Shown here: piece by piece, positions 1 to 64,000 of the stretch
Layout: every line of letters begins with the position of its first letter
How positions within the stretch are numbered: the first letter of the stretch is position 1
NCBI GenBank assembly: GCA_964106915.2
Contig: OZ066919.1
DNA: 64,000 bases
Reading direction: 5' to 3' (one strand)
Origin: Podarcis gaigeae
Taxonomy: Eukaryota
Notes under the pieces: generated by a model
The model's database searches: none
What the model was told of the DNA's origin: nothing
The model's input: the letters and a program-made list of their open reading frames with translations, nothing else
Translations under genes and position numbers: made by a program

Positions 1-677
1 TCCATTATTATCCTGAATATATATCTCTTCATTGCTCTCATGTAAGAGTTTCTGAAGATGTATTTTGGAACAGTATTTTGACAATGCAGGTAGTCCTTCA
101 CATACTATGATCCTTCTAATCTTCTGGTCAGCTGTTTGAAAATCTAGAAATGTTCCTAATAGCATAATCACAGGCTATTAAAGGGACAGTCCCTCAACGT
201 TACTAGCACAGAAATACATTTCAGTATTGCTAATGTAAGTACTTAGTAATTTCATTCATTTCAGTCATAGCAGATGCAAAAGACTGTCTGTCGTGCTCCT
301 AAGTTAGGTACAATGTGATCTTTCAAAACAGTTGCAGTGGTGAATCCATGTAATAATTTAAACCCATCAAAGAGGAATTAATTGCTTCAAGGATAAGGTG
401 ACCTGAAAACTGGGTAACTTTCTCTGTGTCCTGACTGATCAGATAGATGGCAGTCTCAAGAAGACAAGCATTCAAACAAGCCTCCTATAAGAAATGCTGT
501 GTAGAGTGGCTGTGACAGCAGTGTGGCTGTTGTGCAGATTTTTTCCCCCCATCCAGAGAAAGCAATAAGTAGTAAGACAGTAAATTGTGCAGTGATGGAA
601 AACTGTCTGATTTAATGCAGCTGGTGAGTACAGAATTTCCAAATAGGCAAAGTATTCAAAAAGAAACCACATTCAGA

Positions 678-772
678 AGAAACAACAACAACATATAAAC
701 CTATGGCGTATGGGCCTGACAAGTTCTTTGCAGAATAAGCTTTCATTGGCAAAAGCCCACTTCATCAGATGT
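678..772 (-). mobile_element. Penelope-like element remnant with hammerhead-like core
   Basis: Minus strand CATCTGATGAAGTGGGCTTTTGCCAATGAAAGCTTA; related decayed copies at ~1722-1800 and 6382-6492. Confidence 0.55.
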
Positions 773-1959
773 AAGTTTGGGATCAGCTGTATAAATAAAT
801 TCAACAAGCCCATCTATGCTTAGCTGAAATTAATGCTTATTCTTCTCCTGTGTATCTTGTATTTCATTTCCTTCCCACTCCCCGTGTCAAATTCTAGATT
901 GTAGATCCTTGGGAAAGGAAACTGCCCTCATACTTTGCAACCCAGTACGCATACTGGCTGTGCTACCAACATGTGTTGTTCAGTGACCTTGGCAAAGACC
1001 TGTGGGACCAGGCTTCAAATCTCCACTTGGGCTTGAGATAAAGATAACATAATATAATCTTGCTGTTGTTACTTAAAATACAGCAGTGATTAAGTTTCAC
1101 CATACCAATGTTCCTGCATCAAATTATTTCTGAAAGCACTGGTGTGCACACATGTTCATCTATCATTGTGTGTGCAAATGCACTGCATATGTGCATACAC
1201 ACATAGGTCAGCTGATGGCAGCAGCAAAATGCAAACATCCCTCTCACCAGTGTAAGGAGTTGAGTGGGGAATGCATAACGTTTGAGAGAGGGCAATGCTT
1301 CAGGAAGCAGGTTCATGCCCTGTGGCGCAGCCCTGTGTAGCTAGTGACACAGGACAAGAAAACGAAGGCGGGAGGCCATCCTTAATTATCCACACTGTTG
1401 CCACCAAAAGCCTGACAGGGGCTGTTGGTTGCTAGGAACAAGTATACAGAATACATTGTGTGGGTTGGATTTACAGAACTGCTGAGGCAAGCGATCAAGC
1501 TAGAATTAATTGTGTAATTATCATGATTGTGAGTACAGTTAGGGTAATGATACATGCAAAAGATTATTTTCATTTGCATTTGTCTATACATGCTCATGGT
1601 TTTGCATGCAGTTCCATCCCCAAAGACTCCTTTGCATGGGAAAGGGGGGGTGGAGCAGACTGTTAATCTGGATTAGAAGAACACGAAGGGCTACAGTTTT
1701 ATATCCAAACTCAAAGCTCCAAAGAGGTAGCTGTGTTAGTTTGTTGTAAACAAATCCACAAAGATCCTTGGGGCACCATGAAAATGAACAGAAATATTGT
1801 GATATCCACTTTTTTTAACTTAGTGATTTAAGAAGCACATTTCAGTAACTAATATGAGAGAAAGGGGCAAAGTAGAATATTGTGGAACATCTGAGATATA
1901 TAGGTTGTAAGGAAGCAATGAGTGCATTTTACAGGACATCTGCTTAATATGTTTTAACG

Positions 1960-2365
1960 TAAGAATATATGAAGAGCCCAAAGGATTAGGCTAGCCCTGC
2001 AGCCTGTTCTCACAGTAGCCAACCAGCAGGACTTGAGCACAACACCAATATTACCCTCCTGCGGTTTTCAGCAGCCGGTATTCAGAACCTTATTGCCACC
2101 AAGAGTGGATGCAAACCATAGACATCAGAGTTCATAGCCATGGATAGCCTTATTAATTCCTCTTTCAAAGCCACCACCACCCCATGTTGATGGACATCAC
2201 TGCCTCTTGTGGAAGCATAAGTCCATAGCTTGACTTAGCACTGTGGGAAGAAGTTCTTTCTATTGTATGTCCTGAATATTCTGATGTTCAGCATCTTGAG
2301 ATGCCCATGAATTCTAGTGTTATGATAGATGGAGAAAAGCTTTTCTCTCCCCACTTTTTTCTATA
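1960..2365 (-). mobile_element. CR1-type LINE 3' end, decayed
   Basis: Aligns by eye with 39667-40617 and 17660-17990 (e.g. GATGCCCATGAATTCTAG..GATGGAGAAAA). Confidence 0.65.
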
Positions 2366-2449
2366 CTGCCAGACTAAATGATTCAAGTTCTTACAAACGT
2401 GGAATTGGTATTATGTGGCACCTGTAGTTGTGCCAATTCTGCTGATTGA

Positions 2450-2630
2450 AGGGGTCAAGCGGGCACATGTGGGGTATGACGATCTTGTAGGTAAACTGGT
2501 CCCAAGCTGTTAAGGGCTATAGCGACATCTTGAACTTGGCCTGGGAGCAGATTGGCAACCAGTGCAGATCTCTGAGCACAGATGTTTATACTCTGACAAG
2601 GTCTCACTCCTGTCAGTCGTTGTGAAAACA
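2450..2630 (-). mobile_element. Old L2-type LINE fragment
   Basis: Translates to ALNSLGPVYLQDR, homologous to ALNGLGPVYLKER in the younger copies at 49.4 and 55.9 kb. Confidence 0.6.
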
Positions 2631-3285
2631 GAAGAGCTGAAATTTTACATTCAGCAGTGTACCTATCTGGGTTGTTGTTGTTTTTTAAGCAATGCATTGT
2701 GCACCATGCTATTCACAAAGCTGAGATTCTTAATTTAGTTTCAGTTTCTAACAAATGCACATTTTAGGAATATTCAAGGATTTCTCTATCAGACTCATGC
2801 TAACTTCCACAGTTTGCCCCACGCCTTAGTCCTTAATACAAAATATAGTGTTGTGCCACCAAGTGCCAAAGCAAAGATCTGCACATTTAGTTTGCCGTTG
2901 TTTGTTATTTTAAGTTCTTAAACTGACGGCTGCAGCATTCCTCTCCTCACTCCTCATCCCTTTAGCCTCTCTTTGTCCCAGCACATTCCTTTGCTGCAGT
3001 TTGCAGTAGCATAGGAACTACTTGTAGGAGCCCCAGACTTTGAAATCAGACAACAAAGTGAGGTTGTTGTTGCTTTTTTCCTCATTAGCAGATCTACTGG
3101 CCAGGAGGGCTCCAGGCTGCTCCCTGGATCCTTCTTCACTTCTCGGGGGGGGGGGGGACTAGAGGAACCAAATATTCTTGCTTATGAGTGAAATTGACAA
3201 GAACCTAGTTCCTCATGTAGCTTCTTAAATGGCAAGCTGTGGTGCCTAGAATGAGGAGGTTACTCTCAAGAAAGCATGCTAAATA

Positions 3286-4199
3286 CAGTGGTGCCCCACA
3301 AGACGAAGGCCTCTCAAGACGAAAAACCCGCTAGACGAGGCGCTTCGCAAAACGAATTTCCCTATGGGCTTGCTTCGCAAGAAGAAAGCCCATAGGGAAA
3401 TCTCCGGGGACCTCTTTTAAATGCTAGCGGTGGGGAGCAAAGCCTTTCCCCCCCCCTCCGGCCTTCAAAAGAGGTCCAGGAAGGCCGGCGGGGGCCGAAA
3501 GGCTTTGCTCCCCACCGCTAGCATTTTAAAAGCAGTCCGGGATAGCAGGGAAGCGCTTCCCGCTATCCTGGACGGCTTTTGAAGGCGGGCGGGGGGTGAA
3601 AGTCTTTACTCCCCCCTGCCTGCCTTCCCGGGAGAGCGGAGAAACGCAGCGTGTTTCTCCGCTTTCCCGGACGGCTTTTGAAGGCAGGCGGCGGGGGGGG
3701 GGGAGTAAAGACTTTCGCCCCCCACCGGCCTTCAGAAGAGGTCCTGGACCTCTTCTGAAGGCGGGCGGGGGGCAAAAGTCTTTGCTCCCCCCTGCCTGCC
3801 TTCCGGGAGAGCGGAGAAACGCAGCGCTGCTGCCCGCCAGCATTTTAAAATCGCCCCGGGAAGTCTCCGCTGTCCCGGGGGCTTTTAAAATGCTGGGGGA
3901 CGGCAGCGAAGGGTTCGCTGCCGCCCGCCAGCATTTTAAGACCGCCCCGGGACAGCGGAGAAGTCTCCGCTGTCCCGGGAAGGCAGGCGGGGGGGAGCAA
4001 AGACTTTCTCCCCCCACCGGCCTTCAGAAGAGGTCGGGGGACAGACTGTCCCCGGACCTGGTCTGAAGGCGGTTTCCATAGGAACACATTAATTGATTTT
4101 TAATGCATTCCTATGGGAAACCGTGCTTCGCAAGACGAAAAACTCGCAAGACGAAAAGACTTGCGGAACGAATTAATTTCGTCTTGCGAGGCACCACTG
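3286..4199. mobile_element. Non-autonomous Tc1/mariner-superfamily element (914 bp)
   Basis: TIRs CAGTGGTGCC(C/T)C(A/G)CAAGACGAA, TA on both sides, GC/CpG-rich internal direct and inverted repeats, no transposase. Confidence 0.92.
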
Positions 4200-5534
4200 T
4201 ATAGTAATTTAATTCACAGAAATGGTAAATGCTTGTTTGCATTACTACGTGTTTAAATTTGATTGATTGGTAACTGAATTCTAGAGAGTTCTCCAGTAGT
4301 TCTCATGTGATTGGCTAATGTTGGTCACATGGGAGCTATCTAATGAAGGAGACATTCCGTTTTGTGTGAAGCAAGATGACTGTGTGTCAGAATCCACTGT
4401 GAACACTGCTAAGTTGAATAGAGTGTTGGGATGCTACTTCTCTGCTTGAAAGAAAGGGAGCGAAGCTGCAGGAGAAGATAAAAATGGAAATCTCTCATAG
4501 GAGCTGCAAGGCAGGACCTAACAGAGATACAGAAGGCTGAGTGCTGAGCTCTGGAAAGAGGAAAATACAGTTGCTTGGAAGTTAGAAGTAGGGACTGTAA
4601 GCCCATGCTTGGAGAAACATGTGACTGTAAATATTTTGTTTTAATTCATCTATAAGTTTCTGCAAGTAAAGTCTGGGCATTGGTTTAATTTCCAAAGAAG
4701 GGTGTCAGGCATATATATTTGATTTTTTTGCTTCTTAGCTGCATTTTCACTACCCTTATTTCAACAAAAGCATACTGCCATCTCAAGTGACTAACAGGCA
4801 GAGAGCAATGCCCTCACCACAGACTTAAGGCAAACATATCAAGAATATACTGAGGAGGAAGCAAAGACTTCTTTAATGAGTTCTGCCCGCTCCCAATGGA
4901 AATAAGAGAGGCTACTGAGAGCGGTTGTCAACAGAACAGACAAAAAGACTTGTGCTTTCAACAACAACTTTATCAGCAAAAATCAGCAACAGAAGCTTTT
5001 CACAGCATGGAGATAAACATTACCTGCTAACTGGTGTCAATCCAACCATTGTTAAAAGCACAACTACACAAGCTGTAAAAGCTCAAATGATGGCCACCCT
5101 ACATACTATTCAATGCTGCTACTGGTGCAATCTCCAGATGCTGTTCCTGAGCCAAGTCTTTGGAAATACAGACACTGCAAACATGCCTTTAATCTGCTGC
5201 TGTGGAGCTGTGTGTGTGTATTTGAAAGAGGCTGTAACTAAGAGATGCAAGTGATTTCCCCCCACATAGCTTTTTGGTTCATTTTTATTTAATTTGTTTC
5301 CTTTTCCTTTTCTTGAAATTGCATTAATTAATTTACTAGATTCCCCCCCCCCCCGCAGAGTGCATCAGGAGGCCCAACCATTCATCTGCTGTCTGTAACT
5401 TCCAGGTTTTCTATCCAAATGGCATGAAACTTGCAAGGACTGTACTAGCTTCCAAAGACATCAGGCTCCCCAAATTTCAGATAAGGGCCACTATTTTACA
5501 TTATTTTGAAAGGCGCACCGGCCAAAATAATAAA

Positions 5535-5735
5535 ATAAAATAAAATGTTAATTTCACATATATGCTCATGGGGTCTGAACTGGAGGAACCTTGGGGTCAT
5601 AGTAAATAGCTCGATGAAGATGTCAATCCAGTGTGTGGCAGCTGTGAATAAGTCACATTTCATGTTAGGGATCATTAGGAAAGGAATTGAAAATAAAACT
5701 GCCAGTTTCTTAATGCCATTATACAAATCTATACT
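5535..5735 (+). mobile_element. CR1 LINE ORF2 fragment
   Basis: LGVIVNSSMKMSIQCVAAVNKSHFMLGIIRKGIENKT..MPLYKS, typical CR1 post-RT region. Confidence 0.8.
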
Positions 5736-6121
5736 GTAAATTTCTCTGTGCCTAACTGTGCGGAGGCTGAGATACCAGGGGAGGGGGTAAGTGCTTGAGA
5801 GACCTATGGTAGGGAGCAAATTCAAATATTATCATGTTTTTTCTCTCTGCATCCACTCTGCACACACACTCTCCTTTTGGTAAGCATTGCTCTGCAGCCT
5901 TTAAGATCCCAAAGTGGCATTGGCACACACTCTAATAGATGGACAATCTTGTTCTGTTCTCGTTGAGAAGTTATGACAAGCAAAGAGACACACATACTTT
6001 AACCCTTCAAGTGCTTGCTTGAGCCAGCATCAGCAGAAAAGAGCCTGCTCCATCACAAAGGTGACTCTGTGTTAGAAAGAATAGAGACAGAAAGACTATT
6101 TACTATTAACTTTGTCCAGAG

Positions 6122-6373
6122 CAGGGGGTCAGCAAACTTTTTCAGCAGGGACCCAGTCCACTGTCCCTCAACCCTTGTGGGGGGCTGGACTATATTTTGA
6201 AGGGGGGAAATGAACAAATTCCTATGCCCCACAAATAACCCAGAGATACATTTTAAATAAAAGGACACATTCTACTCATGTAAAAACACGCTGATTCCTG
6301 GACTATCCGTGGGCCGGATTCAGAAGGCGATTGGGCCTGATCTGGCCCGCGGGCCCTAGTTTGCCTACCCATG
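6122..6373. mobile_element. hAT (Charlie-like) MITE
   Basis: Termini CAGGGGGTCAGCAAACT...AGTTTGCCTACCCATG; 8-bp TSD GTCCAGAG/CTCCAGAG. Confidence 0.85.
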
Positions 6374-6381
6374 CTCCAGAG

Positions 6382-6492
6382 GGATAGCTGTGCTAATCTG
6401 GTGCAGCAAAAACAACAAGGAGTCTTGTGGCACCTTGAAGACTCTCGAATGGCGTAAAGCAAAAGCTTTAATGGTCCCCTTGATCAGATGCA
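6382..6492 (-). mobile_element. Penelope-like element remnant
   Basis: GATAGCTGTGCTAATCTG..CAAAAACAACAAGGAGTCTTGTGGCACCTT..TCAGATGCA; similar to 1722-1800 and 678-772. Confidence 0.55.
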
Positions 6493-7284
6493 CAAAGTAT
6501 TATCAAGAGAGAATGAGAGGGGGTAGCAATTAGTGAACTTATTGTGAAGCTCTGCATGTAGAGTTATAAAATAAATGTAGAATGTTGCAGTCCTATGCAT
6601 ATCACTTGGAATTAAATCCCTGAAACTTCTGAATAAACATACATAGGAACTGGCTGTAGTCTTTCCTGATCATTCTCAAATCTTTGCAGTTCCTCCTTCT
6701 AAACTGCATGCGGATCGTAAAGAGGCTACTTGCAGAAGACGAATAAAAGAATGTGAGATTGGTACTACCTCAGATATTACTTCTTTGTTGTATACAGTCT
6801 CCTTTATTAATTCAAACGGTCATTTAATCTGCATCTTCTGTATGCATTTGCACTTGCTCCTGTCAGCCATATTAATCATTTTAATACCTCAATTATACAT
6901 TTATTAATCTAGCCTATGTCTTTTCATTTCATTGTAGTAATAAGATCTTGTATGTTAATCATATTGGGGGGGGGAGGGGTTGTGACCGGACACTAGAGAA
7001 AGACAGATTACTATTTTGCTAAGCAGCCAGAAGTGTTGTCATATTAATCAATATTATCTCAGTAATTTAATACTACTTTTGCTCTGCATCTTCCCAATCT
7101 AATTATTACTAGCCAACAGTGTGCTGCTAAACAATGGAAATGTATCTTTGTGAGTTATCATCAGCATTTATATTGAGGCATTTTAACTTGCAAAACCAAG
7201 CTCCTGTTAATAATGTGCTATTTGCAGCACAATCCTATGCAACTATGCTCACAACTATTGAGTTCAGTAGGTTCTATAGCCAAG

Positions 7285-8269
7285 TACCCCTTCATGGATC
7301 ACTGCCTTGCTGTGGCGAAGGGGCTTGAATAACTCAGAGAAGCTATGAGCTATGTCCTGCAGGGCCACCCAAGATGGACAGGTCATAGTGGAGAGTTTTG
7401 ACCAAACGTGATCCACCTGGAGCAGGAACCAGCAAGCCACTCCAGTATCCCTGCCAAGAAAACTCCATGGACAAAGGCAACAGTCATATAAAAGTTATGA
7501 CGCTGGAAGATGAGCCCCTCAGGTCGGAAGGCGTCCAACATGCTACTGAGGAAGAGTGGAGGACAAGTATAAGTAGATCCAGAGCTGATGAAGCAGCTGG
7601 GCCAAAGCCGAAAGGACGCTCAGTTGCGGATATGTCTGGAAGCGAAAGGAAAGTCCAATGCTGTAAAGAAAAATATTGCATAGGAACCTGGAATGTAAGA
7701 ACCGTGAACCTTGGTAAGTTGGATGTGGTCAAAAATGAGATGGGAAGAATAAATATTGACATCCTGGGCATCAGTGAACTAAAATGGACGGGAATGGGCA
7801 AATTCAGTTCGGGTGACCATCATATCTACTACTGTGGGCAAGAATCCCGTAAAAGAAATGGAGTGGCCCTCATAGTCAACAAAAGAGTGGCGAAAGCTGT
7901 ACTGGGATGCAATCTCAAAAATTATAGAATGATCTCGATACAAATCCAAGGCAGACCTTTTAACATCACAGTAATCCAAGTTTATGCACCAACCACTGAT
8001 GCTGAAGAAACTGAAACTGACCAATTCTATGAAGACTTACAACACCTTATAGAAATGACACCAAAGAAGGATGTTCTTCTCATTATAGGGGATTGGAATG
8101 CTAAAGTAGGGAGTCAAGAGATAAAAGGAACAACTGGCAAGTTTGGCCTTGGAGTTCAAAACGAAGCAGGGCAAAGGCTAATAGAGTTCTGCCAAGAGAA
8201 GAAGCTGGTCATCACAAACACTCTTTTCCAACAACACAAGAGACGACTCTACACATGGACATCACCAGA
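7285..8269 (+). mobile_element. BovB (RTE) LINE 5' end: 5'UTR + APE endonuclease ORF, 3' part missing
   Basis: Open frame 7398-8285 with GTWNVRT, DILGISELKW, VIQVYAPT, IIGDWNAKVG, LYTWTSPD; no RT domain follows. Confidence 0.93.
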
Positions 8270-8272
8270 CAA

Positions 8273-8361
8273 CCTTACAACCTAATATCTCAGATGTTCC
8301 ACAATATTCTATTTTGCCCCTTTCTCTCATATTAGTTACTGAAATGTGCTTCTTAAATCAC
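8273..8361 (-). repeat. Inverted duplicate of 1823-1912
   Basis: Reverse complement of 1823-1912 with one substitution and one 1-nt deletion. Confidence 0.95.
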
Positions 8362-8462
8362 CACATGACCTGGAAGCTGTAAACCCCAGTAAAGCGAGAT
8401 GAGTGCCGCAACCCCAGAGTCGGTCACGACTGGACCTAATGGTCAGGGTCCCTTTACCTTTA
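8361..8462 (+). mobile_element. Sauria SINE 3' end
   Basis: Matches 63772-63893; ends in (ACCTTT)n tail. Confidence 0.88.
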
Positions 8463-9579
8463 ATGCTAACCATGAAATTCAGTTTGATACAATGATCCAA
8501 CAGTCATCCATCTAAATCACATTGTAAGATCAAGGCACAACAAAACTTGGGTTCTATCCTATAGTGGTTGTTGTACTACTTGCAGAAGATTCCAGGTTCA
8601 CTCTCCAGCGTCTCAAACTAAAAGGATGTTAGCATCAGGGTTGGGAAAGATTTCTGCTTGGAATGCCACAATTAGTTACAGTGGCAGAAGCTGTGCAAGG
8701 CAGCTTTATAACTTGGATTTCAGCTCATTTCCCCCCTCTTCTCATTTGCCAGACCTTTGATTTATTATACATGTTCACACTTTCAGTTCTCATTTTATTC
8801 CACAGCTTATAACTGCCTTTTCTTTCTTTTGCGTTGCGATGCAAAAGCACAAAGGACAAAATTGGCTGGACTTCAAATAATACTTGCAAACATGCAACCA
8901 GTTTTGTACGCAGGGAATTCAAAAGTGAAGAAAAGCTCTAATAGTTGGTTCTCTTTTGCAGCTGAAGAAGGCGGTACTGAAGAAGCAGTAATTAGGAAAA
9001 GCAAAATAAGTATTTTTACACTGTGCCACTGGTTGAACTGCCTTTGCTTCTTTGCGACCATGTACCACTACCACATACTCTTTAACACCTTTCCCCCCTC
9101 CAACTCCTAGTTTATTAATCAGACACACAAAACGATCATTACTTAACATATTTGTTTTTCTCCCTGCAAGTGGTGTATGCCTAGAGAGATGTCTAGGAAG
9201 ATAACCCAAGTTCAAATATCTAAGCTCTATTGCCCATAGATGAGACTTCAATCTGTGCTGGTACCTCACCATCTGCACTGTATATGGGGCTATTAGCCAC
9301 CAGAACAATGTTTGCACTGAATATATAGCAAGCAGGGGTGGACTTTGGTACTGTGCCACTCAGACTAGACCCAAATTTGACATACATGCCCCCATGTTGT
9401 GGGGGGGGCCTTCGGGGAAGGAGGCGTGAGGGCTCTGGAAGGGTCCTAGAGTTCTCCCAGCTACTTCCCAAACCTGGGCAAGTGCTAACTAGGCTTTGGA
9501 AAAGAGAACTTTAGGACTCTGCCATAGCTGGGAAGCTGCCCTAAGACTGCCTCTGGAACAAATATACACAATGTAAATA

Positions 9580-9821
9580 CAGTGGTACCTCTGGTTATGT
9601 ACGCTTCAGGTTACATATGCTTCAGGTTACAGACTCCGCTAACCCAGAAATAGTACCTCGGGTTAAGAACTTTGCTTCAGGTTGAGAACAGAAATCGTGC
9701 TCCAGCGGCGTGGCAGCAGCAGGAGGCCCCATTCGCTAAAGTGGTGCTTCAGGTTAAGAACAGTTTCAGGTTAAGAACGGACCTCCGGAACGAATTAAGT
9801 ACTTAACCCGAGGTACCACTG
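9580..9821 (+). mobile_element. Tc1/mariner-type MITE (242 bp)
   Basis: TIRs CAGTGGTACCTC..., TA TSD; same family at 10500 and 43004. Confidence 0.92.
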
Positions 9822-10499
9822 TATACAGTGTTTGTGAGAAGATGGGATGAAAGGAAAAAATATTCTGCTTTTTCTCAGGGCTGCTTCACAAAGTTTATTG
9901 TTTGGTAGGAAAGAGACTGACCTTAGAACACTGGGATTTGGCAAGTTGACACACCAGTGTGTCATTTGCTTTACAGCTCAGGCTTGTATACACATTACCT
10001 CTGGCTCCAGTATGCTCCCCCTGCTGATGCTTGAAGCTGAGTACACACGACATGAGCCACAATCCACAGGTATCCCTGCAGCTTCTTGAGAAGTACTCCT
10101 GTTTTGATGCTGTTTCCCTAAAAACTGATTTGAAAAGAGGAGCCAAGGTTAAGCTGGGGTGTGTACATTTCAGGCAGCCGTTCGTACATGCACAGATGAC
10201 CGAACAGGAATTGGAGCTCAGTGCAGGGAAACAAATAAGGTAATAGGTGGAGACCTATTGGAGACATCCCTGCCCCCTCTCTGGTCTGTACAGCAATGTA
10301 AGAATGTGGCTTGAAACACAGCTGGTGGAAGGCGGGGAGAAACAACCTTGGTGGGTTTCAAGCCACTAATGTGTGCACAACCTCAGTCTGCCTATATGAA
10401 CATGGTAGTGAAGCATTGTACTACTTCACTGTAAACAAAACTCATCCAAATCAATTTGCATGTCCATTATGCCAATCTGGTTTAATTGTTTTCCTTCTA

Positions 10500-10692
10500 C
10501 AGTGGTACCTCGAGTTACAGACACTTCGGGTTAAGAACTTTGCTTCAGGATGAGAACAGAAATTGCACCACCGCCGCGGTGCAGTGGCAGTAGGAGGCCC
10601 CATTAGCTAAAGTGGTACCTCAGGTTAAGAACAGTTTCAGGTTAAGAACAGACCTCCAGAACGAATTAAGTTCTTAAACTGAGGTACCACTG
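10500..10692 (+). mobile_element. Tc1/mariner-type MITE, internally deleted (193 bp)
   Basis: Same TIRs and TA TSD as 9580-9821, lacking ~50 bp near the left end. Confidence 0.9.
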
Positions 10693-11646
10693 TATTTTCC
10701 TCACAGCTGAATATTTATGGCGTTTATACTTTGTTCTTTACCCAAAAAGTGGCTTCCATACTAAAAATCCGCACTAAGACTCAGGTTCGCAATCGAAAAA
10801 GTCACAGCGGGTGAGGGAAAGGGACTAAGAGGGAGGAGAGAAAAGCGAGCTCAAACACAAGTTTTTCAAGTTACAGTTCTTAGTATAACATAGTTACTGG
10901 TATGTGCAGATTTCGGCTGTCTAGAAAAGCAGTAACTCCCCACTGATGTCAGAAATATTATAGAACTATTTACATAATTAAAATGGAATTGTGGGTATCT
11001 CCCCCCCCCCCGGTTTTACAGTTTGGGAGCAAAAGCTGTTAGATAATAGCTTATTCTATCCTATCATTAAAATTTGAATCTGGAATACCAGTTGTCTTGC
11101 ACTGGAATGAAATGAGGAGTGTGCTGTCGGACTTGGGGGTGGGAGGAGGTAACAGGTCAGGTCCAGTTTAGTAAGCAATATACAAAGCAAGTTGAGAGAA
11201 ATTGTCAGGTGCAATCTGAAAACATAATCACACTAACTAGTAGGTTGAAAGAAGCTATTTCACTTACCAAGTATATATCCTTTTCGAGCGCATAATAAGG
11301 AAAGCAACAGCCATCGCTTCTGTTTTACAGTTAGGGAATGGAAAAGGCAAGGAAAGTGACGGAAAGCAACTTTCCTAAAGTCTGTTGGTTATTCAACTTG
11401 GTGTTAGCATGTTTCCAAAGTCACTGGAGGTACACATTTTGCATATGAATTAGTATGTGTTCGGCATAAACTTGCATATATAGAGTGATTGTGTCTGCCT
11501 GTAAATTTCATAGAACTTTATTTTCTCAATGTTTGTTTCCGATGCAGTTTAGATCCCCAAGGCTGCAGTCCCTTTCAGACTTACCTGGGAGTAAATCTCA
11601 ATGAACTCAATGGTGCTGACTTCTAAGTATTTACTTAAGAGTGTGT

Positions 11647-11648
<2 letters not shown>

Positions 11649-11691
<43 letters not shown>
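11649..11691. repeat. (AG)n microsatellite
   Basis: Direct reading. Confidence 0.98.
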
Positions 11692-11693
<2 letters not shown>

Positions 11694-13499
11694 TATAAAC
11701 TGCTGAAGCAGCCTGACAAAATACTGCCCGAGTGAAGTAATTCTGAAAACCTGCCAAATGCACAGCTTTCCATGGCTTTTTGTTTTCTTGCCAGCAAGCC
11801 AGCTCCTTTTGACATATGAATTAGAAGATCCTTTCCCTTCAATGGGAAGCCCTATTTATTTTGCAAGCTTGTTACCAACCAGGGGGTACATTATTCTTTA
11901 ATGCATCTGTGTAACTTCCATTAACATTGATTGGTATTACGTGTACTTGATGAGAAAATCTGTACCTTTTGTTAAAATGGAAGCTCTGTTGTGACTTATT
12001 TTTTGATGGCATTGGTGATTATGCCATTGCTATATAAGATTTTAGAGTGTTTTGTTTACTGTTTGATGCTTATTTATTTATTTTAATTAAGCAGAAATCC
12101 AGCATTTAAATACACCTTCCCTTTCTTCTGATAAGAAGCACACTTTTCAGAGTATGATTGGAAGAGGAAAATAAATAGTTTACTGAGCCCCTCTGTCCAA
12201 AGGCAGGACCATTTGCCATCCATCTCAACTATCCTTTATCCATCTCACAATTCAGTCACTTGGTTTTGAGGAAAGTACACACAGTGGTTAAGACCGAGTT
12301 AGGCAGACACATTAATTCTGTTTCCTTTGGGGAAGATTTTCCTGTGGTTTTAGTTGAGTTTTGGGGTGACATGGTGCTTGGCTCTAAAAATGGAAAAATA
12401 ATATTTCACTAGCCCCTTGTGGGCTATTTTCACATGACACTGACTCCATTTTTGCAATTCCTGTGCCTGTAATTGGATTGTAAAACCCCATATTGGCTAG
12501 AGTGTAGATCCAATTTTTAAATGGCTCACTTCCATTTTGCCCTACTTCAGGAGCATCCTTATTGTACAAGCACACCCATTCCTCTGCAAGCATTTCCACT
12601 TCTTCAGCCACTCATAAGTGAAAAATGCCCTTTGTGTTGTTTATGAGCTTGATCTTTGAATCACCCAGATTATCCACAAATTATTCAGCGTGAACTGGGA
12701 GATGCGGGGAGCCAAGTGCCATGCACTATATTAAAATGGAAGAAGCTTATTTTGGGGAGTAGAAACTACATAGCTTTCTTTACTCCAAAAAGTTTGCCAG
12801 GTAGGAGTTCAGCAGTAGTAGTTAAAACTGGATCCCAGAAACAATGCCATGAACCATTTTGGATCTTCCAGTGCCATGGCCCATTATTATTTTTTTATCT
12901 TCAGGACCAAACCTGCTCTACTGTTTTATGTTTATTCCTGTTGCCAGAGCCCAGAGGCTTCAGTCAGGATCAGGCCCAGTCTTGTATTATTGCATCTCTC
13001 TACCCAGAGGAGCCTTATGCTCATGCGGTATAATTAGGTACCACATCTGGCAACACCGTAAAGAGAGCCTTATTTTTCCAATCCATCCCATTCTTGGAGA
13101 AAGTTCAGATTCCCTTCTTTAACAACCTGCTGCCACCACCCTGGCCCTTTAACAAGAGAGGAGCCAGCTTGCTGTCAATTAAACAATTTGCAGCTTGCCT
13201 CCTTGAGCTTCGCCTTCATTTGCTACTTCGGGTGCAGTTCCAAAGCGAATCCGCGGAAACTGGCAAGAAGCAAGCCGCACTAGTGCTTTGCATATCTTAA
13301 TAGCTATTTTCGTCCAACAACAGGAGGGAAACTCCCTCTCCCTCCCTTCCTGTCGTGAAGGTAAGATTATGGGCTGCCAGCAGCCAAGCTCTGTTCAGGG
13401 CGCTTTCTCTCTTCCAGCTATCTTCCCCACCCTTTAAGTGAGAGGGTTAGGTAGGTGCGCAGGTGTATAGCGGGTTGGCTAGTTAGCCAGAAAGACCCA

Positions 13500-15300
13500 A
13501 CTTCGCTTCCGGTGGCAGAAAGAAGCTTCTTTTGTTGAATCTCTGTGTCTCTGACATCGTTCTTTGGAGTGCGCGCGCGTGTGTATGCGCGCGCGCTCAC
13601 AAACACACACACAGCTTTGCAAAGCAGTCTGCGGGTCAGTGTGTCAATGTGCATATGAATGGGTTGCGATGGGATGTATATACCCAAGCATTGATTTGGG
13701 GTAAGGTGAAGCGCTGCGTGGCGAAGACTTGCCGCCGCCGCGGCTTTACTTGGACTTTGAACAAATGGTGGGGGCCGGTGGAACAGGTTTCCAACCCCCC
13801 CCCCGTCTCCAAACCGCTCGGGGATTGCGTCAAGGCTGGGGAGGAGGATCCTCCAGGAAAGAAATTAACTTACAAAAAAAAAAAACCACACACATACAAA
13901 ACCACAAAGGCCGCCCCACACGTCTCTCCCTTCCCTCCCCGCTCGCCCCTCCCTCCGCGCTCTGATTTGAAATGGGATCCAGCCGCAGCCTTTCGCCGGG
14001 GCTTAGTCGCCTCCTGCCCGGCTCGGATTCGCACCGGCAGCAGGAGCGAGAGGAGAAGCAAGAAGGAAGAAGAGCGTCGGGCTCTTGCGCGCGCCAAGGA
14101 CTTGGCCCCGCGTTGCACAGCTAAGCCCAGCTGCTGTTGCTGCTGCTGCCTCTGCTGCTGCCGCCTGGCGCAGCCGGCGCAATAGTCGAGGGCAGCCAGA
14201 GAGCTCCTCTGCTCCGGCAAAGCAGAGCGAGCCGCCGCTTCGTGCTCCGCCTCCCGGCGAGGGCAGGAGAGCCGAGCGACCCCAGAAGCGCCACGGAAGG
14301 CGCCCACTCCGTCTCCGGCAGGGACGCGGCGCGCGGGGAGCCTCCGCCTGGGCAGGAGACGAGGCGATGCCGGGGCGTCCGGCCGAGCTCCGCGGCGCCT
14401 GCAGCCGCACTTGCTGCTGCTTCTGGAAAGGAGAGCTGCTCCTGACACGGGGAGAAGCAGGGACATGCTGCCGATGCACCTCCGGCCCCGGCCAGGTGAG
14501 CTGGCGGGCAGGCTGGGCGGCCAAGCGGGGTTGGTTGGGGGAGCAGGCGGGCGCGCAGCGCGGGGCCACGGAGCCACCCAACGGGAGAGCCGAGCGCAGC
14601 CCTTGCAGGAGGACAGCGGGGCGCCGCCCGTGGCGCACTCCCCGGCTGCCTGGCGTTGTGCGTCCGGCTGCCCCTCTTTTCTTGGAGGCGGTGCAGGCTG
14701 CAGAGGAAGGGGGGTTCCCCGATCTCTGCCCGGTACAGCGGGCCTGAGTCCCAGACGCAGCTGAGCTGGGGTGGGCGGCGGGAGGCGCCGGGGAGGGAAG
14801 CCGGAGAGGTTCGGGAGGGATCTCCCAACTTATTTTCGGAGCGCTGCGGAGGGCGGGGGACTTGCGCGCTCAAGGCGGCAGAGAGCCGCTTGCAAAACAA
14901 CCGCTGGTGTTTCGGCTCTTCGCGTTAGCAGAGGGGGTGGCGAGGGGAAGCATCTGCTCAAGGAGCGGCGGGAGCGGAGGCATTGCTGCTTCTTGTTTCG
15001 TTAGCCTTCCGGATTTGCCTGCTTCTGGCGGCGCTTTGGGGTTGCTCTCCGCGCGCCTGCTTATCACTTGTGGACTTGTCGCTTGGAGACGCCTGGCTCC
15101 GACTGTGCTAACTTTCTCCGCTGAAGTGCAGTGCGCCTGAGTCGGCTTCGGAGCAGACGAAGAGTTCTGCTTGCCGCCGGTGACTCGCCCGGATGGCTCA
15201 TTCAGACATGCGCGGCGTTCCTCGGAAGCCACGGGCAAGTCACTGCGAAAAAACGGGGATATGCCTTCTTAGCCCCGCCGGAGTACTTTTTAAAAGGCAG
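13500..15300 (+). promoter_or_regulatory. SULF2: CpG island / promoter of SULF2
   Basis: Abrupt GC- and CpG-rich block in an otherwise CpG-depleted window; ETS-type CCGGAAG on the minus strand near 13505-13512; GC boxes; lies 15 kb upstream of the first coding exon. Boundaries approximate. Confidence 0.85.
13990..14495 (+). other. SULF2: Probable non-coding exon 1 (5'UTR) of SULF2; 5' boundary (TSS) is a guess
   Basis: Strong donor CAG|GTGAGC at 14495/14496 inside the CpG island; exon 2 has its own acceptor and only a 71-nt UTR, so an upstream exon is required. Confidence 0.6.
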
Positions 15301-16947
15301 TGAGCCTTAAGGCTAGAGAGGTAAAGGAAGCAACACCCCAAGTGAACGACTGCAGACTTCTTTGCCTTTGCAAATGCATCATTTGTCAGACTTCTGAAAT
15401 GTCAGTTTGTGCATCACTTTGGCTATGGTGCGGACCCCTCCCCAAATTTTTATAAATAGCACGAAACAATTTAAAGTGCTTGGTTGTCAGGGTGCCGCCT
15501 CATTTTCAGGGACTGTCTTAATTTTGGACATCACTGCCCCATAAGGAGCATGATCCCATATTCACAACTGCTAGGCACTGTAGAGACTTCTGAGGATGGA
15601 AACCTTATCAGTGCTGGTTGTGTATAAACTTTCTGAGCAGTCAGTTATTTGTAGCGAAGCTGTGCTTTTTTAAAAAGGGGTTAAACTTAAGACTCTGTAA
15701 AAGGAAGGTTTTACCTGGGGGTTCTGAGATCTTTGGAACGCATACTGGAAAAATGACGAAGTGTTAACATGAGAATGGCTAGCTTTTCGTGCTCTGCTGC
15801 AATGCCAGCTATGGGTTGATGCATTTGGTGTGTAACAGCCAAAGTCATGCAACTTGGGTCTAAGAAACAGTTATGATTGTTTATTTCTGTGAAGGTGCTT
15901 CCAGGTAACACTTAAGATTTCTGTCAGCATTATTAAAATACATTCTTGTTAACAAAAAAAAAGGGTATAGAGAGAGTCTATTCGGAAAGAATGTGTTTCT
16001 TTACAAGGTTGGATAGTATAGATTCTGATTGAAGTCATTTCTGGTTGCAATGTTCACTGCTTGGAGTATTCAGTGGGGAAGGTATTTCTGATGAAAAGTT
16101 AGACATTTGCACAAAAGGTATACTCGCCCCCCAATAGCTCAGCTACGTAAAATTGGACTGCTTGAAAGAACTTCAGCTGTCATCATTAGTAGTGACTTGA
16201 GATTTCGGTCTGTTGTCATACTTTAGAATTTGACTCACCAAATGGGAGGTGGGGGAAATCCGCTATACTAGTGTTACAGTCTAAATAAGAGGTTCAGAAA
16301 TACTAATCTTAACGTCTGTTTGTATGCACACAATGAACTATTGAATGAAATGGTGAAGTGAACTTTTCAGTTGATGTAATATGTAGTGTAATATTGGGGA
16401 ATGTTGGCCAACCCAGCTTCCATTGAGATTCGCAAAGCTACCTTTTCTTTTTCTGGGGCCATGTGTGAAACCAAAGAGCCTGACTCTGAAAACATCTGTA
16501 TTAGAGTAGAGGTACTGAGGGGCTGGGGAGGGAGGCAAATGCACAAACTCCAGCAGAAATTGCAGAACTGGCAATGCAATGATCAGCATACCTGCTTCAT
16601 TGGGATGGTTGCTAAGGAATGAATTTGATGTATGGATTTATTTTCATGATTTTAAAAACATGACAAATTCTGCATTTTTTCGATCAGTTAACACATCTGG
16701 CATAATCAACAGCTATGCCAAACCCAGCGGGGGCAAGCTGCTGCCTATTGGCCTATATTTGGAGATGTCCTGCTCTCTTGTATTCTTCCTATATTTAGGC
16801 TATAGTTTGAGGAGATGTTTCCATGCACCCCAATCCTAATTTTTTTTTTTTTACCAAAGAGTTAAATGAGACTTGCCTCCCAGGAAAGATGCTTAGTATT
16901 TAAAAACAGGGAAATTCTTTGTTTTTATGTAGTATGTGTGTGAAATG

Positions 16948-17238
16948 TAGGATGTTTGATCATAAATAATTGGCCACCACAAAATCGGATCGAAATGGGA
17001 TGTAAAGTGAGATTAAGGGAAATTAATTTACAGAGGATTATATTTAAACAAGTGGTTATAAAATTTGCAAATTAGATGATAAATTGCTGGGAAAAATTTA
17101 TGATGATGAAAATGGCAGCGGGAGATGTGAGGAAGTCCAAAGAAGTCATGAAACTCTGTTGAGATAAAAGAAAGGTTGTTTATTTTTGTACTTTATTTTG
17201 TAAAAACCCCTAATAAAAATTTATTAAAAAAAAAAAAA
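16948..17238 (+). mobile_element. 5'-truncated polyadenylated retroposed insert, probably L1/Tx1-type 3'UTR
   Basis: AATAAA followed by an A-tail; perfect 17-bp TSD AGTATGTGTGTGAAATG at 16931-16947 and 17239-17255. Family assignment is inference. Confidence 0.8.
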
Positions 17239-17659
17239 AGTATGTGTGTGAAATGGGTCTTAAAAGGGAATTCAAGATTGATCTTTGCTTTTAGACTTTT
17301 TCTAGATCAGCTTTATTACTGAGTCAAAACCATCTCAATATTTGTTTCACGTGGTCCTTTGTGCGTATGATGCTATAAAGCATCACAAAATTCACCTTGA
17401 GTGCAAACAGTGAAGAAGAAGTGTGAGAGTGAGAAAGAACGTGCTTTCCAAAACTTGAATTTGGGGAGAAACAATAGTAACTCAGATCCAGTTGGATATG
17501 TGATTATTTTCTGCTAACATGCTGCTGCTTTTATGCAGTTCTGATCCACCTAACCAATATATTTGACCTGGTCCTCCCAGCTTGATCTTCTATCACATTA
17601 TTTGTCATGCCTTATTCCTTATCATCTACCTGCCCAGGTATTTTTCCTCCCATTAATGT

Positions 17660-17990
17660 AAGAGTGCTTCTGGATCAGACCAAAAGTCTTCTAGTTCAGC
17701 ATCATCCCCCCCCCCCACAGGGGCAACTCAGATGCCTATGGGAAGCCCATAAGAAGGGCATGGTGGCAATAGCCCTTGCCTGATCATGGAGGTACTATTT
17801 AACCACCATAGCTTGTAGCCATTGATACGTAGATTTATCCTGCATTAATTTGCCAGCTTCCCTGGATGACCCTGGGTTCTAGTTTCATGTTCTTCATAAT
17901 TTTATACACCTCTGTTACATTGCCCCATATCTTATTTTTATTTGGAACTAAATAGCTCCAGATGTTGTAACCTTTCCTCACTGAGTTGTT
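17660..17990 (-). mobile_element. CR1-type LINE 3' fragment, decayed
   Basis: TAAGAGTGCTTCTGGATCAGACC..CTAGTTCAGCATC..CAGATGCCTATGGGAAGCC; related to 39667 and to + strand copies at ~27030-27235 and ~33560-33760. Confidence 0.6.
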
Positions 17991-18022
17991 TCAGTTCCTG
18001 CTAATTTTGATTGCCCTTTTCT

Positions 18023-18172
18023 TAGAATCGCAGAATTGTAGACCTGAAAGGGACCATGAGGGTCATCCAGTCCAACCCCCTGCGATGCAGGAATCTTTCA
18101 CCTAATGTGGGGATCAAATCCACCACCCCTGAGATTAAGCGTCTCATGCGCTACCAACTGAGCTATCCCAGC
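18023..18172 (-). mobile_element. tRNA(Lys)-derived SINE with CR1-like tail
   Basis: Minus strand GGGATAGCTCAGTTGGTAGCGCATGAGACGCTTAATCTCAGG (A box, anticodon arm), then GATTCCTGCATCGCAGGGGGTTGGACT tail. Confidence 0.8.
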
Positions 18173-18997
18173 ACTTGCATGTTCATATACAGTATTTAAC
18201 TCTTCATCCTTCTGCCTAGGCTTTATTTCTGCTACTAACCCTCCTTTTGGCAATCAGAAACAGATTGCTCATATTCCAGTAACTGCAGTTGTTTTGTCTC
18301 TTGGGCAACATGGAAACAGGGCCAGACTTCTTCCAGCAAAGTTGCTAGTACATAGTTGAGAAGCTGAAATGATGGAAGAGGCTGCAACAGCTGTTTGGGG
18401 CACTGGGGGTGGAGACATTCTGAAAGCAGTTTGGTTTTGTGGAACAAACACTTGCATTATAAATAAGATTGCATGAGACATAATTATAGCAGTGCCAGAT
18501 ATACCCAATCTTGATTTTTAGGCTTTAAACTGAAGGTTGGGGTAGAAGATATTTCAAATATTGCTTTGATTGTGCATCTATTTGCATTTTCTTCAATCCT
18601 TTGGTGGTGGTATTTCCCATATTTATTACTGCCATTCCCCTCCCCACTCCTTGCTGCTGTTTCCTGGATTGCTTACATGGGTGGCTCAGGCAAGTCTGAC
18701 TGGCTATGTCATGTTGTGATGTCATCCCATTTACTACATGGTCCCTGATTGGGTTTGTAATGGTTGCACTGCAGGCAACTGAAGTTGAGTGTGAGAAACA
18801 GGAGTGTGCAAGAAAATAGCAATCTAAATGAAAAGGCAAGTGTTTTTTTGCAGGCACTTGTTTTTATTTTATTGCCGAAGGAGCGAGCACTTTGACACTC
18901 AAATGGCATCAGTCACCCCCACACCCCAAAAGAGAGTACAATAAGCTTACAACTTACACAGATTTAACATGTGCACATTCAGTTATACATGCTTGGC

Positions 18998-19055
<58 letters not shown>
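18998..19055. repeat. (ATA)n microsatellite
   Basis: Direct reading. Confidence 0.98.
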
Positions 19056-19059
<4 letters not shown>

Positions 19060-20350
19060 TTAAAAAGGGGGCAGATGTCTGGGGGGGAGGGGCTTTGGCA
19101 CCCAATGTGTTTTGACTATACATGTTTTTGGCTTTAGGCATTGTCCCTGGAAGGTAACTCCCACATAAATTGCAGGCTTACTGTAGTTTCAGGGCGACCT
19201 TTAGAAATGAAAGTTCTTTGCTATGCATAGTACAGAATAATATAATTGACAGGGACTCAGTAAACCCCCAGTCCAGTGGTCTTTGGACTGTTCCTAAGAA
19301 CACTTGTGTTCCTTGGAAGCTTATTGGGCTTTTTGATAAGAAGATCCACTGTGGAAGGCAAAGTTTGTGGAAGACAAAAGGTTTCAGCAGTTACTGGCCT
19401 CTCGTTGCAATGCAGTGTGATAGTGGGGTATTGGAGATGTTCTAGGTCCATTCTCTGTATTAGTACAGGGCAACGGGGATAGTGGACACCCCACACTCAG
19501 TATCACTCAGATTCCTCAGCAAGAAGAAAGGATTATGTAAAAGTAGGGAATTTAAATGGATCCAGTCCAGTTGTCTGTTCCTAAAGAGTTATTGACATAG
19601 TTTTCCAAACTCCTCCTAAAAACATATAAGCGCTGTTTCTACATTGGTTGATTTGTTTGTTGATCTTCTACCCTGTCCTTCTGCTGCAAAGTGAGCATGC
19701 AGTGGCTGACAAAATATAATAATACAACAATCTAAACCAATGATTTCTTTCTGGTGTTCAATTTGGGTCTACCTCCCTGCAGTTTAAATATATCACCCTA
19801 CATACACACTCTTCATGTATCCAGTTTCTTGAGCCTTTTGGCCTAGGGTTTGTCATCTGAACACAGATGTGTTCTAGCTGTTTTCCTTTTCTTCTGTGAG
19901 CTGGACAAACAATTGCATCTAGTTCAAGCCTATGGTGCTGTTTCACTCTGCATAAAACTCTTTCCAGAAAGAGGCCATAGGTTCCCAAACCACCCATCTT
20001 TACTACATTACAGCAACTTTCAGACTGGGCTCAGTACATTCTGTCTCCCAATGGGACTTGTATGTTAAATGGGGATAATCAAGCTTGTATCCTTAATTTG
20101 CAAAAGGCTGTGGGTCTTGCTTTATTCTCATAAAATGGAGCAGATTATTGTTTTCCCTTGGACAATATAAGCCCTGTCTGTGGAAACCTTCAGGCCATAG
20201 GATGCTGAGCATCCTGTTCACTTATTACACTATATTAAATGTGAAGAGAAGTTGCTATTCATTCTGTTTGGGTATTTCCTTGGCTTCTTTCTATGTAATG
20301 GCCAATAGAGAAATACAATGAAAATTCAGAGAAAGAACCAATGTTCACAG

Positions 20351-20493
20351 CAGACATGGGGAGCCTGTGACACCCCCCCCCCAATGTTGTGGGACTCCAA
20401 CTCTCACCAGCTTTCACCAGCATGGCTAATGGTGAGGGATAATGGGAGCTGGAGTCCAGCAACACTTGGAGGTTCACATGTTCCCTTTCCCTA
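20351..20493. mobile_element. Old palindromic hAT MITE
   Basis: GGACTCCAACTCTCACCAGC...ATGGGAGCTGGAGTCC, related to 31950-32085; TSD not clear. Confidence 0.6.
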
Positions 20494-23149
20494 GTTTATG
20501 GAATCAAATTGAGAATGTGGTTCAAGTGGGTAAATGCTTCACTTGGCATTGTCACACAGTTCCTGCATAATGATGTCCAGCTTGCGGCATAAACCACAAT
20601 TAACCATGCCATACAAGTGCACTGATGCTGCTGTTTAGACTACATGGCATGCATAAGAACTAGTCATAGTCTATTATGAATTGGGCTTTTCAACTCTTGC
20701 CAAAGTTTCATTGTCTGTAGTTGATTTTTGTGCATTTCCACCTCTGCACACATCACAGGGCAACTCCTACGAGGTGATAGTCATTGTCAATTGGTGTACC
20801 AGAAACAGGTCAGACTTTGACGCAATAAATGTGAATTGAGTAGGCAAGTTGAACATATAATGGAGCAATTATGCAACCATGTTGCCACTTGCCAAGGGCT
20901 GTATAGATCTGTTCAGTTCACATTATATTATTATTATTATTACTATTATTATTAAAAAATATATACCACCCTTCATCTGTAGATCTTAGGACGGCTCACA
21001 TTCTCAGCATACCAGTTTAGTAGTGTGAATTAGCCCATGGTCTTCTGATTTGACATGCTGCTGTTTTTGTCAATTCAATAATACATGGGGGGTGGGGAAT
21101 CTGTACTATATAATTCTGTGCTGAATAGTACTGCAGCTCTAGAATGACATCTTGACCACTCTGAATGTGGAAACATCTTCCAGTGTCATGTTTATGAGAG
21201 AGGTTTGAAGCTGTTAATTAGATTTTACAACCAACATGGAGTTGACAGTTGGCTGCCTCTGTCAAATTCAAACACACATTTCAGGAGCAAATAGGTTATT
21301 TCATAAAAAAAAACCACCCTAAGTTTTCTTGCCTAGTTATTACAACCAAAACACATTTTGCAAAACACATTTTGATTGCAGGCTTTTAGTTGGTTGTAAA
21401 GGATACTTAGAGAGTACTTATTTTGATAATGACAGTGATGTAATGTGTGAAAATAGTTTAAACATCTGTGTAGGGAAGGTAAGCAGAAAAGTAATTATTT
21501 TGGTAAAAGATGTTTGAAAGCAAGCATGCTGCTTTATGCTTTCACAAATAACTGTAATTTAACAGCTGTAAATACACATAAGAAACTGTAAGTTAAAACC
21601 ATTTGAGTAATACCTATGTTTGCTTCTCTTGGTCTCGAACAAGAAATTCTACAGACGCATTTTATCAAAACCATGAGAGCTGTCTCAACAAGCTCACAAT
21701 TTAATTTTAAATGCAGCAAAAGTGTACAGCAAAGTACGATAGTGATGATGGGTTGAAGGAAGAAAAATGATCTGGCAACTGGGGTTGCATAACATAATGG
21801 GGACTCAATATTTTGTTTGGAAGAATAATCAGGACAAACCTGCTTCCCAGGAAATGTTTGAGGGGGAAAGAAGTGTGGTCAAAAACAACAATTATGAAGA
21901 GGCTGAAACTTTAACTCAGTGGTTGGTAAGAAATGTCATTCAAAGAAGCAGCCAGCTACTTGAGAGCTAAAAGAGAAAGTAATTCCTCTGTGTACTCACC
22001 AAGGGTATATTAATCATACAGATGCACTCAGTTGCAAATTCTATAAAGAAAAAGGTTGATTTATACCCTAAATTCCCTAGGTGGGTATCACTTCTCAATA
22101 AGAAATAGTGCCAGCGAACTCCGTGAACCTGACATGGTAACTTTCTGCTTGCCATAGCATAGATATGTGCTGTCTGTAAAGTCTTATTGGATGGTGTCCA
22201 ATCAAATTCCATAACAGAAGTGATATGCATGCAGGCAATACTTCTGAAGCAGCCATGACTCATTGGGAAAGTCCAGAAAGCATTTTCAAAGAGGAAATTC
22301 TCTGCTGTTTTCAGTACACTGGTCACAGTGCATATTTGAAAAAATTGTCACTCTCCTGCTGGGCCATATGTGACAGGCTCCTGAGACTCAAGCCTGGAGC
22401 AAGTTCTGAACATGGGACATGAAGGAATCAAGGCTAGGATTTAAAAAAAGAAAGAAGAAGAATTAGGAGAAGGCCAACAGAGCAATAAGGGATCTTCTTG
22501 ACAGCAACAGGACAAAACAGGTCATGTGATACTTCTGGTAAGCTCTTCTGACAGCCTGGGGGGGGTGCTAAAGGCAGAGTATAAGTGACTTAAATAAATT
22601 AATGAATACTTCCTGCTACCCACAAAAGCTTTTCCTGCTTAGCTTAGCCCTAATCTCTCGTTTGAGCAGCACAGGAAACTGCTGGTATGTTTTGTGAAAA
22701 CTGGCCTCATCTAATTGTGTTTTCCAGCACCTCGCCAGGTGCCAGATGAAAACATTTTGAGGCCAACGTGTTGTGTTTCCTTGGAGTGCTAATATACATT
22801 CTGAATTGTCAAATGGAAATGGAAAACTGCTACCTGGAATTGCCCTTAAAGACTGCGTCAAAGGCTGTATCCACATACATAAAGTCTGAGGTGTTGAGTA
22901 CCTACTGGGAGAAAAGTGAAACAGAATAATAAGGCTACATTCATTAAACAGGAGAGAATACCAACCTCTTATTCTGGTTTTTGGGGAATGTGAGGGAGGG
23001 GGGACACATAGCCATAGACTTACCATGGAGTCCTTATCTGGCGTGTTGCAGAGGTGGTAACTTTTGCTCCCTTTCCAGTACACAGTGCAAATCAGCTGGC
23101 TAGTAACTTACAATCAAGTCACTGTGAAGATTGGGAAACATAGGTGTGT

Positions 23150-24372
23150 GCCCAAACCTCATATCTCCCAGCTGTTGGCCTTCTCTTGAAGTGCAGATGA
23201 CCACAAACCCTGTCTGTCTGAGCTTGAAGCATTCAGTAGGGTTATAGCTGCTGGTTCAATCCTTGCTGTTGCCCAGGTATGCTTAATACCTGGGTATGAT
23301 GTCTTGGCAGCCACTGGAATATTTTGCAGTCTAGGCTGGAGGCCAGGAATTCCCCTCCCCAGTTACCGGTACATTCAACGTCTCTGGAGTGCTTCATAGC
23401 TTGTAGCTCTCCCAATGTCTCTTGCATCCCAAACTCACCGGACCCTGGCTGACCCTAGCTGCTGGAACCTGCTTTTAAGGACTACATCCATTATAGGGAC
23501 TGGTCGCCATGCCACAAGATCATCTTGGGGCACCCAAGGGGCAAAATCATTTTGTGTGTGGGGGGGTTATTCTGCTCAATTTAGCAGGATCCAGTTTCCC
23601 TTCAGGTTTCTCTTGTGGATGCACACAAGCCTCGAGCTGCTCCTGTGTGTTCTCCACACAGGAAAACACCATCTTTCCCACAGGTGCTGGCTTCTCCACT
23701 TCCTTATGCTCCCCCTTTTCCACAGCAGGCTCCCAGGGAGCAGACAAATCAATCAACAGCAGCTCTTGTACGCTCGCAGGCACCTCCAATTCTTCCTTTT
23801 CCACAGCAGACTTGCAGGGAGTAGAGAAGTCAATTAGCAGCAGCTCCTCTGCTCCATCCAGAGCACCCCTCCCCCCACCCCCGCCTTCAGCTACAGATTG
23901 CATCTCTTCACAGTCCAAGCTGCTCAGTTGCCCATCCACACTCTGGATCTCTCTCTTTCCTTTTAGGTCAGGGGTCGGCAAACTAAGGCCCGGGGGCCAG
24001 ATCAGGCCCAATTGCCTTCAGGATCTGGCCTGCAGACTGTCCATGGATTGGCGTGGGGATTCTGTTCGTTCATTTCTTTTCCTGCGCCATTCCATTCCCC
24101 CCTCCATGAGCACACCATGGCGGCCCCTCCTTCCTCCCTCCCTCCTGGCTTCTCCTTGCCCTGCCTAGAGGAGGCAGGGGGCTGGGCTGGGCTGGCTGAG
24201 TGGCATTTTAAGCAGCCCCTCTCTGGAGCCAGCCCTTTCGCACTGCTCATCTTCCCTCTGCTGGGCTGGGCTGGGCTCCATGAATGCCTTTCCTCCCTCC
24301 ATCATAAATCCAGGCACACCTTGTCCACAGGGGTTTCATCCAGGAAACACAAATCCTACTTTTAACACCAAA
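23150..24372 (-). mobile_element. Internal (PBS + gag-like) region of an LTR retroelement, truncated; left boundary uncertain
   Basis: PBS-like TGGTGTTAAAAGTAGGAT (minus strand, 24353-24370) resembling the tRNA-Leu PBS TGGTGTCAGAAGTGGGAT, 2 nt from an LTR end; acidic ORF with an 81-nt in-frame repeat at ~23550-23965. Confidence 0.55.
23969..24300. mobile_element. One-ended hAT element nested in the LTR element
   Basis: CAGGGGTCGGCAAACTAAGGCCCG..ATCAGGCCCAATTGCCTTC is the reverse complement of the right arm of 6122-6373; other terminus not found, right boundary approximate. Confidence 0.65.
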
Positions 24373-24914
24373 TGTACCTGCCATCCGAATCTCTGAGCAT
24401 TCTTTGAGATTCCAGGCATTTCCAGGCATCTGGGTTCGCTTTTGGAAATGAGGCACAGTGGAGACTGTGGTGCCTTGATGATATAAGGTTTATTTACACA
24501 CATAGACAATCCGAGCCTACAACGGAGGGCCTCACAGCATTAACACCCAAAAAGGGTATTATTTCTCTCATAGCTGCAGCCTTGGATCAAAACAGAAATC
24601 AGCCATGGCTCTCTGACCTTCTGATTCAGCCTTTTACAGCCTGCAACCTCACTGCCTAAACCTCATCTTAAACTCAGCTCTAAAATTCTATCTCAGAACT
24701 CTCCTTTGTCTTTCAAACTAACTGAGGGACCCTTCCGATTTTCCATCTGGCACTGCGTCCCCTCTCTCTGACTTAGCTGATGGCCCATTACCTTTACCCC
24801 TGTCTGGTAGCCCATTTTAACATTCCAAGCATGCATTAAAGTCTAAGACATATCAGCCCCAGGAATTTAGGGCAGTCTGGCACCCACAAACCCTAGCACC
24901 CACAACTCATAACA
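24373..24914 (-). mobile_element. 5' LTR of the same element (542 bp)
   Basis: TGT...ACA termini, AATAAA on the minus strand near 24488, adjacent PBS; no second LTR found in the window. Confidence 0.6.
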
Positions 24915-26049
24915 CTATGTTGGTGCAGATGGGGCCTTATTATTTAAGACAGCAGCCTGAAATCAGCAACATTCCTTCCTTGTAATGTCTTTCAGTTACA
25001 GGAAAGCTAGTAGTGACGTTAAACAGTAAAAATAAATAAATCAGAAGCAGCAGTCAAGTGCACTACCTGGGATGAGATGCAGTTGTACTAGCTGTTCTTG
25101 TAATGTTCTTGTGAAGACAGCTGGTATGGCTGTATGAGACCAGAAGCTCTCCCCCACCCCCTTCTGAATTTAGCCACGCTCTAGCAATTTTAATTTTCAT
25201 TAACATTGAACTACTGTTCTACTATCACCCCTTAAATTAAATCTAAGGTTGTACAGACACTGGTGTCATTGAATTATCAACCCCCCCAAGGGAACCTGCT
25301 CAAGGTAAGTGATGTTTCTCTTACTGCCCTGTCACATCACAGGTCCTTCCTATGTGCTCATGCCAGAAAGACATGGCAGCAGAATCGTATGCCTGTTTAC
25401 TCAGAAGTAAGCCTCTCCTTGTTCACTGTAGTTATGAGTTATGCAGCTCCTAGTTCACTGTTGCAATTCAGTTTTGCTATTGCTGCTGCAGGTGTAAGAA
25501 AACTTGGTAATAATTTCTCAGACCAATAGCTTTGTCACAGCTTCAGAACCCTTTTAATCAAGGCAAAGATGTGCAGATATATTTACTTAGAAATGACCTA
25601 CCAAGAAAAGGTGAGAGTTTGTTGTTATTGCTTTATGAACATAATGCTAACTTAATTTCACAAAGCAAAGATTGCTGTGCTAGGGTTTTTTCCCCTTCTG
25701 CTCAGCCACTTCTGGTCTTCAGAAAAAAACAGATTCTCCTTGCGTCACTTTTAATTGATTCCCATCGCATTAGATCTTGTTGTCAGCCTTTATAAAGGCA
25801 GTGTGCAAGGAATTTTATCAAAAATTGACTCATTGATTCCTTGAACTGATGAAATAATTGGAACTTGATATGCCCAGTGCAGCTTCTTTATAATTTTACC
25901 TTCCATTATAATGAAGAATCCTCTAGGTCAGATGACTACGAATTATAAATATCGCATTCGCCTAAGTCTTAAAGTATGAGAACTGCTAAAAGTAATAAGC
26001 GAACCTTCATAAGAATGAATTTGCTTTGGATCATATCCAAGCTGTCTTT

Positions 26050-26430
26050 TATTTATAGAACAGCTTGTATTCCCTATTTCTGCTCCAGAAAGGAGTTGCT
26101 GGTTATATACAACCACAAAAATAAAAACAGGAGCAACACATCTTTAGAACCATCAGCAAAACAAAGCAAGACTAAAAGCAGCATCAAAACGCCCAAAAGG
26201 CATCAAGAGCACAGAAAGCCAGAGCTAACAATAGATAAGATTAAGCAACAGCAGGATCAAAAGGTTGTTGAAGAAGAAATGTCTTCAAAGGCTGGCAGAA
26301 CAGCAAATAGAAACAAAGTCAACCTAACTTCTTGAGGAATAGAGTTCTACCTATGGGGCGCTGCCACAGAAAAAGCCCCCTTGCACACTGCCACCAATTT
26401 AGCCCTAGAGGGCAGTGGCACACCTGAGAT
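26050..26430 (-). mobile_element. Old L2-type 3' fragment
   Basis: TTTATTTA tail; AGAGTTC..GGGGCGCTGCCACAGAAAAAGCCC motif shared with the L2 copies. Confidence 0.5.
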
Positions 26431-28640
26431 CCATCTAGTTCAGCTTTTGGCTTTCAAGCATCTGGAGTTACTTGGGATTGAGCCTGGGGCCTTCTACACA
26501 CAAAGTTTATGCTCTTCCACTGAGCTACAATTTCTCCCGAAGCTTGCAAGCAAGGTGCAAATATTATTGCTTGTCTCTATAACCTGTTGCCAGAATTTAG
26601 CTATCAAGGCTATTGGTAGATTTATCGTCCATGAAGCTGAGTGGTCCCCATTTAAAGCTATCTACGCTAGTGATTCAGTAAGTGATTCCAGTTTTTATGC
26701 ACGATTGCTAGGGCTGCACCATCATCTGTGTGCTCGCCCTAAAGCAACTTGATCCTTTCTGCTGTGATTCAGTGCACCCTCTGCTCCAGGAAAATGTGTG
26801 CAAAACTATAATATACAGGAGTTCTTAAAACGTTTAATTCCTCAGTCTATTATAGAAGGATCCCGTCTATTATTAGATTATGTTGGCTATAAGCCGTGAG
26901 AGAGCAGTTAGCTTGCCCTTTCTGGTTGGTAATGCTTCACCACCACAGCCAAAACAGGACTTTGTATCTGAACACTAGCCTGGTAGCCATAGGCAAAAAG
27001 GAATGGCTTTCAAAGAGGGTTAGACAAACCCATGCAGGAAAAGGCTATGATCTACATCCATTGGAGGCAGTTTGCCTCTGAATGCCAGTTGCTGGGAATC
27101 ACGTGGGAAGACTGTTGCTGTTCTCAGATCTGGCTTGTGGGCTTCCCAGAAGAGGCATCTGGTTGGCCACTGTGACAACAGGATGCTGGACTAGGTGGAC
27201 CATTGACCTGATCCAACAGTCTCTTCTTATGTTTTTAATCCCATGCATGCATAGGAGCAGATGGAGGAAAGAGGGATGAAGGTTCCATCCCTCCTCTCTG
27301 CTCACCATGGCAACCAAGCAGATAACCCCTCTCCTCTGCACCAGCACAGAAATGCAGTGGACTGCTGCAATAAGGACCCAGTTCCCTATCCCATCTTCTG
27401 CCCCCACATCCCTGCCAGCTAGTATTTTTTGATACCCTAGCAACCTTTGTGGGCTTACTTAAAAGGCTGTGAGATAGTGATAGGATAGGGTCAAATCGGC
27501 ACATGCACACACCCAGTCTGGACCCTTGCAATTGTTTTATGACACCTTCCTTTAATTTGGACTGCCCTGCTTTTTATCTGGCCCTAAACTCATCTCTGTT
27601 TCTCATGTCTCATCCAGGAACTGGGTTACTAAAGGAAATGGGAAAGGACGGATCCATCAGGATTTTGTGCAGGAAGTGAAACCCTGCCTTTCCATTCTTT
27701 GCAGCAACTTCTCTCATACATATGTCTCAGCCAAGCTGGTGCTTGATAGTAAAAAGCAACCACCATGTATATACACATTCGTATATTGATGGGGGACAAT
27801 ATGCATCAGAGTTTTTAATTGTAGCCCAAAATTAGTATTGTGGCTTGGAGGCAAAAACATTGGTTTCCAGTTCCTACTATAATGCATTTGGAAGAGGTAG
27901 AATGGAGCATTTCCTCTTCCATTAAGGCTGCTGTGGTTTTTACTCCTGCATCCTGAAATGCTTTCTATTTGCATATTATTATAAGCCCGTAGATTCTCCT
28001 TGATTGACCTTATAGGGCAGGGGTATAAAAACCCAACCAAGCTGAGCAGGTCAATTCCCCACCCATCATCAGCCTTCCGGCTGCTTCTGTAATTTTTAGG
28101 AGTGCCACTTGATTAAACAAACCTTAGCATGAGTTTAAGCAGCTAATTGATTTCCTTGGATCGGTTTCCATATTAGGAACAACAACAACAAAAGAGTTCA
28201 GAAATAAGAAAGCTTCCTTTGAAGCTCTGGGTTAAAATGCAACGCCAAAAGACTGAAGGGGAGAGAAACAGAATATAGGGCACAACCTTACACCGAATCA
28301 GATAATAGGTCCATCAAGCTCAGTACTGTCTGTTCTGCATTGACTGGCAGCAGCAGGGACATGGGACCTTCTACATGTAAAGCATGTGCTCTGCCGTTCA
28401 CCTCTTGCCGCCCTGTCCCCCCAAAAAAGAGAGGGTAGTGGGGAAAGAAAGATAAAAGGATACTTGTTGGACCAGGAAAGAACAAAGGGCATAAAGGTGA
28501 GACTGAGCTGCAGACAAGTGTAGTAAAGGGTGACAAGAATGAGGGGAAAGAAGCAGCTGCCATGGGGTGCATAGAGGAAAAGGTGGAAATGTGGCTGCAG
28601 AGAGGCCTGGGGGAAATGAAGGAGAGCGTGTCTTTGGCAG

Positions 28641-28643
<3 letters not shown>

Positions 28644-28681
<38 letters not shown>
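28644..28681. repeat. (GT)n microsatellite
   Basis: Direct reading. Confidence 0.98.
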
Positions 28682-28684
<3 letters not shown>

Positions 28685-29629
28685 GTTTGTTTTTGGCATG
28701 AGACCTCTGCGTTTTGTCTCCTCCTTTCGAAATGGACCCATTGCTCTGTGAAAACAACCCAGATCTTGGGTGACATAGCATGACCCACCCACAGAATTGT
28801 TCAGAATTGTGTTTGCAATGCTTTCCTACATAATTTGTATTTTTGGGGACACATGGAAACAAATCTAGTTGTGGTATAAGTAGGCACGCTTTCATTCCAC
28901 CAGGGTGGAGTTGAGCATGAGGCTGGTGTTCCCTGTAAAGTCACGGGATTAACTTGAGTATAGACAATTTTATAATATACTGATGTGGGAAATAAGAGAC
29001 TTGGCTGTTGTGTAAACCATGAGGGTCTTAATTCTTGCTCTGGACTAACACTGCTTATAAACCACATTCAACATTTCAGGTTATTTTTCTGCTTCTTAGA
29101 TATGACTAAATGTGTGGGTCTGTTTTTATATTTTAAAAAATGTTTGTGTGTGTGTACATGGGTGTGTAGAAAAAATAATACTGAAGGCATTTTTTTGTTT
29201 AACTGGTGAACTCTGTGTTGTGTTTGCTGTGTACTGCACAGTTGTTCCATTACAATGATCAGCTAAAGCATGAAGGGGAGATGCATGCCTTCAAAATAGA
29301 GGACATTTAGAGGGCATGTGCTGGGAAATTACTGTAGACAATTACTTTTTCATGGGTGTCCACTGCCTTTTTACAGAAAGCTCTTTTCCTACCACTTGAT
29401 CAATGTTAATTGGCCCTGCGTTCTAGCAGATACAAGTGGTGTGGTTAGGGTGCAGATGGTGTGGGGTTATTTATAGGCCTTTTAAAGTTTTCATCCTTAA
29501 AAGAAGGAACTAACTCTTAATGTGTTGTTGGTTTTTTTGCATTAGAAACAATGATTTATATATTCTGTTGAGACTTTCACCACATCCCTACTCATCTGCT
29601 TTCTCTCTCTCTTTTTGTCCTGCTCTTAG

Positions 29630-29700
29630 ATCTTCCTTTGAAGAAGAAATAGACAACATCCCCTCACCTTTATTTGCATGTTCTTCAAAATTGGTGCAAT
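29630..29700 (+). other. SULF2: 5'UTR part of SULF2 exon 2
   Basis: Long polypyrimidine tract ending TGCTCTTAG| at 29629; in-frame TAG at 29650-29652 upstream of the ATG. Confidence 0.8.
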
Positions 29701-29875
29701 ATGGCACAGCGTAGCATCGCCGTGGGATTATTAGCAATGACTCTCTTATCCTTGCTGGGTGACAGTTCAGCTTTCCTGCTAAATCAGCGTCTGAAGGGAA
29801 GGTTTCAAAGGGACCGCAGGAATATCCGTCCAAACATCATCCTTGTCCTCACTGATGATCAGGATGTAGAACTTG
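29701..29875 (+). CDS. SULF2: SULF2 first coding exon (signal peptide + start of sulfatase domain), 175 nt
   Basis: [59 protein letters not shown]; [16 protein letters not shown] is SULF2-type rather than SULF1-type; donor G|GTAAG, phase 1. Confidence 0.97.
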
Positions 29876-31949
29876 GTAAGAGCCAGAGAGGTTTGATTAA
29901 CAGTAAGAGCTTTGATTAACAGTAATTGATACATGTACAATGGGTTTCACTTTTGCCTACATCGGTGCAGAATTTCATCTACAGTAGATCCATACCTGAG
30001 CTATAACAGCCAAACTTCCAGCCTATGAACAAACTATTGCAAAAAGGGTCCGAGTACAAAGGATCATCAAACTGTTCCTAATCCTTTTTAATTTTTTTGG
30101 TAAGAAAACTGCCAATATCGACATTTAAATAAAAGTCATTTGCTCTATTGTTCATTAGTAACCAGCTGTTCTAGAGCTGCTTAAGCTGAAACTCAGGTAC
30201 ACCTGACATTGCACGTGACATATATATCCACTTTGTGCATGCCTTGTTCATTTTCGGATATGGGTAATTCAGAGATATGCAGGGTTATGTCCCACACACA
30301 TATGCAAAAATGCACAAAGCCAGGAACATCTGGAGCTGGGTCCACTGCTTACCTGACTTTGGGAACACAGTGCAAAGGCTCTGGCAGGGTCCTAGAGCCC
30401 TCCCATCTCCTCTCCAAAGTCCTGTAAGCATATGTTAAATAAGCATAAGATGCGAGTTACCTGTATCCAACACTCTTTACTACACCATGCTCTCACAATC
30501 CAGTGTTTGCTATCATGGACTATAAGTCTCATAAAGATAAGGATGGAGTCTACTACTGATGCAATTCCATTGTCTACAATCAGAGTAGGGCTGTGTGCAG
30601 TGTGTCTTTGCTGAGTCAGCTGATGCACTGTATGGAACAATGGAGAAGGAGGGATGAGCTGCAGTTGTCCTTTTGATGGTCAAAATTGAGTTAATTATGT
30701 CTCTCTTACAATTAATAACATGGATTCATATCGCACAACAAACATACAGACCCCAGCCCCGCACACAAATAAAGGGATAAATTGGAAGTAGTAGAATGAA
30801 GTGAAAATATAAAAAAAAACCATTTATATTAATTAAAAGGTGACCGCAAGGCTCTTCCTCCTCAATTTTGTTGCATTCATTTTATCTTTTTAAAAATAAT
30901 TTAATTTTTGTTTGCTAATTTTACAAAGGAAGGAGAATTGAAAAGAACTGAAGACAATAAAATAAGTAATCTGTATGGAATACTATTAATACTACACATA
31001 CACAGAGAGAGAGAGAGAGAGAGAGTGTCACCAGTACATATACCTGAAGTTAAACATGCAAGTTAAGCTTTCCAGATGTCCAGATAGGTAACCACACAAA
31101 ACCTGATAACTATACGAAATATATATTTCAAACGTAGCCAGGGTGGTGAAGTCCTCAGACCATTGCATAATGGATGGGAGTAGAAGTCTCTTAGCAACCA
31201 TAAGGACTTGCAAAACCCACTTTTGTTGTCTGGCTCATAATCCATATACTATAGAAATATAATTTAAAAGTACATGAACATCTGCAAATATCAACCATTT
31301 CAGCAATACAAGATTGATTTGAAACAAAAACAAAAAAAACCACGTCTTGTCTTTTGCGTACCTGATTTGTAATTCCTCAAGAAATACTGAATTCAAGACT
31401 TCACCTTCATTTCTGATGCTGATGGCCCATTTCGCAAGTGGAAGGTGTAACTGTTGATAACAAAGATCAAACAAGGCTTTTGGTCTTGCAATAACAATTT
31501 GGAGCAGTGGTTAAAGTGATTGGGATTTTCTTTCCTAAACTAATATTTGGGAAGTGGTGTAAGTAACTGAGATTGGGGGGGGCGGGGTTTAATGTCAGGT
31601 CATTCCATATTAGATAGAGAGCTACTTTGTTCCAGTTAAGTTCATCATAGACTATTTCACAAATGATGACTACATGGAGGGAGCAAACAGCAATATGCGG
31701 GCAGTTGATTGCTCTGGCGTCCCATGCATTCAGCTGAATGTCTGAATGCTGCAGCACGCAGTGATGGCAAGGGGATGCCTTGGGCAGTGACCCATAGCTT
31801 GAGAGGTTACAAGCATGCCCTTATTTTGAACTATGAAATGTTGGAATTGGTACACATGGTTTAAAAAGTGGCTGCTAGCTTGAACATATATTTTGTAGCT
31901 GACAGTGCAGTTTTCCACATGCCCATTGAGTTCAATTGGATGTCTAGGT

Positions 31950-32085
31950 CAGTGTTTCCCAACCTTGTGCCTCCAGCTGTTTTTGGACTACAATTCCCAT
32001 CATCCCTTGCCACTGGTCTTGCTAGTCAGGGATGATGGGAGTTGTAGTTCAAAAACAGCTGGAGGCACAAGGTTGGGAAACACTG
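31950..32085. mobile_element. Palindromic hAT MITE (136 bp)
   Basis: Near-perfect fold-back CAGTGTTTCCCAACCTTGTGCCTCCAGCTGTTTTTG...; perfect 8-bp TSD GTCTAGGT. Confidence 0.95.
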
Positions 32086-32096
32086 GTCTAGGTATA

Positions 32097-32294
32097 CAGT
32101 CATATCTTGGGTTACAGACGCTTCAGGTTGCGTACCGCCGAAACCCAGAAGTACCAGAAGGGGTTACTTCCGGATTTTGGTGGTCACGCATGCGCAGAAA
32201 CGCCGAATTGCAACCCGCGCGTGCGCAGATGTGCTGCTGTGGCTTGCGAACGTGCATCCCGCATGGATCACATTCGCAACTCAAGCGTCCACTG
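32097..32294. mobile_element. Tc1/mariner-type MITE, diverged TIRs
   Basis: TA-CAGT...ACTG-TA; GGTTACAGACGCTTCAGGTT and AACCCAGAA shared with the 9580 family. Confidence 0.75.
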
Positions 32295-34705
32295 TATTAG
32301 TGCAGTATAGGACTGCAGCACAGCCTGCAAGTGTTGGGAGACTTCATTGCTGTTCATTTTATGCTGTTGCAGCCTCTAATGGATAAGAAATACATATCCT
32401 GCTGGTGAGCATGTTCTTCTGCTTTTCTTTAAGGGCATTAAAATAGAATTTCCATGTTGCGCAACATATTTTTGTGGAAGAGAAATCCAAAGAAGCAACA
32501 CTCAGCTCCTGCAGCTATAGGCATTAACAAAGAAAACATCATTTTTATGATGCTCCTCATTTCTTTCAAATTTTTTTTAATCACAAATGACATTTAGATG
32601 TATTTTTAAATTCATAAGGTGACTAGAGCATCTCTACTGCAGTTGGGGGTGGGTGGAAGAATTGCATCATGGTTTAAATTCAGCAAGGTTAGGGAAGGTT
32701 TTTATCTCACCGTTTTGGTGAGAATGTGGTGCGTTTTAGAGCTAGACAGACCCGTTTCAATAATGCATATTCCAAAAAGCTGTGCACATTATCTCAGTCT
32801 CCTGTGACTAAAATCCAGAGGGTGGTCCTTAAAAATTTATCACGATCTGTTTTATGCCAGCCTGCTTGTCTCTGATGCAATTGTCAAAGTCCTCTGGGCG
32901 GTGTACTTCCTTTCTCCAGATGATCTGTTGTCTCTCGCCAATTTCAAGCACAATGGCCCATGTGTCCACACACATTAAGATCTGACCAGAGAGAATGCAT
33001 TTCGTGGAGCCAGGGGGTGGTCTTCCTCAGGCCTCATTAGACGATCCATGAGACCACATATTAGCTTGAAATAAGATTTTTCCTTAAATCTTGCCTAAAG
33101 CTTTAGGCAAATGTGTCCAACTAGATCAGTCAGAATGGACGCACTGAGTTAAAGTGTTGTGATAGATGCAATGTGCTCGTTGCAGTTTGTATCTCTTATC
33201 AAGTGGAAGTGAACTTGGTCTTTGGAAGAGCTTGTTCATGCTTTGCTGCAGCGATAGGAATTATGAGACATTAATGGAGCACATTCGGAGGGCCATGTGG
33301 TGTGCAGGTGGGGCACAAATTTAACAAGTGAATATGTGCTTGTTCTCAAGCTCCTTAACAAGACTTTGGAAAATATTGAGGACTCTTAAAATGCTCTTAA
33401 AATGTCAGGTTCTAGATTCTGGAGGCATCTAAACATGAAAAGAAAGAAAAAAATTGCAGAACCAATGGCTCCTGAAATGCAGAAATCCAGACACTTGAGA
33501 GAAATTTGCATTGTTATGTGTGAATATAAGGGAACTTGTATACTTTATTACAAACTTCAGTGGCTACTAGCCATGATGGTTTTGTTCTACCTCCACTGTC
33601 AGAGGCAGTTTATCTGTGGGCATGTAGGTGGGCAGAGTGCTGCTACAATCACCGTCCTGCTTGTAGGCTTCCCATAGGCATTTGGTTGGTCACTGTGAGA
33701 GGAGGATACTGGACTAAATGGGACATTAGCCTGATCTAGCAGAACTCTTCTTATGTCCTTGTACTGCAATCCTAAACACATTTACTAGGAAACAAGACCC
33801 ACTGAATTAGGTGGGACTTAATTATGAGTAAGCATGCTTATTATTGTACTGATATTGATGTCTATGAGCTTTGCATGACAAAATACAAAGGAGAAGCTGA
33901 AAAAATGTGCAGAAATGTCAGAATTACAAAGGCTATCAAGCAATATCTAATTCACAACATTTTTAATTTTTGTGTGCTTTCAAACTGTCTTCAGTTATTG
34001 GTTTCATTCCCCAGTTGTTCTGGAGATGAGGACACGCAGTTCTTTCCTAATGATATTTTTATTTATTTGAACCATTTAAATACCAACATTCCTCCAAAGC
34101 CAAGAACAGGGTTGCTTACAACGATAATAAAATGCTATTATCATATTGAAACAATTCTTAAAACCAACAAATAAAATAAAATAAAATAAAATGTGCAGGA
34201 ATGAGAAATAGTTACTTGAAAATAAGACCCATTCATTTAGGTGGGACTTTCTTCCAAATAAGCATTATTAGCCATGCAGGTTTAATCCAAGTCTGCTTTC
34301 CCTGAACGCAACCTGCTGCCTTTTTGTCTACATGTCCATATCAGTAAAGAACAATAGGCACCTGTCTCCTTTTTGGGGGGAAGCCTTTTAAATAGTTGGA
34401 GATTGATATCAAATTCCTTTTAATCTTTCCTCATATTGCATGCTTTAAAGCTTGGTTGGCCTCCAATTTGCTATACCCTTGTTAAATTAAGGCTACTAAA
34501 GAGACCAATTTCTCCAGCAGTGGCCAGCTCCCATGCTATTATTACTTCCTATGGGTCAAAGTAGACAGTAAATTGGAGATGCTTGAATGATCTCTTGATT
34601 TTTGTTTAATAGAAAGCCGCCACTGGAGGCTGCCTGCTTAACCAGACCTTAACCCTTCCCCATCCTCATTTTGTCCTTTCAAAATTGTCTTTCTCAAGCT
34701 GCTTG

Positions 34706-34719
34706 GGCAGGCAGGCAAG

Positions 34720-34755
<36 letters not shown>

Positions 34756-34757
34756 CA
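34706..34757. repeat. (GGCA)n microsatellite
   Basis: Direct reading. Confidence 0.95.
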
Positions 34758-35264
34758 AGAGAGTTAAACTGCCCCTAGCTGATGCTCTTCTCTTCTCGAC
34801 TGCAATCTCAGAGGCTGCTTCTCAGTGTGTGTGTACACTAGTAATAATCAGGCAGTTGCTATATAATACATTGATCCTTTGATAGTGTAAAAAAGAGGTC
34901 TGGTATGCATGACAATTTATGGACTTATGTGATGATAGGCCACCTGCATGGTTGAATTTCTAGCATCACAAATTGGCTGCGTTTGGATATAATGCTCAGC
35001 CAAACTGTGGTTTACCACAAGGGCACTGGTGGATATGGTAAGTGCTTTGTACTTTCCTGTTCCTTTTAGCTTCACGTGGCAATTAAGACTTGGCTTAGCA
35101 TGTGTCAAAAACCCAGATTTCATGGTTAAGTGCTCTCCTCCTGGCTACAGATCATGGTTAAAGAGGAAAGAGTTCAAGCACCACCACACATTTGGATGAC
35201 ACATTTAGCTGCTACGGCAAGCTTAGCAAAAAGGAACTGTTGTGGCTGGGGGAAGGGGGTGTAG

Positions 35265-36177
35265 CTTGTTGGCGGACTGAACCCAAAGAGTGCTCATTCA
35301 TGATACCTCATCATCCTGGGGAAAAAGTGACAAGTGGGGTGTCGCGGGGTTCTGTCCTGGGCCTGTTGTTGTTTAATGTCTTTATAAATGACATGGATGA
35401 AGGAATTGAGGGGATGCTCATCAAAGCTGCTGGTGGGTGGGTAGCTAATGCTGCAGAAGACAGAAGTGGGCTTCGGGATGAATTGGGCCCAAACTAACAA
35501 CATGAATATCCACAGGGGAAAATATAAGGTTCTGCACTTAGGCAGAAACAACCAGCTGCACAAATATAAGATGGGGGACACCTGGCTTGCCAGAAGTACA
35601 TGTGGAAAAGATCCAGGGCTCTTAGTAGACCACAAGCTTAACATGAGTCAATAGTGTGATGCCGCAGAAAAAAGAGCTAATGCTGTTCTGTGCTGCATCC
35701 ACAGAAGTATAGTGTCCAGATCAGGGGAAGTAATAGTACTGCTCTGTCAGACCACACCTGGAGTAGTCTAGATGTGTCCAGTTCCAGGTGTCTCAATTTA
35801 AGGAGGATATTGACAAGCTGGAATGTGCCCAGAGAGGTGCGGCCAAGATGATCAAGGGTCTGGAAACCAAGCCTTATGAGGGAGTTTTCCATGTTTAGCC
35901 TGGAAAAGAGGAGGCTAAAAGGGATCAAGCTTGCTTAGTCCTGCTCTGGAGGGTAGGATTCAAACCAATGGATTCAACTTACAAGACGATAGAATCCAAC
36001 TAAGCACCAGGAAGAACTTTCTGATGATAAGAGCTGTTTAATAGTAGAACGAACTCTCTTGGAAGGTGGTGGACACTCCTTCCTTAGAGGTTTTTAAGCA
36101 GAGGTTTTGTTGAGATTCTTGCATTACAGATGGTTAAACTAGATGACCCCTTCAAACTCTACAGTTCTGTTCTATGA
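35265..36177 (+). mobile_element. 5'-truncated CR1 LINE (RT remnant to 3' tail)
   Basis: VTSGVSRGSVLGLLLFNVFINDMDEGIEGMLIK; KYKVLHLGRNN; ends TTCTATGA; frameshifted. Confidence 0.88.
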
Positions 36178-37324
36178 ACAGGGAGGCTAAGCAGGTTCGT
36201 GCGGTCCTGGTAAGCCATAGTTGGCTTACCGTGACATGCAAACTAGGCCTTTGTATGGATCAGATACAGGGTTGTTGCTGCTTTAGTATGAAGTAAATTA
36301 ATGAAGACCTAGTTCTCAGTGGTAATTCTGGGTTGTACCGCTTGAGAATGAGTGGTACAAGTGGTTGTACTACTTAATTCACTTGAGAATTAAGTTCACA
36401 TGAGTTTAATTGCATGCTCTTTCCTACAAAACATTCATTCCACACAAAGCAGTAGCATATCAGGGAGAATACTATGGTGACATGCTAATTTTTGAACTAG
36501 AGGGAATATTTTCTATGGTTGATCCTGTATTCTGAAGCTGTACAGCCCAGTCACATATTTACTGTACCAATGAAAGCTGGACTGGTGTTAGCTTGCATGA
36601 TTACTTCACTTAATAGCTTTGGCTACTGGGTGTTAGAGTGTTCTTTATCCTGTAGATCCCTGATCAGCAACTCGTTCTGCTGGTGGGATATTTTCAATGA
36701 AAGATGAGCCAGACCTGCACAGCCACCCACCATGGACAGCTGAAAAGTTCCAAAGCCAGAGCCACCATAACCTCCATAGGTTCATCTGCCTTCTGGCTTA
36801 GGAGTTACCAGTTGATGTTAAAAAAGGACAAGTTAACACTGGAGCAAGTTGTCTATAATCTTATTCAGCAGCTCAATATGTAGCATGGAAGATTAATGTT
36901 TAGTCTTAATGTGGAGCAAGAAATGGCATTTTTTAAAAAACCTGGATGACAATATATTTACAGAAAAGTTTCAATTAGAAAGTATTTATGACAAGATTTT
37001 TAATTAAAGTTTCAGATGCTGAGCTGACTTTGCCACCCGCAGTTACCACTCCCCAAATTTTACTCACTCGGAGCATTTGGATTTAATTCTAGCTCTTCGG
37101 TAATTGAAGTTGTCAGACTTGGCATTAATGGTGTGATTTCTGACAATGTGATACAAGCTGGTGAAAATTTCAATATTGCTTCTGCAAAGGGTTGCTAAAT
37201 TAGCATTGCAACTTTTTGTAAAGGAGCCCATCTCTGTTGAGAGTTGTAACACACAACCATTATTTTTTTCTTACAGTGCTGGACAACTTCACATTTTGCT
37301 TCTCCCCCCCCCCCACACCACTTA

Positions 37325-37500
37325 AGCTCAGTTGGTAGAGCATGAGACTCTTCATCTCAGGGTCAAGGGTTCGAGCCCCACGTTGGGCAAAAAGATTCAA
37401 CACATTCAGTTGAGATTCCTGCATTGCAGGGGGTTGGACGAGAAGACCCTCAGAATCCCTTCCAACTCTACCATTCTATTATTTACCTATGATTCTATGA
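37325..37500 (+). mobile_element. tRNA(Lys)-derived SINE with CR1-like tail
   Basis: AGCTCAGTTGGTAGAGCATGAGACTCTTCATCTCAGGGTCAAGGGTTCGAGCCCC (A and B boxes), tail ATGATTCTATGA. Confidence 0.85.
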
Positions 37501-37966
37501 AATATTAAAACATTATTTTAGTAAGTGATTGTGCAGGAACACTGCATGGCAAAAATTTTGCAATGTTACGGAGCAGTTTTCCTTTATTTGATGTGTGTGT
37601 TTCCCCAAGTCATTTCTGCAGATCCCTTGTGAAATGCTTTAGTGTCCTCATAAGTCCAGCCTGATGAAGCAGGCCATTAATGTTCTCATGTTACATTTTT
37701 GGAGAACTTGATTTGCCCAAGGCTGTCCTAGGAGTCTCTTGATGAACTCAAATTGAACTTTAGTCTCCCAGGCCCAAATCCAGGCAGTACTGTCTATTGG
37801 ACCATACTTGATGAGAAAACTGACAAGCTCCTTGTATGTTAGTCCAGGAGAATAAAGAGCTCCTGTGTTGAATTATCATACTGATTGGTTGGTGCTGTTG
37901 CAAAGCATGTCTTTGATACTGACAGCATGTGGCATCATTGTGTGGAAACATAGCAGCTGCATCATA

Positions 37967-38043
37967 TAACCATAGAATTGTAGAGTTGGAAGGGACTGCA
38001 AGGTTCGTCTAATCCAACCCCATGCTATGAAGGAATCTCAACC
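37967..38043 (-). mobile_element. CR1/SINE 3' tail fragment
   Basis: CATAGAATTGTAGAGTTGGAAGGGA..TCCAACCCC..GGAATCTCAAC, inverted relative to 37410-37500. Confidence 0.7.
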
Positions 38044-39666
38044 GAATGTGCTGAACATTTTCTGTGGCCGCGCCATACCATAGAAATAGGTGTTGGCTTA
38101 TTGTAGGGTTTATCATCTTGGGATTCTCAACTTTCTTTTTACAGCAAAACCAAACCAAGTTTCTTGCCCGCAGGAGTGGTGCTCAGCAGAATTTTGCTGT
38201 GGATACTGGCTGGATGCTTCAGTGCCTTAACTCTTGCCTTTTTCTGGGACTTGCAATTGCAGAATAAGCTATACAAATCTGTGTAATGTGCATCATGTAG
38301 AATTCCAGTTGCAGGATACAGCGTAGCATGTTTTTCAAGTAAGCACCAAACATACATAAACACGGATGTATTGTTGGTGCAGAAAACTACAAAATTAACC
38401 TCTTTGTGGGCAGGAACGTATTGTGCTTTCTCTTTTCAGAAGAACTGAAAGGAAGCAAATATCCAGTGTTGATTCACCCATAAGGAGCCAAGATACACTG
38501 GTCTCCTCTGTATATGTCAAACAAAAAAATTCCAAGAGATCGGAATTCTTAGAAAGACTTTATCTCTGGGTCAACTAAAAATGTCTGATCTTACGCCATG
38601 CCCTTTCAACATGAGTTTGCAAACATAAACAGGGCTTAGTTATTTGCAATGGAGACCACATTCTGAAGAGGATGCTCACATTTTCAAAGCGGCAGCATTA
38701 CTAAGTAACATCAGAACTGAATTGGTGACAACCTGGAAGCTTTTCCTACTCCAGAGGCAGCTGTTTTGCTTAGATTACAACAACCGATTAACACCCAACC
38801 AATGTCCTACAAAAGGAAGGAATCCGATTTCTTCCGCCTCTCCAAAGTTTGTGTTGGGAGGCAGTACGAAGTGAATTTTTGTTGGATGGCTTGGCGCTGT
38901 TGTAAAATATTTAAAGCTGGCCTATTTAAGATTGCACGGAAGGGGTACCCTGGATTTTTACCTTCCACTGATCTGTCACTTCACATCAGCTCTCAAGCTG
39001 TGGAAGTAGATTAGATCATATGTTTCTGTATTAAAGACTGTTGATATATAGGGCCTTGTCATTACAGTGGTTTTATTAAAGGAGGTTAGTGTCCCCAAGG
39101 GGGGAGTTAACATGTAGTGTTATTTCTGCACAGATGCCTCTGCCATTTAAAGGGGTTGTTTAAAATTGCGTTTTAATAGCAGAATGACAAAACAGTGATT
39201 CGACCTGGGTTTTGAGGGGAGGGAGAGAGGGTTTGCTTCACTAGATGGAGAGGAAAAAGCTGGTATCTGTGTCTTCCAAACTGTGTTCAGAGTTACATTT
39301 GGTCCACAAATGGCCATGCATTAAAAAAAAAAAAAAGGTGGCGAAGAGCGTTAACATTAGAGGAAAGAAGTAGGATGTGCAACAAAATGTTGCAGTGCAT
39401 CCCCACACCCTAAAAGGAGTGCACCTGCTTGGGGCTCCAGAGAGCTTTGTCATGCTCTTGTGGCCTCTTTTTTTGGGGGGGGGTGCAGTGTCATCTTCTA
39501 TAATGACTTCCCATGTTGTGAGATATAGCATTAGAGGGCTGGATGCCCAAATCTGAGCATTTATAGTTATCAGGGAGGATGGAGATGGAGTTATAGAGAG
39601 TGGGCAAAAGAAAACACCCCTTTTTCATTCCGTCTTCATCAAAACAGCCTGATCTAGTGCAGGGGT

Positions 39667-40617
39667 GAACATAAGAAGACCCTACTGGATTAGGCCCATG
39701 GTCCATCTCATCCAGCATCCTGTTATCAAAGTGGCCAATTAGGTACCTGTGGATAAATTCTCAGGCAGGATCCGAGCACAAGAGCACTCTTCCCCATGCC
39801 CGGTGGTTTCAAGGCAGCTGGTGTTGAGAAGCATTACTGCTTTCGTCCATGCAGGCAGAGCGCAGCCATCATGGCTCGTTGCCATTGATAATTCGGTCAT
39901 CTTTTAAAGCCTTCCAGTTTGGTGGCCATCACTGCCTCCTGTGCAAGTGATGTCCGTAGTTACCGTATTTTTCGCTCTATAGGATGCACCCGACCATAGG
40001 ACGCACCTTGTTTTAGAGGGGGAGAACAAGAAGAAAAAAATTCTCCCCCTCTCTGCACAGCGCCCCTTCAGCAAAGCGGGAGGAGAAATGGAGCCCCTTC
40101 CATTTCTCCTCCCGCTTCGCTGAAGGGGTGCTGCGCAGTTCTCCCTCTCCCACATTGCATTCGCCTTCAGTGAAGGCAACCCAAAGCCTCTGGAGCGTAG
40201 CGGGAATTCCTGCTGCACTCTGGAGGCTTCAGGCGGCTACCTTGGAAGCCTGGAGAGCAAGAGGGGCTGCTGTGCAGGCTTCAGTGAAGGCAAGCCCGGC
40301 TTTCCCCCACCAGCCCCAAAGAGCAGGTCGGCCCCCAGAGCTTGTCGGGGCTGGCAGGGGAAGCCTGGGTCCTCCCCCCAGCCCCAGGGACCACACATTC
40401 ACTCCATAAGACGCACAGACATTTCCCCTTAGATTTTAAGAGGAAAAAAGTGTGTCTCATGGAGCGAAAAATACGGTAACTATGTGCTAAATGAAGAAAT
40501 ACTTTTTTTATCTGTCCTGAATCTTCCAACATTCATTCCCATTGGATGCCCATGAATTCTAGCATTATGAGAGATGGAGAAAAACTTTCCTCTATCACAT
40601 TTTTCCATGCCATGTGC
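39667..40617 (-). mobile_element. CR1-type LINE 3' end interrupted by a DNA transposon
   Basis: GAACATAAGAAGA..GGCCCATGGTCCATCT..CCAGCATCCTG; homology to 1960-2365 resumes after 40478. Confidence 0.75.
39963..40476. mobile_element. Non-autonomous Tc1/mariner-superfamily element (CCGTA termini, 514 bp)
   Basis: TIRs CCGTATTTTTCGCTC..., TA TSD, subterminal CATA(A/G)GACGCAC repeats. Confidence 0.92.
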
Positions 40618-41921
40618 ATCTTCCTACCCACTTATTTATTTGTTCATCACATGTATAATATCTGCCATCGGGTGGTTAGCCAAATATCCCTACGTAGTGG
40701 GAAAAGCTAGCTCTCTTGATCCACTTTGTATTATCCTTTTAGTTTCATCTACTTTTGGGGGGGTTCGCCTACAGAGTGTAGACTTTAAAGCATCTTTTGG
40801 CTGTCATCTCTCTCTTAGGGACTAGGTTGTGATGCCATTTTACCACAGACTGGCCTAGAGCCACTTAGGTAATTGAGCACACCTGACCTTTGCTAACTTT
40901 GAATGGCTGATGGAGAGATAAAAGGAAATCTCAGTGCCGCGAGCTAGCTAAATATTCTCTAACGTGAGCCTCTTGTCTTGAAAATATATTGGTGCAGGCT
41001 ATAGTCAAGTTAAAACTCAGCATGCTGTAGCCTGCGGCTGCTCTCACTGGACACCTTTGTACCGGTTCAGGGGCTTAAGGGCACACAGGTGTGGGACTGG
41101 CATCCCCCAAAACATGAAGGCATCTCTTCAATGGCAGGAGAAGGTTGATGGCAACTTGACCTTGTGGCTACTAGAGAGAACTCTGCATTAAGAGAGGCCT
41201 GTTCTGCTTCAGTCTTGCATAACAAATCTTATAATTGCTGCAAATATGATACAGAGCCATTTTGTCTGTTCCAAAATGGCTTAGGAGAGCCCCACTCAAA
41301 TGCAAACATGTCCACCCCTTTAGAATCTTCCCATATCCTGTAAAAGCTGAAGTCTCTTCCTCCCCCAGTCTGCCCATTCTTTAAGAAATTTTGCATGCTA
41401 TTCTAACGATAGAAACCATTATGGAGTGCATAGATCTGTGAAAAGCCTTTGAAGGACAAATTGAAATCTGAACTACAACTGCTTGTGGGATAAACTCCCG
41501 AGGGGGCGGCATTCCCAAGTGGAAAGAGTGACAATGGCAACCGGTCGGAATTCTTATAGGATGTCCCTGTTAATGTTTGATCACTTCCTACTAAGAGTAC
41601 ACATTCCTTTCATAATGAAGTATTGAAACATATGGAGCCCATTTGCTCTGTTCACAAGTATAATAAATTGTGCTACTCGCCCTTCACCAGGGCAGGCTGC
41701 AACAATTTAAAATTTAAAATGGTTGAAACAGGTTGCAATCACGGAAATAGGGTGGGCCCTAAAAAAAAGACACCTCAGGTGTCAAAGGCAAGGGTAAAGA
41801 GATGCATCTTCATCATTCACAGAAGGCTTCATGGTGAAGAAGCCAGATGAACCTCTGTGGAGAAGGAATTCTGCAACATGGGGGCTGCCACAAAGAATTC
41901 TCTCTCTTGTGAACTTGTGAG

Positions 41922-42039
41922 CAGAGCTTTTTTTCAGCTGGAATTTAACGGAACTGAGTTCCTGCACCTCTCTGTGCCCCAAAGGCTGTGGTCAGCACAG
42001 CAAGTTCTGGCACCTCTTTTTCTAGAAAAAAAAGTCCTG
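41922..42039. mobile_element. hAT MITE (118 bp)
   Basis: CAGAGCTTTTTTTC...GAAAAAAAAGTCCTG; perfect 8-bp TSD CTTGTGAG. Confidence 0.88.
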
Positions 42040-42075
42040 CTTGTGAGTGAGGTGGAACTATTAAGATCAGGAGTA

Positions 42076-42406
42076 AAAGTAAAGGGACTCTGGCCGACTC
42101 TGGGGTTGTGGCGCTCATCTCGCTTTATTGGCCAAGGGAGCCAGTGTACAGCTTCCGGGTCATGGCGCCAGCAGGACTAAGCCGCTTCTGGCGAAACCAG
42201 AGCAGTGCACAGAAACGCCGTTTACCTTCCCGCCAGAGTGGTACCTATTTATCTACTTGCACTTTGACGTGTTTTCGAACTGCTAGGTTGGCAGGAGCAG
42301 GGATCGAGCAACAGGAGCTCACCCCATCGCGGGGATTCAAACTGCTGAACTTCTAATCGGCAAGTCCTAGGCTCTGTGGTTTAACCCACAGCGCCACCCG
42401 CATCCC
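42076..42406 (-). mobile_element. Sauria SINE
   Basis: Reverse complement of 63533-63893 with a small 3' deletion; 13-bp TSD AAGATCAGGAGTA. Confidence 0.93.
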
Positions 42407-43003
42407 AAGATCAGGAGTAGGGGCCCTCTTAACACTTGGGAGAGTTAGGTAGGAAGTCAGCCATCTTTCAGATATTTGGGGGGTAACTCGTTTTAAACAC
42501 TAACTTGAGAAACTTGAATTGGGTCCGGAAAAGCATTTTTAATCCAGTCCACACTGTCTTCCTACCTTCCCCATTTCCTTGTACTTAACTTATTTTTAAT
42601 TCATCATTAGAGAGAGAGAGAGATACTAGTATTTGGAGTGATCTGTGGATCAGACTGTGAGTATTTTTAAAGCAGCCTACAAAACGAGGACTCTTCCCCT
42701 CCGCCCCCCGTTTAGCAGGTCTTAATCAGTTGGATAAACTGACAATACATAGAATCCCTGGCAATTTCATACCAGTTGGATGGAAAACACAGAAGTGACA
42801 AGCAACAGAAGAGTCGCCATGGCTCCCATTGGAAGCAAAACGGATGCTAATAACTGAAACTAGTTCAATAACAATGAAAATGGCTGAGATGATGAATAAT
42901 TAAATAAAGTGAATGGAATGGCTGGGTTAAGTAGGGAGAGGACTCAAGGACCTATACTCCAAGAGGAGGCAGTATCTCACTTAGGGTACGGATAAACACT
43001 CTA

Positions 43004-43245
43004 CAGTGGTACCTCGGGTTAAGTAGTTAATTTGTTCCGGAGGTCCGTTCTTAACCTGAAACTGTTCTTAACCTGAAGCACCACTTTAGTTATTGGGGCC
43101 TCCTGCTGCTGCTGCGCCACCAGAGCACGATTTCTGTTTTCATTTTGAAGCGAAGTTCTTAACCCGAGGTACTATTTCTGGGTTAGTGGAGTCTGTAACC
43201 TGAAGCGTATGTAACCTGAAGCGTATGTAACCCAAGGTGCCACTA
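43004..43245 (-). mobile_element. Tc1/mariner-type MITE (same family as 9580)
   Basis: Reverse complement of 9580-9821; TA TSD. Confidence 0.92.
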
Positions 43246-43961
43246 TATTGCAGTGATTCCTGTATTCCTTCCTCCCTGGGGATGGGGTGCCTGGAAGCAT
43301 AAGACTCACCTTCCCTCTCCTTTCAGGTTGCTTATACAAGACTTGTATGCTCACTATTCATTGTGGTTACCTTTGCTTGTGGATCCACCTTACGCATTTT
43401 CTCTTATGTGCTAAAAGTCAATAAAGTTGTGTGCAGCTTATTGCTGTATCAGAGATTTAAAAACCTAGGAAGCTGCCATATATCAGGTCAGGCTGTTGGT
43501 CCCTCTAACCCAGTTTGTGTATTCTGACTGGCTTGCTCTCAAGAGTCTTGGGCACAGATTTTCCCCATCACCAGCTACTTGAACCTTCCCCAAGTAAAAG
43601 TAGATTGAAAGTGTTGCCTTCAGCATGCAAAGCATTACAGCTGAGTTTTGGCCCTTTCCCTGATTGCATTAGAAGAGGATTACAACAGTACATCTCTTGA
43701 GTCTTTCCTTAATCCACTCACAGAGCAATGATTATCAGAACAAAGTGATAGTTTTGAAGTTCCTTTGCCCCAAATTGTTTTCTTTGCTGGTTCACTGTGA
43801 TACAGAATTTGTTTTCATCGTTGTTGTTGTTTTAAAAAACCACTGAAAATTGTTCGGCTTAAAAACAAACAAACACACACAAAAAATGTAGCTAACAATC
43901 TGCCGCAGAGGTAGCATGAGAGCCATACTGAGTAGTAGCAGATTCCCTGAGCAGACCTAGG

Positions 43962-43965
<4 letters not shown>

Positions 43966-44013
<48 letters not shown>
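43966..44013. repeat. (TA)n microsatellite
   Basis: Direct reading. Confidence 0.98.
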
Positions 44014-44019
<6 letters not shown>

Positions 44020-44303
44020 GTATGAGGCAATTAAGTCCTAAAACTGAAAGGTTAAAAAGATCTTTTTAAAAAAGTTGAGGGATTTAATTCCAAAGCTACT
44101 TACACTACTGTGAAGATGTAACCAGCAGGAGATATTTGGCACAGCCTTCTCCGCCCTCGCTGGTTAAAACAACGATGCTCGTTTTATCATAAAGTGCCTT
44201 CTTTTGTCTTACGTGCAATGAAACTTTCTGACAAAAGCAGAGCAATGAGCTTTCAGCTCTCAATCTCTTTTTGATGACACGGTGGTGCTTTTTCTTTCCT
44301 CAG

Positions 44304-44543
44304 GTTCAATGCAAGTGATGAATAAGACAAGGAGGATCATGGAACAGGGAGGTGCTCACTTCATCAATGCCTTCGTGACAACACCTATGTGCTGCCCGTC
44401 CCGCTCCTCAATTCTCACAGGGAAGTACGTCCACAATCACAACACCTACACCAACAATGAAAACTGCTCCTCTCCGTCTTGGCAGGCCCAGCATGAGATT
44501 CGCACGTTTGCAGTGTACCTTAATAACACAGGCTATAGAACAG
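44304..44543 (+). CDS. SULF2: SULF2 coding exon (240 nt) with catalytic CxPSR formylglycine motif
   Basis: Acceptor TTTCCTCAG|, [45 protein letters not shown]...GYRT, donor AG|GTAAGA; Cys88 codon at 44390-44392; frame continuous with the previous exon. Confidence 0.98.
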
Positions 44544-44862
44544 GTAAGACCAAAATGGGTGAGCTACTTCCCTGGTAGGTTCTTCAGTCCTGTGGCTCAC
44601 GCCTGAGGCTACCAACTTTGGCACTTGAAGGAATACAATGCATAACTTCTCCTAGTCTCTTGTCATCTGCCCGACAATCCCAGAATTCATTTATGCAGAG
44701 ATAGATCTCCATTAAACTCATTGGATATCACTAGCGTTGGGATGAAGAATATGACAGAAGATATTTTATGTGTCTTACTATGAAATAAGGTGAAATAGGT
44801 ACTGGGCACATGATCAAGGGAGCTGAGTGACAGGTGTGACCCATGGCAACAGTCCACCAGCC

Positions 44863-45234
44863 AGAGGGATGGCAGAGGAATTTGGTCTAGTTAGCATTTT
44901 AATGCCAACCTACCTAACAGACACTTCCTGAAACTATATGTGAGCCAAAACATAACTTTCATTTGAAATTTGCACTTCTCTGAATTTTCTTGTGCATTCC
45001 CCAGGTGTGTACAAAATGCATATATTAGGGAAGCATGTGCAAAAATTAGTGAAAGTAACATATGAAAGGGGAAATTGCTTGTAAAAAATGTGTCTATTTG
45101 GAGAAATGAGTACTTACGTAAATGCTATCGAAATTTGCAAACCGATGTGGAAATGTAATTAGCTGAAAATAAGATTGGGGGGGGGGTGAGAGGACCTGAA
45201 AGAAACCAAAATGGACAGATTCATCCGTCGTTAC
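44863..45234. mobile_element. Possible old hAT-Ac-like non-autonomous element
   Basis: Degenerate AGGGATG...CATCC termini and AT-rich subrepeats; no clear TSD. Confidence 0.35.
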
Positions 45235-46038
45235 TACCAGGAAGTGCTTCTGCTCAAGCTTTGTTTGAAAGAAGTGAGAACTGCACAGGATCAAACGAAT
45301 GTTGTTACGCAACTCCTGTTCTTTTCAATGCTATTTGGGTAGAATGCTTGTAGATGGGCATTTTAGTTTCTGTGTGTGGAAAGGGACAGCATTTGGACTT
45401 CTGTCTTGGGATACAAACTATCTTGGGCCAGTTGTGATTACTTTAAAACAGAGGTGCTAACTCAGATGGGCTAGAGACTCATATTGTTTGCCCAGCACCT
45501 GTCTCTCATCCATTCTTTATTCACTCATTTTGATAGTGGAGGAACACATGGGTTAGCTTTATAAATATAAATAAATAAATAAAATGAATAGTTAGTAATA
45601 ATCCAGTTCCATGCTGCCTTTCTTCCTCATCTTGCCTGCCCAAACAGCACATCTCTAATCACCTGTTTCCCCTCCCCTGGGCCTAAACACTACCCTTGCA
45701 AATCCAAAATCCCTATCATCTAAGCCCCTTTCCTCCATACTGATGCTTTCTCTCCAAAATTGTCTTGAATTTGGTCTACCAAAATAGCTGCCAACATCCA
45801 TCATCTCCCTCTAGAGCTCTCTTGTTTTATTTCCTTTATTTCCTTTATGGCAGAGGAAGCTGCAATTGCCACCTGCATTTTGAACTATTCCATTGACGTA
45901 GCTTGTCACCAGCAGTACTCTGAATCCAGGGTTGGTCTACACACAAGAAAACACTATAAATAAGTCATAAATTAAATCAGTATAGCAAAAGAAAAGGAAA
46001 ACACTATGGAAAATCGCATAGAATTTTTTTTTGCTCTC

Positions 46039-46057
46039 CAGTGCCATCTGGTGTTGC
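46039..46057 (-). promoter_or_regulatory. Candidate CTCF motif
   Basis: Minus strand GCAACACCAGATGGCACTG, close to the CCACCAGATGGCA consensus; motif match only. Confidence 0.35.
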
Positions 46058-46265
46058 ATGTTTATAGAAAATTCAGAACACTGGTTTTTTAACTAATGTA
46101 GCTGAGCCTCCAGTCTAGTGGTCTCGGAGCCATTGTTGCACTTCTGCAGCATTGAGAATTACAACATTCAAGGCTTGAGCTAATGCCCACCACTACTTTG
46201 GAGCAAAGTGGATGGAGCAGCCAAGTAATTTCGTTGTCCCTGAGAGGGGGCAATGACAATAAAGA

Positions 46266-46312
<47 letters not shown>
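46266..46312. repeat. (ATT)n microsatellite
   Basis: Direct reading. Confidence 0.98.
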
Positions 46313-46316
<4 letters not shown>

Positions 46317-47351
46317 TGGATCCACATTTCTGTCTTGCAGGCTGGCAGGAGACCTTGTGATTAATGTAGTGTAATCATTGCCATCTTATGGCAAGTCAAG
46401 CGGGTGTGTTTTCATACCATTCTTGTGTCTGAATGCTATTTTGGGAGGTGAAGAGCAATAATTAATACTTATGCTCTGTGGAACAATAGAGTTGCCTGTC
46501 TAGACGAAGCCTTGAGGTGTTGCTGCAATTTAAAAGTTGACTAGTAAACATAGTAACATTACTTTCTAGCTTCTCGTGTTGCTTCTACTCAGCAGCCAGA
46601 CTAGGAACATGTCTTTGAACAAATTAGATAATTTCCTTGCTTTGTTCTGCTCAGATAAAGACCCTGAATTAGTCTGCGATGGAATAAATTGAGGGAAGTG
46701 AGACACCCTATTACTCTGTAGCTGTTTCCTTTTGTTTTATTAATAAGGGCATTAATGTTTTGGGGCCTACAAAATGTGCCACAGACAAAAGTTAACACCT
46801 GCTTTTGTCCTTTCTGTGTGTACTGGATTTGTTGTTGTTTGATCATGCCAATCCCAGCTGTCTGAGCGTTCTGGAGCCAAATTGTGAAAAACTGTGTCAT
46901 GCTCACTCGCAGCTCTGAATTCCTAGCATTGATTCTAGGTGAAGAAGTTCAGGTACAAGTTATGTTGAATATGCAGTGAAAACTCACTGGATATTGAGCT
47001 GCACCTAGTGAGTGCACCTTGCAAACCATTGTTTTAATTTGAATATGCTTTTATCCCTTTGTTTATGTCAGAGGTGCAAATGAAATGCGCAAAGTGGCTT
47101 TTTGGAAACCTTCCTGTGCTGCTTTTGGAGGTTGAGAGAGAGGGGAACAGCACTGACTGGGTGGGGGAAGCGGTTTCCATTGAATGAAAACTGCTTTCTG
47201 CTCCATGAGCAAGGTGTGTTCCTACCATCCATCAGATGATGGGGTGTTTGAAACACACCTTGCTACACACCTTGCTCCGGCAAAGAAACAATTGGGAGAC
47301 CACCCTCAGCTCCTGGTTGTACCTTTAAAGCCCTACCCTTATCCACCCCAT

Positions 47352-47851
47352 GTTGTTGTTTAGTCGTTTAGTCGTGTCTGACTCTTCATGACCCCATGGA
47401 CATGCCAGGCACTCCTGTCTTCCACTGCCTCCCACAGTTTGGTCAAATTCATGCTGGTAGCTTCGAGAACACTGTCCAACCAACTCGTCCTCTGTTGTCC
47501 CCTTCTCCTTGTGCCCTCAATCTTTCCCAACATCAGGGTCTTTTCCAGGGAGTCTTCTCTTCTCATGAGGTGGTCAAAGTACTGGAACCTCAGCTTCACG
47601 ATCTGTCCTTCCAGTGAGCACTCAGGGCTGATTTCCTTCAGAATGGAGAGATTTGCAGTCCATGGAACTCTCAAGAGTTTCCTCCAACACCATAATTCAA
47701 AAACATCAATTCTTCGGCGATCAGCCTTCTTTATGGTCCAGCTCTTACTTCCATACATCACTACTGGGAAAACCATAGCTTTAACTATACGGACCTTTGT
47801 TGGCAAGGTGATGTCTCTGCTTTTTAAGATGCTGTCTAGGTTTGTCATTGC
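47352..47851 (-). mobile_element. 5'-truncated BovB LINE 3' end (500 bp)
   Basis: AMTNLDSILKSRDITLPTKVRIVKAMVFPVVMYG..ELWCWRKLLRVPWTA..LEKTLMLGKIEG; (CAA)n tail; 12-bp TSD TATCCACCCCAT. Confidence 0.95.
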
Positions 47852-49053
47852 TATCCACCCCATACCTGGTGCCATGTATTATTATTATTATTTATTTATT
47901 TAAAGTTGTTTTAAGCTGTTTTTAATATTGTGTAATATTTTAATATTAATGTTGTGTTTCACTTGTTGTAACTCCTCCTGGGTAAAGAGTGGGTTGTTGA
48001 TTATGATGATGCACACTATATCAAACTTGGCATGGTGGGCCGAGTTAGGTCTGCAAACTGGTGGTTCCACACCTAGATTTTGGAACATATAAACAAAACC
48101 TATCACAAACCTCAGGCTAATTCTAAACTAATAAAAAACAAAATTGAGACGTACCAAACACCTGATTAAAAACACAATATCTATCATAATCCATAACATA
48201 ATACACAAACTGAGCATCCAATAGTACAATAATGCAAAGAAACCTTATATCTTATCAGTTAAAGCAGAACAATAACATGATTGTACCATGTCGAAATGCT
48301 CCAAATAGAGGATATTTTGTTATTGTTGTTTAAAAGATTATGAGCTATCTGTTTCATTTCTTCTTTCTCCTTCGATCACTGTAGAGTAAATAAAGTTCGC
48401 TGTAAGCTTTTCTGATTTCTTTTTCTCTGTGGTCCCTGTAGAGCACAGAGTGCATTTAGAATTTCATCAGGGAATTCTCACGCAGGCAGAATCATTCTCA
48501 GCAATGGGCAATCATTCTGTCACCACCAGCTTAAAGAACATCTGCACAGCCACCAAAAATCAATGGATGATGTCATTGGACTGCTGTGTTGCACTTAGCC
48601 AGAGGATCAGAAAGCACTCTCTGAATGCATGTTTTGCATTCTTTCAGAGCGGGCCTTCAACACTTCTTTTACTCATCTCCAGCGTTTGAAACTCCCATTG
48701 TTCTAGGCACGTTTTGCGACAAGGAATATCATTAGCGCGAGCAGTTTCTGAACTCTAGGTTGGGTGCATTGCTGCGCCTAACATTTCAGATTAAAACTGC
48801 AGAGTGGAAGGAAAGGAGGACCTTTTTCTGCCTCCTCACTTCCAGCCACTCTCTGAAGACTGGAAAAGAGACCCTCTTAAGAATATTGGGGGGGGCGGCA
48901 GGCAGGGGAAGCATGGCTTTGTTTTTAGCAGTCTTCAGATGAGGACTAGGCCATGTGAAAAATGAACATAAGATTCTAGCTGCAGTCAGCTTTGAATTCT
49001 TCTTATTAAAAAAGTGCACCTAGTCATTCTGTTGTTGCACTCATAGCCTAGGT

Positions 49054-49189
49054 CAGGCTTCCTCAACATCGGCCCTCCAGGTGTTTTGAGACTACAATTC
49101 CAGTCATCCCTGACCACAGGTCCTGCTAGCTAGGGATCATGGGAGTTGTAGGCCAAAAACATCTGGAGAACCGAGGTTGAGGAAGCCTG
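49054..49189. mobile_element. Palindromic hAT MITE (136 bp)
   Basis: TIRs CAGGCTTCCTCAAC; TSD GCCTAGGT/ACCTAGGT; core shared with 31950-32085. Confidence 0.92.
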
Positions 49190-49330
49190 ACCTAGGTTTA
49201 AGGTGCCATTTAGCTCTTAGCTTTTATATCTCAGTTTCTAACACTGCTCATCTCACTTGGCTTTCCACTGCAGCAGGTTTTGTAGTCACTTGGAAATGGG
49301 GAGAGTTGTGGGGAAAGATATCGTGACTGT

Positions 49331-49732
49331 TTCCGAGTACGTTCCGAGCACAATTCAAAGTGTTGGTGCTGACCTTTAAAGCCCTAAATGGCCTCGGTCC
49401 AGTATATCTGAAGGAGCGTCTCCTCCCCCATCGTTCTGCCCGGACACTGAGGTCCAGCTCCGAGGGCCTTCTGGCGGTTCCCTCACTGCGAGAGGCCAAG
49501 TTACAGGGAACCAGGCAGAGGGCCTTCTCGGTAGTGGCGCCCGCCCTGTGGAATGCCCTCCCATCAGATGTCAAAGCGATAAACAACTACCTGACATTCA
49601 GAAGACATCTGAAGGCAGCCCTGTTCAGGGAAGTTTTTAATATGTGACATTTTAGTGTATTTTTCATCTCTGTTGGAAGCCGCCCAGAGTGGCTGGGGAA
49701 ACCCAGCCAAATGGGCGGGGTACAAATAATAA

Positions 49733-49788
<56 letters not shown>
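49331..49788 (+). mobile_element. Young L2-type LINE 3' end with (ATT)n tail
   Basis: VLTFKALNGLGPVYLKERL..RAFSVVAPALWNALP..FRRHLKAALF. Confidence 0.9.
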
Positions 49789-50854
49789 GTTTCTTGCCCC
49801 CTGACTGCGACTCCATTGCCGTTGCTTCCTGCTCCACCACTACCACCAGCTGGTTGAGGTCCTTCTGCCTCCATGGAAGCTCTGCAGGAAAGGCAGTGGA
49901 AAGAGCTGCCAGACTAGCTTCCCCTTCTCTCACACTCAGGGATCAAAAGGGGGAGAGCTCTGTCCTCCATCCCTGAGTGCTAGCCTTCAACCACCCCCTC
50001 TGCTTCATCTCCTTCATCAACCTCCACTCAGGAATGCTAAACCATGCCAGATCCTGACTAAACCATGCCAGATCCTGGGCACACAACACCTTTTGCATCT
50101 GGCTCTTTCAACCCACAGCCACCATTTTGCATTTGGTTCCAGTTGGTGGGCCTTGAGTTTCTAGTAAACAAACTGTTGTGTATCTCTCCTTGGTACAGCC
50201 CTGGTCAGAGATCCTGGAATCCGATATTCTGTTCCCTGCCCCACACTGCCTTGTCATAGTCCTCCTGTGCTGAATTGTTTTTCAAAAATTCAGCTCAACC
50301 CTCAGCTTAGATTCATAATGCTTAAAAAAATCTTTGAATGAACTCCTGCATGGACTATTGTCTTTAGCCACTTCTCCTAGCTTTTAACATTGTATTTATT
50401 TTTACTTTTCTGTGGTCAGCATCGCAGCCAGATACTAACAAGGAAGCGCTTCTTCCATCATAAGTTGTCTTGCAGGTTTTCCAATTCTGCTTTCCCTTTG
50501 CTATCCCTGGCTCCACCCGAGTGGATGACTGCAGATGAATTTTGTCCACAGTGATCATCTTTAAACCTGTTCCTTTATTTGCACTGTGGCATTTCTTTTC
50601 CCCATAACAATAGCAGCAGAGGTTTCGAAAGAGGAATAAAATCCAGGCAGATGCAGATGTAGCCAGGTTTAATATTGCTACTGCTACCAGCAGTGGAGAA
50701 ATGCTACTTTGTGCGGTCAGGTGAATCAGCAGAAATTGGGATTCGCCCATACTTTGGAGAATGGGAGTAAGCAAGCATAGCATGTGGACAGCATTTCATT
50801 TTCTAGACCTGTGGGTGGATGGGTGTTTGAGAGAGCACAGCTGTGTGTGTGATT

Positions 50855-51000
50855 ACATTTATATCCCACCTTCCCTCCACGGAGCTCAAAATGGTGCATG
50901 TGGTTCCTCACCTCCCCATGTTATTCTCACAACCCTGTGAGATAGGTTCGGCTGAGAGACAGTGACTGTCCCAAGGTCACCCTGTGAGGCTGAGTAAAAT
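50855..51000 (-). mobile_element. CORE/MIR-like SINE
   Basis: TTTATATCCCACC..CTCACAACCCTGTGAGATAGGTT..GCTGAGAGACAGTGACTGTCCCAAGGTCACCC. Confidence 0.7.
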
Positions 51001-52120
51001 GTTGGCCACTGGCCCTGGTCCAACCACTACACCAAATTAGTATACAAATATGTACCCACTTGTTGCATTCATAAAAATAAAAAATATAAAAAAATGCAAC
51101 TGGCAACGTGCTGGACATGATTGGGAAAAACAGGTCTTGTTGAAGACTAGAGAATACTTTGCCAGGACCCTTTCTGCATGAATATTGACTGCTGTCTTTT
51201 AGAAAAATGCCTGTGTGATAAGAGGCAGCCAAATATTAAGGCTGTAAGGTCATATCTCCATATTTGATATATACAGACAGTGAGGAGTTGTTCTTGTGTG
51301 CCAAAGGACCCTACCCATATAGAGATGTCCCTGTATTTTCTTGTGTGCTTCTGGAAGTTGGGCAGAAAAGCAACTTAAGTAAACATTTCAAGTTAAAAGT
51401 TGAAGGTTTAGTCTATGGAAGATCTACCACTTGCAGGCTGAGTCATCGGTGCATTAAAGCGTGGCCACTCTTGAACAGGGTGTGGCAAAAGAAGATTGAA
51501 GGAGGAAACAAAGGACTCATTGCAGTGAGGATTTATTGGTGTCAAAAAACTGTTTCTGCTAAAGTCTCCTTATGTAAACATTTACAAAAGGAATGATCTG
51601 CTTGGGTTTTTCTTTCTTTCTTGTTGGCTGTATCTCCTTCTAGGAGATAGCATTTAAAAGAAAGAATGTGACTTGGGAAGATAGGTCTGTTCCTTGTTCC
51701 TGGAGTCAAGAGTAACATGCCGTTCAAGTGGGAGCAAGGGCATAGCTGATAAGGAAGCAGGATCTTGGCATGAAGGGAAAGAGGTCAGGGGTTAGTAGGT
51801 CATTAGGGGGCTGGCAAGATGTTCATGGGACAGGTTAACTCAGCTTCTTCAGAATTTCCAACTGGCTTATTTTATTTTATTACTTTATTTTATTCATAAA
51901 ATTTGTACACCTTTTGATTGTAAAGAACCACAAAGTGGTTTAGGTGCATTATATATCCATTCCCACAGCAAAAAGCCTTAACAGCCAACAAAAAGATTCA
52001 GTAATAAAAATTGCATAGGCATGTTAACACACTTAGAATTCAACAACATAAATCATCGGTGTTCTCCAAATGCATGGGGAGACAAAAACAGCTGCACAGC
52101 GTCCCCTCAAGCTGGTCTAG

Positions 52121-52429
52121 CTTTGCGCGAAGCCTCCTCAGGGGACGGGGAGTCTTCATCCCCGTGCATTGCAGAGGCTTCTGGGACAGCCCGCGAAGCC
52201 TCCGGAGGACAGCGGGATGAAGGCCCCCTGCTGCCCTGCGGAGGCTTTGCGCCGCTAATCCCGAAGCTATTACAGTGAGACGGAGTGCTGCGCAGCGCTC
52301 CATCTCGCTGTTCTGGCTTCTGGGACAGCCCGCGAAGCCTCCGGAGGGCAGCGGGGTGCCTTCATCCCGCTGCCCTCCGGAGGCTTTGTGCAGCAAAGCC
52401 CGAAGCTAGAACAGCGAGATGGAGCGCAT
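52121..52429. repeat. CpG-rich nested inverted repeats; TIR-less interior of a mariner-type element
   Basis: AAGCCTCCGGAG..CAGCGGG units resemble the interior of 39963-40476; perfect 21-bp stem at 52335-52386. Confidence 0.7.
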
Positions 52430-55400
52430 ATTTTAACCTTTTTAGAAAAAGTTGTTATCTGTATTCATTTTTGTCAGGGCATGACTGAACCCCCCACCCC
52501 ATCCTGGCTTCAGCACAATGGGGGGCATTTTGGGAAGAGGGATGCAAATAGTTTTTGCTCCACATACTAGCTGTAGGTTTTATTTTCCTTACTGCTATAT
52601 GTCACAGATGCAAGCATGCATAAGTTTACTATAAAATCAATTAAGCACAAAATGCAATAAATTAAACACAATGTGTTGTTCCTGTGAAATACTTTCTATA
52701 CTGGGTTTTTTTTAAGTTCACCAGCCACTAGTAATGTACCTAACAGCAGATAATATTGCTAGAATAATAACTGAATTGTAACCTTTTGCAAATAAGTGGT
52801 TGATTGTGAAGGGAAGAAAATTGCTCAGAGTCAAAGAGACAAAAGGGCAAATAACGGAAGTATATTATCGAAGGTTGCAGAATAAGTCAGAGCCAGGAAT
52901 AGGGACTCTGGTTTCTGAGTCACAGTTCTCTGTGCTGACTCCTAACCACTGAAACCAGATCTAATCCCACTGGGACGTCTCTGTTTATGCTGTATGCATT
53001 ACAGCCGAGGTAAAAAAGAAGGCCTGAATTCAACATTGAACCAAGAAAGGGGTGTTTTATTCTGCAGCAAATAATCCTAGAATGATTATAAATGATACCT
53101 GGAAGGTAGCTTCTGAAGCATGCAACATCAGAATTGTGCTGAGGGGGTCCTAATGGCAAGAATATAACCTGTACAGCTCATTTCATGTGTACACTTGCAA
53201 AAAGTGGAACCTACAGGGTGGAATTCAACATAGTGCTAAGGGAAATATTCTGCAAATACAAATTCTTATGCTGATGGAACAAGATTTCTCCACCTGTCCT
53301 TCATGCCCCCTAAATCTGATCTAGGGGATCTTACAACCCTCTGGAGATTTTGGGAGGATGTGAGGTGCACATGGGGGAGGGGAATGAGAATGTCTGTTGC
53401 AGAAATCCTTGTACTGATGGGAAGCCATAGTAGAATGCTAGCCATTAATCCAGACTTGCTATGCATCCAGACCAAAAATCTTGTCATTCTTGTTCATTGC
53501 CTCATAACTAATATTGACATATTTTCCATGCATGTGTTTCTTCCTTTACATTCTCTTCCCCCACACCCCATGTTAATTTCTGTTTTTCCAGCATTTTATA
53601 GTAACTAACAAAACATGCTAGAGATACCCTCTCTGCATGGGGGGCGGGGAGTCCCATCAAATAAATTGTTCAGAAAGCAGGTCTCCAAAATCCATGGAAA
53701 AGAAATCAATAACAATATCCGATGGGAAACCCATTCAAGAAAAGGGGGATATGCGGAATATGTTATCATTCCTTACCCAACAGCAGTAAATTGCTTCATT
53801 AAAGCCTGACCCTTACCCAGTGAGTGTTAAGATAAATGGTTTGACCTTTTGTAGAAAACAATTGATCAGAATGGGAATTCTTGACTAATAGCCTATATCT
53901 TCCTACCGAAAAGTAGCAACAATAGATTTAAGTATCCTCCACTGACTCAGAATCCTTGGGGAGAGATCCACTAAAAGCTATACAGCTGATTGATTTATTG
54001 CTAAACTTGATTTTTACCATTGATGGGTATTGAAACACTTTCGTTAACATCATAGAAGTGCATGAAAACTTAATCTAAAAGCCTTTTTAGATCTAGTTTG
54101 GTTTCTGTCTTTAATAATTGTAAAGATGTCAACCATTCTTCACTGTAAGAAGCCAGCTGCTAGCCCTCCACACTTTCAGGTACCCCATTAACGATCAGAT
54201 TCTTGTGAGGAATTAACATGGTTGGTCCCTCACGTGCCTCAGTATATTTGATGATGTATCCTGAAAAAAAGGGAGACAGCCTGGATGTATCCATATCTAT
54301 AAAAATGAAGCTAAAGAATCAATACAAACATTTAATGCTCCCTTGCCACACTGCAAACCATTATAAGTCTATTTTCTTTCTCTTCCCCGCTTCTCCCTTT
54401 ATTTTTACCTGAATATACCTTTGCTCAGTGTATTTTTAAATTGCCTTAAGAGGCTTCTCCTTTCATTTTTCCTCCATTGCTAATGTATTGTTCTGAAGGG
54501 ATGCCAGCACCTGCCTTTAAAGAATAATGCTTTCTCATATTGATTTATCATTTCAGCCAAGAAGTAATATTTAGTTTGGTATTTGCAAAGAAATGGGATT
54601 CTTATCTTGAAGCCGTCAGAACAGTAAAAACCTAAGCAGGGTATTTGCCCGTTTGTCAAAGGCTTTCTGCAATCCATGTTAGATTTAGATCTTATGGAGA
54701 CTGCATTGCTAAAATAAAGAAACAGAAAAGGATTTGTTGCATTATTGAACCCATGACTTTTTCGGAAAGATGATATAATTCCCTTGAGAATACGAGCAAT
54801 TTATAGAAGCCTAAGAATATACTCTGGCCCTGGTGTATATGCCACATTCCCAGCTTTGATCTTGTTCTGCCATTAACATGCAGAACTGCTGTTGAAAATT
54901 TGGAAGGTGGAGCTACACGTTCCATGTCATTCTGTGGTGTGTGTTTTTGTCGGAGTTTCTTCTTGTGGCTGTTGCGAAATGCAGCTGTTGAAGATACAGT
55001 TTGAAGAAGGAAGCTGTCATAGCATGAGAGCTGTCATTTCCCCCACAAAATAATCACTGCCATACTTCTGATTTTACCTCTAGTCAGGGAAAAGCTGCAG
55101 TTCCTCATGGTTCCTTTTCTCCACCCCACAGTTTGAGAGCTATTTTGAGTGGGGAAAAGCCATTGGAAAAATAGGAAACCCATCTCCTCCAGCATTCATC
55201 TTCCCCTTCAAATTACTGTTACAGTGCCAAATTTGAATTTTGTAACACAAAATTAAGAATCATGGGAACTACGTTGGACACATCATTGTTCTGTACTCAC
55301 AATGACCCACTTTGTGTGTAATGCTAAGCTAAACCATGACTTAGCATGAGCCTGTGAGCTCCTGGAATGGAGATCATGGCTGCTGTGCTCCTTCCCCCAT

Positions 55401-55584
55401 CTTCTTGTTATGCTACCCAGGACTAAGCCTTGGTTTGGTGTAGCATGTCATTTGCACCTGAGCTCCTGGTTTGTCTTGCTCAAGACAAATCAGGAGCTGT
55501 AACCAAGGATTACTCTTGAATTTACTGCTCACAGTTTGTCTGGATCAGACAAACCAGGAGCCCCAGGTTCAGACAAGCCAAACC

Positions 55585-55631
<47 letters not shown>

Positions 55632-56054
55632 TTATTTATACCCCGCCCATCTGGCTGAGTTTCCCCAGCCACTCTGGGCGGCTCCCAATCAGTGTTAAAA
55701 ACAGTACAGCATTACATATTAAAAACTTCCCTGAACAGGGCTGCCTTAAGATGTCTTCTGAACGTCAGGTAATTCTTTATCTCTTTGACATCTGATGGGA
55801 GGGCGTTCCACAGGGCGGGCGCCACTACCGAGAAGGCCCTCTGTCTGGTTCCCTGTAGCCTCACTTCTCGCAATGAGGGAACCGCCAGAAGGCCCTCGGC
55901 GCTGGATCTCAGTGTTCGGGCTGAACGATGGGGGTGGAGACGCTCCTTCAGGTATACAGGACCGAGGCCGTTTAGGGCTTTAAAGGTCAGCACCAACACT
56001 TTGAATCGTGCTCGGAAACGTACTGGGAGCCAATGCAGATCTCTCAGAACCGGT
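55585..56054 (-). mobile_element. Young L2-type LINE 3' end with (ATT)n tail
   Basis: Near-identical peptide to 49360-49647 on the opposite strand. Confidence 0.9.
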
Positions 56055-58218
56055 AGCTTAGCAGCTTAGCAGCTTAGCAGCTGGGCGACCAAGGAAGGAG
56101 TGCAGCTGCTGCTGTGATCTCCTTTCCAGGAACCCTCCACACTAATGCACCCACACTAAGCCAAGGTTTATGTATGAACTGAGCCAGGAGTAACTCAGTG
56201 AACTCAGCGAGACCTAGTGGGACAACAAGGAGAAGGGCCTATTTGGTTGTGCCCTTCACTTATTGGTTGTGCCCTTGGCTGATTGTGATTCATTAGTTCT
56301 ATTTGAAAATTTATTGTTTGCTGATGATGTATTAATAAGCGTGGTGCTGTGTTAGCATGATCTTGGTTGTGTCAGGTTTGGAGGCAAAGCTGGCAAGTTG
56401 CAAGGCTTCCTTATAGAAAGTGTAGCTATATAGCAGCTTAATCTGTTTTATTGAAGAAGAGCAGGGTATTTTAATGCCATCATCATCATCACAGAGGGGT
56501 CTGTGGAGGGGATATATTGATTGAAAATGTTTAGCCAACCAGATTGGTAGTTGGATTCCTATTGAGTATATTTGGTGACCCGACATGACAGTGATGTGGA
56601 ATTGAGGACTGGAGTGATTATCCTGTGATACTATGGCTGTGGACAAAGCTGTATTGAATAAATGTTTTTTTATTTAAAAATAAATGCAAGAACTTAAACA
56701 AAACCCTGGTTAAGCATACTCACCATTCTCAATGAACCATGCCTATTGCTGTTTCCAATCTGGAGACAAGAGCGTTCTGGGAACTAACATGGAACTGGCT
56801 CTACATATCCTGTTTGGCTTCTCCAAACCTCATAATTTCTTTGCAGGAACAACTTTCCTTGAGTAATACACCCCCAGGCACTCCCTAGTTACATTTTGCT
56901 CTGTTTTAGTCCACAAATTTTGTTTCATCCCTGTTGCCCTTACTTCAGATGCTACTCTAAGCTCCAGGGTTTGAAACGGGAATGAAATTTCAACTAAATC
57001 CTGTTCTTTGTGAATCCCGTAATCAGTAAATACCCTTTAGCATACATTTATGGAAAGGAAAGGGAAACTTGGAGCAGTGTTAGGTTTTCATACCTTAACT
57101 CACAGAGAAACATCAACCAACATTTATAAAAACACAGACGTCTGTGCTTCTTGCCAAAGTTTCTCCAGAAAGAAGCTACTTTAAAATGTCACGGTATCTT
57201 ACAGTTCCTTGTGTCTGAAAGCGACTTCTGGGAGGGTGGAATGTTTGTGGTCAGAAGAACCAGTCAGACTCTTAATGGGTGGGAGGCTTCTGTTAATTGA
57301 GTTCATTAAGACTATACTGTCTCCTTTGTCTATTTATTTATTTATAAACCCATGTTTTTCCTAGTGCGTCTTCCAAGTTTATTGCTAAATGGAACAAAAC
57401 CAATTCTGTTTATAAAGGTACTTTTTACATAACATAAGCTGGGACCTTTCCAGAGTTAAGCAATCTTGTAAAATAAATAAATATTGTGGGCAAAATTATA
57501 CATACTTACATTTATTATTATTATTATTATTATTATTTTATTTTGAAAAATAGCCCTGAGGTCTGAATGTGGCACTGTAAGTTTGTGAAAAATCTTATCA
57601 GCAGACACAGAACATAATGTAAAGGTTTCTCTGCTCACTGTAGGTAAGAGTCTGCGTAAATGGATTACATTTCCAGGACTCAGATAAATTATAAATTGTG
57701 GATTTTTATCCCACTGTTACATTGGACAGAGCTAACAAATTTAGAATGGCAGTATCAAGCATATTAAATGAATGAAACATGCAGCCCAAGGCATAGCACT
57801 CTGCAGAAATAATTCACAGCACTGGGGATCCACAAAGCTTGAACTGGCCTTGGTAGTTAATGACAATTTGTACTTGCCAACATTCCTTCTCTGCTGCTGG
57901 GGGAAGTGTTCAGGTCTGTGCCATCTTGCTGAGTCTTGTGGGCAATGTGAGCCTACAACCTCCATCCTGTGCACTAAACTGGGGTTAGCAGGCTTGTCCC
58001 TGTCCTGCTGAGCCCTGGAGCCATTTGGAAACCAGTGAGACATTTATATTGCATTGTGCTGAGAGCCTCTTCCCTTCTGCAGGCTCTAGAGATAGGGAGT
58101 GTTTTTTGCCAGATTTGAAAAGGCATCTGCCAGTAGTCAGCTGAAAAGTATGTTAGTGGACCTCCGTACAGAGACAAATGTAATTTTACATGACTAGCCT
58201 ATCAAAAGGTGAAAAGTG

Positions 58219-58253
58219 AAAGGCGAAAGATTTATACGATCTGAAGAGAAACC
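58219..58253 (-). pseudogene. U5 snRNA fragment (approx. nt 8-42, ending in loop I)
   Basis: Reverse complement reads GGTTTCTCTTCAGATCGTATAAATCTTTCGCCTTT, matching the vertebrate U5 5' region as I recall it. Confidence 0.93.
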
Positions 58254-58288
58254 TTCTCGGCCTTTTGGCTAAGATCAAGTGTAGTATC
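58253..58288 (+). pseudogene. U2 snRNA fragment (approx. nt 5-40, ending just past the branch-point recognition sequence)
   Basis: CTTCTCGGCCTTTTGGCTAAGATCAAGTGTAGTATC matches the vertebrate U2 5' region. Confidence 0.95.
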
Positions 58289-59051
58289 AAAAGGTGAAAA
58301 GTGTAAGGATATTTTGGATGGCATCATGGCATCAGGTGCTAAATCTGCTTAGTATTTTGAAACTTAAAAAACAAAAACCCACCGTGTACAAGCAGTGGCA
58401 GTATATGGGACATCATGCTAACTTGGGCTAAAATGCTGCTGAAAAGAATTGCTTTGTTTTGCCATTTGGAGATGTTCTGTTCTCATGTGCCCAACAGCTG
58501 CTCCAGCCAGAAGCTTAGAGTTGTGGCTCAGTCATTTATGGAATATTAATTCTCCATCTGTAAAAAATGGTTTTATTGGGTTTTGGGTTTTGGTAGGAAA
58601 GGTTTTAATTAGTTTTAGAATGGTTACTTTAGTTTTGTATTTTATCTCGTTGTTTTTTTATCTTGTTGAGTGCTGCTTTGATGGCTTCAGGCTGTGAAGT
58701 GGTTTATACATTTGTTAAATAAATAAATGAATGGCAAGGAGAGGAGCAGGAATAGTGCCAGATGCAGCTGTGTTTAGTTGTGATATAATGGCGAGGCACG
58801 GAAACCTTCACGGAAAGGCTGTGTTCCAACCTTTCACTGTGGACAAGGATCAATATCCCAATCCATCATCCCTAGATACTGAGGCAAGGAGAAGAAATCT
58901 ACTCCACTATTCAATTACCCACACATTACTGTGGATTGCACTTAACTCTCTAAATATTGGAAGTGCCTCAGGAAGCAGAGTAACCCGAGAAAGTGTTTGA
59001 TTCCACAGTCCTTTCTTGGGAGAGCATGGCTGTCCATTTATTGTTTTACTC

Positions 59052-59171
59052 CAGTATTCACCCACCTGATGCCCTCCAGATGTTTTAGGCTGCAATTTCC
59101 ATCAGCCCCGGCTGAGACTGATGGGTGTTGTCATCTTAAACATCTGTAGGGCACCAGGTAGGTGAACGCTG
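59052..59171. mobile_element. Old palindromic hAT MITE
   Basis: CAGTATTCACCCACCTGATGCCCTCCAGATGTTT...AAACATCTGTAGGGCACCAGGTAGGTGAACGCTG. Confidence 0.75.
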
Positions 59172-59523
59172 CTTGACATCATAACACCTTGGCATTTACT
59201 TTGCATGTTGCTGTTGTTTTAGTTTGGTTGATGCAGATGACCTAATTAAAGGCAAAGGCAGTGTGACTTTAAAGGTCAGAGGGCTGAACTGGAATTTGTT
59301 AGCACTCTTCTGGCTTTGCATGAACTTGGATACAAACTAGCTGTTAGGCATCTGTGCAAAATTCCTATGCCTGCCTGTGCAAGGTGACTGGAATTCTTGC
59401 ATGGTATTTTAATGTATATTAGCTCTTTGCTGGCTGGCTGGCTGGCTGGCTGGCTTCCTTCTTCCTCTTTGCTGCTGGAAAAAGAAGTTGAGCATTATCA
59501 TGGAGTGGATGAGGAGATCTGCA

Positions 59524-59650
59524 GCAGCACCAACTTGGCCCCACAACCGTGGGTGCCTGGGGCCATGGGTGCCATGAAGCATGCATGGCCCTGGCATCGA
59601 AATTTGATGGGTGCTCGGGCACCCAGGGCCCCAGGGAGTTGGCACCTATG
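59524..59650. mobile_element. Short palindromic MITE-like element
   Basis: GCACCAACT..GGCCCC..GGGTGC / GCACCC..GGCCCC..AGTTGGCACC. Confidence 0.45.
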
Positions 59651-61231
59651 AGCAGCACTGAGAGGGCTAGAAGGAAGCTCTCTGCAGTAGCAGCTGTCAG
59701 AGCTGATAGTTGCTGCAGTCACTCTGGGACACTGAACACAAACAGTTACAAAACCAAAGTATTTTATTAGGGAGATTTAATCATACATTAAAAACAACGT
59801 GCATAAACAGCACATTGTTGTGTATATCTACTATCTCTCGAGGACTGAGGCGGAAGGAAACCAGTTTTGCTGCTTTGAAGCACCAACAAGAATGGTGCAG
59901 AGTACTGTTTGGTGATGCGATGCACTTGTGACATCACAAAGCACACACACCCTTCTCCTTGGAAAAAAATGGTGCTTGGATATCTGGAGGCAAGAACATG
60001 TGGCATGAAGATGAAGGGAAGCTAGGCTTGGCAAGCTATCTGTCTAGCAGGCCCTTGTTTTTAGCTACAACTGTATGCATCTTTATAGAGACTATAGCAA
60101 TAAAATAGTAACATAAAACATAGTGGAGCTAAGGCTAGTGCATTCCTTGCTCACTCTTGGCTAAGATAGATTTATTAAGCAGCTCATAAAAAAAAGGTTT
60201 CAAAAGTCTCTTAAAACAATTTCTGATTTGTTGGTGTTGATTTCATGACCTCTTGCCCATAATTTTCTGGAGCAGCCCATTTCTCTCTAAGAATACACAA
60301 AGAGGACCAAGAGTGGTTTTCTGACCCCACCTCTTTTGTACAATTGTAGTAACCAGACCAGATCTGCATCTGGCCAAACAGAGTTGGGCAAGTCATGAAT
60401 GAGATAACTGCCAGGAGTCCATTCACATTTAAGGGAGCAGCCCTAACCCACCTTCTCTGGCACTATCAGTAGGTTGGGAGGCAGGATGATCAGGCCAGAT
60501 GCAGTTGCTGAAATGTCTGGGCCTGGGCTGACTCAGACCCTCTCCCTCCCCACTTCTGGAGCACCTTTCTTCAGGGTCTACATCCTGTAGTTGGAAGGGA
60601 GAGTGCCACACCAACAGGAGGCTGCCGTATCTGGGCTCAGAGACCCCTCCACCTAATCCAGCTCCCCCACTGACTCAAGTCTGGAGTCAGTGAGTGTTGA
60701 ATTACTCTGTAAACACCAAGTCCCAGGAAGGACAGGCAGACTAGACAGAATATGCCTCCTAAGAGGATCTGGTCATTGAAAAGGTGTCACGAGTCATTTG
60801 CTGTGTGGCAAACAGGATTGTACAGAATGAATGCAATTTACGTGCCCATCATCATCTGAAAGGCGAAAAATGTAACTTTCCTTTTGGTAAAGTATTCCTT
60901 TCCAGTTGTTAGGAAGGGATTCTTAATCACTTGCTATAGGTGAGCAAGCCAATGGCCATTTGCAGCTCTTGCTGTAAATTTTCTGAGCAAGCTCTGAGTC
61001 CCTTCCCTATTCTGTTTCATGCTTAATGCACTGTTAGCGCTAAGTAAGTGTTAAAGCATCTGCTTTAAAATAAAATATTAAAATAAAATATGATTGGATA
61101 GGGAAAATATTATCACTTTGTCTGCAAGAGCTGAAAACTAAAGAGATCTATACTGTAGTGTGATTATCTTCTATACATTTATATGTATTGCTTTCTCCTC
61201 ACAATGTCTCTTCTCTCTCTTTTGCTTCCAG

Positions 61232-61383
61232 CTTTCTTTGGGAAATACCTGAATGAATATAATGGTTCCTATGTGCCTCCTGGCTGGAAGGAATGGGTTG
61301 GATTGCTCAAGAATTCTCGTTTTTACAACTACACGCTCTGTAGAAATGGAGTGAAGGAAAAGCATGGATTTGACTACTCTAGG
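61232..61383 (+). CDS. SULF2: SULF2 coding exon (152 nt); gene continues beyond window
   Basis: Acceptor TTGCTTCCAG|, (A)[50 protein letters not shown], donor AGG|GTAGGC; phase consistent. Confidence 0.98.
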
Positions 61384-62874
61384 GTAGGCCTTACTGATTT
61401 ATTTTCATTTCCCTCCCCTGGCCACAACTGTGGGAACAATATGGATGCTTTATGATTTCAGTCTAATTAAAGTATTTGTTTCATATTTGAAAGCTACTGC
61501 TGGTAATATAAACTGCAATCCATAAACCAGCTCCCTTAGACTGCACATTATCGTTTTACTTCTGGAGGGATGTATAATTTAAAATTTATTTAGTGACAGC
61601 AAGCAGTTCTTAAGCCGGTAAGCACTTCAGTATGTCCTACCAGCTGGGAAATGGATTTGATCGTAGTTTGACTCATGTTCTATTGACTGGTGTTCCCTGC
61701 TTTAATTAACACAGAGAGACATACTCTTGATCTGCTGCATGCATGTGATTAATTCTCTTTATTGCAAAATTGCTGTTTCCATGGTGGTGGTATGCAGATT
61801 TTGAGGGAGTCCTAAATCTGTCAGTAGTCCACAAACTCAGTTAGTGTTTGTCTGCAGTGTTATGAAACAGAGATCAGAAGTTCAAGTTCTGTTGTTCTAA
61901 TTAGAAATCTGTTGGGTAGGTGGGTTGGGGGAAGCAAATGAGTAACTTTAAAAACACCTGATTTTTAAAAATATTCTTATAGGGTTACCTTCCATTATTA
62001 ACAGAAGAGGATATAGTGGAATAAAGATATTTGACACCCGCTTTTTATCCAACTAGTCAGAACTAAAGCAGTTAATAAACTTGAATTTAAATAAGGGTTG
62101 TTAAAAGGTATGCTTCTGAATCTAAAATATCTGATTAAGGGCAAGGCAACTGCCTTTTAATGCATAATTCATTTCAAAGATTTTTCAGTCACATCGCAGC
62201 AGAGTGTGACAGAGAGACAGAATTCGGGATCTAGCATTTGTTCTTCCCACGTTCCTTCTCACAAAGGCACAGTATATGTTTTAAATGAATTACTCATGAC
62301 TATCTCTGAGCCTTGTGTTGTCCATCTGTGAAATGGAAATCCTTCCAAAAATTGTTTTTACAGCAGGTAAAATAAATATGATGTCTGAGTTTGAGATTAG
62401 GGGGTAGGATAGGAATGAGGCACATACTCAGACCAAGATGTTTTGTGCATCTAATTGGACTTTCAGCAGCTGCGTGGTTAAATTGCTGTGCATAATAACA
62501 AGAAGTATCTGTATCAGCACCATGCTTGATGTGACTAAGTGTCCAAAAGTGGAACCCCTTGCTATCTTCTCCAAATACGTCTTTTCATTAAGTGTATTTC
62601 CTACTACCAGTGCAATAACATGACTTCTGAGAGATTAGTTTAATGAACCTTCATTTTGGTAGCAGCAAGTATATTTCTGTTTCCAAAAATATCTTCCCCG
62701 CTGGCACTAGAATTAGCAACCCATTGGTTGCCCTTTTTGTAATAATCTCAGATGTCTGAGTGCCAAGTGACGTGTAATCAAAATATAACGCAACATTCGT
62801 GTTCACTGACCGTCTCTGTCAAGCAAGTCTCTCCAGCATTTTATTACCATTACATTTAAGAAGACTTGTTCCAT

Positions 62875-62877
<3 letters not shown>

Positions 62878-62907
<30 letters not shown>
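62878..62907. repeat. (AC)n microsatellite
   Basis: Direct reading. Confidence 0.98.
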
Positions 62908-62910
<3 letters not shown>

Positions 62911-63019
62911 TCAGATTAGTTTGATTCAATTCAGGGCTCAACAAATAACAGTGTATTTGTGCTCAACAAATAACAGTGCCCAGCACCCAGCTGAGGTGGC
63001 CACCTCACTCTGCCTAATG

Positions 63020-63451
63020 GGAGGGCCAGATTTAGTTTGATGAGGCCCTAAGCTACTGAAGGTAATGGGGCCCTTTATATGTCCAGCTGTCATTTGTCAA
63101 CAACAAATTGTTGCTGTTTTTCGTGTTGAATACATGCTATGTCATAATTTATGGACCTATTGGGTATCTAAAGCCATTTGCACATAACAAAATATGTATT
63201 TTATCAAAGTAATTGTTGAACTGAAATACAATTAAGAAGAAGTATATTAATAGTGAAATAATTTTTAAGCTCTAACTTAAAATGATTTTTTATTCATAAC
63301 AAACTTAATAATGCAAACACATTGGCATTTGGCAATAACAAAAGTTCCTTTAGAAACACAATTTACAAAGACTCATAATTTTTGGGGGGGGGACCAAGAG
63401 AGTGGGGCCCTAAGCTATAGCTTGTTTAGCTTATACGTAAATCCAGCACTG
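63020..63451. mobile_element. Non-autonomous hAT-like element
   Basis: GGGCCAGATTTA...TAAATCCAGCACTG imperfect termini, GGCCCTAAGCTA subterminal repeats at both ends. Confidence 0.55.
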
Positions 63452-63532
63452 GTGCTGGAAGTTGGGGAGCAGCAAAGTTCTGGAAGGACAGAGCTGTCTG
63501 ATTCTTTTATAGGGGGAAGTCTTGATTCTTAT

Positions 63533-63893
63533 GGGATGCGGGTGGCACTGTGGGTTAAACCACAGAGCCTAGGGCTTGCCGATCAGAAGGTCGGCGGTTC
63601 GAATCCCCACAACAGGGTGAGCCCCTGTTGTTCAGTCCCTGCTCCTGCCAACCTAGCAGTTCAAAAGCACGTCAAAGTGCAAGTAGATAAATAGGTACCA
63701 CTCCGACGGGAAGGTAAACGGCATTTCCGTGAGCTGCTCTGGTTTCGCCAGAAGCAGCTTAGTCATGCTGGCCACATGACACGGAAGCTGTACGCCGGCT
63801 GCCTCAGCCAATAAAGCGAGATGAGTTCTGCAACCCCAGAGTCGTCCGCAACTGGACCTAATGGTCAGGGGTCCCTTTACCTTTACCTTTACC
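63533..63893 (+). mobile_element. Full-length Sauria SINE
   Basis: tRNA-like head with B box GGTTCGAATCC, (ACCTTT)n tail, TSD TGATTCTTAT/TGACTCTTAT. Confidence 0.95.
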
Positions 63894-64000
63894 TGACTCT
63901 TATAGTGGAATTGAAATGCTTTAAATGGAGGTGTGGATGTGAGCTTGGTAACATCATAGGGAATTGTAAAAAACAAAATAAAAAACATATTTAAAAACAT

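Follow-up and report, generated by a model that had tools for sequence, protein, structure and literature searches.

A truncated BovB LINE joined to a Sauria SINE tail through an inverted copy of upstream DNA in the lizard Podarcis gaigeae

Here we describe a composite unit at 7287-8462 of a 64-kb window (the whole stretch of DNA analysed, 64,000 nucleotides of Podarcis gaigeae contig OZ066919.1), in which the 5' piece of a BovB LINE is followed by a short linker, an inverted filler and the tail of a Sauria SINE. The structure is real, and the tripartite make-up proposed in an earlier note on this DNA (BovB 5' end, inverted upstream copy, SINE tail) is borne out by self-matches and by homologues. 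Our best single reading, on which we place about even weight, is that a single deletion made by template switching, at least 2.5 kb long and ending in a resident BovB on one side and a resident SINE on the other, produced the unit. The core that this reading shares with a SINE insertion accompanied by target-site deletion, namely loss of the BovB 3' part mended with a locally templated patch, is likely. The weights given here and below to the competing readings are judgements, not computations. The features of the unit, its donor and the comparators used in this study are as follows.

7287..8269, plus strand: 5' part (~983 nt) of a BovB (RTE-clade) LINE, identified with the five best lacertid BovB proteins and with the P. 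muralis copies of >3 kb in the PMC13295347 supplement
7467..8285, plus strand: open frame of 272 aa, a truncated APE-type endonuclease ending in YTWTSPD plus NLTT and a stop, identified with the PF03372 profile
8270..8272, plus strand: 3-nt linker from neither parent, at junction 1 (J1)
8273..8361, minus strand: 89-nt inverted duplicate of 1823-1912 (88/90 identical)
1823..1912, plus strand: AT-rich donor segment of the filler, found by self-match
8361..8381, plus strand: Sauria/Squam1 SINE, first piece, entering at position 241 of the 362-nt reference copy
8382..8389, plus strand: 8-nt insert in place of 19 nt of the SINE, at junction 3 (J3), identical to 8410-8417
8390..8462, plus strand: SINE, second piece; includes the sequence in common with the BovB 3' end and an ACCTTT-type tail
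63532..63893, plus strand: comparator full-length Sauria SINE with a target-site duplication (TSD) of 10-12 nt (1-2 mismatches)
42071..42407, minus strand: comparator full-length Sauria SINE with a perfect 13-nt TSD
47352..47863, minus strand: comparator 5'-truncated BovB that ends in (CAA)n and is flanked by a perfect 12-nt TSD

The filler is the reverse complement of the donor over 88 of 90 alignment columns (E ~1e-36 to 4e-38), the differences being one substitution and one 1-bp gap in a TA run, and the self-match thereby confirms the 89-bp inverted copy with two differences that had been reported. Of the 20 self-matches that the window yields at E<1e-10, this pair has the highest identity; its two members are 6.4 kb apart, with the donor upstream. 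The possibility that the 90-mer is a common dispersed repeat finds no support within the 64-kb window, where a third copy was not found. The filler has a GC content of 34%; no Rfam family matched within 1-16,000, and none of the three tandem-repeat rows found falls inside the donor or the unit. Two 73%-identical fragments of an old repeat, which we take to be Penelope-like, lie at 1716-1782 and 6373-6439, and the donor begins 40 nt past the first of them; the match of that fragment to its only relative in the window ends at 1782, short of the donor start at 1823.

The 5' end of the BovB piece (7287/7288) coincides with the first columns of the alignment of P. muralis copies of >3 kb in the supplement of PMC13295347. 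Since identity to the same copies ends at 8269, the three nucleotides at 8270-8272 constitute a linker. The ~1 kb formerly described as BovB 5'UTR plus endonuclease frame holds as a total, but the 5'UTR alone accounts for only ~180 nt and is followed by the N-terminal part of the ORF. Similarly, the frame does end at YTWTSPD as described, but the linker intervenes before the filler, which had been said to follow directly. The frame is open over 7389-8282, runs from YTWTSPD into NLTT and closes with a TAA at 8283-8285; comparison of these coordinates with the filler (8273-8361) agrees with the claim that the filler supplies the stop. Among lacertid BovB proteins, the five best matches to the product, from Podarcis muralis and Zootoca vivipara, share 88-93% identity with it. 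Because the P. muralis copies run to ~3.2 kb by the coordinates in the supplement (PMC13295347), ~2.2 kb of the BovB 3' part is missing. This remainder does not occur in the 64-kb window, in which a 998-aa BovB protein matches only the 5' piece and 47363-47863 (minus strand). The copy at 7287 has no reverse transcriptase domain, no (CAA)n tail and no TSD of an intact insertion, and it is a remnant rather than an intact element; its 3' truncation and its lack of a tail and TSD are features of endonuclease-independent insertion. The 5'-truncated BovB at 47352-47863 was considered as a displaced 3' half of the 7287 copy and was ruled out by its own perfect TSD. The TSD of that fragment is preceded by a T, and the fragment lies downstream of a sulfatase exon at 44.3 kb.

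The tail at 8361-8462 (102 nt) matches the full-length Sauria (Squam1) SINE at 63532-63893 and contains both the BovB-shared 3' region and an (ACCTTT)n tail, in keeping with the RTE-type 3' end noted previously. The tRNA-derived 5' head is absent from it, with 240 of 362 nt missing. The 3' flank begins with TA, and the tail type and the T-start of SINE TSDs have been described in PMC13295347. The unit had been said to carry the last ~100 bp of a Sauria SINE, which is right as to length, but the tail is not one plain piece, as J3 lies inside it: 19 nt present in both full SINEs of the window and in one P. muralis copy are replaced by 8 nt at 8382-8389. Outside J3, our reading against the window and P. 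muralis copies gives two CpG-type changes and one 1-bp gap. The full-length SINE at 42071 has its own internal deletion of ~20 nt near the 3' end (42071-42110, minus strand), so small deletions in SINE tails are not rare. The SINE is cut off within the 7-nt loop of what is predicted to be a stem-loop (63750-63791 of the reference SINE; whole-region z -1.56); on this folding model, the loop could be a stop for reverse transcriptase or a break site at a DNA hairpin, and it does not discriminate between models.

The absence of a TSD around the unit, which the earlier note had reported, was supported by scoring of flank pairs: the best score was 3, a value reached by 215 of 500 random pairs. The full SINEs scored 7 (63532-63893) and 13 (42071-42407), values reached by 7/500 and 0/500 random pairs, respectively, and all three of the other BovB/Sauria insertions in the window have a TSD, which the unit lacks. 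A canonical 3' junction at the SINE tail with no TSD is expected of a SINE insertion-mediated deletion and of the best explanation alike.

Although the frame had been regarded as an endonuclease-only cassette, this view was not sustained, as the catalytic IDY and SDH motifs are both cut off. The PF03372 match of the frame product spans profile positions 1-174 of 225, and the frame stops 7 residues before IDY and 33 before SDH, as measured on homolog P0001. Both motifs are present past the break in 8/8 aligned homologs, including ruminant CFDP2 and p97Bcnt. In a PDB search with a single sequence, IDY aligned with its counterparts in two proteins, an L1 endonuclease variant and a bacterial exodeoxyribonuclease, and SDH with that of the exodeoxyribonuclease only; a profile search drew only elongation-factor matches by way of a fused homolog. 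IDY contains the catalytic Asp, equivalent to L1 D205, and SDH the catalytic His, which presumably corresponds to L1 H230; both L1 residues are termed absolutely critical in PMC4837594. Judged by its predicted translation, the frame product is a catalytically incomplete remnant that lacks needed catalytic residues. Its private amino-acid changes look neutral in the sequence comparison, with 4/138 at invariant and 4/117 at variable columns (Fisher p=1.0, on few changes and at low power), and no constraint was seen among them. The probability of finding no stop under neutral decay is 0.3-0.46 at this divergence in a model that leaves out frameshifts, and the open frame is therefore unsurprising; in our best explanation it would have survived by chance. 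The exact product is absent from a collection of 15 billion proteins (0/2 exact look-ups), and no protein above 92% identity to it occurs among the 120 matches listed.

CFDP2 and p97Bcnt (P0008, P0014), which we take to be ruminant host genes with a BovB endonuclease domain inside a host protein, resemble the lizard frame in having the BovB endonuclease region without the reverse transcriptase. However, they keep IDY and SDH, whereas the lizard frame has neither motif and shows no constraint. A Podarcis raffonei gene model annotated as "elongation factor 1-beta isoform X1" (P0006) also holds the whole BovB endonuclease region with IDY and SDH; because 16 of 150 otherwise invariant columns are changed in it, it is probably a decayed exonised repeat and not a CFDP2-like recruit. 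Another protein, P0041, 78% identical to the BovB frame, comes from a 2.3-kb contig labelled as bacterial, and that record is probably contaminated.

Three joints lie within 120 nt of each other, each with a short local repeat, and all three motifs were spotted before being tested. At J1, a 7-nt direct repeat (8269-8275 = 8277-8283) is present, and 3-4 of the 64 possible trimers give as long a repeat. At junction 2 (J2), filler and SINE overlap by 1 nt at 8361, and the 7-mer at 8357-8363 equals BovB 8261-8267; under a narrow null, 14/5000 random joints match the last 15 nt of the BovB as well as this, and 81/5000 match the last 30 nt, whereas under a broad null drawing on all nearby templates 409/4000 reach that length, a set in which a handful of very long matches probably arose where SINE sequence was drawn against SINE. 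At J3, the 8-nt insert repeats sequence located 28 nt downstream, and only 98-138 of 65,536 8-mers are so templated (2-3 of 256 under the most cautious parse). J3 is the only joint that convinces by itself, J1 being matched in ~5% and J2 in 0.3-10% of cases by the null. With two window copies and one P. muralis copy as the comparison, the J3 change could still characterise a SINE subfamily or have arisen later as an independent mutation.

By inspection, the joints together resemble serial microhomology-primed synthesis as in SD-MMEJ, for which the criteria are a repeat of at least 4 bp within 30 bp of the joint (PMC5728401). Short direct repeats with a partner within 30 bp do cross J1 and J3, as at the SD-MMEJ/polymerase-theta junctions of that source; however, an 89-nt template 6.4 kb away exceeds the usual range. 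A chain running from the BovB end to the donor, back to the BovB end and on to the SINE could be written with overlaps of 1, 3, 5 and 3 nt. A mirror-image chain from the SINE side could be written equally well, and the overlaps would give no direction.

Keeping this in mind, we propose that a full-length BovB and a downstream Sauria SINE on the same strand would already have been in place in the lacertid germ line. A break or stalled fork would then have cost at least 2.5 kb: ~2.2 kb of the BovB 3' part, the inner copy of each TSD, whatever spacer lay between the elements and the first 240 nt of the SINE. Repair may have proceeded by serial microhomology-primed synthesis (MMBIR/FoSTeS-like or polymerase-theta-like), with a short detour to the opposite strand 6.4 kb upstream that would have supplied the 89 nt; the 3-nt linker and the 8-nt insert would stem from shorter slips, and the product would be a dead single-copy scar. 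The deletion of host DNA, the prior presence of both elements, the order of the switches and the enzyme are elements that we infer. We favour this template-switch deletion because inverted duplicates at kilobase distance and clustered small scars are its regular features. Template sites in human deletions reportedly lie 2-6 kb from the breakpoints, as is said of work by Abyzov in 2015, a figure that we do not rely on here.

The large deletion with a locally templated inverted patch, one of several routes named in the earlier note, is the best-supported reading and represents a known class of structural variant (PMC4617611). In that survey of 29,954 resolved human deletions, 1,651 were complex (at least 10 bp of extra DNA) and averaged 3.1 kb, the commonest complex class being "Ins with Dup and Del" (501), with 191 more, as we interpret the figures, showing several duplications; inverted duplications of <1 kb mostly stayed within 5 kb of the sequence they copied, as a rule with no link to retrotransposition (PMC4617611). 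These "Ins with Dup and Del" and "Inverted Dup" variants, as portrayed there, resemble the lizard unit in combining kilobase loss with a short nearby duplicate at the breakpoint, often inverted and sometimes accompanied by several duplications, and they are attributed in that source to template switching (PMC4617611). They differ from it in that here both ends lie in RTE-family repeats, the donor is 6.4 kb away, past the 5 kb quoted there, and the scar occurs in a lizard and is known from the derived allele only. The donor is also farther away than the template range of up to 100 nt given for MMEJ in PMC6258378. Counting against the template-switch deletion is that the right breakpoint must land in a same-strand SINE, full copies of which make up 1.1% of the window, a coincidence that a SINE insertion avoids. 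The ages of the parts overlap and are inseparable: the filler carries one substitution in 88 sites (0.01-3.2% per branch), and the BovB is roughly 1.4-2% old by our estimate from amino-acid changes.

Two known routes that were not in the earlier note compete with the template-switch deletion. In one, the main rival though in our view unlikely, BovB protein would have started target-primed reverse transcription of a SINE RNA at ~8462. The resulting ~110-nt cDNA would have slipped over a small hairpin and, instead of joining the neighbouring DNA end, been linked by way of the 89-nt genomic patch to a full-length BovB already present upstream, with loss of at least 2.2 kb. Such an insertion explains the SINE at the right breakpoint and the canonical-looking 3' joint (tail, then TA). 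The 19 nt lost at J3 do form a small predicted stem-loop in 2/2 copies, which favours a slip, but shuffled sequences fold just as stably (z -0.56 and -0.01). That SINE-mediated deletions seldom span several kb also counts against this route. Target-site deletions by L1, Alu and SVA are documented in two studies (PMC4859970, PMC4229983); in a third, 5'-truncated L1 inserts carry more target-site deletions, and three have genomic templates near the site (PMC11702581); and in a fourth, 22 templated inserts of <250 bp occur among ~3,600 somatic L1s (bioRxiv 2024.08.27.596794). Like the lizard unit, the events portrayed in these sources have a canonical 3' tail, 5' truncation and no TSD, together with upstream loss and a captured genomic template. 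However, they are known there for L1, Alu and SVA, with L1-associated templates typically within 15 bp (bioRxiv 2024.08.27.596794), whereas in the lizard an RTE-driven SINE would have reached 6.4 kb.

The other route is endonuclease-independent capture: DNA would have broken within an old SINE or immediately upstream of it, and the break would have been patched with the filler and a BovB cDNA that was primed internally and extended to the 5' end, at the cost of the SINE 5' part. Human non-classical L1 insertions provide a precedent, being 3'-truncated and without TSDs, with deletions in 18/21 and extra DNA in 15/21; one case has a 98-nt filler of local DNA, and one adjoins an Alu (PMC1920257). 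Two of them, NCLI48 and NCLI3, share with our unit a 3'-truncated LINE with no TSD, a local filler of ~100 nt and a neighbouring SINE, but in the NCLI insertions as described there the LINE is new DNA, as shown by the empty ancestral site, and the filler of NCLI48 is at the 5' end and comes from inside the deleted stretch (PMC1920257). Capture would also need a same-strand SINE break, a distant filler and a BovB RNA all at once, and near-contiguity of the flanks has no positive sign. We hold this route to be decidedly unlikely.

Reverse transcriptase switching from SINE to local sequence to BovB, also raised previously, stays among the rivals: in a single retrotransposition, the BovB enzyme would have switched from SINE RNA to genomic DNA 6.4 kb away and then to BovB RNA, continuing to its 5' end, with little loss of host DNA. 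The same-strand pairing of a SINE with its partner LINE and the exact BovB 5' end would follow naturally from such an event, the ages of the parts are compatible with it, and switching between RNAs is documented for L1 in PMC1920257. The TSD that this route predicts is absent, although insertions reaching the 5' end normally have discrete TSDs, at least for L1 in PMC11702581, and 3/3 local RTE-family insertions have one. Moreover, several switches are required, and the joined flanks fit the profile of an old repeat no better than chance (best of 15 offsets, 6.2 bits; 22 of 1000 single random flanks as high). Overall, we judge it very unlikely. The left flank at ~7220-7286 weakly resembles this old ~90-nt palindromic repeat (E 0.66 with a single-seed model), which also occurs at 6580-6662, 11555-11645, 16827-16911, 33756-33840 and 34199-34285; the profile built from five window copies gave no left-flank match at E<1.

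Another earlier proposal, a staggered-break inversion, which here would span 1913-8272 and leave one copy of the 90-mer at each end, was not upheld and is the least probable reading that we weighed, to the point of being barely credible. Inverted duplicates at two sites are the expected footprint of a staggered-break inversion, and the geometry of the pair fits. However, the BovB remainder is neither at the other breakpoint nor elsewhere in the window, which holds only the 5' BovB piece and the independent, TSD-flanked 3' fragment; a pure inversion is rejected on this ground, and any inversion would still need a multi-kb deletion. No left-flank 9-mer or longer word recurs near 1822/1913, and the one right-flank 9-mer that recurs lies beyond the donor ends, at 1775; repeats of this length arise many times by chance. 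Joints between high-copy repeats are error-prone in assemblies, and an assembly or read-chimera artefact was considered for this reason; a two-column difference from the donor, a linker and a second templated insert are not expected of an assembler, and an artefact has very little to recommend it. Finally, the whole unit might be a mini-element made by reverse transcriptase (BovB 5' end plus BovB-type 3' recognition stretch) that is transcribed and has daughter copies, a prospect that we consider highly improbable.

The unit had been placed ~5 kb upstream of the SULF2 promoter. A CpG island at ~13.2-15.4 kb does begin ~4.7-4.9 kb downstream of the unit, and a signal-peptide-like first coding exon starting at 29,701 and a sulfatase exon at 44,306-44,542 (29.7 and 44.3 kb) follow. 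The sulfatase gene is presumably SULF2, and the island would be its promoter. The ~5 kb to the CpG island is the only tie of the scar to regulation of the sulfatase gene. Several other repeats were observed in the window. TA-flanked elements with terminal inverted repeats, which we assume to be Tc1/mariner-like MITEs, lie at ~3287-4200, 9576-9833, 10497-10696 and 42994-43249, the one at 3.3-4.2 kb having GC-rich internal direct and inverted repeats. Two LINE-like 3' fragments of ~450 nt, 90% identical and each ending in (TAT)n, lie in inverted orientation to each other at 49332-49779 and 55585-56028, 5.8 kb apart.

Among the titles and abstract openings returned by our literature searches, no BovB-Sauria SINE fusion was described, which does not prove absence; a cattle L1-BovB chimera that arose by nested insertion is a described case. 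The lizard scar belongs to an ordinary class of events, shows no sign of function and adds a single reptile example to a class well described in humans. It also illustrates that an open "endonuclease" frame is no proof of function in a LINE that has lost its 3' part. The scar would matter more if daughter copies bearing its junctions exist: were the unit a mini-element made by reverse transcriptase, we would be seeing a non-autonomous RTE derivative arise, still at the locus where it originated. If BovB machinery made the unit, long-range templated insertion and target-site deletion would extend from L1 to the horizontally mobile RTE clade.

Follow-up and report, generated by a model that had tools for sequence, protein, structure and literature searches.

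The SULF2 locus

The window analysed here is a stretch of 64,000 nucleotides from Podarcis gaigeae (contig OZ066919.1, assembly GCA_964106915.2). It carries coding exons of SULF2 on the plus strand at 29.7, 44.3 and 61.2 kb. The exons were compared one by one, and the translations of the first two are identical to lacertid SULF2. The nearest SULF2 exons lie 13.7 kb upstream and 2.9 kb downstream of the insertion described below (Table 1). The window contains no N, and no tandem array was found at the insertion site. A neighbouring open reading frame (63311-63691) gave no match among other contigs of the same species.

Several transposable elements were observed elsewhere in the window. Judged by their translations, the open reading frames at 7398-8285 and 47360-47875 are probably fragments of BovB-like elements, the former of the endonuclease part and the latter of the 3' part on the reverse strand. 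A Sauria SINE at 42063 (13-bp duplication) is common to P. lilfordi and absent from two other loci, and a BovB fragment at 47340 (12-bp duplication) is common to P. raffonei and likewise absent from two other loci. Both are possible phylogenetic markers. Many elements of 134-136 bp with terminal inverted repeats and 8-bp duplications are polymorphic across the lacertid loci compared (window 31942; L003:71594; L004:20171 and 62223). By appearance, they may be hAT-like MITEs.

Structure of the insertion and identity of its parts

A 19-mer is present exactly twice in the window, starting at 58200 and 58285. The two copies agree in all 19 bases, the identity is not extendable leftward, and they enclose 66 bp, as reported in the preliminary description. 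The 66 bp consist of parts of U5 and U2 snRNA in opposite orientation, with their 5' ends facing each other and a single target-site duplication (TSD) around both. The earlier reading, U5 from about nt 8 to 42 on the minus strand joined through position 58253 to U2 from about nt 5 on the plus strand, was thereby reproduced. Relative to the RNA 5' ends, 4 nt are missing from the U2 part and 7 nt from the U5 part. Neither poly(A), in line with the earlier account, nor LINE letters were found in the 66-bp insert, and no separate duplication surrounds the U5 or the U2 fragment. The U2 part ends at nt 40, just beyond the branch-point recognition sequence. Its nt 37-40 overlap the right TSD copy, so that the 3' end of U2 equals the first four TSD bases, which had also been recognised before.

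Table 1 Features of the locus (positions in the window)
Feature	Position	Strand	Remarks
SULF2 host intron	44544..61231	+	follows second coding exon
Left TSD copy	58200..58218	+	longest identity 19 bp; single copy in five orthologues
A4 run (bottom strand TTTT/GA, L1-endonuclease-type site)	58204..58207	+	from comparison of five orthologues
Putative top-strand primer end	58215..58218	+	pairing with U5 nt 43-46; would have primed on U5
U5 snRNA nt 8-42	58219..58253	-	3'-truncated in loop I, without nt 1-7; published primer and numbering
Inversion junction	58253		one base common to U5 G8 and U2 C5
U2 snRNA nt 5-40	58253..58288	+	tailless; Rfam RF00004 and published primer
Right TSD copy	58285..58303	+	exact repeat of left copy

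The U2 part matches Rfam family RF00004 (49.4 bits, E 1.4e-08), unbroken over the 5' part of the model (58253-58288), and is the sole gathering-level Rfam match in the whole stretch. In addition, nt 5-20 of the published U2 primer are identical to the insert letters. The proposed Rfam check thus recovered U2, while U5 was absent from the results for the stretch at E<=10 and was identified by comparison with published data. The reverse strand of 58219-58253 agrees with 24 of the 25 letters of the published U5 primer (nt 8-32), and the part is consistent with the published numbering of G24, G37 and C39.

The junction lies in the 3-nt loop of a 5-bp inverted repeat (58246-58258), because U2 and U5 both have UUCUC near their 5' ends. 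The two parts also have AGAUC in common. A selected hairpin in the insert was considered and rejected, as the fold of the whole insert has a z-score of only -1.6.

Orthologous empty sites

Whole orthologous SULF2 genes of Lacerta agilis, Podarcis lilfordi, Zootoca vivipara, P. muralis and P. raffonei, located via the exon at 29701-29874, were compared with the window. In gap-free columns, the window differs by 3.2% from both P. lilfordi and P. raffonei, by 3.9% from P. muralis and by 6.6% from Zootoca, which places it in a further Podarcis species. The comparison with related lizards that had been suggested earlier gave a clear result: in each of the five lacertid orthologues the site is cleanly empty, with a single 19-mer, neither snRNA fragment and both flanks collinear. 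No 14-mer in common with either fragment was found across approximately 430 kb of orthologous loci, and no Podarcis orthologue closer than those sampled was found. The insertion is real and lineage-specific. In P. muralis, a 4-bp deletion was observed at a branch-point-like 7-mer (58192-58198) upstream of the insertion. A functional branch point beside the insertion was rejected, as this 7-mer does not exceed chance.

At position 7 of the 19-mer, both copies carry an A (58206 and 58291), whereas all five relatives have a G. The G-to-A change therefore preceded the duplication, which was made from the allele of this lineage. The change converts the bottom strand to TTTT/GA, an L1-endonuclease-type site. 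Such a site lies 0-4 nt from a repeat start by chance at 2.6% of intron positions, and the chance of some private change inside a given 19-mer is 22%.

In the right copy, as in all five relatives, the 19-mer is followed by a T. Before the insertion, the minus-strand target thus read CCTTA-CACT. The preliminary description had given CCTTT-CACT on the U5 side. The fifth letter of that version is derived from U5, and the homology between U5 and the target had therefore been overstated. As the relatives have this T after the 19-mer, a 24-bp duplication with a later mutation was rejected.

For the age of the insertion, the split from the sampled Podarcis species gives the only bound. A very young age was rejected as a conclusion: zero changes in 104 sites have a probability of 0.25 even at the full age of the lineage. 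Elements of the Keno/Utopia type target U2 genes. Such targeting does not apply here, since the empty site is no U2 gene.

Proposed mechanism of insertion

An A4-creating point change was followed by the gain of 66 bp together with a target duplication; the insert consists of two oppositely oriented snRNA 5' portions. We consider it probable that this was one germline event of target-primed reverse transcription by a LINE ORF2 protein, most likely of the L1 clade, in one Podarcis lineage. In this event the bottom strand would have been nicked at the A4 run or at most 4 nt to its left, and its end would have primed internally on U2 nt 37-40. The top strand would have been nicked 15-19 nt away, and its 3' end would have annealed to loop I of U5 (nt 43-46) and primed there. 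Both cDNAs may then have been extended nearly to the RNA caps and joined with a one-base overlap before the gaps were filled. U2 and U5 would have been recruited independently, both being abundant in the nucleus and having single-stranded stretches that are exposed.

The left TSD copy has a fixed right boundary (58218), while its left boundary can lie anywhere within the 4-nt overlap with U2. Because the first four TSD bases also match U2 nt 37-40, the true stagger is 15-19 nt. At the other end, the target bases 58215-58218 form three Watson-Crick pairs and a terminal G-U wobble with U5 nt 43-46. In this pairing, U43 and A44 follow the published numbering, and the next two bases of loop I are C45 and U46. 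These data support the statement in the preliminary description that both snRNAs break in single-stranded segments and share short homology with the target there.

If the nick lay exactly at TTTT/GA, the primer would be unpaired with U2 nt 41-44. The nick was therefore probably placed 1-4 nt further left. A nick at the canonical step would also leave the 4-nt match to U2 without an explanation; such a match has a chance of 0.3% at that position and of 4% anywhere in U2 nt 25-40. Two local inserts with poly(A) also start one base ahead of the A run.

Twin priming in a single insertion, the geometry put forward at the outset, is supported by the empty site in five relatives, none of which has one fragment alone, and by the absence of a second duplication around either fragment. 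The L1-type site at the U2-sense end combined with a non-consensus cut at the U5 end corresponds to the pattern of human inverted U5/L1 chimeras. Likewise, the short homology at both outer ends and the 1-nt junction fit 5'-inverted L1 insertions, which retain discrete duplications of 12-18 bp. Several points weigh against the proposal: it concerns one locus only, a nick exactly at TTTT/GA would not pair with U2, the last pair of the U5 primer is a wobble, and the duplication begins with TA, as BovB and Sauria SINE sites do.

Enzyme responsible for the insertion

Duplications are mostly 7-18 bp long for L1 and 7-15 bp for RTE elements, and the stagger of 15-19 nt is closer to the L1 range and fits it better. 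Local duplications measure 10-15 bp for Sauria SINE and BovB (RTE-type) inserts (n=10) and 9, 12 and 18 bp for poly(A) inserts. The SULF2 intron of P. muralis contains an intact young L1-type element of 6.0 kb on the minus strand (L004:39161-45200) with poly(A) and a 12-bp duplication. The element, which is missing from three of the compared loci, encodes a 335-aa ORF1 and a 1241-aa ORF2 comprising an endonuclease and a reverse transcriptase domain. It shows recent L1 activity in Podarcis. In the poly(A) inserts at L004:39161 and L005:48911, the duplications begin with a G ahead of the A run (n=2), a hint that lizard L1 may nick one base upstream of the mammalian position.

The same twin-priming geometry could also have been produced by a BovB (RTE-clade) protein. 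This explanation differs in the enzyme only and overlaps with the one preferred here; we regard it as unlikely, though it is the strongest of the alternatives. BovB has been active in these loci, and the duplication begins with TA downstream of a T4 run, a pattern similar to the Tn-TA signature known from BovB and Sauria SINE in Podarcis. With the strand nicked at the first T, U2 would have a perfect 4-bp primer. However, these elements have a T run about 10 nt upstream of TA, ending at -9 to -12 (mostly -10) at seven local RTE-type sites, whereas here the T run ends at -13. A nick at TA also implies a stagger and duplication of 19 bp, beyond the RTE range given above. An equally loose match to Tn-TA occurs at 6% of intron positions, and the lineage-specific change that created the A4 run would be mere coincidence if BovB were the enzyme. 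An enzyme of the L1 clade is the most likely one and is clearly favoured over BovB/RTE.

Alternative explanations

Instead of being primed at the target, the U5 part may have been made beforehand, so that the free second end of a tailless U2 insertion captured a U5 cDNA by end joining. In L1-expressing cells, extended DNA ends can acquire further cDNA products before ligation, and a capture would be compatible with a U5 primer that finishes on a wobble pair. In contrast, the break of U5 lies in loop I with homology to the target, as in published cases of second-strand priming, and the duplication is intact without any loss, which fits an end shielded by a second priming. Capture of U5 is thus improbable.

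The preliminary description had extended twin priming further and suggested that the enzyme may have copied U2 and U5 out of an assembled spliceosome, taken here as a single one on the nascent transcript of SULF2. Both RNAs are indeed spliceosomal, the site lies within a transcribed intron, and the branch-point-like 7-mer mentioned above is close by. However, 41% of the positions of this intron have a branch-point-like 7-mer within 20 nt, so that its presence is at chance level. No pyrimidine tract follows the 7-mer, and the closest real splice site is 2.9 kb away. In assembled spliceosomes, the branch-recognition segment of U2 and loop I of U5 are paired and covered by protein. Furthermore, no other templates are as common among tailless copies as U2 and U5, whatever the partner: in human, they account for 113 of 166 characterised 3'-truncated snRNA copies (57 U2, counted under a stricter identity filter, and 56 U5), and U5 is found in four of seven inverted chimeras. 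Given these frequencies, hardly any pair would be likelier than U2 first and U5 second if the RNAs were recruited independently. The extension is thus unsupported, and we consider it quite improbable for this locus.

Beyond this locus, we lean towards the view that LINE-free and tail-free inverted snRNA pairs are a recurrent, overlooked class formed by independent recruitment. There is little to recommend the further-reaching view, according to which snRNA pairings record RNAs that were physically together at chromatin, in its strongest form in one spliceosome on the host transcript.

It is very unlikely that a U5/U2 chimera already existed elsewhere as a source locus or small SINE-like element and that a copy of it was re-inserted here by ordinary priming. 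SINEs headed by snRNA are known from crocodilians (PMC4494074). An element of this kind (SINEU-like) would have many copies with a common junction and a 3' tail. The insert described here lacks a tail, a body and a promoter, and its two outer breakpoints fit this specific target. The orthologous loci lack shared 14-mers, as given above, and the stretch contains no other Rfam match. Moreover, the source locus would itself require the same mechanism.

An artefact of assembly or library preparation is hardly credible, given that the flanks are collinear with five orthologues, the gain equals exactly the insert plus a duplication of the ancestral 19-mer, the breakpoints are biologically typical and neither N nor a tandem repeat is nearby. 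Two separate insertions, one exactly at the 5' end of the other, can practically be dismissed: nothing speaks positively for them, no second duplication and no orthologue with a single fragment exist among the loci compared, and a hit on one exact base would be needed.

Significance

What the insertion left in the intron is a dead relic that lacks a promoter. It was most likely a harmless accident, and there is no indication of a function in the host. Its value lies in providing a clean natural case, with a known empty site, in which both ends of one LINE cut appear to have been primed on non-LINE RNAs. The whole insertion was completed and no poly(A) template left a trace. This favours models in which ORF2p takes up nuclear snRNAs at the target (models b and d of Doucet et al. 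2015) and would extend snRNA twin priming to a squamate. The point change that made the cut site before the insertion neatly illustrates target choice. Since published screens were anchored on L1, they may have overlooked a class of RNA/RNA pairs, which is easy to seek.

Comparison with known retrocopies

Insertions primed on two RNAs are already known (PMC4476161, PMC13174262, PMC11702581), and in this respect the novelty assumed in the preliminary description does not hold. What appears to be new is that an snRNA takes the position of the LINE partner. An inverted pair of two snRNAs was not found described in the literature searched, which left older and subscription papers uncovered, so that its absence is unproven.

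In L1-expressing cells, de novo insertions of two RNAs in opposite orientation have been observed (PMC11702581). As proposed here, opposite DNA ends were extended on different RNAs and then ligated. The examples given there have poly(A) and come from cell culture, in contrast to the tailless germline insertion of P. gaigeae. Antisense 5S/L1, tRNA-half/L1 and U5/L1 chimeras have likewise been ascribed to twin priming (Law et al. 2026, PMC13174262). They resemble the present locus in that short 5' parts of structured RNAs lie head to head with the first-strand product. That screen was anchored on L1 5' ends, and L1-free RNA/RNA pairs were therefore undetectable in it. Chimeras of U6 and L1 in the same orientation are also bipartite snRNA retrocopies within one duplication, but they differ in their orientation, in the full-length U6, in poly(A) and in their mechanism (template switch or RtcB ligation).

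Tailless or 3'-truncated snRNA copies are known from therians and the anole and were tied to L1 (Noll et al. 2015, PMC5322556). Tailless retropseudogenes are also treated in Doucet 2015 and in Schmitz 2004 (as cited within). The insertion shares with this group the near-complete 5' part, the putative internal priming in a single-stranded segment, the missing tail and the flanking duplication; Noll et al. (2015) tolerated 5 nt missing at the RNA 5' end. Of the consensus TT/WAAAAWW, the A4 core is present, whereas the bases around the core differ. Unlike tailless retropseudogenes, which contain one RNA per copy, the locus has two opposite RNAs within one duplication.

The closest likeness is to the inverted chimeras of Doucet et al. 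2015 (U5/L1, U5/SVA, U1/L1, U2/L1 and U6/L1), which were explained by twin priming (PMC4476161). Four U5 copies are inverted relative to L1 or SVA in one duplication; their cuts all fall in loop I (nt 36, 43, 46 and 48) and show homology to the target, and the cleavage consensus is found in the orientation of the partner only. Like these members of Group IV, the P. gaigeae insertion has a 3'-truncated reverse U5 at the second-strand end, cut at nt 42 and thus inside the range of 36-48. One duplication encloses both opposite parts, and U5 is truncated in a single-stranded segment with target homology (three pairs and a wobble). The L1 consensus is again confined to the partner orientation: in the orientation of U2, TTTT/GA is found 4 nt within the duplication, taken at its longest identity, and the U5 end has none. 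Unlike Group IV, the partner is a tailless U2 (nt 5-40) instead of L1 or SVA, and the host is a lizard, not human. Taken together, the locus joins a textbook U5 half to a U2 half that is an ordinary tailless copy. It works like the group of inverted snRNA/LINE chimeras, yet it is no member of that group, as its partner is not a non-LTR retrotransposon.
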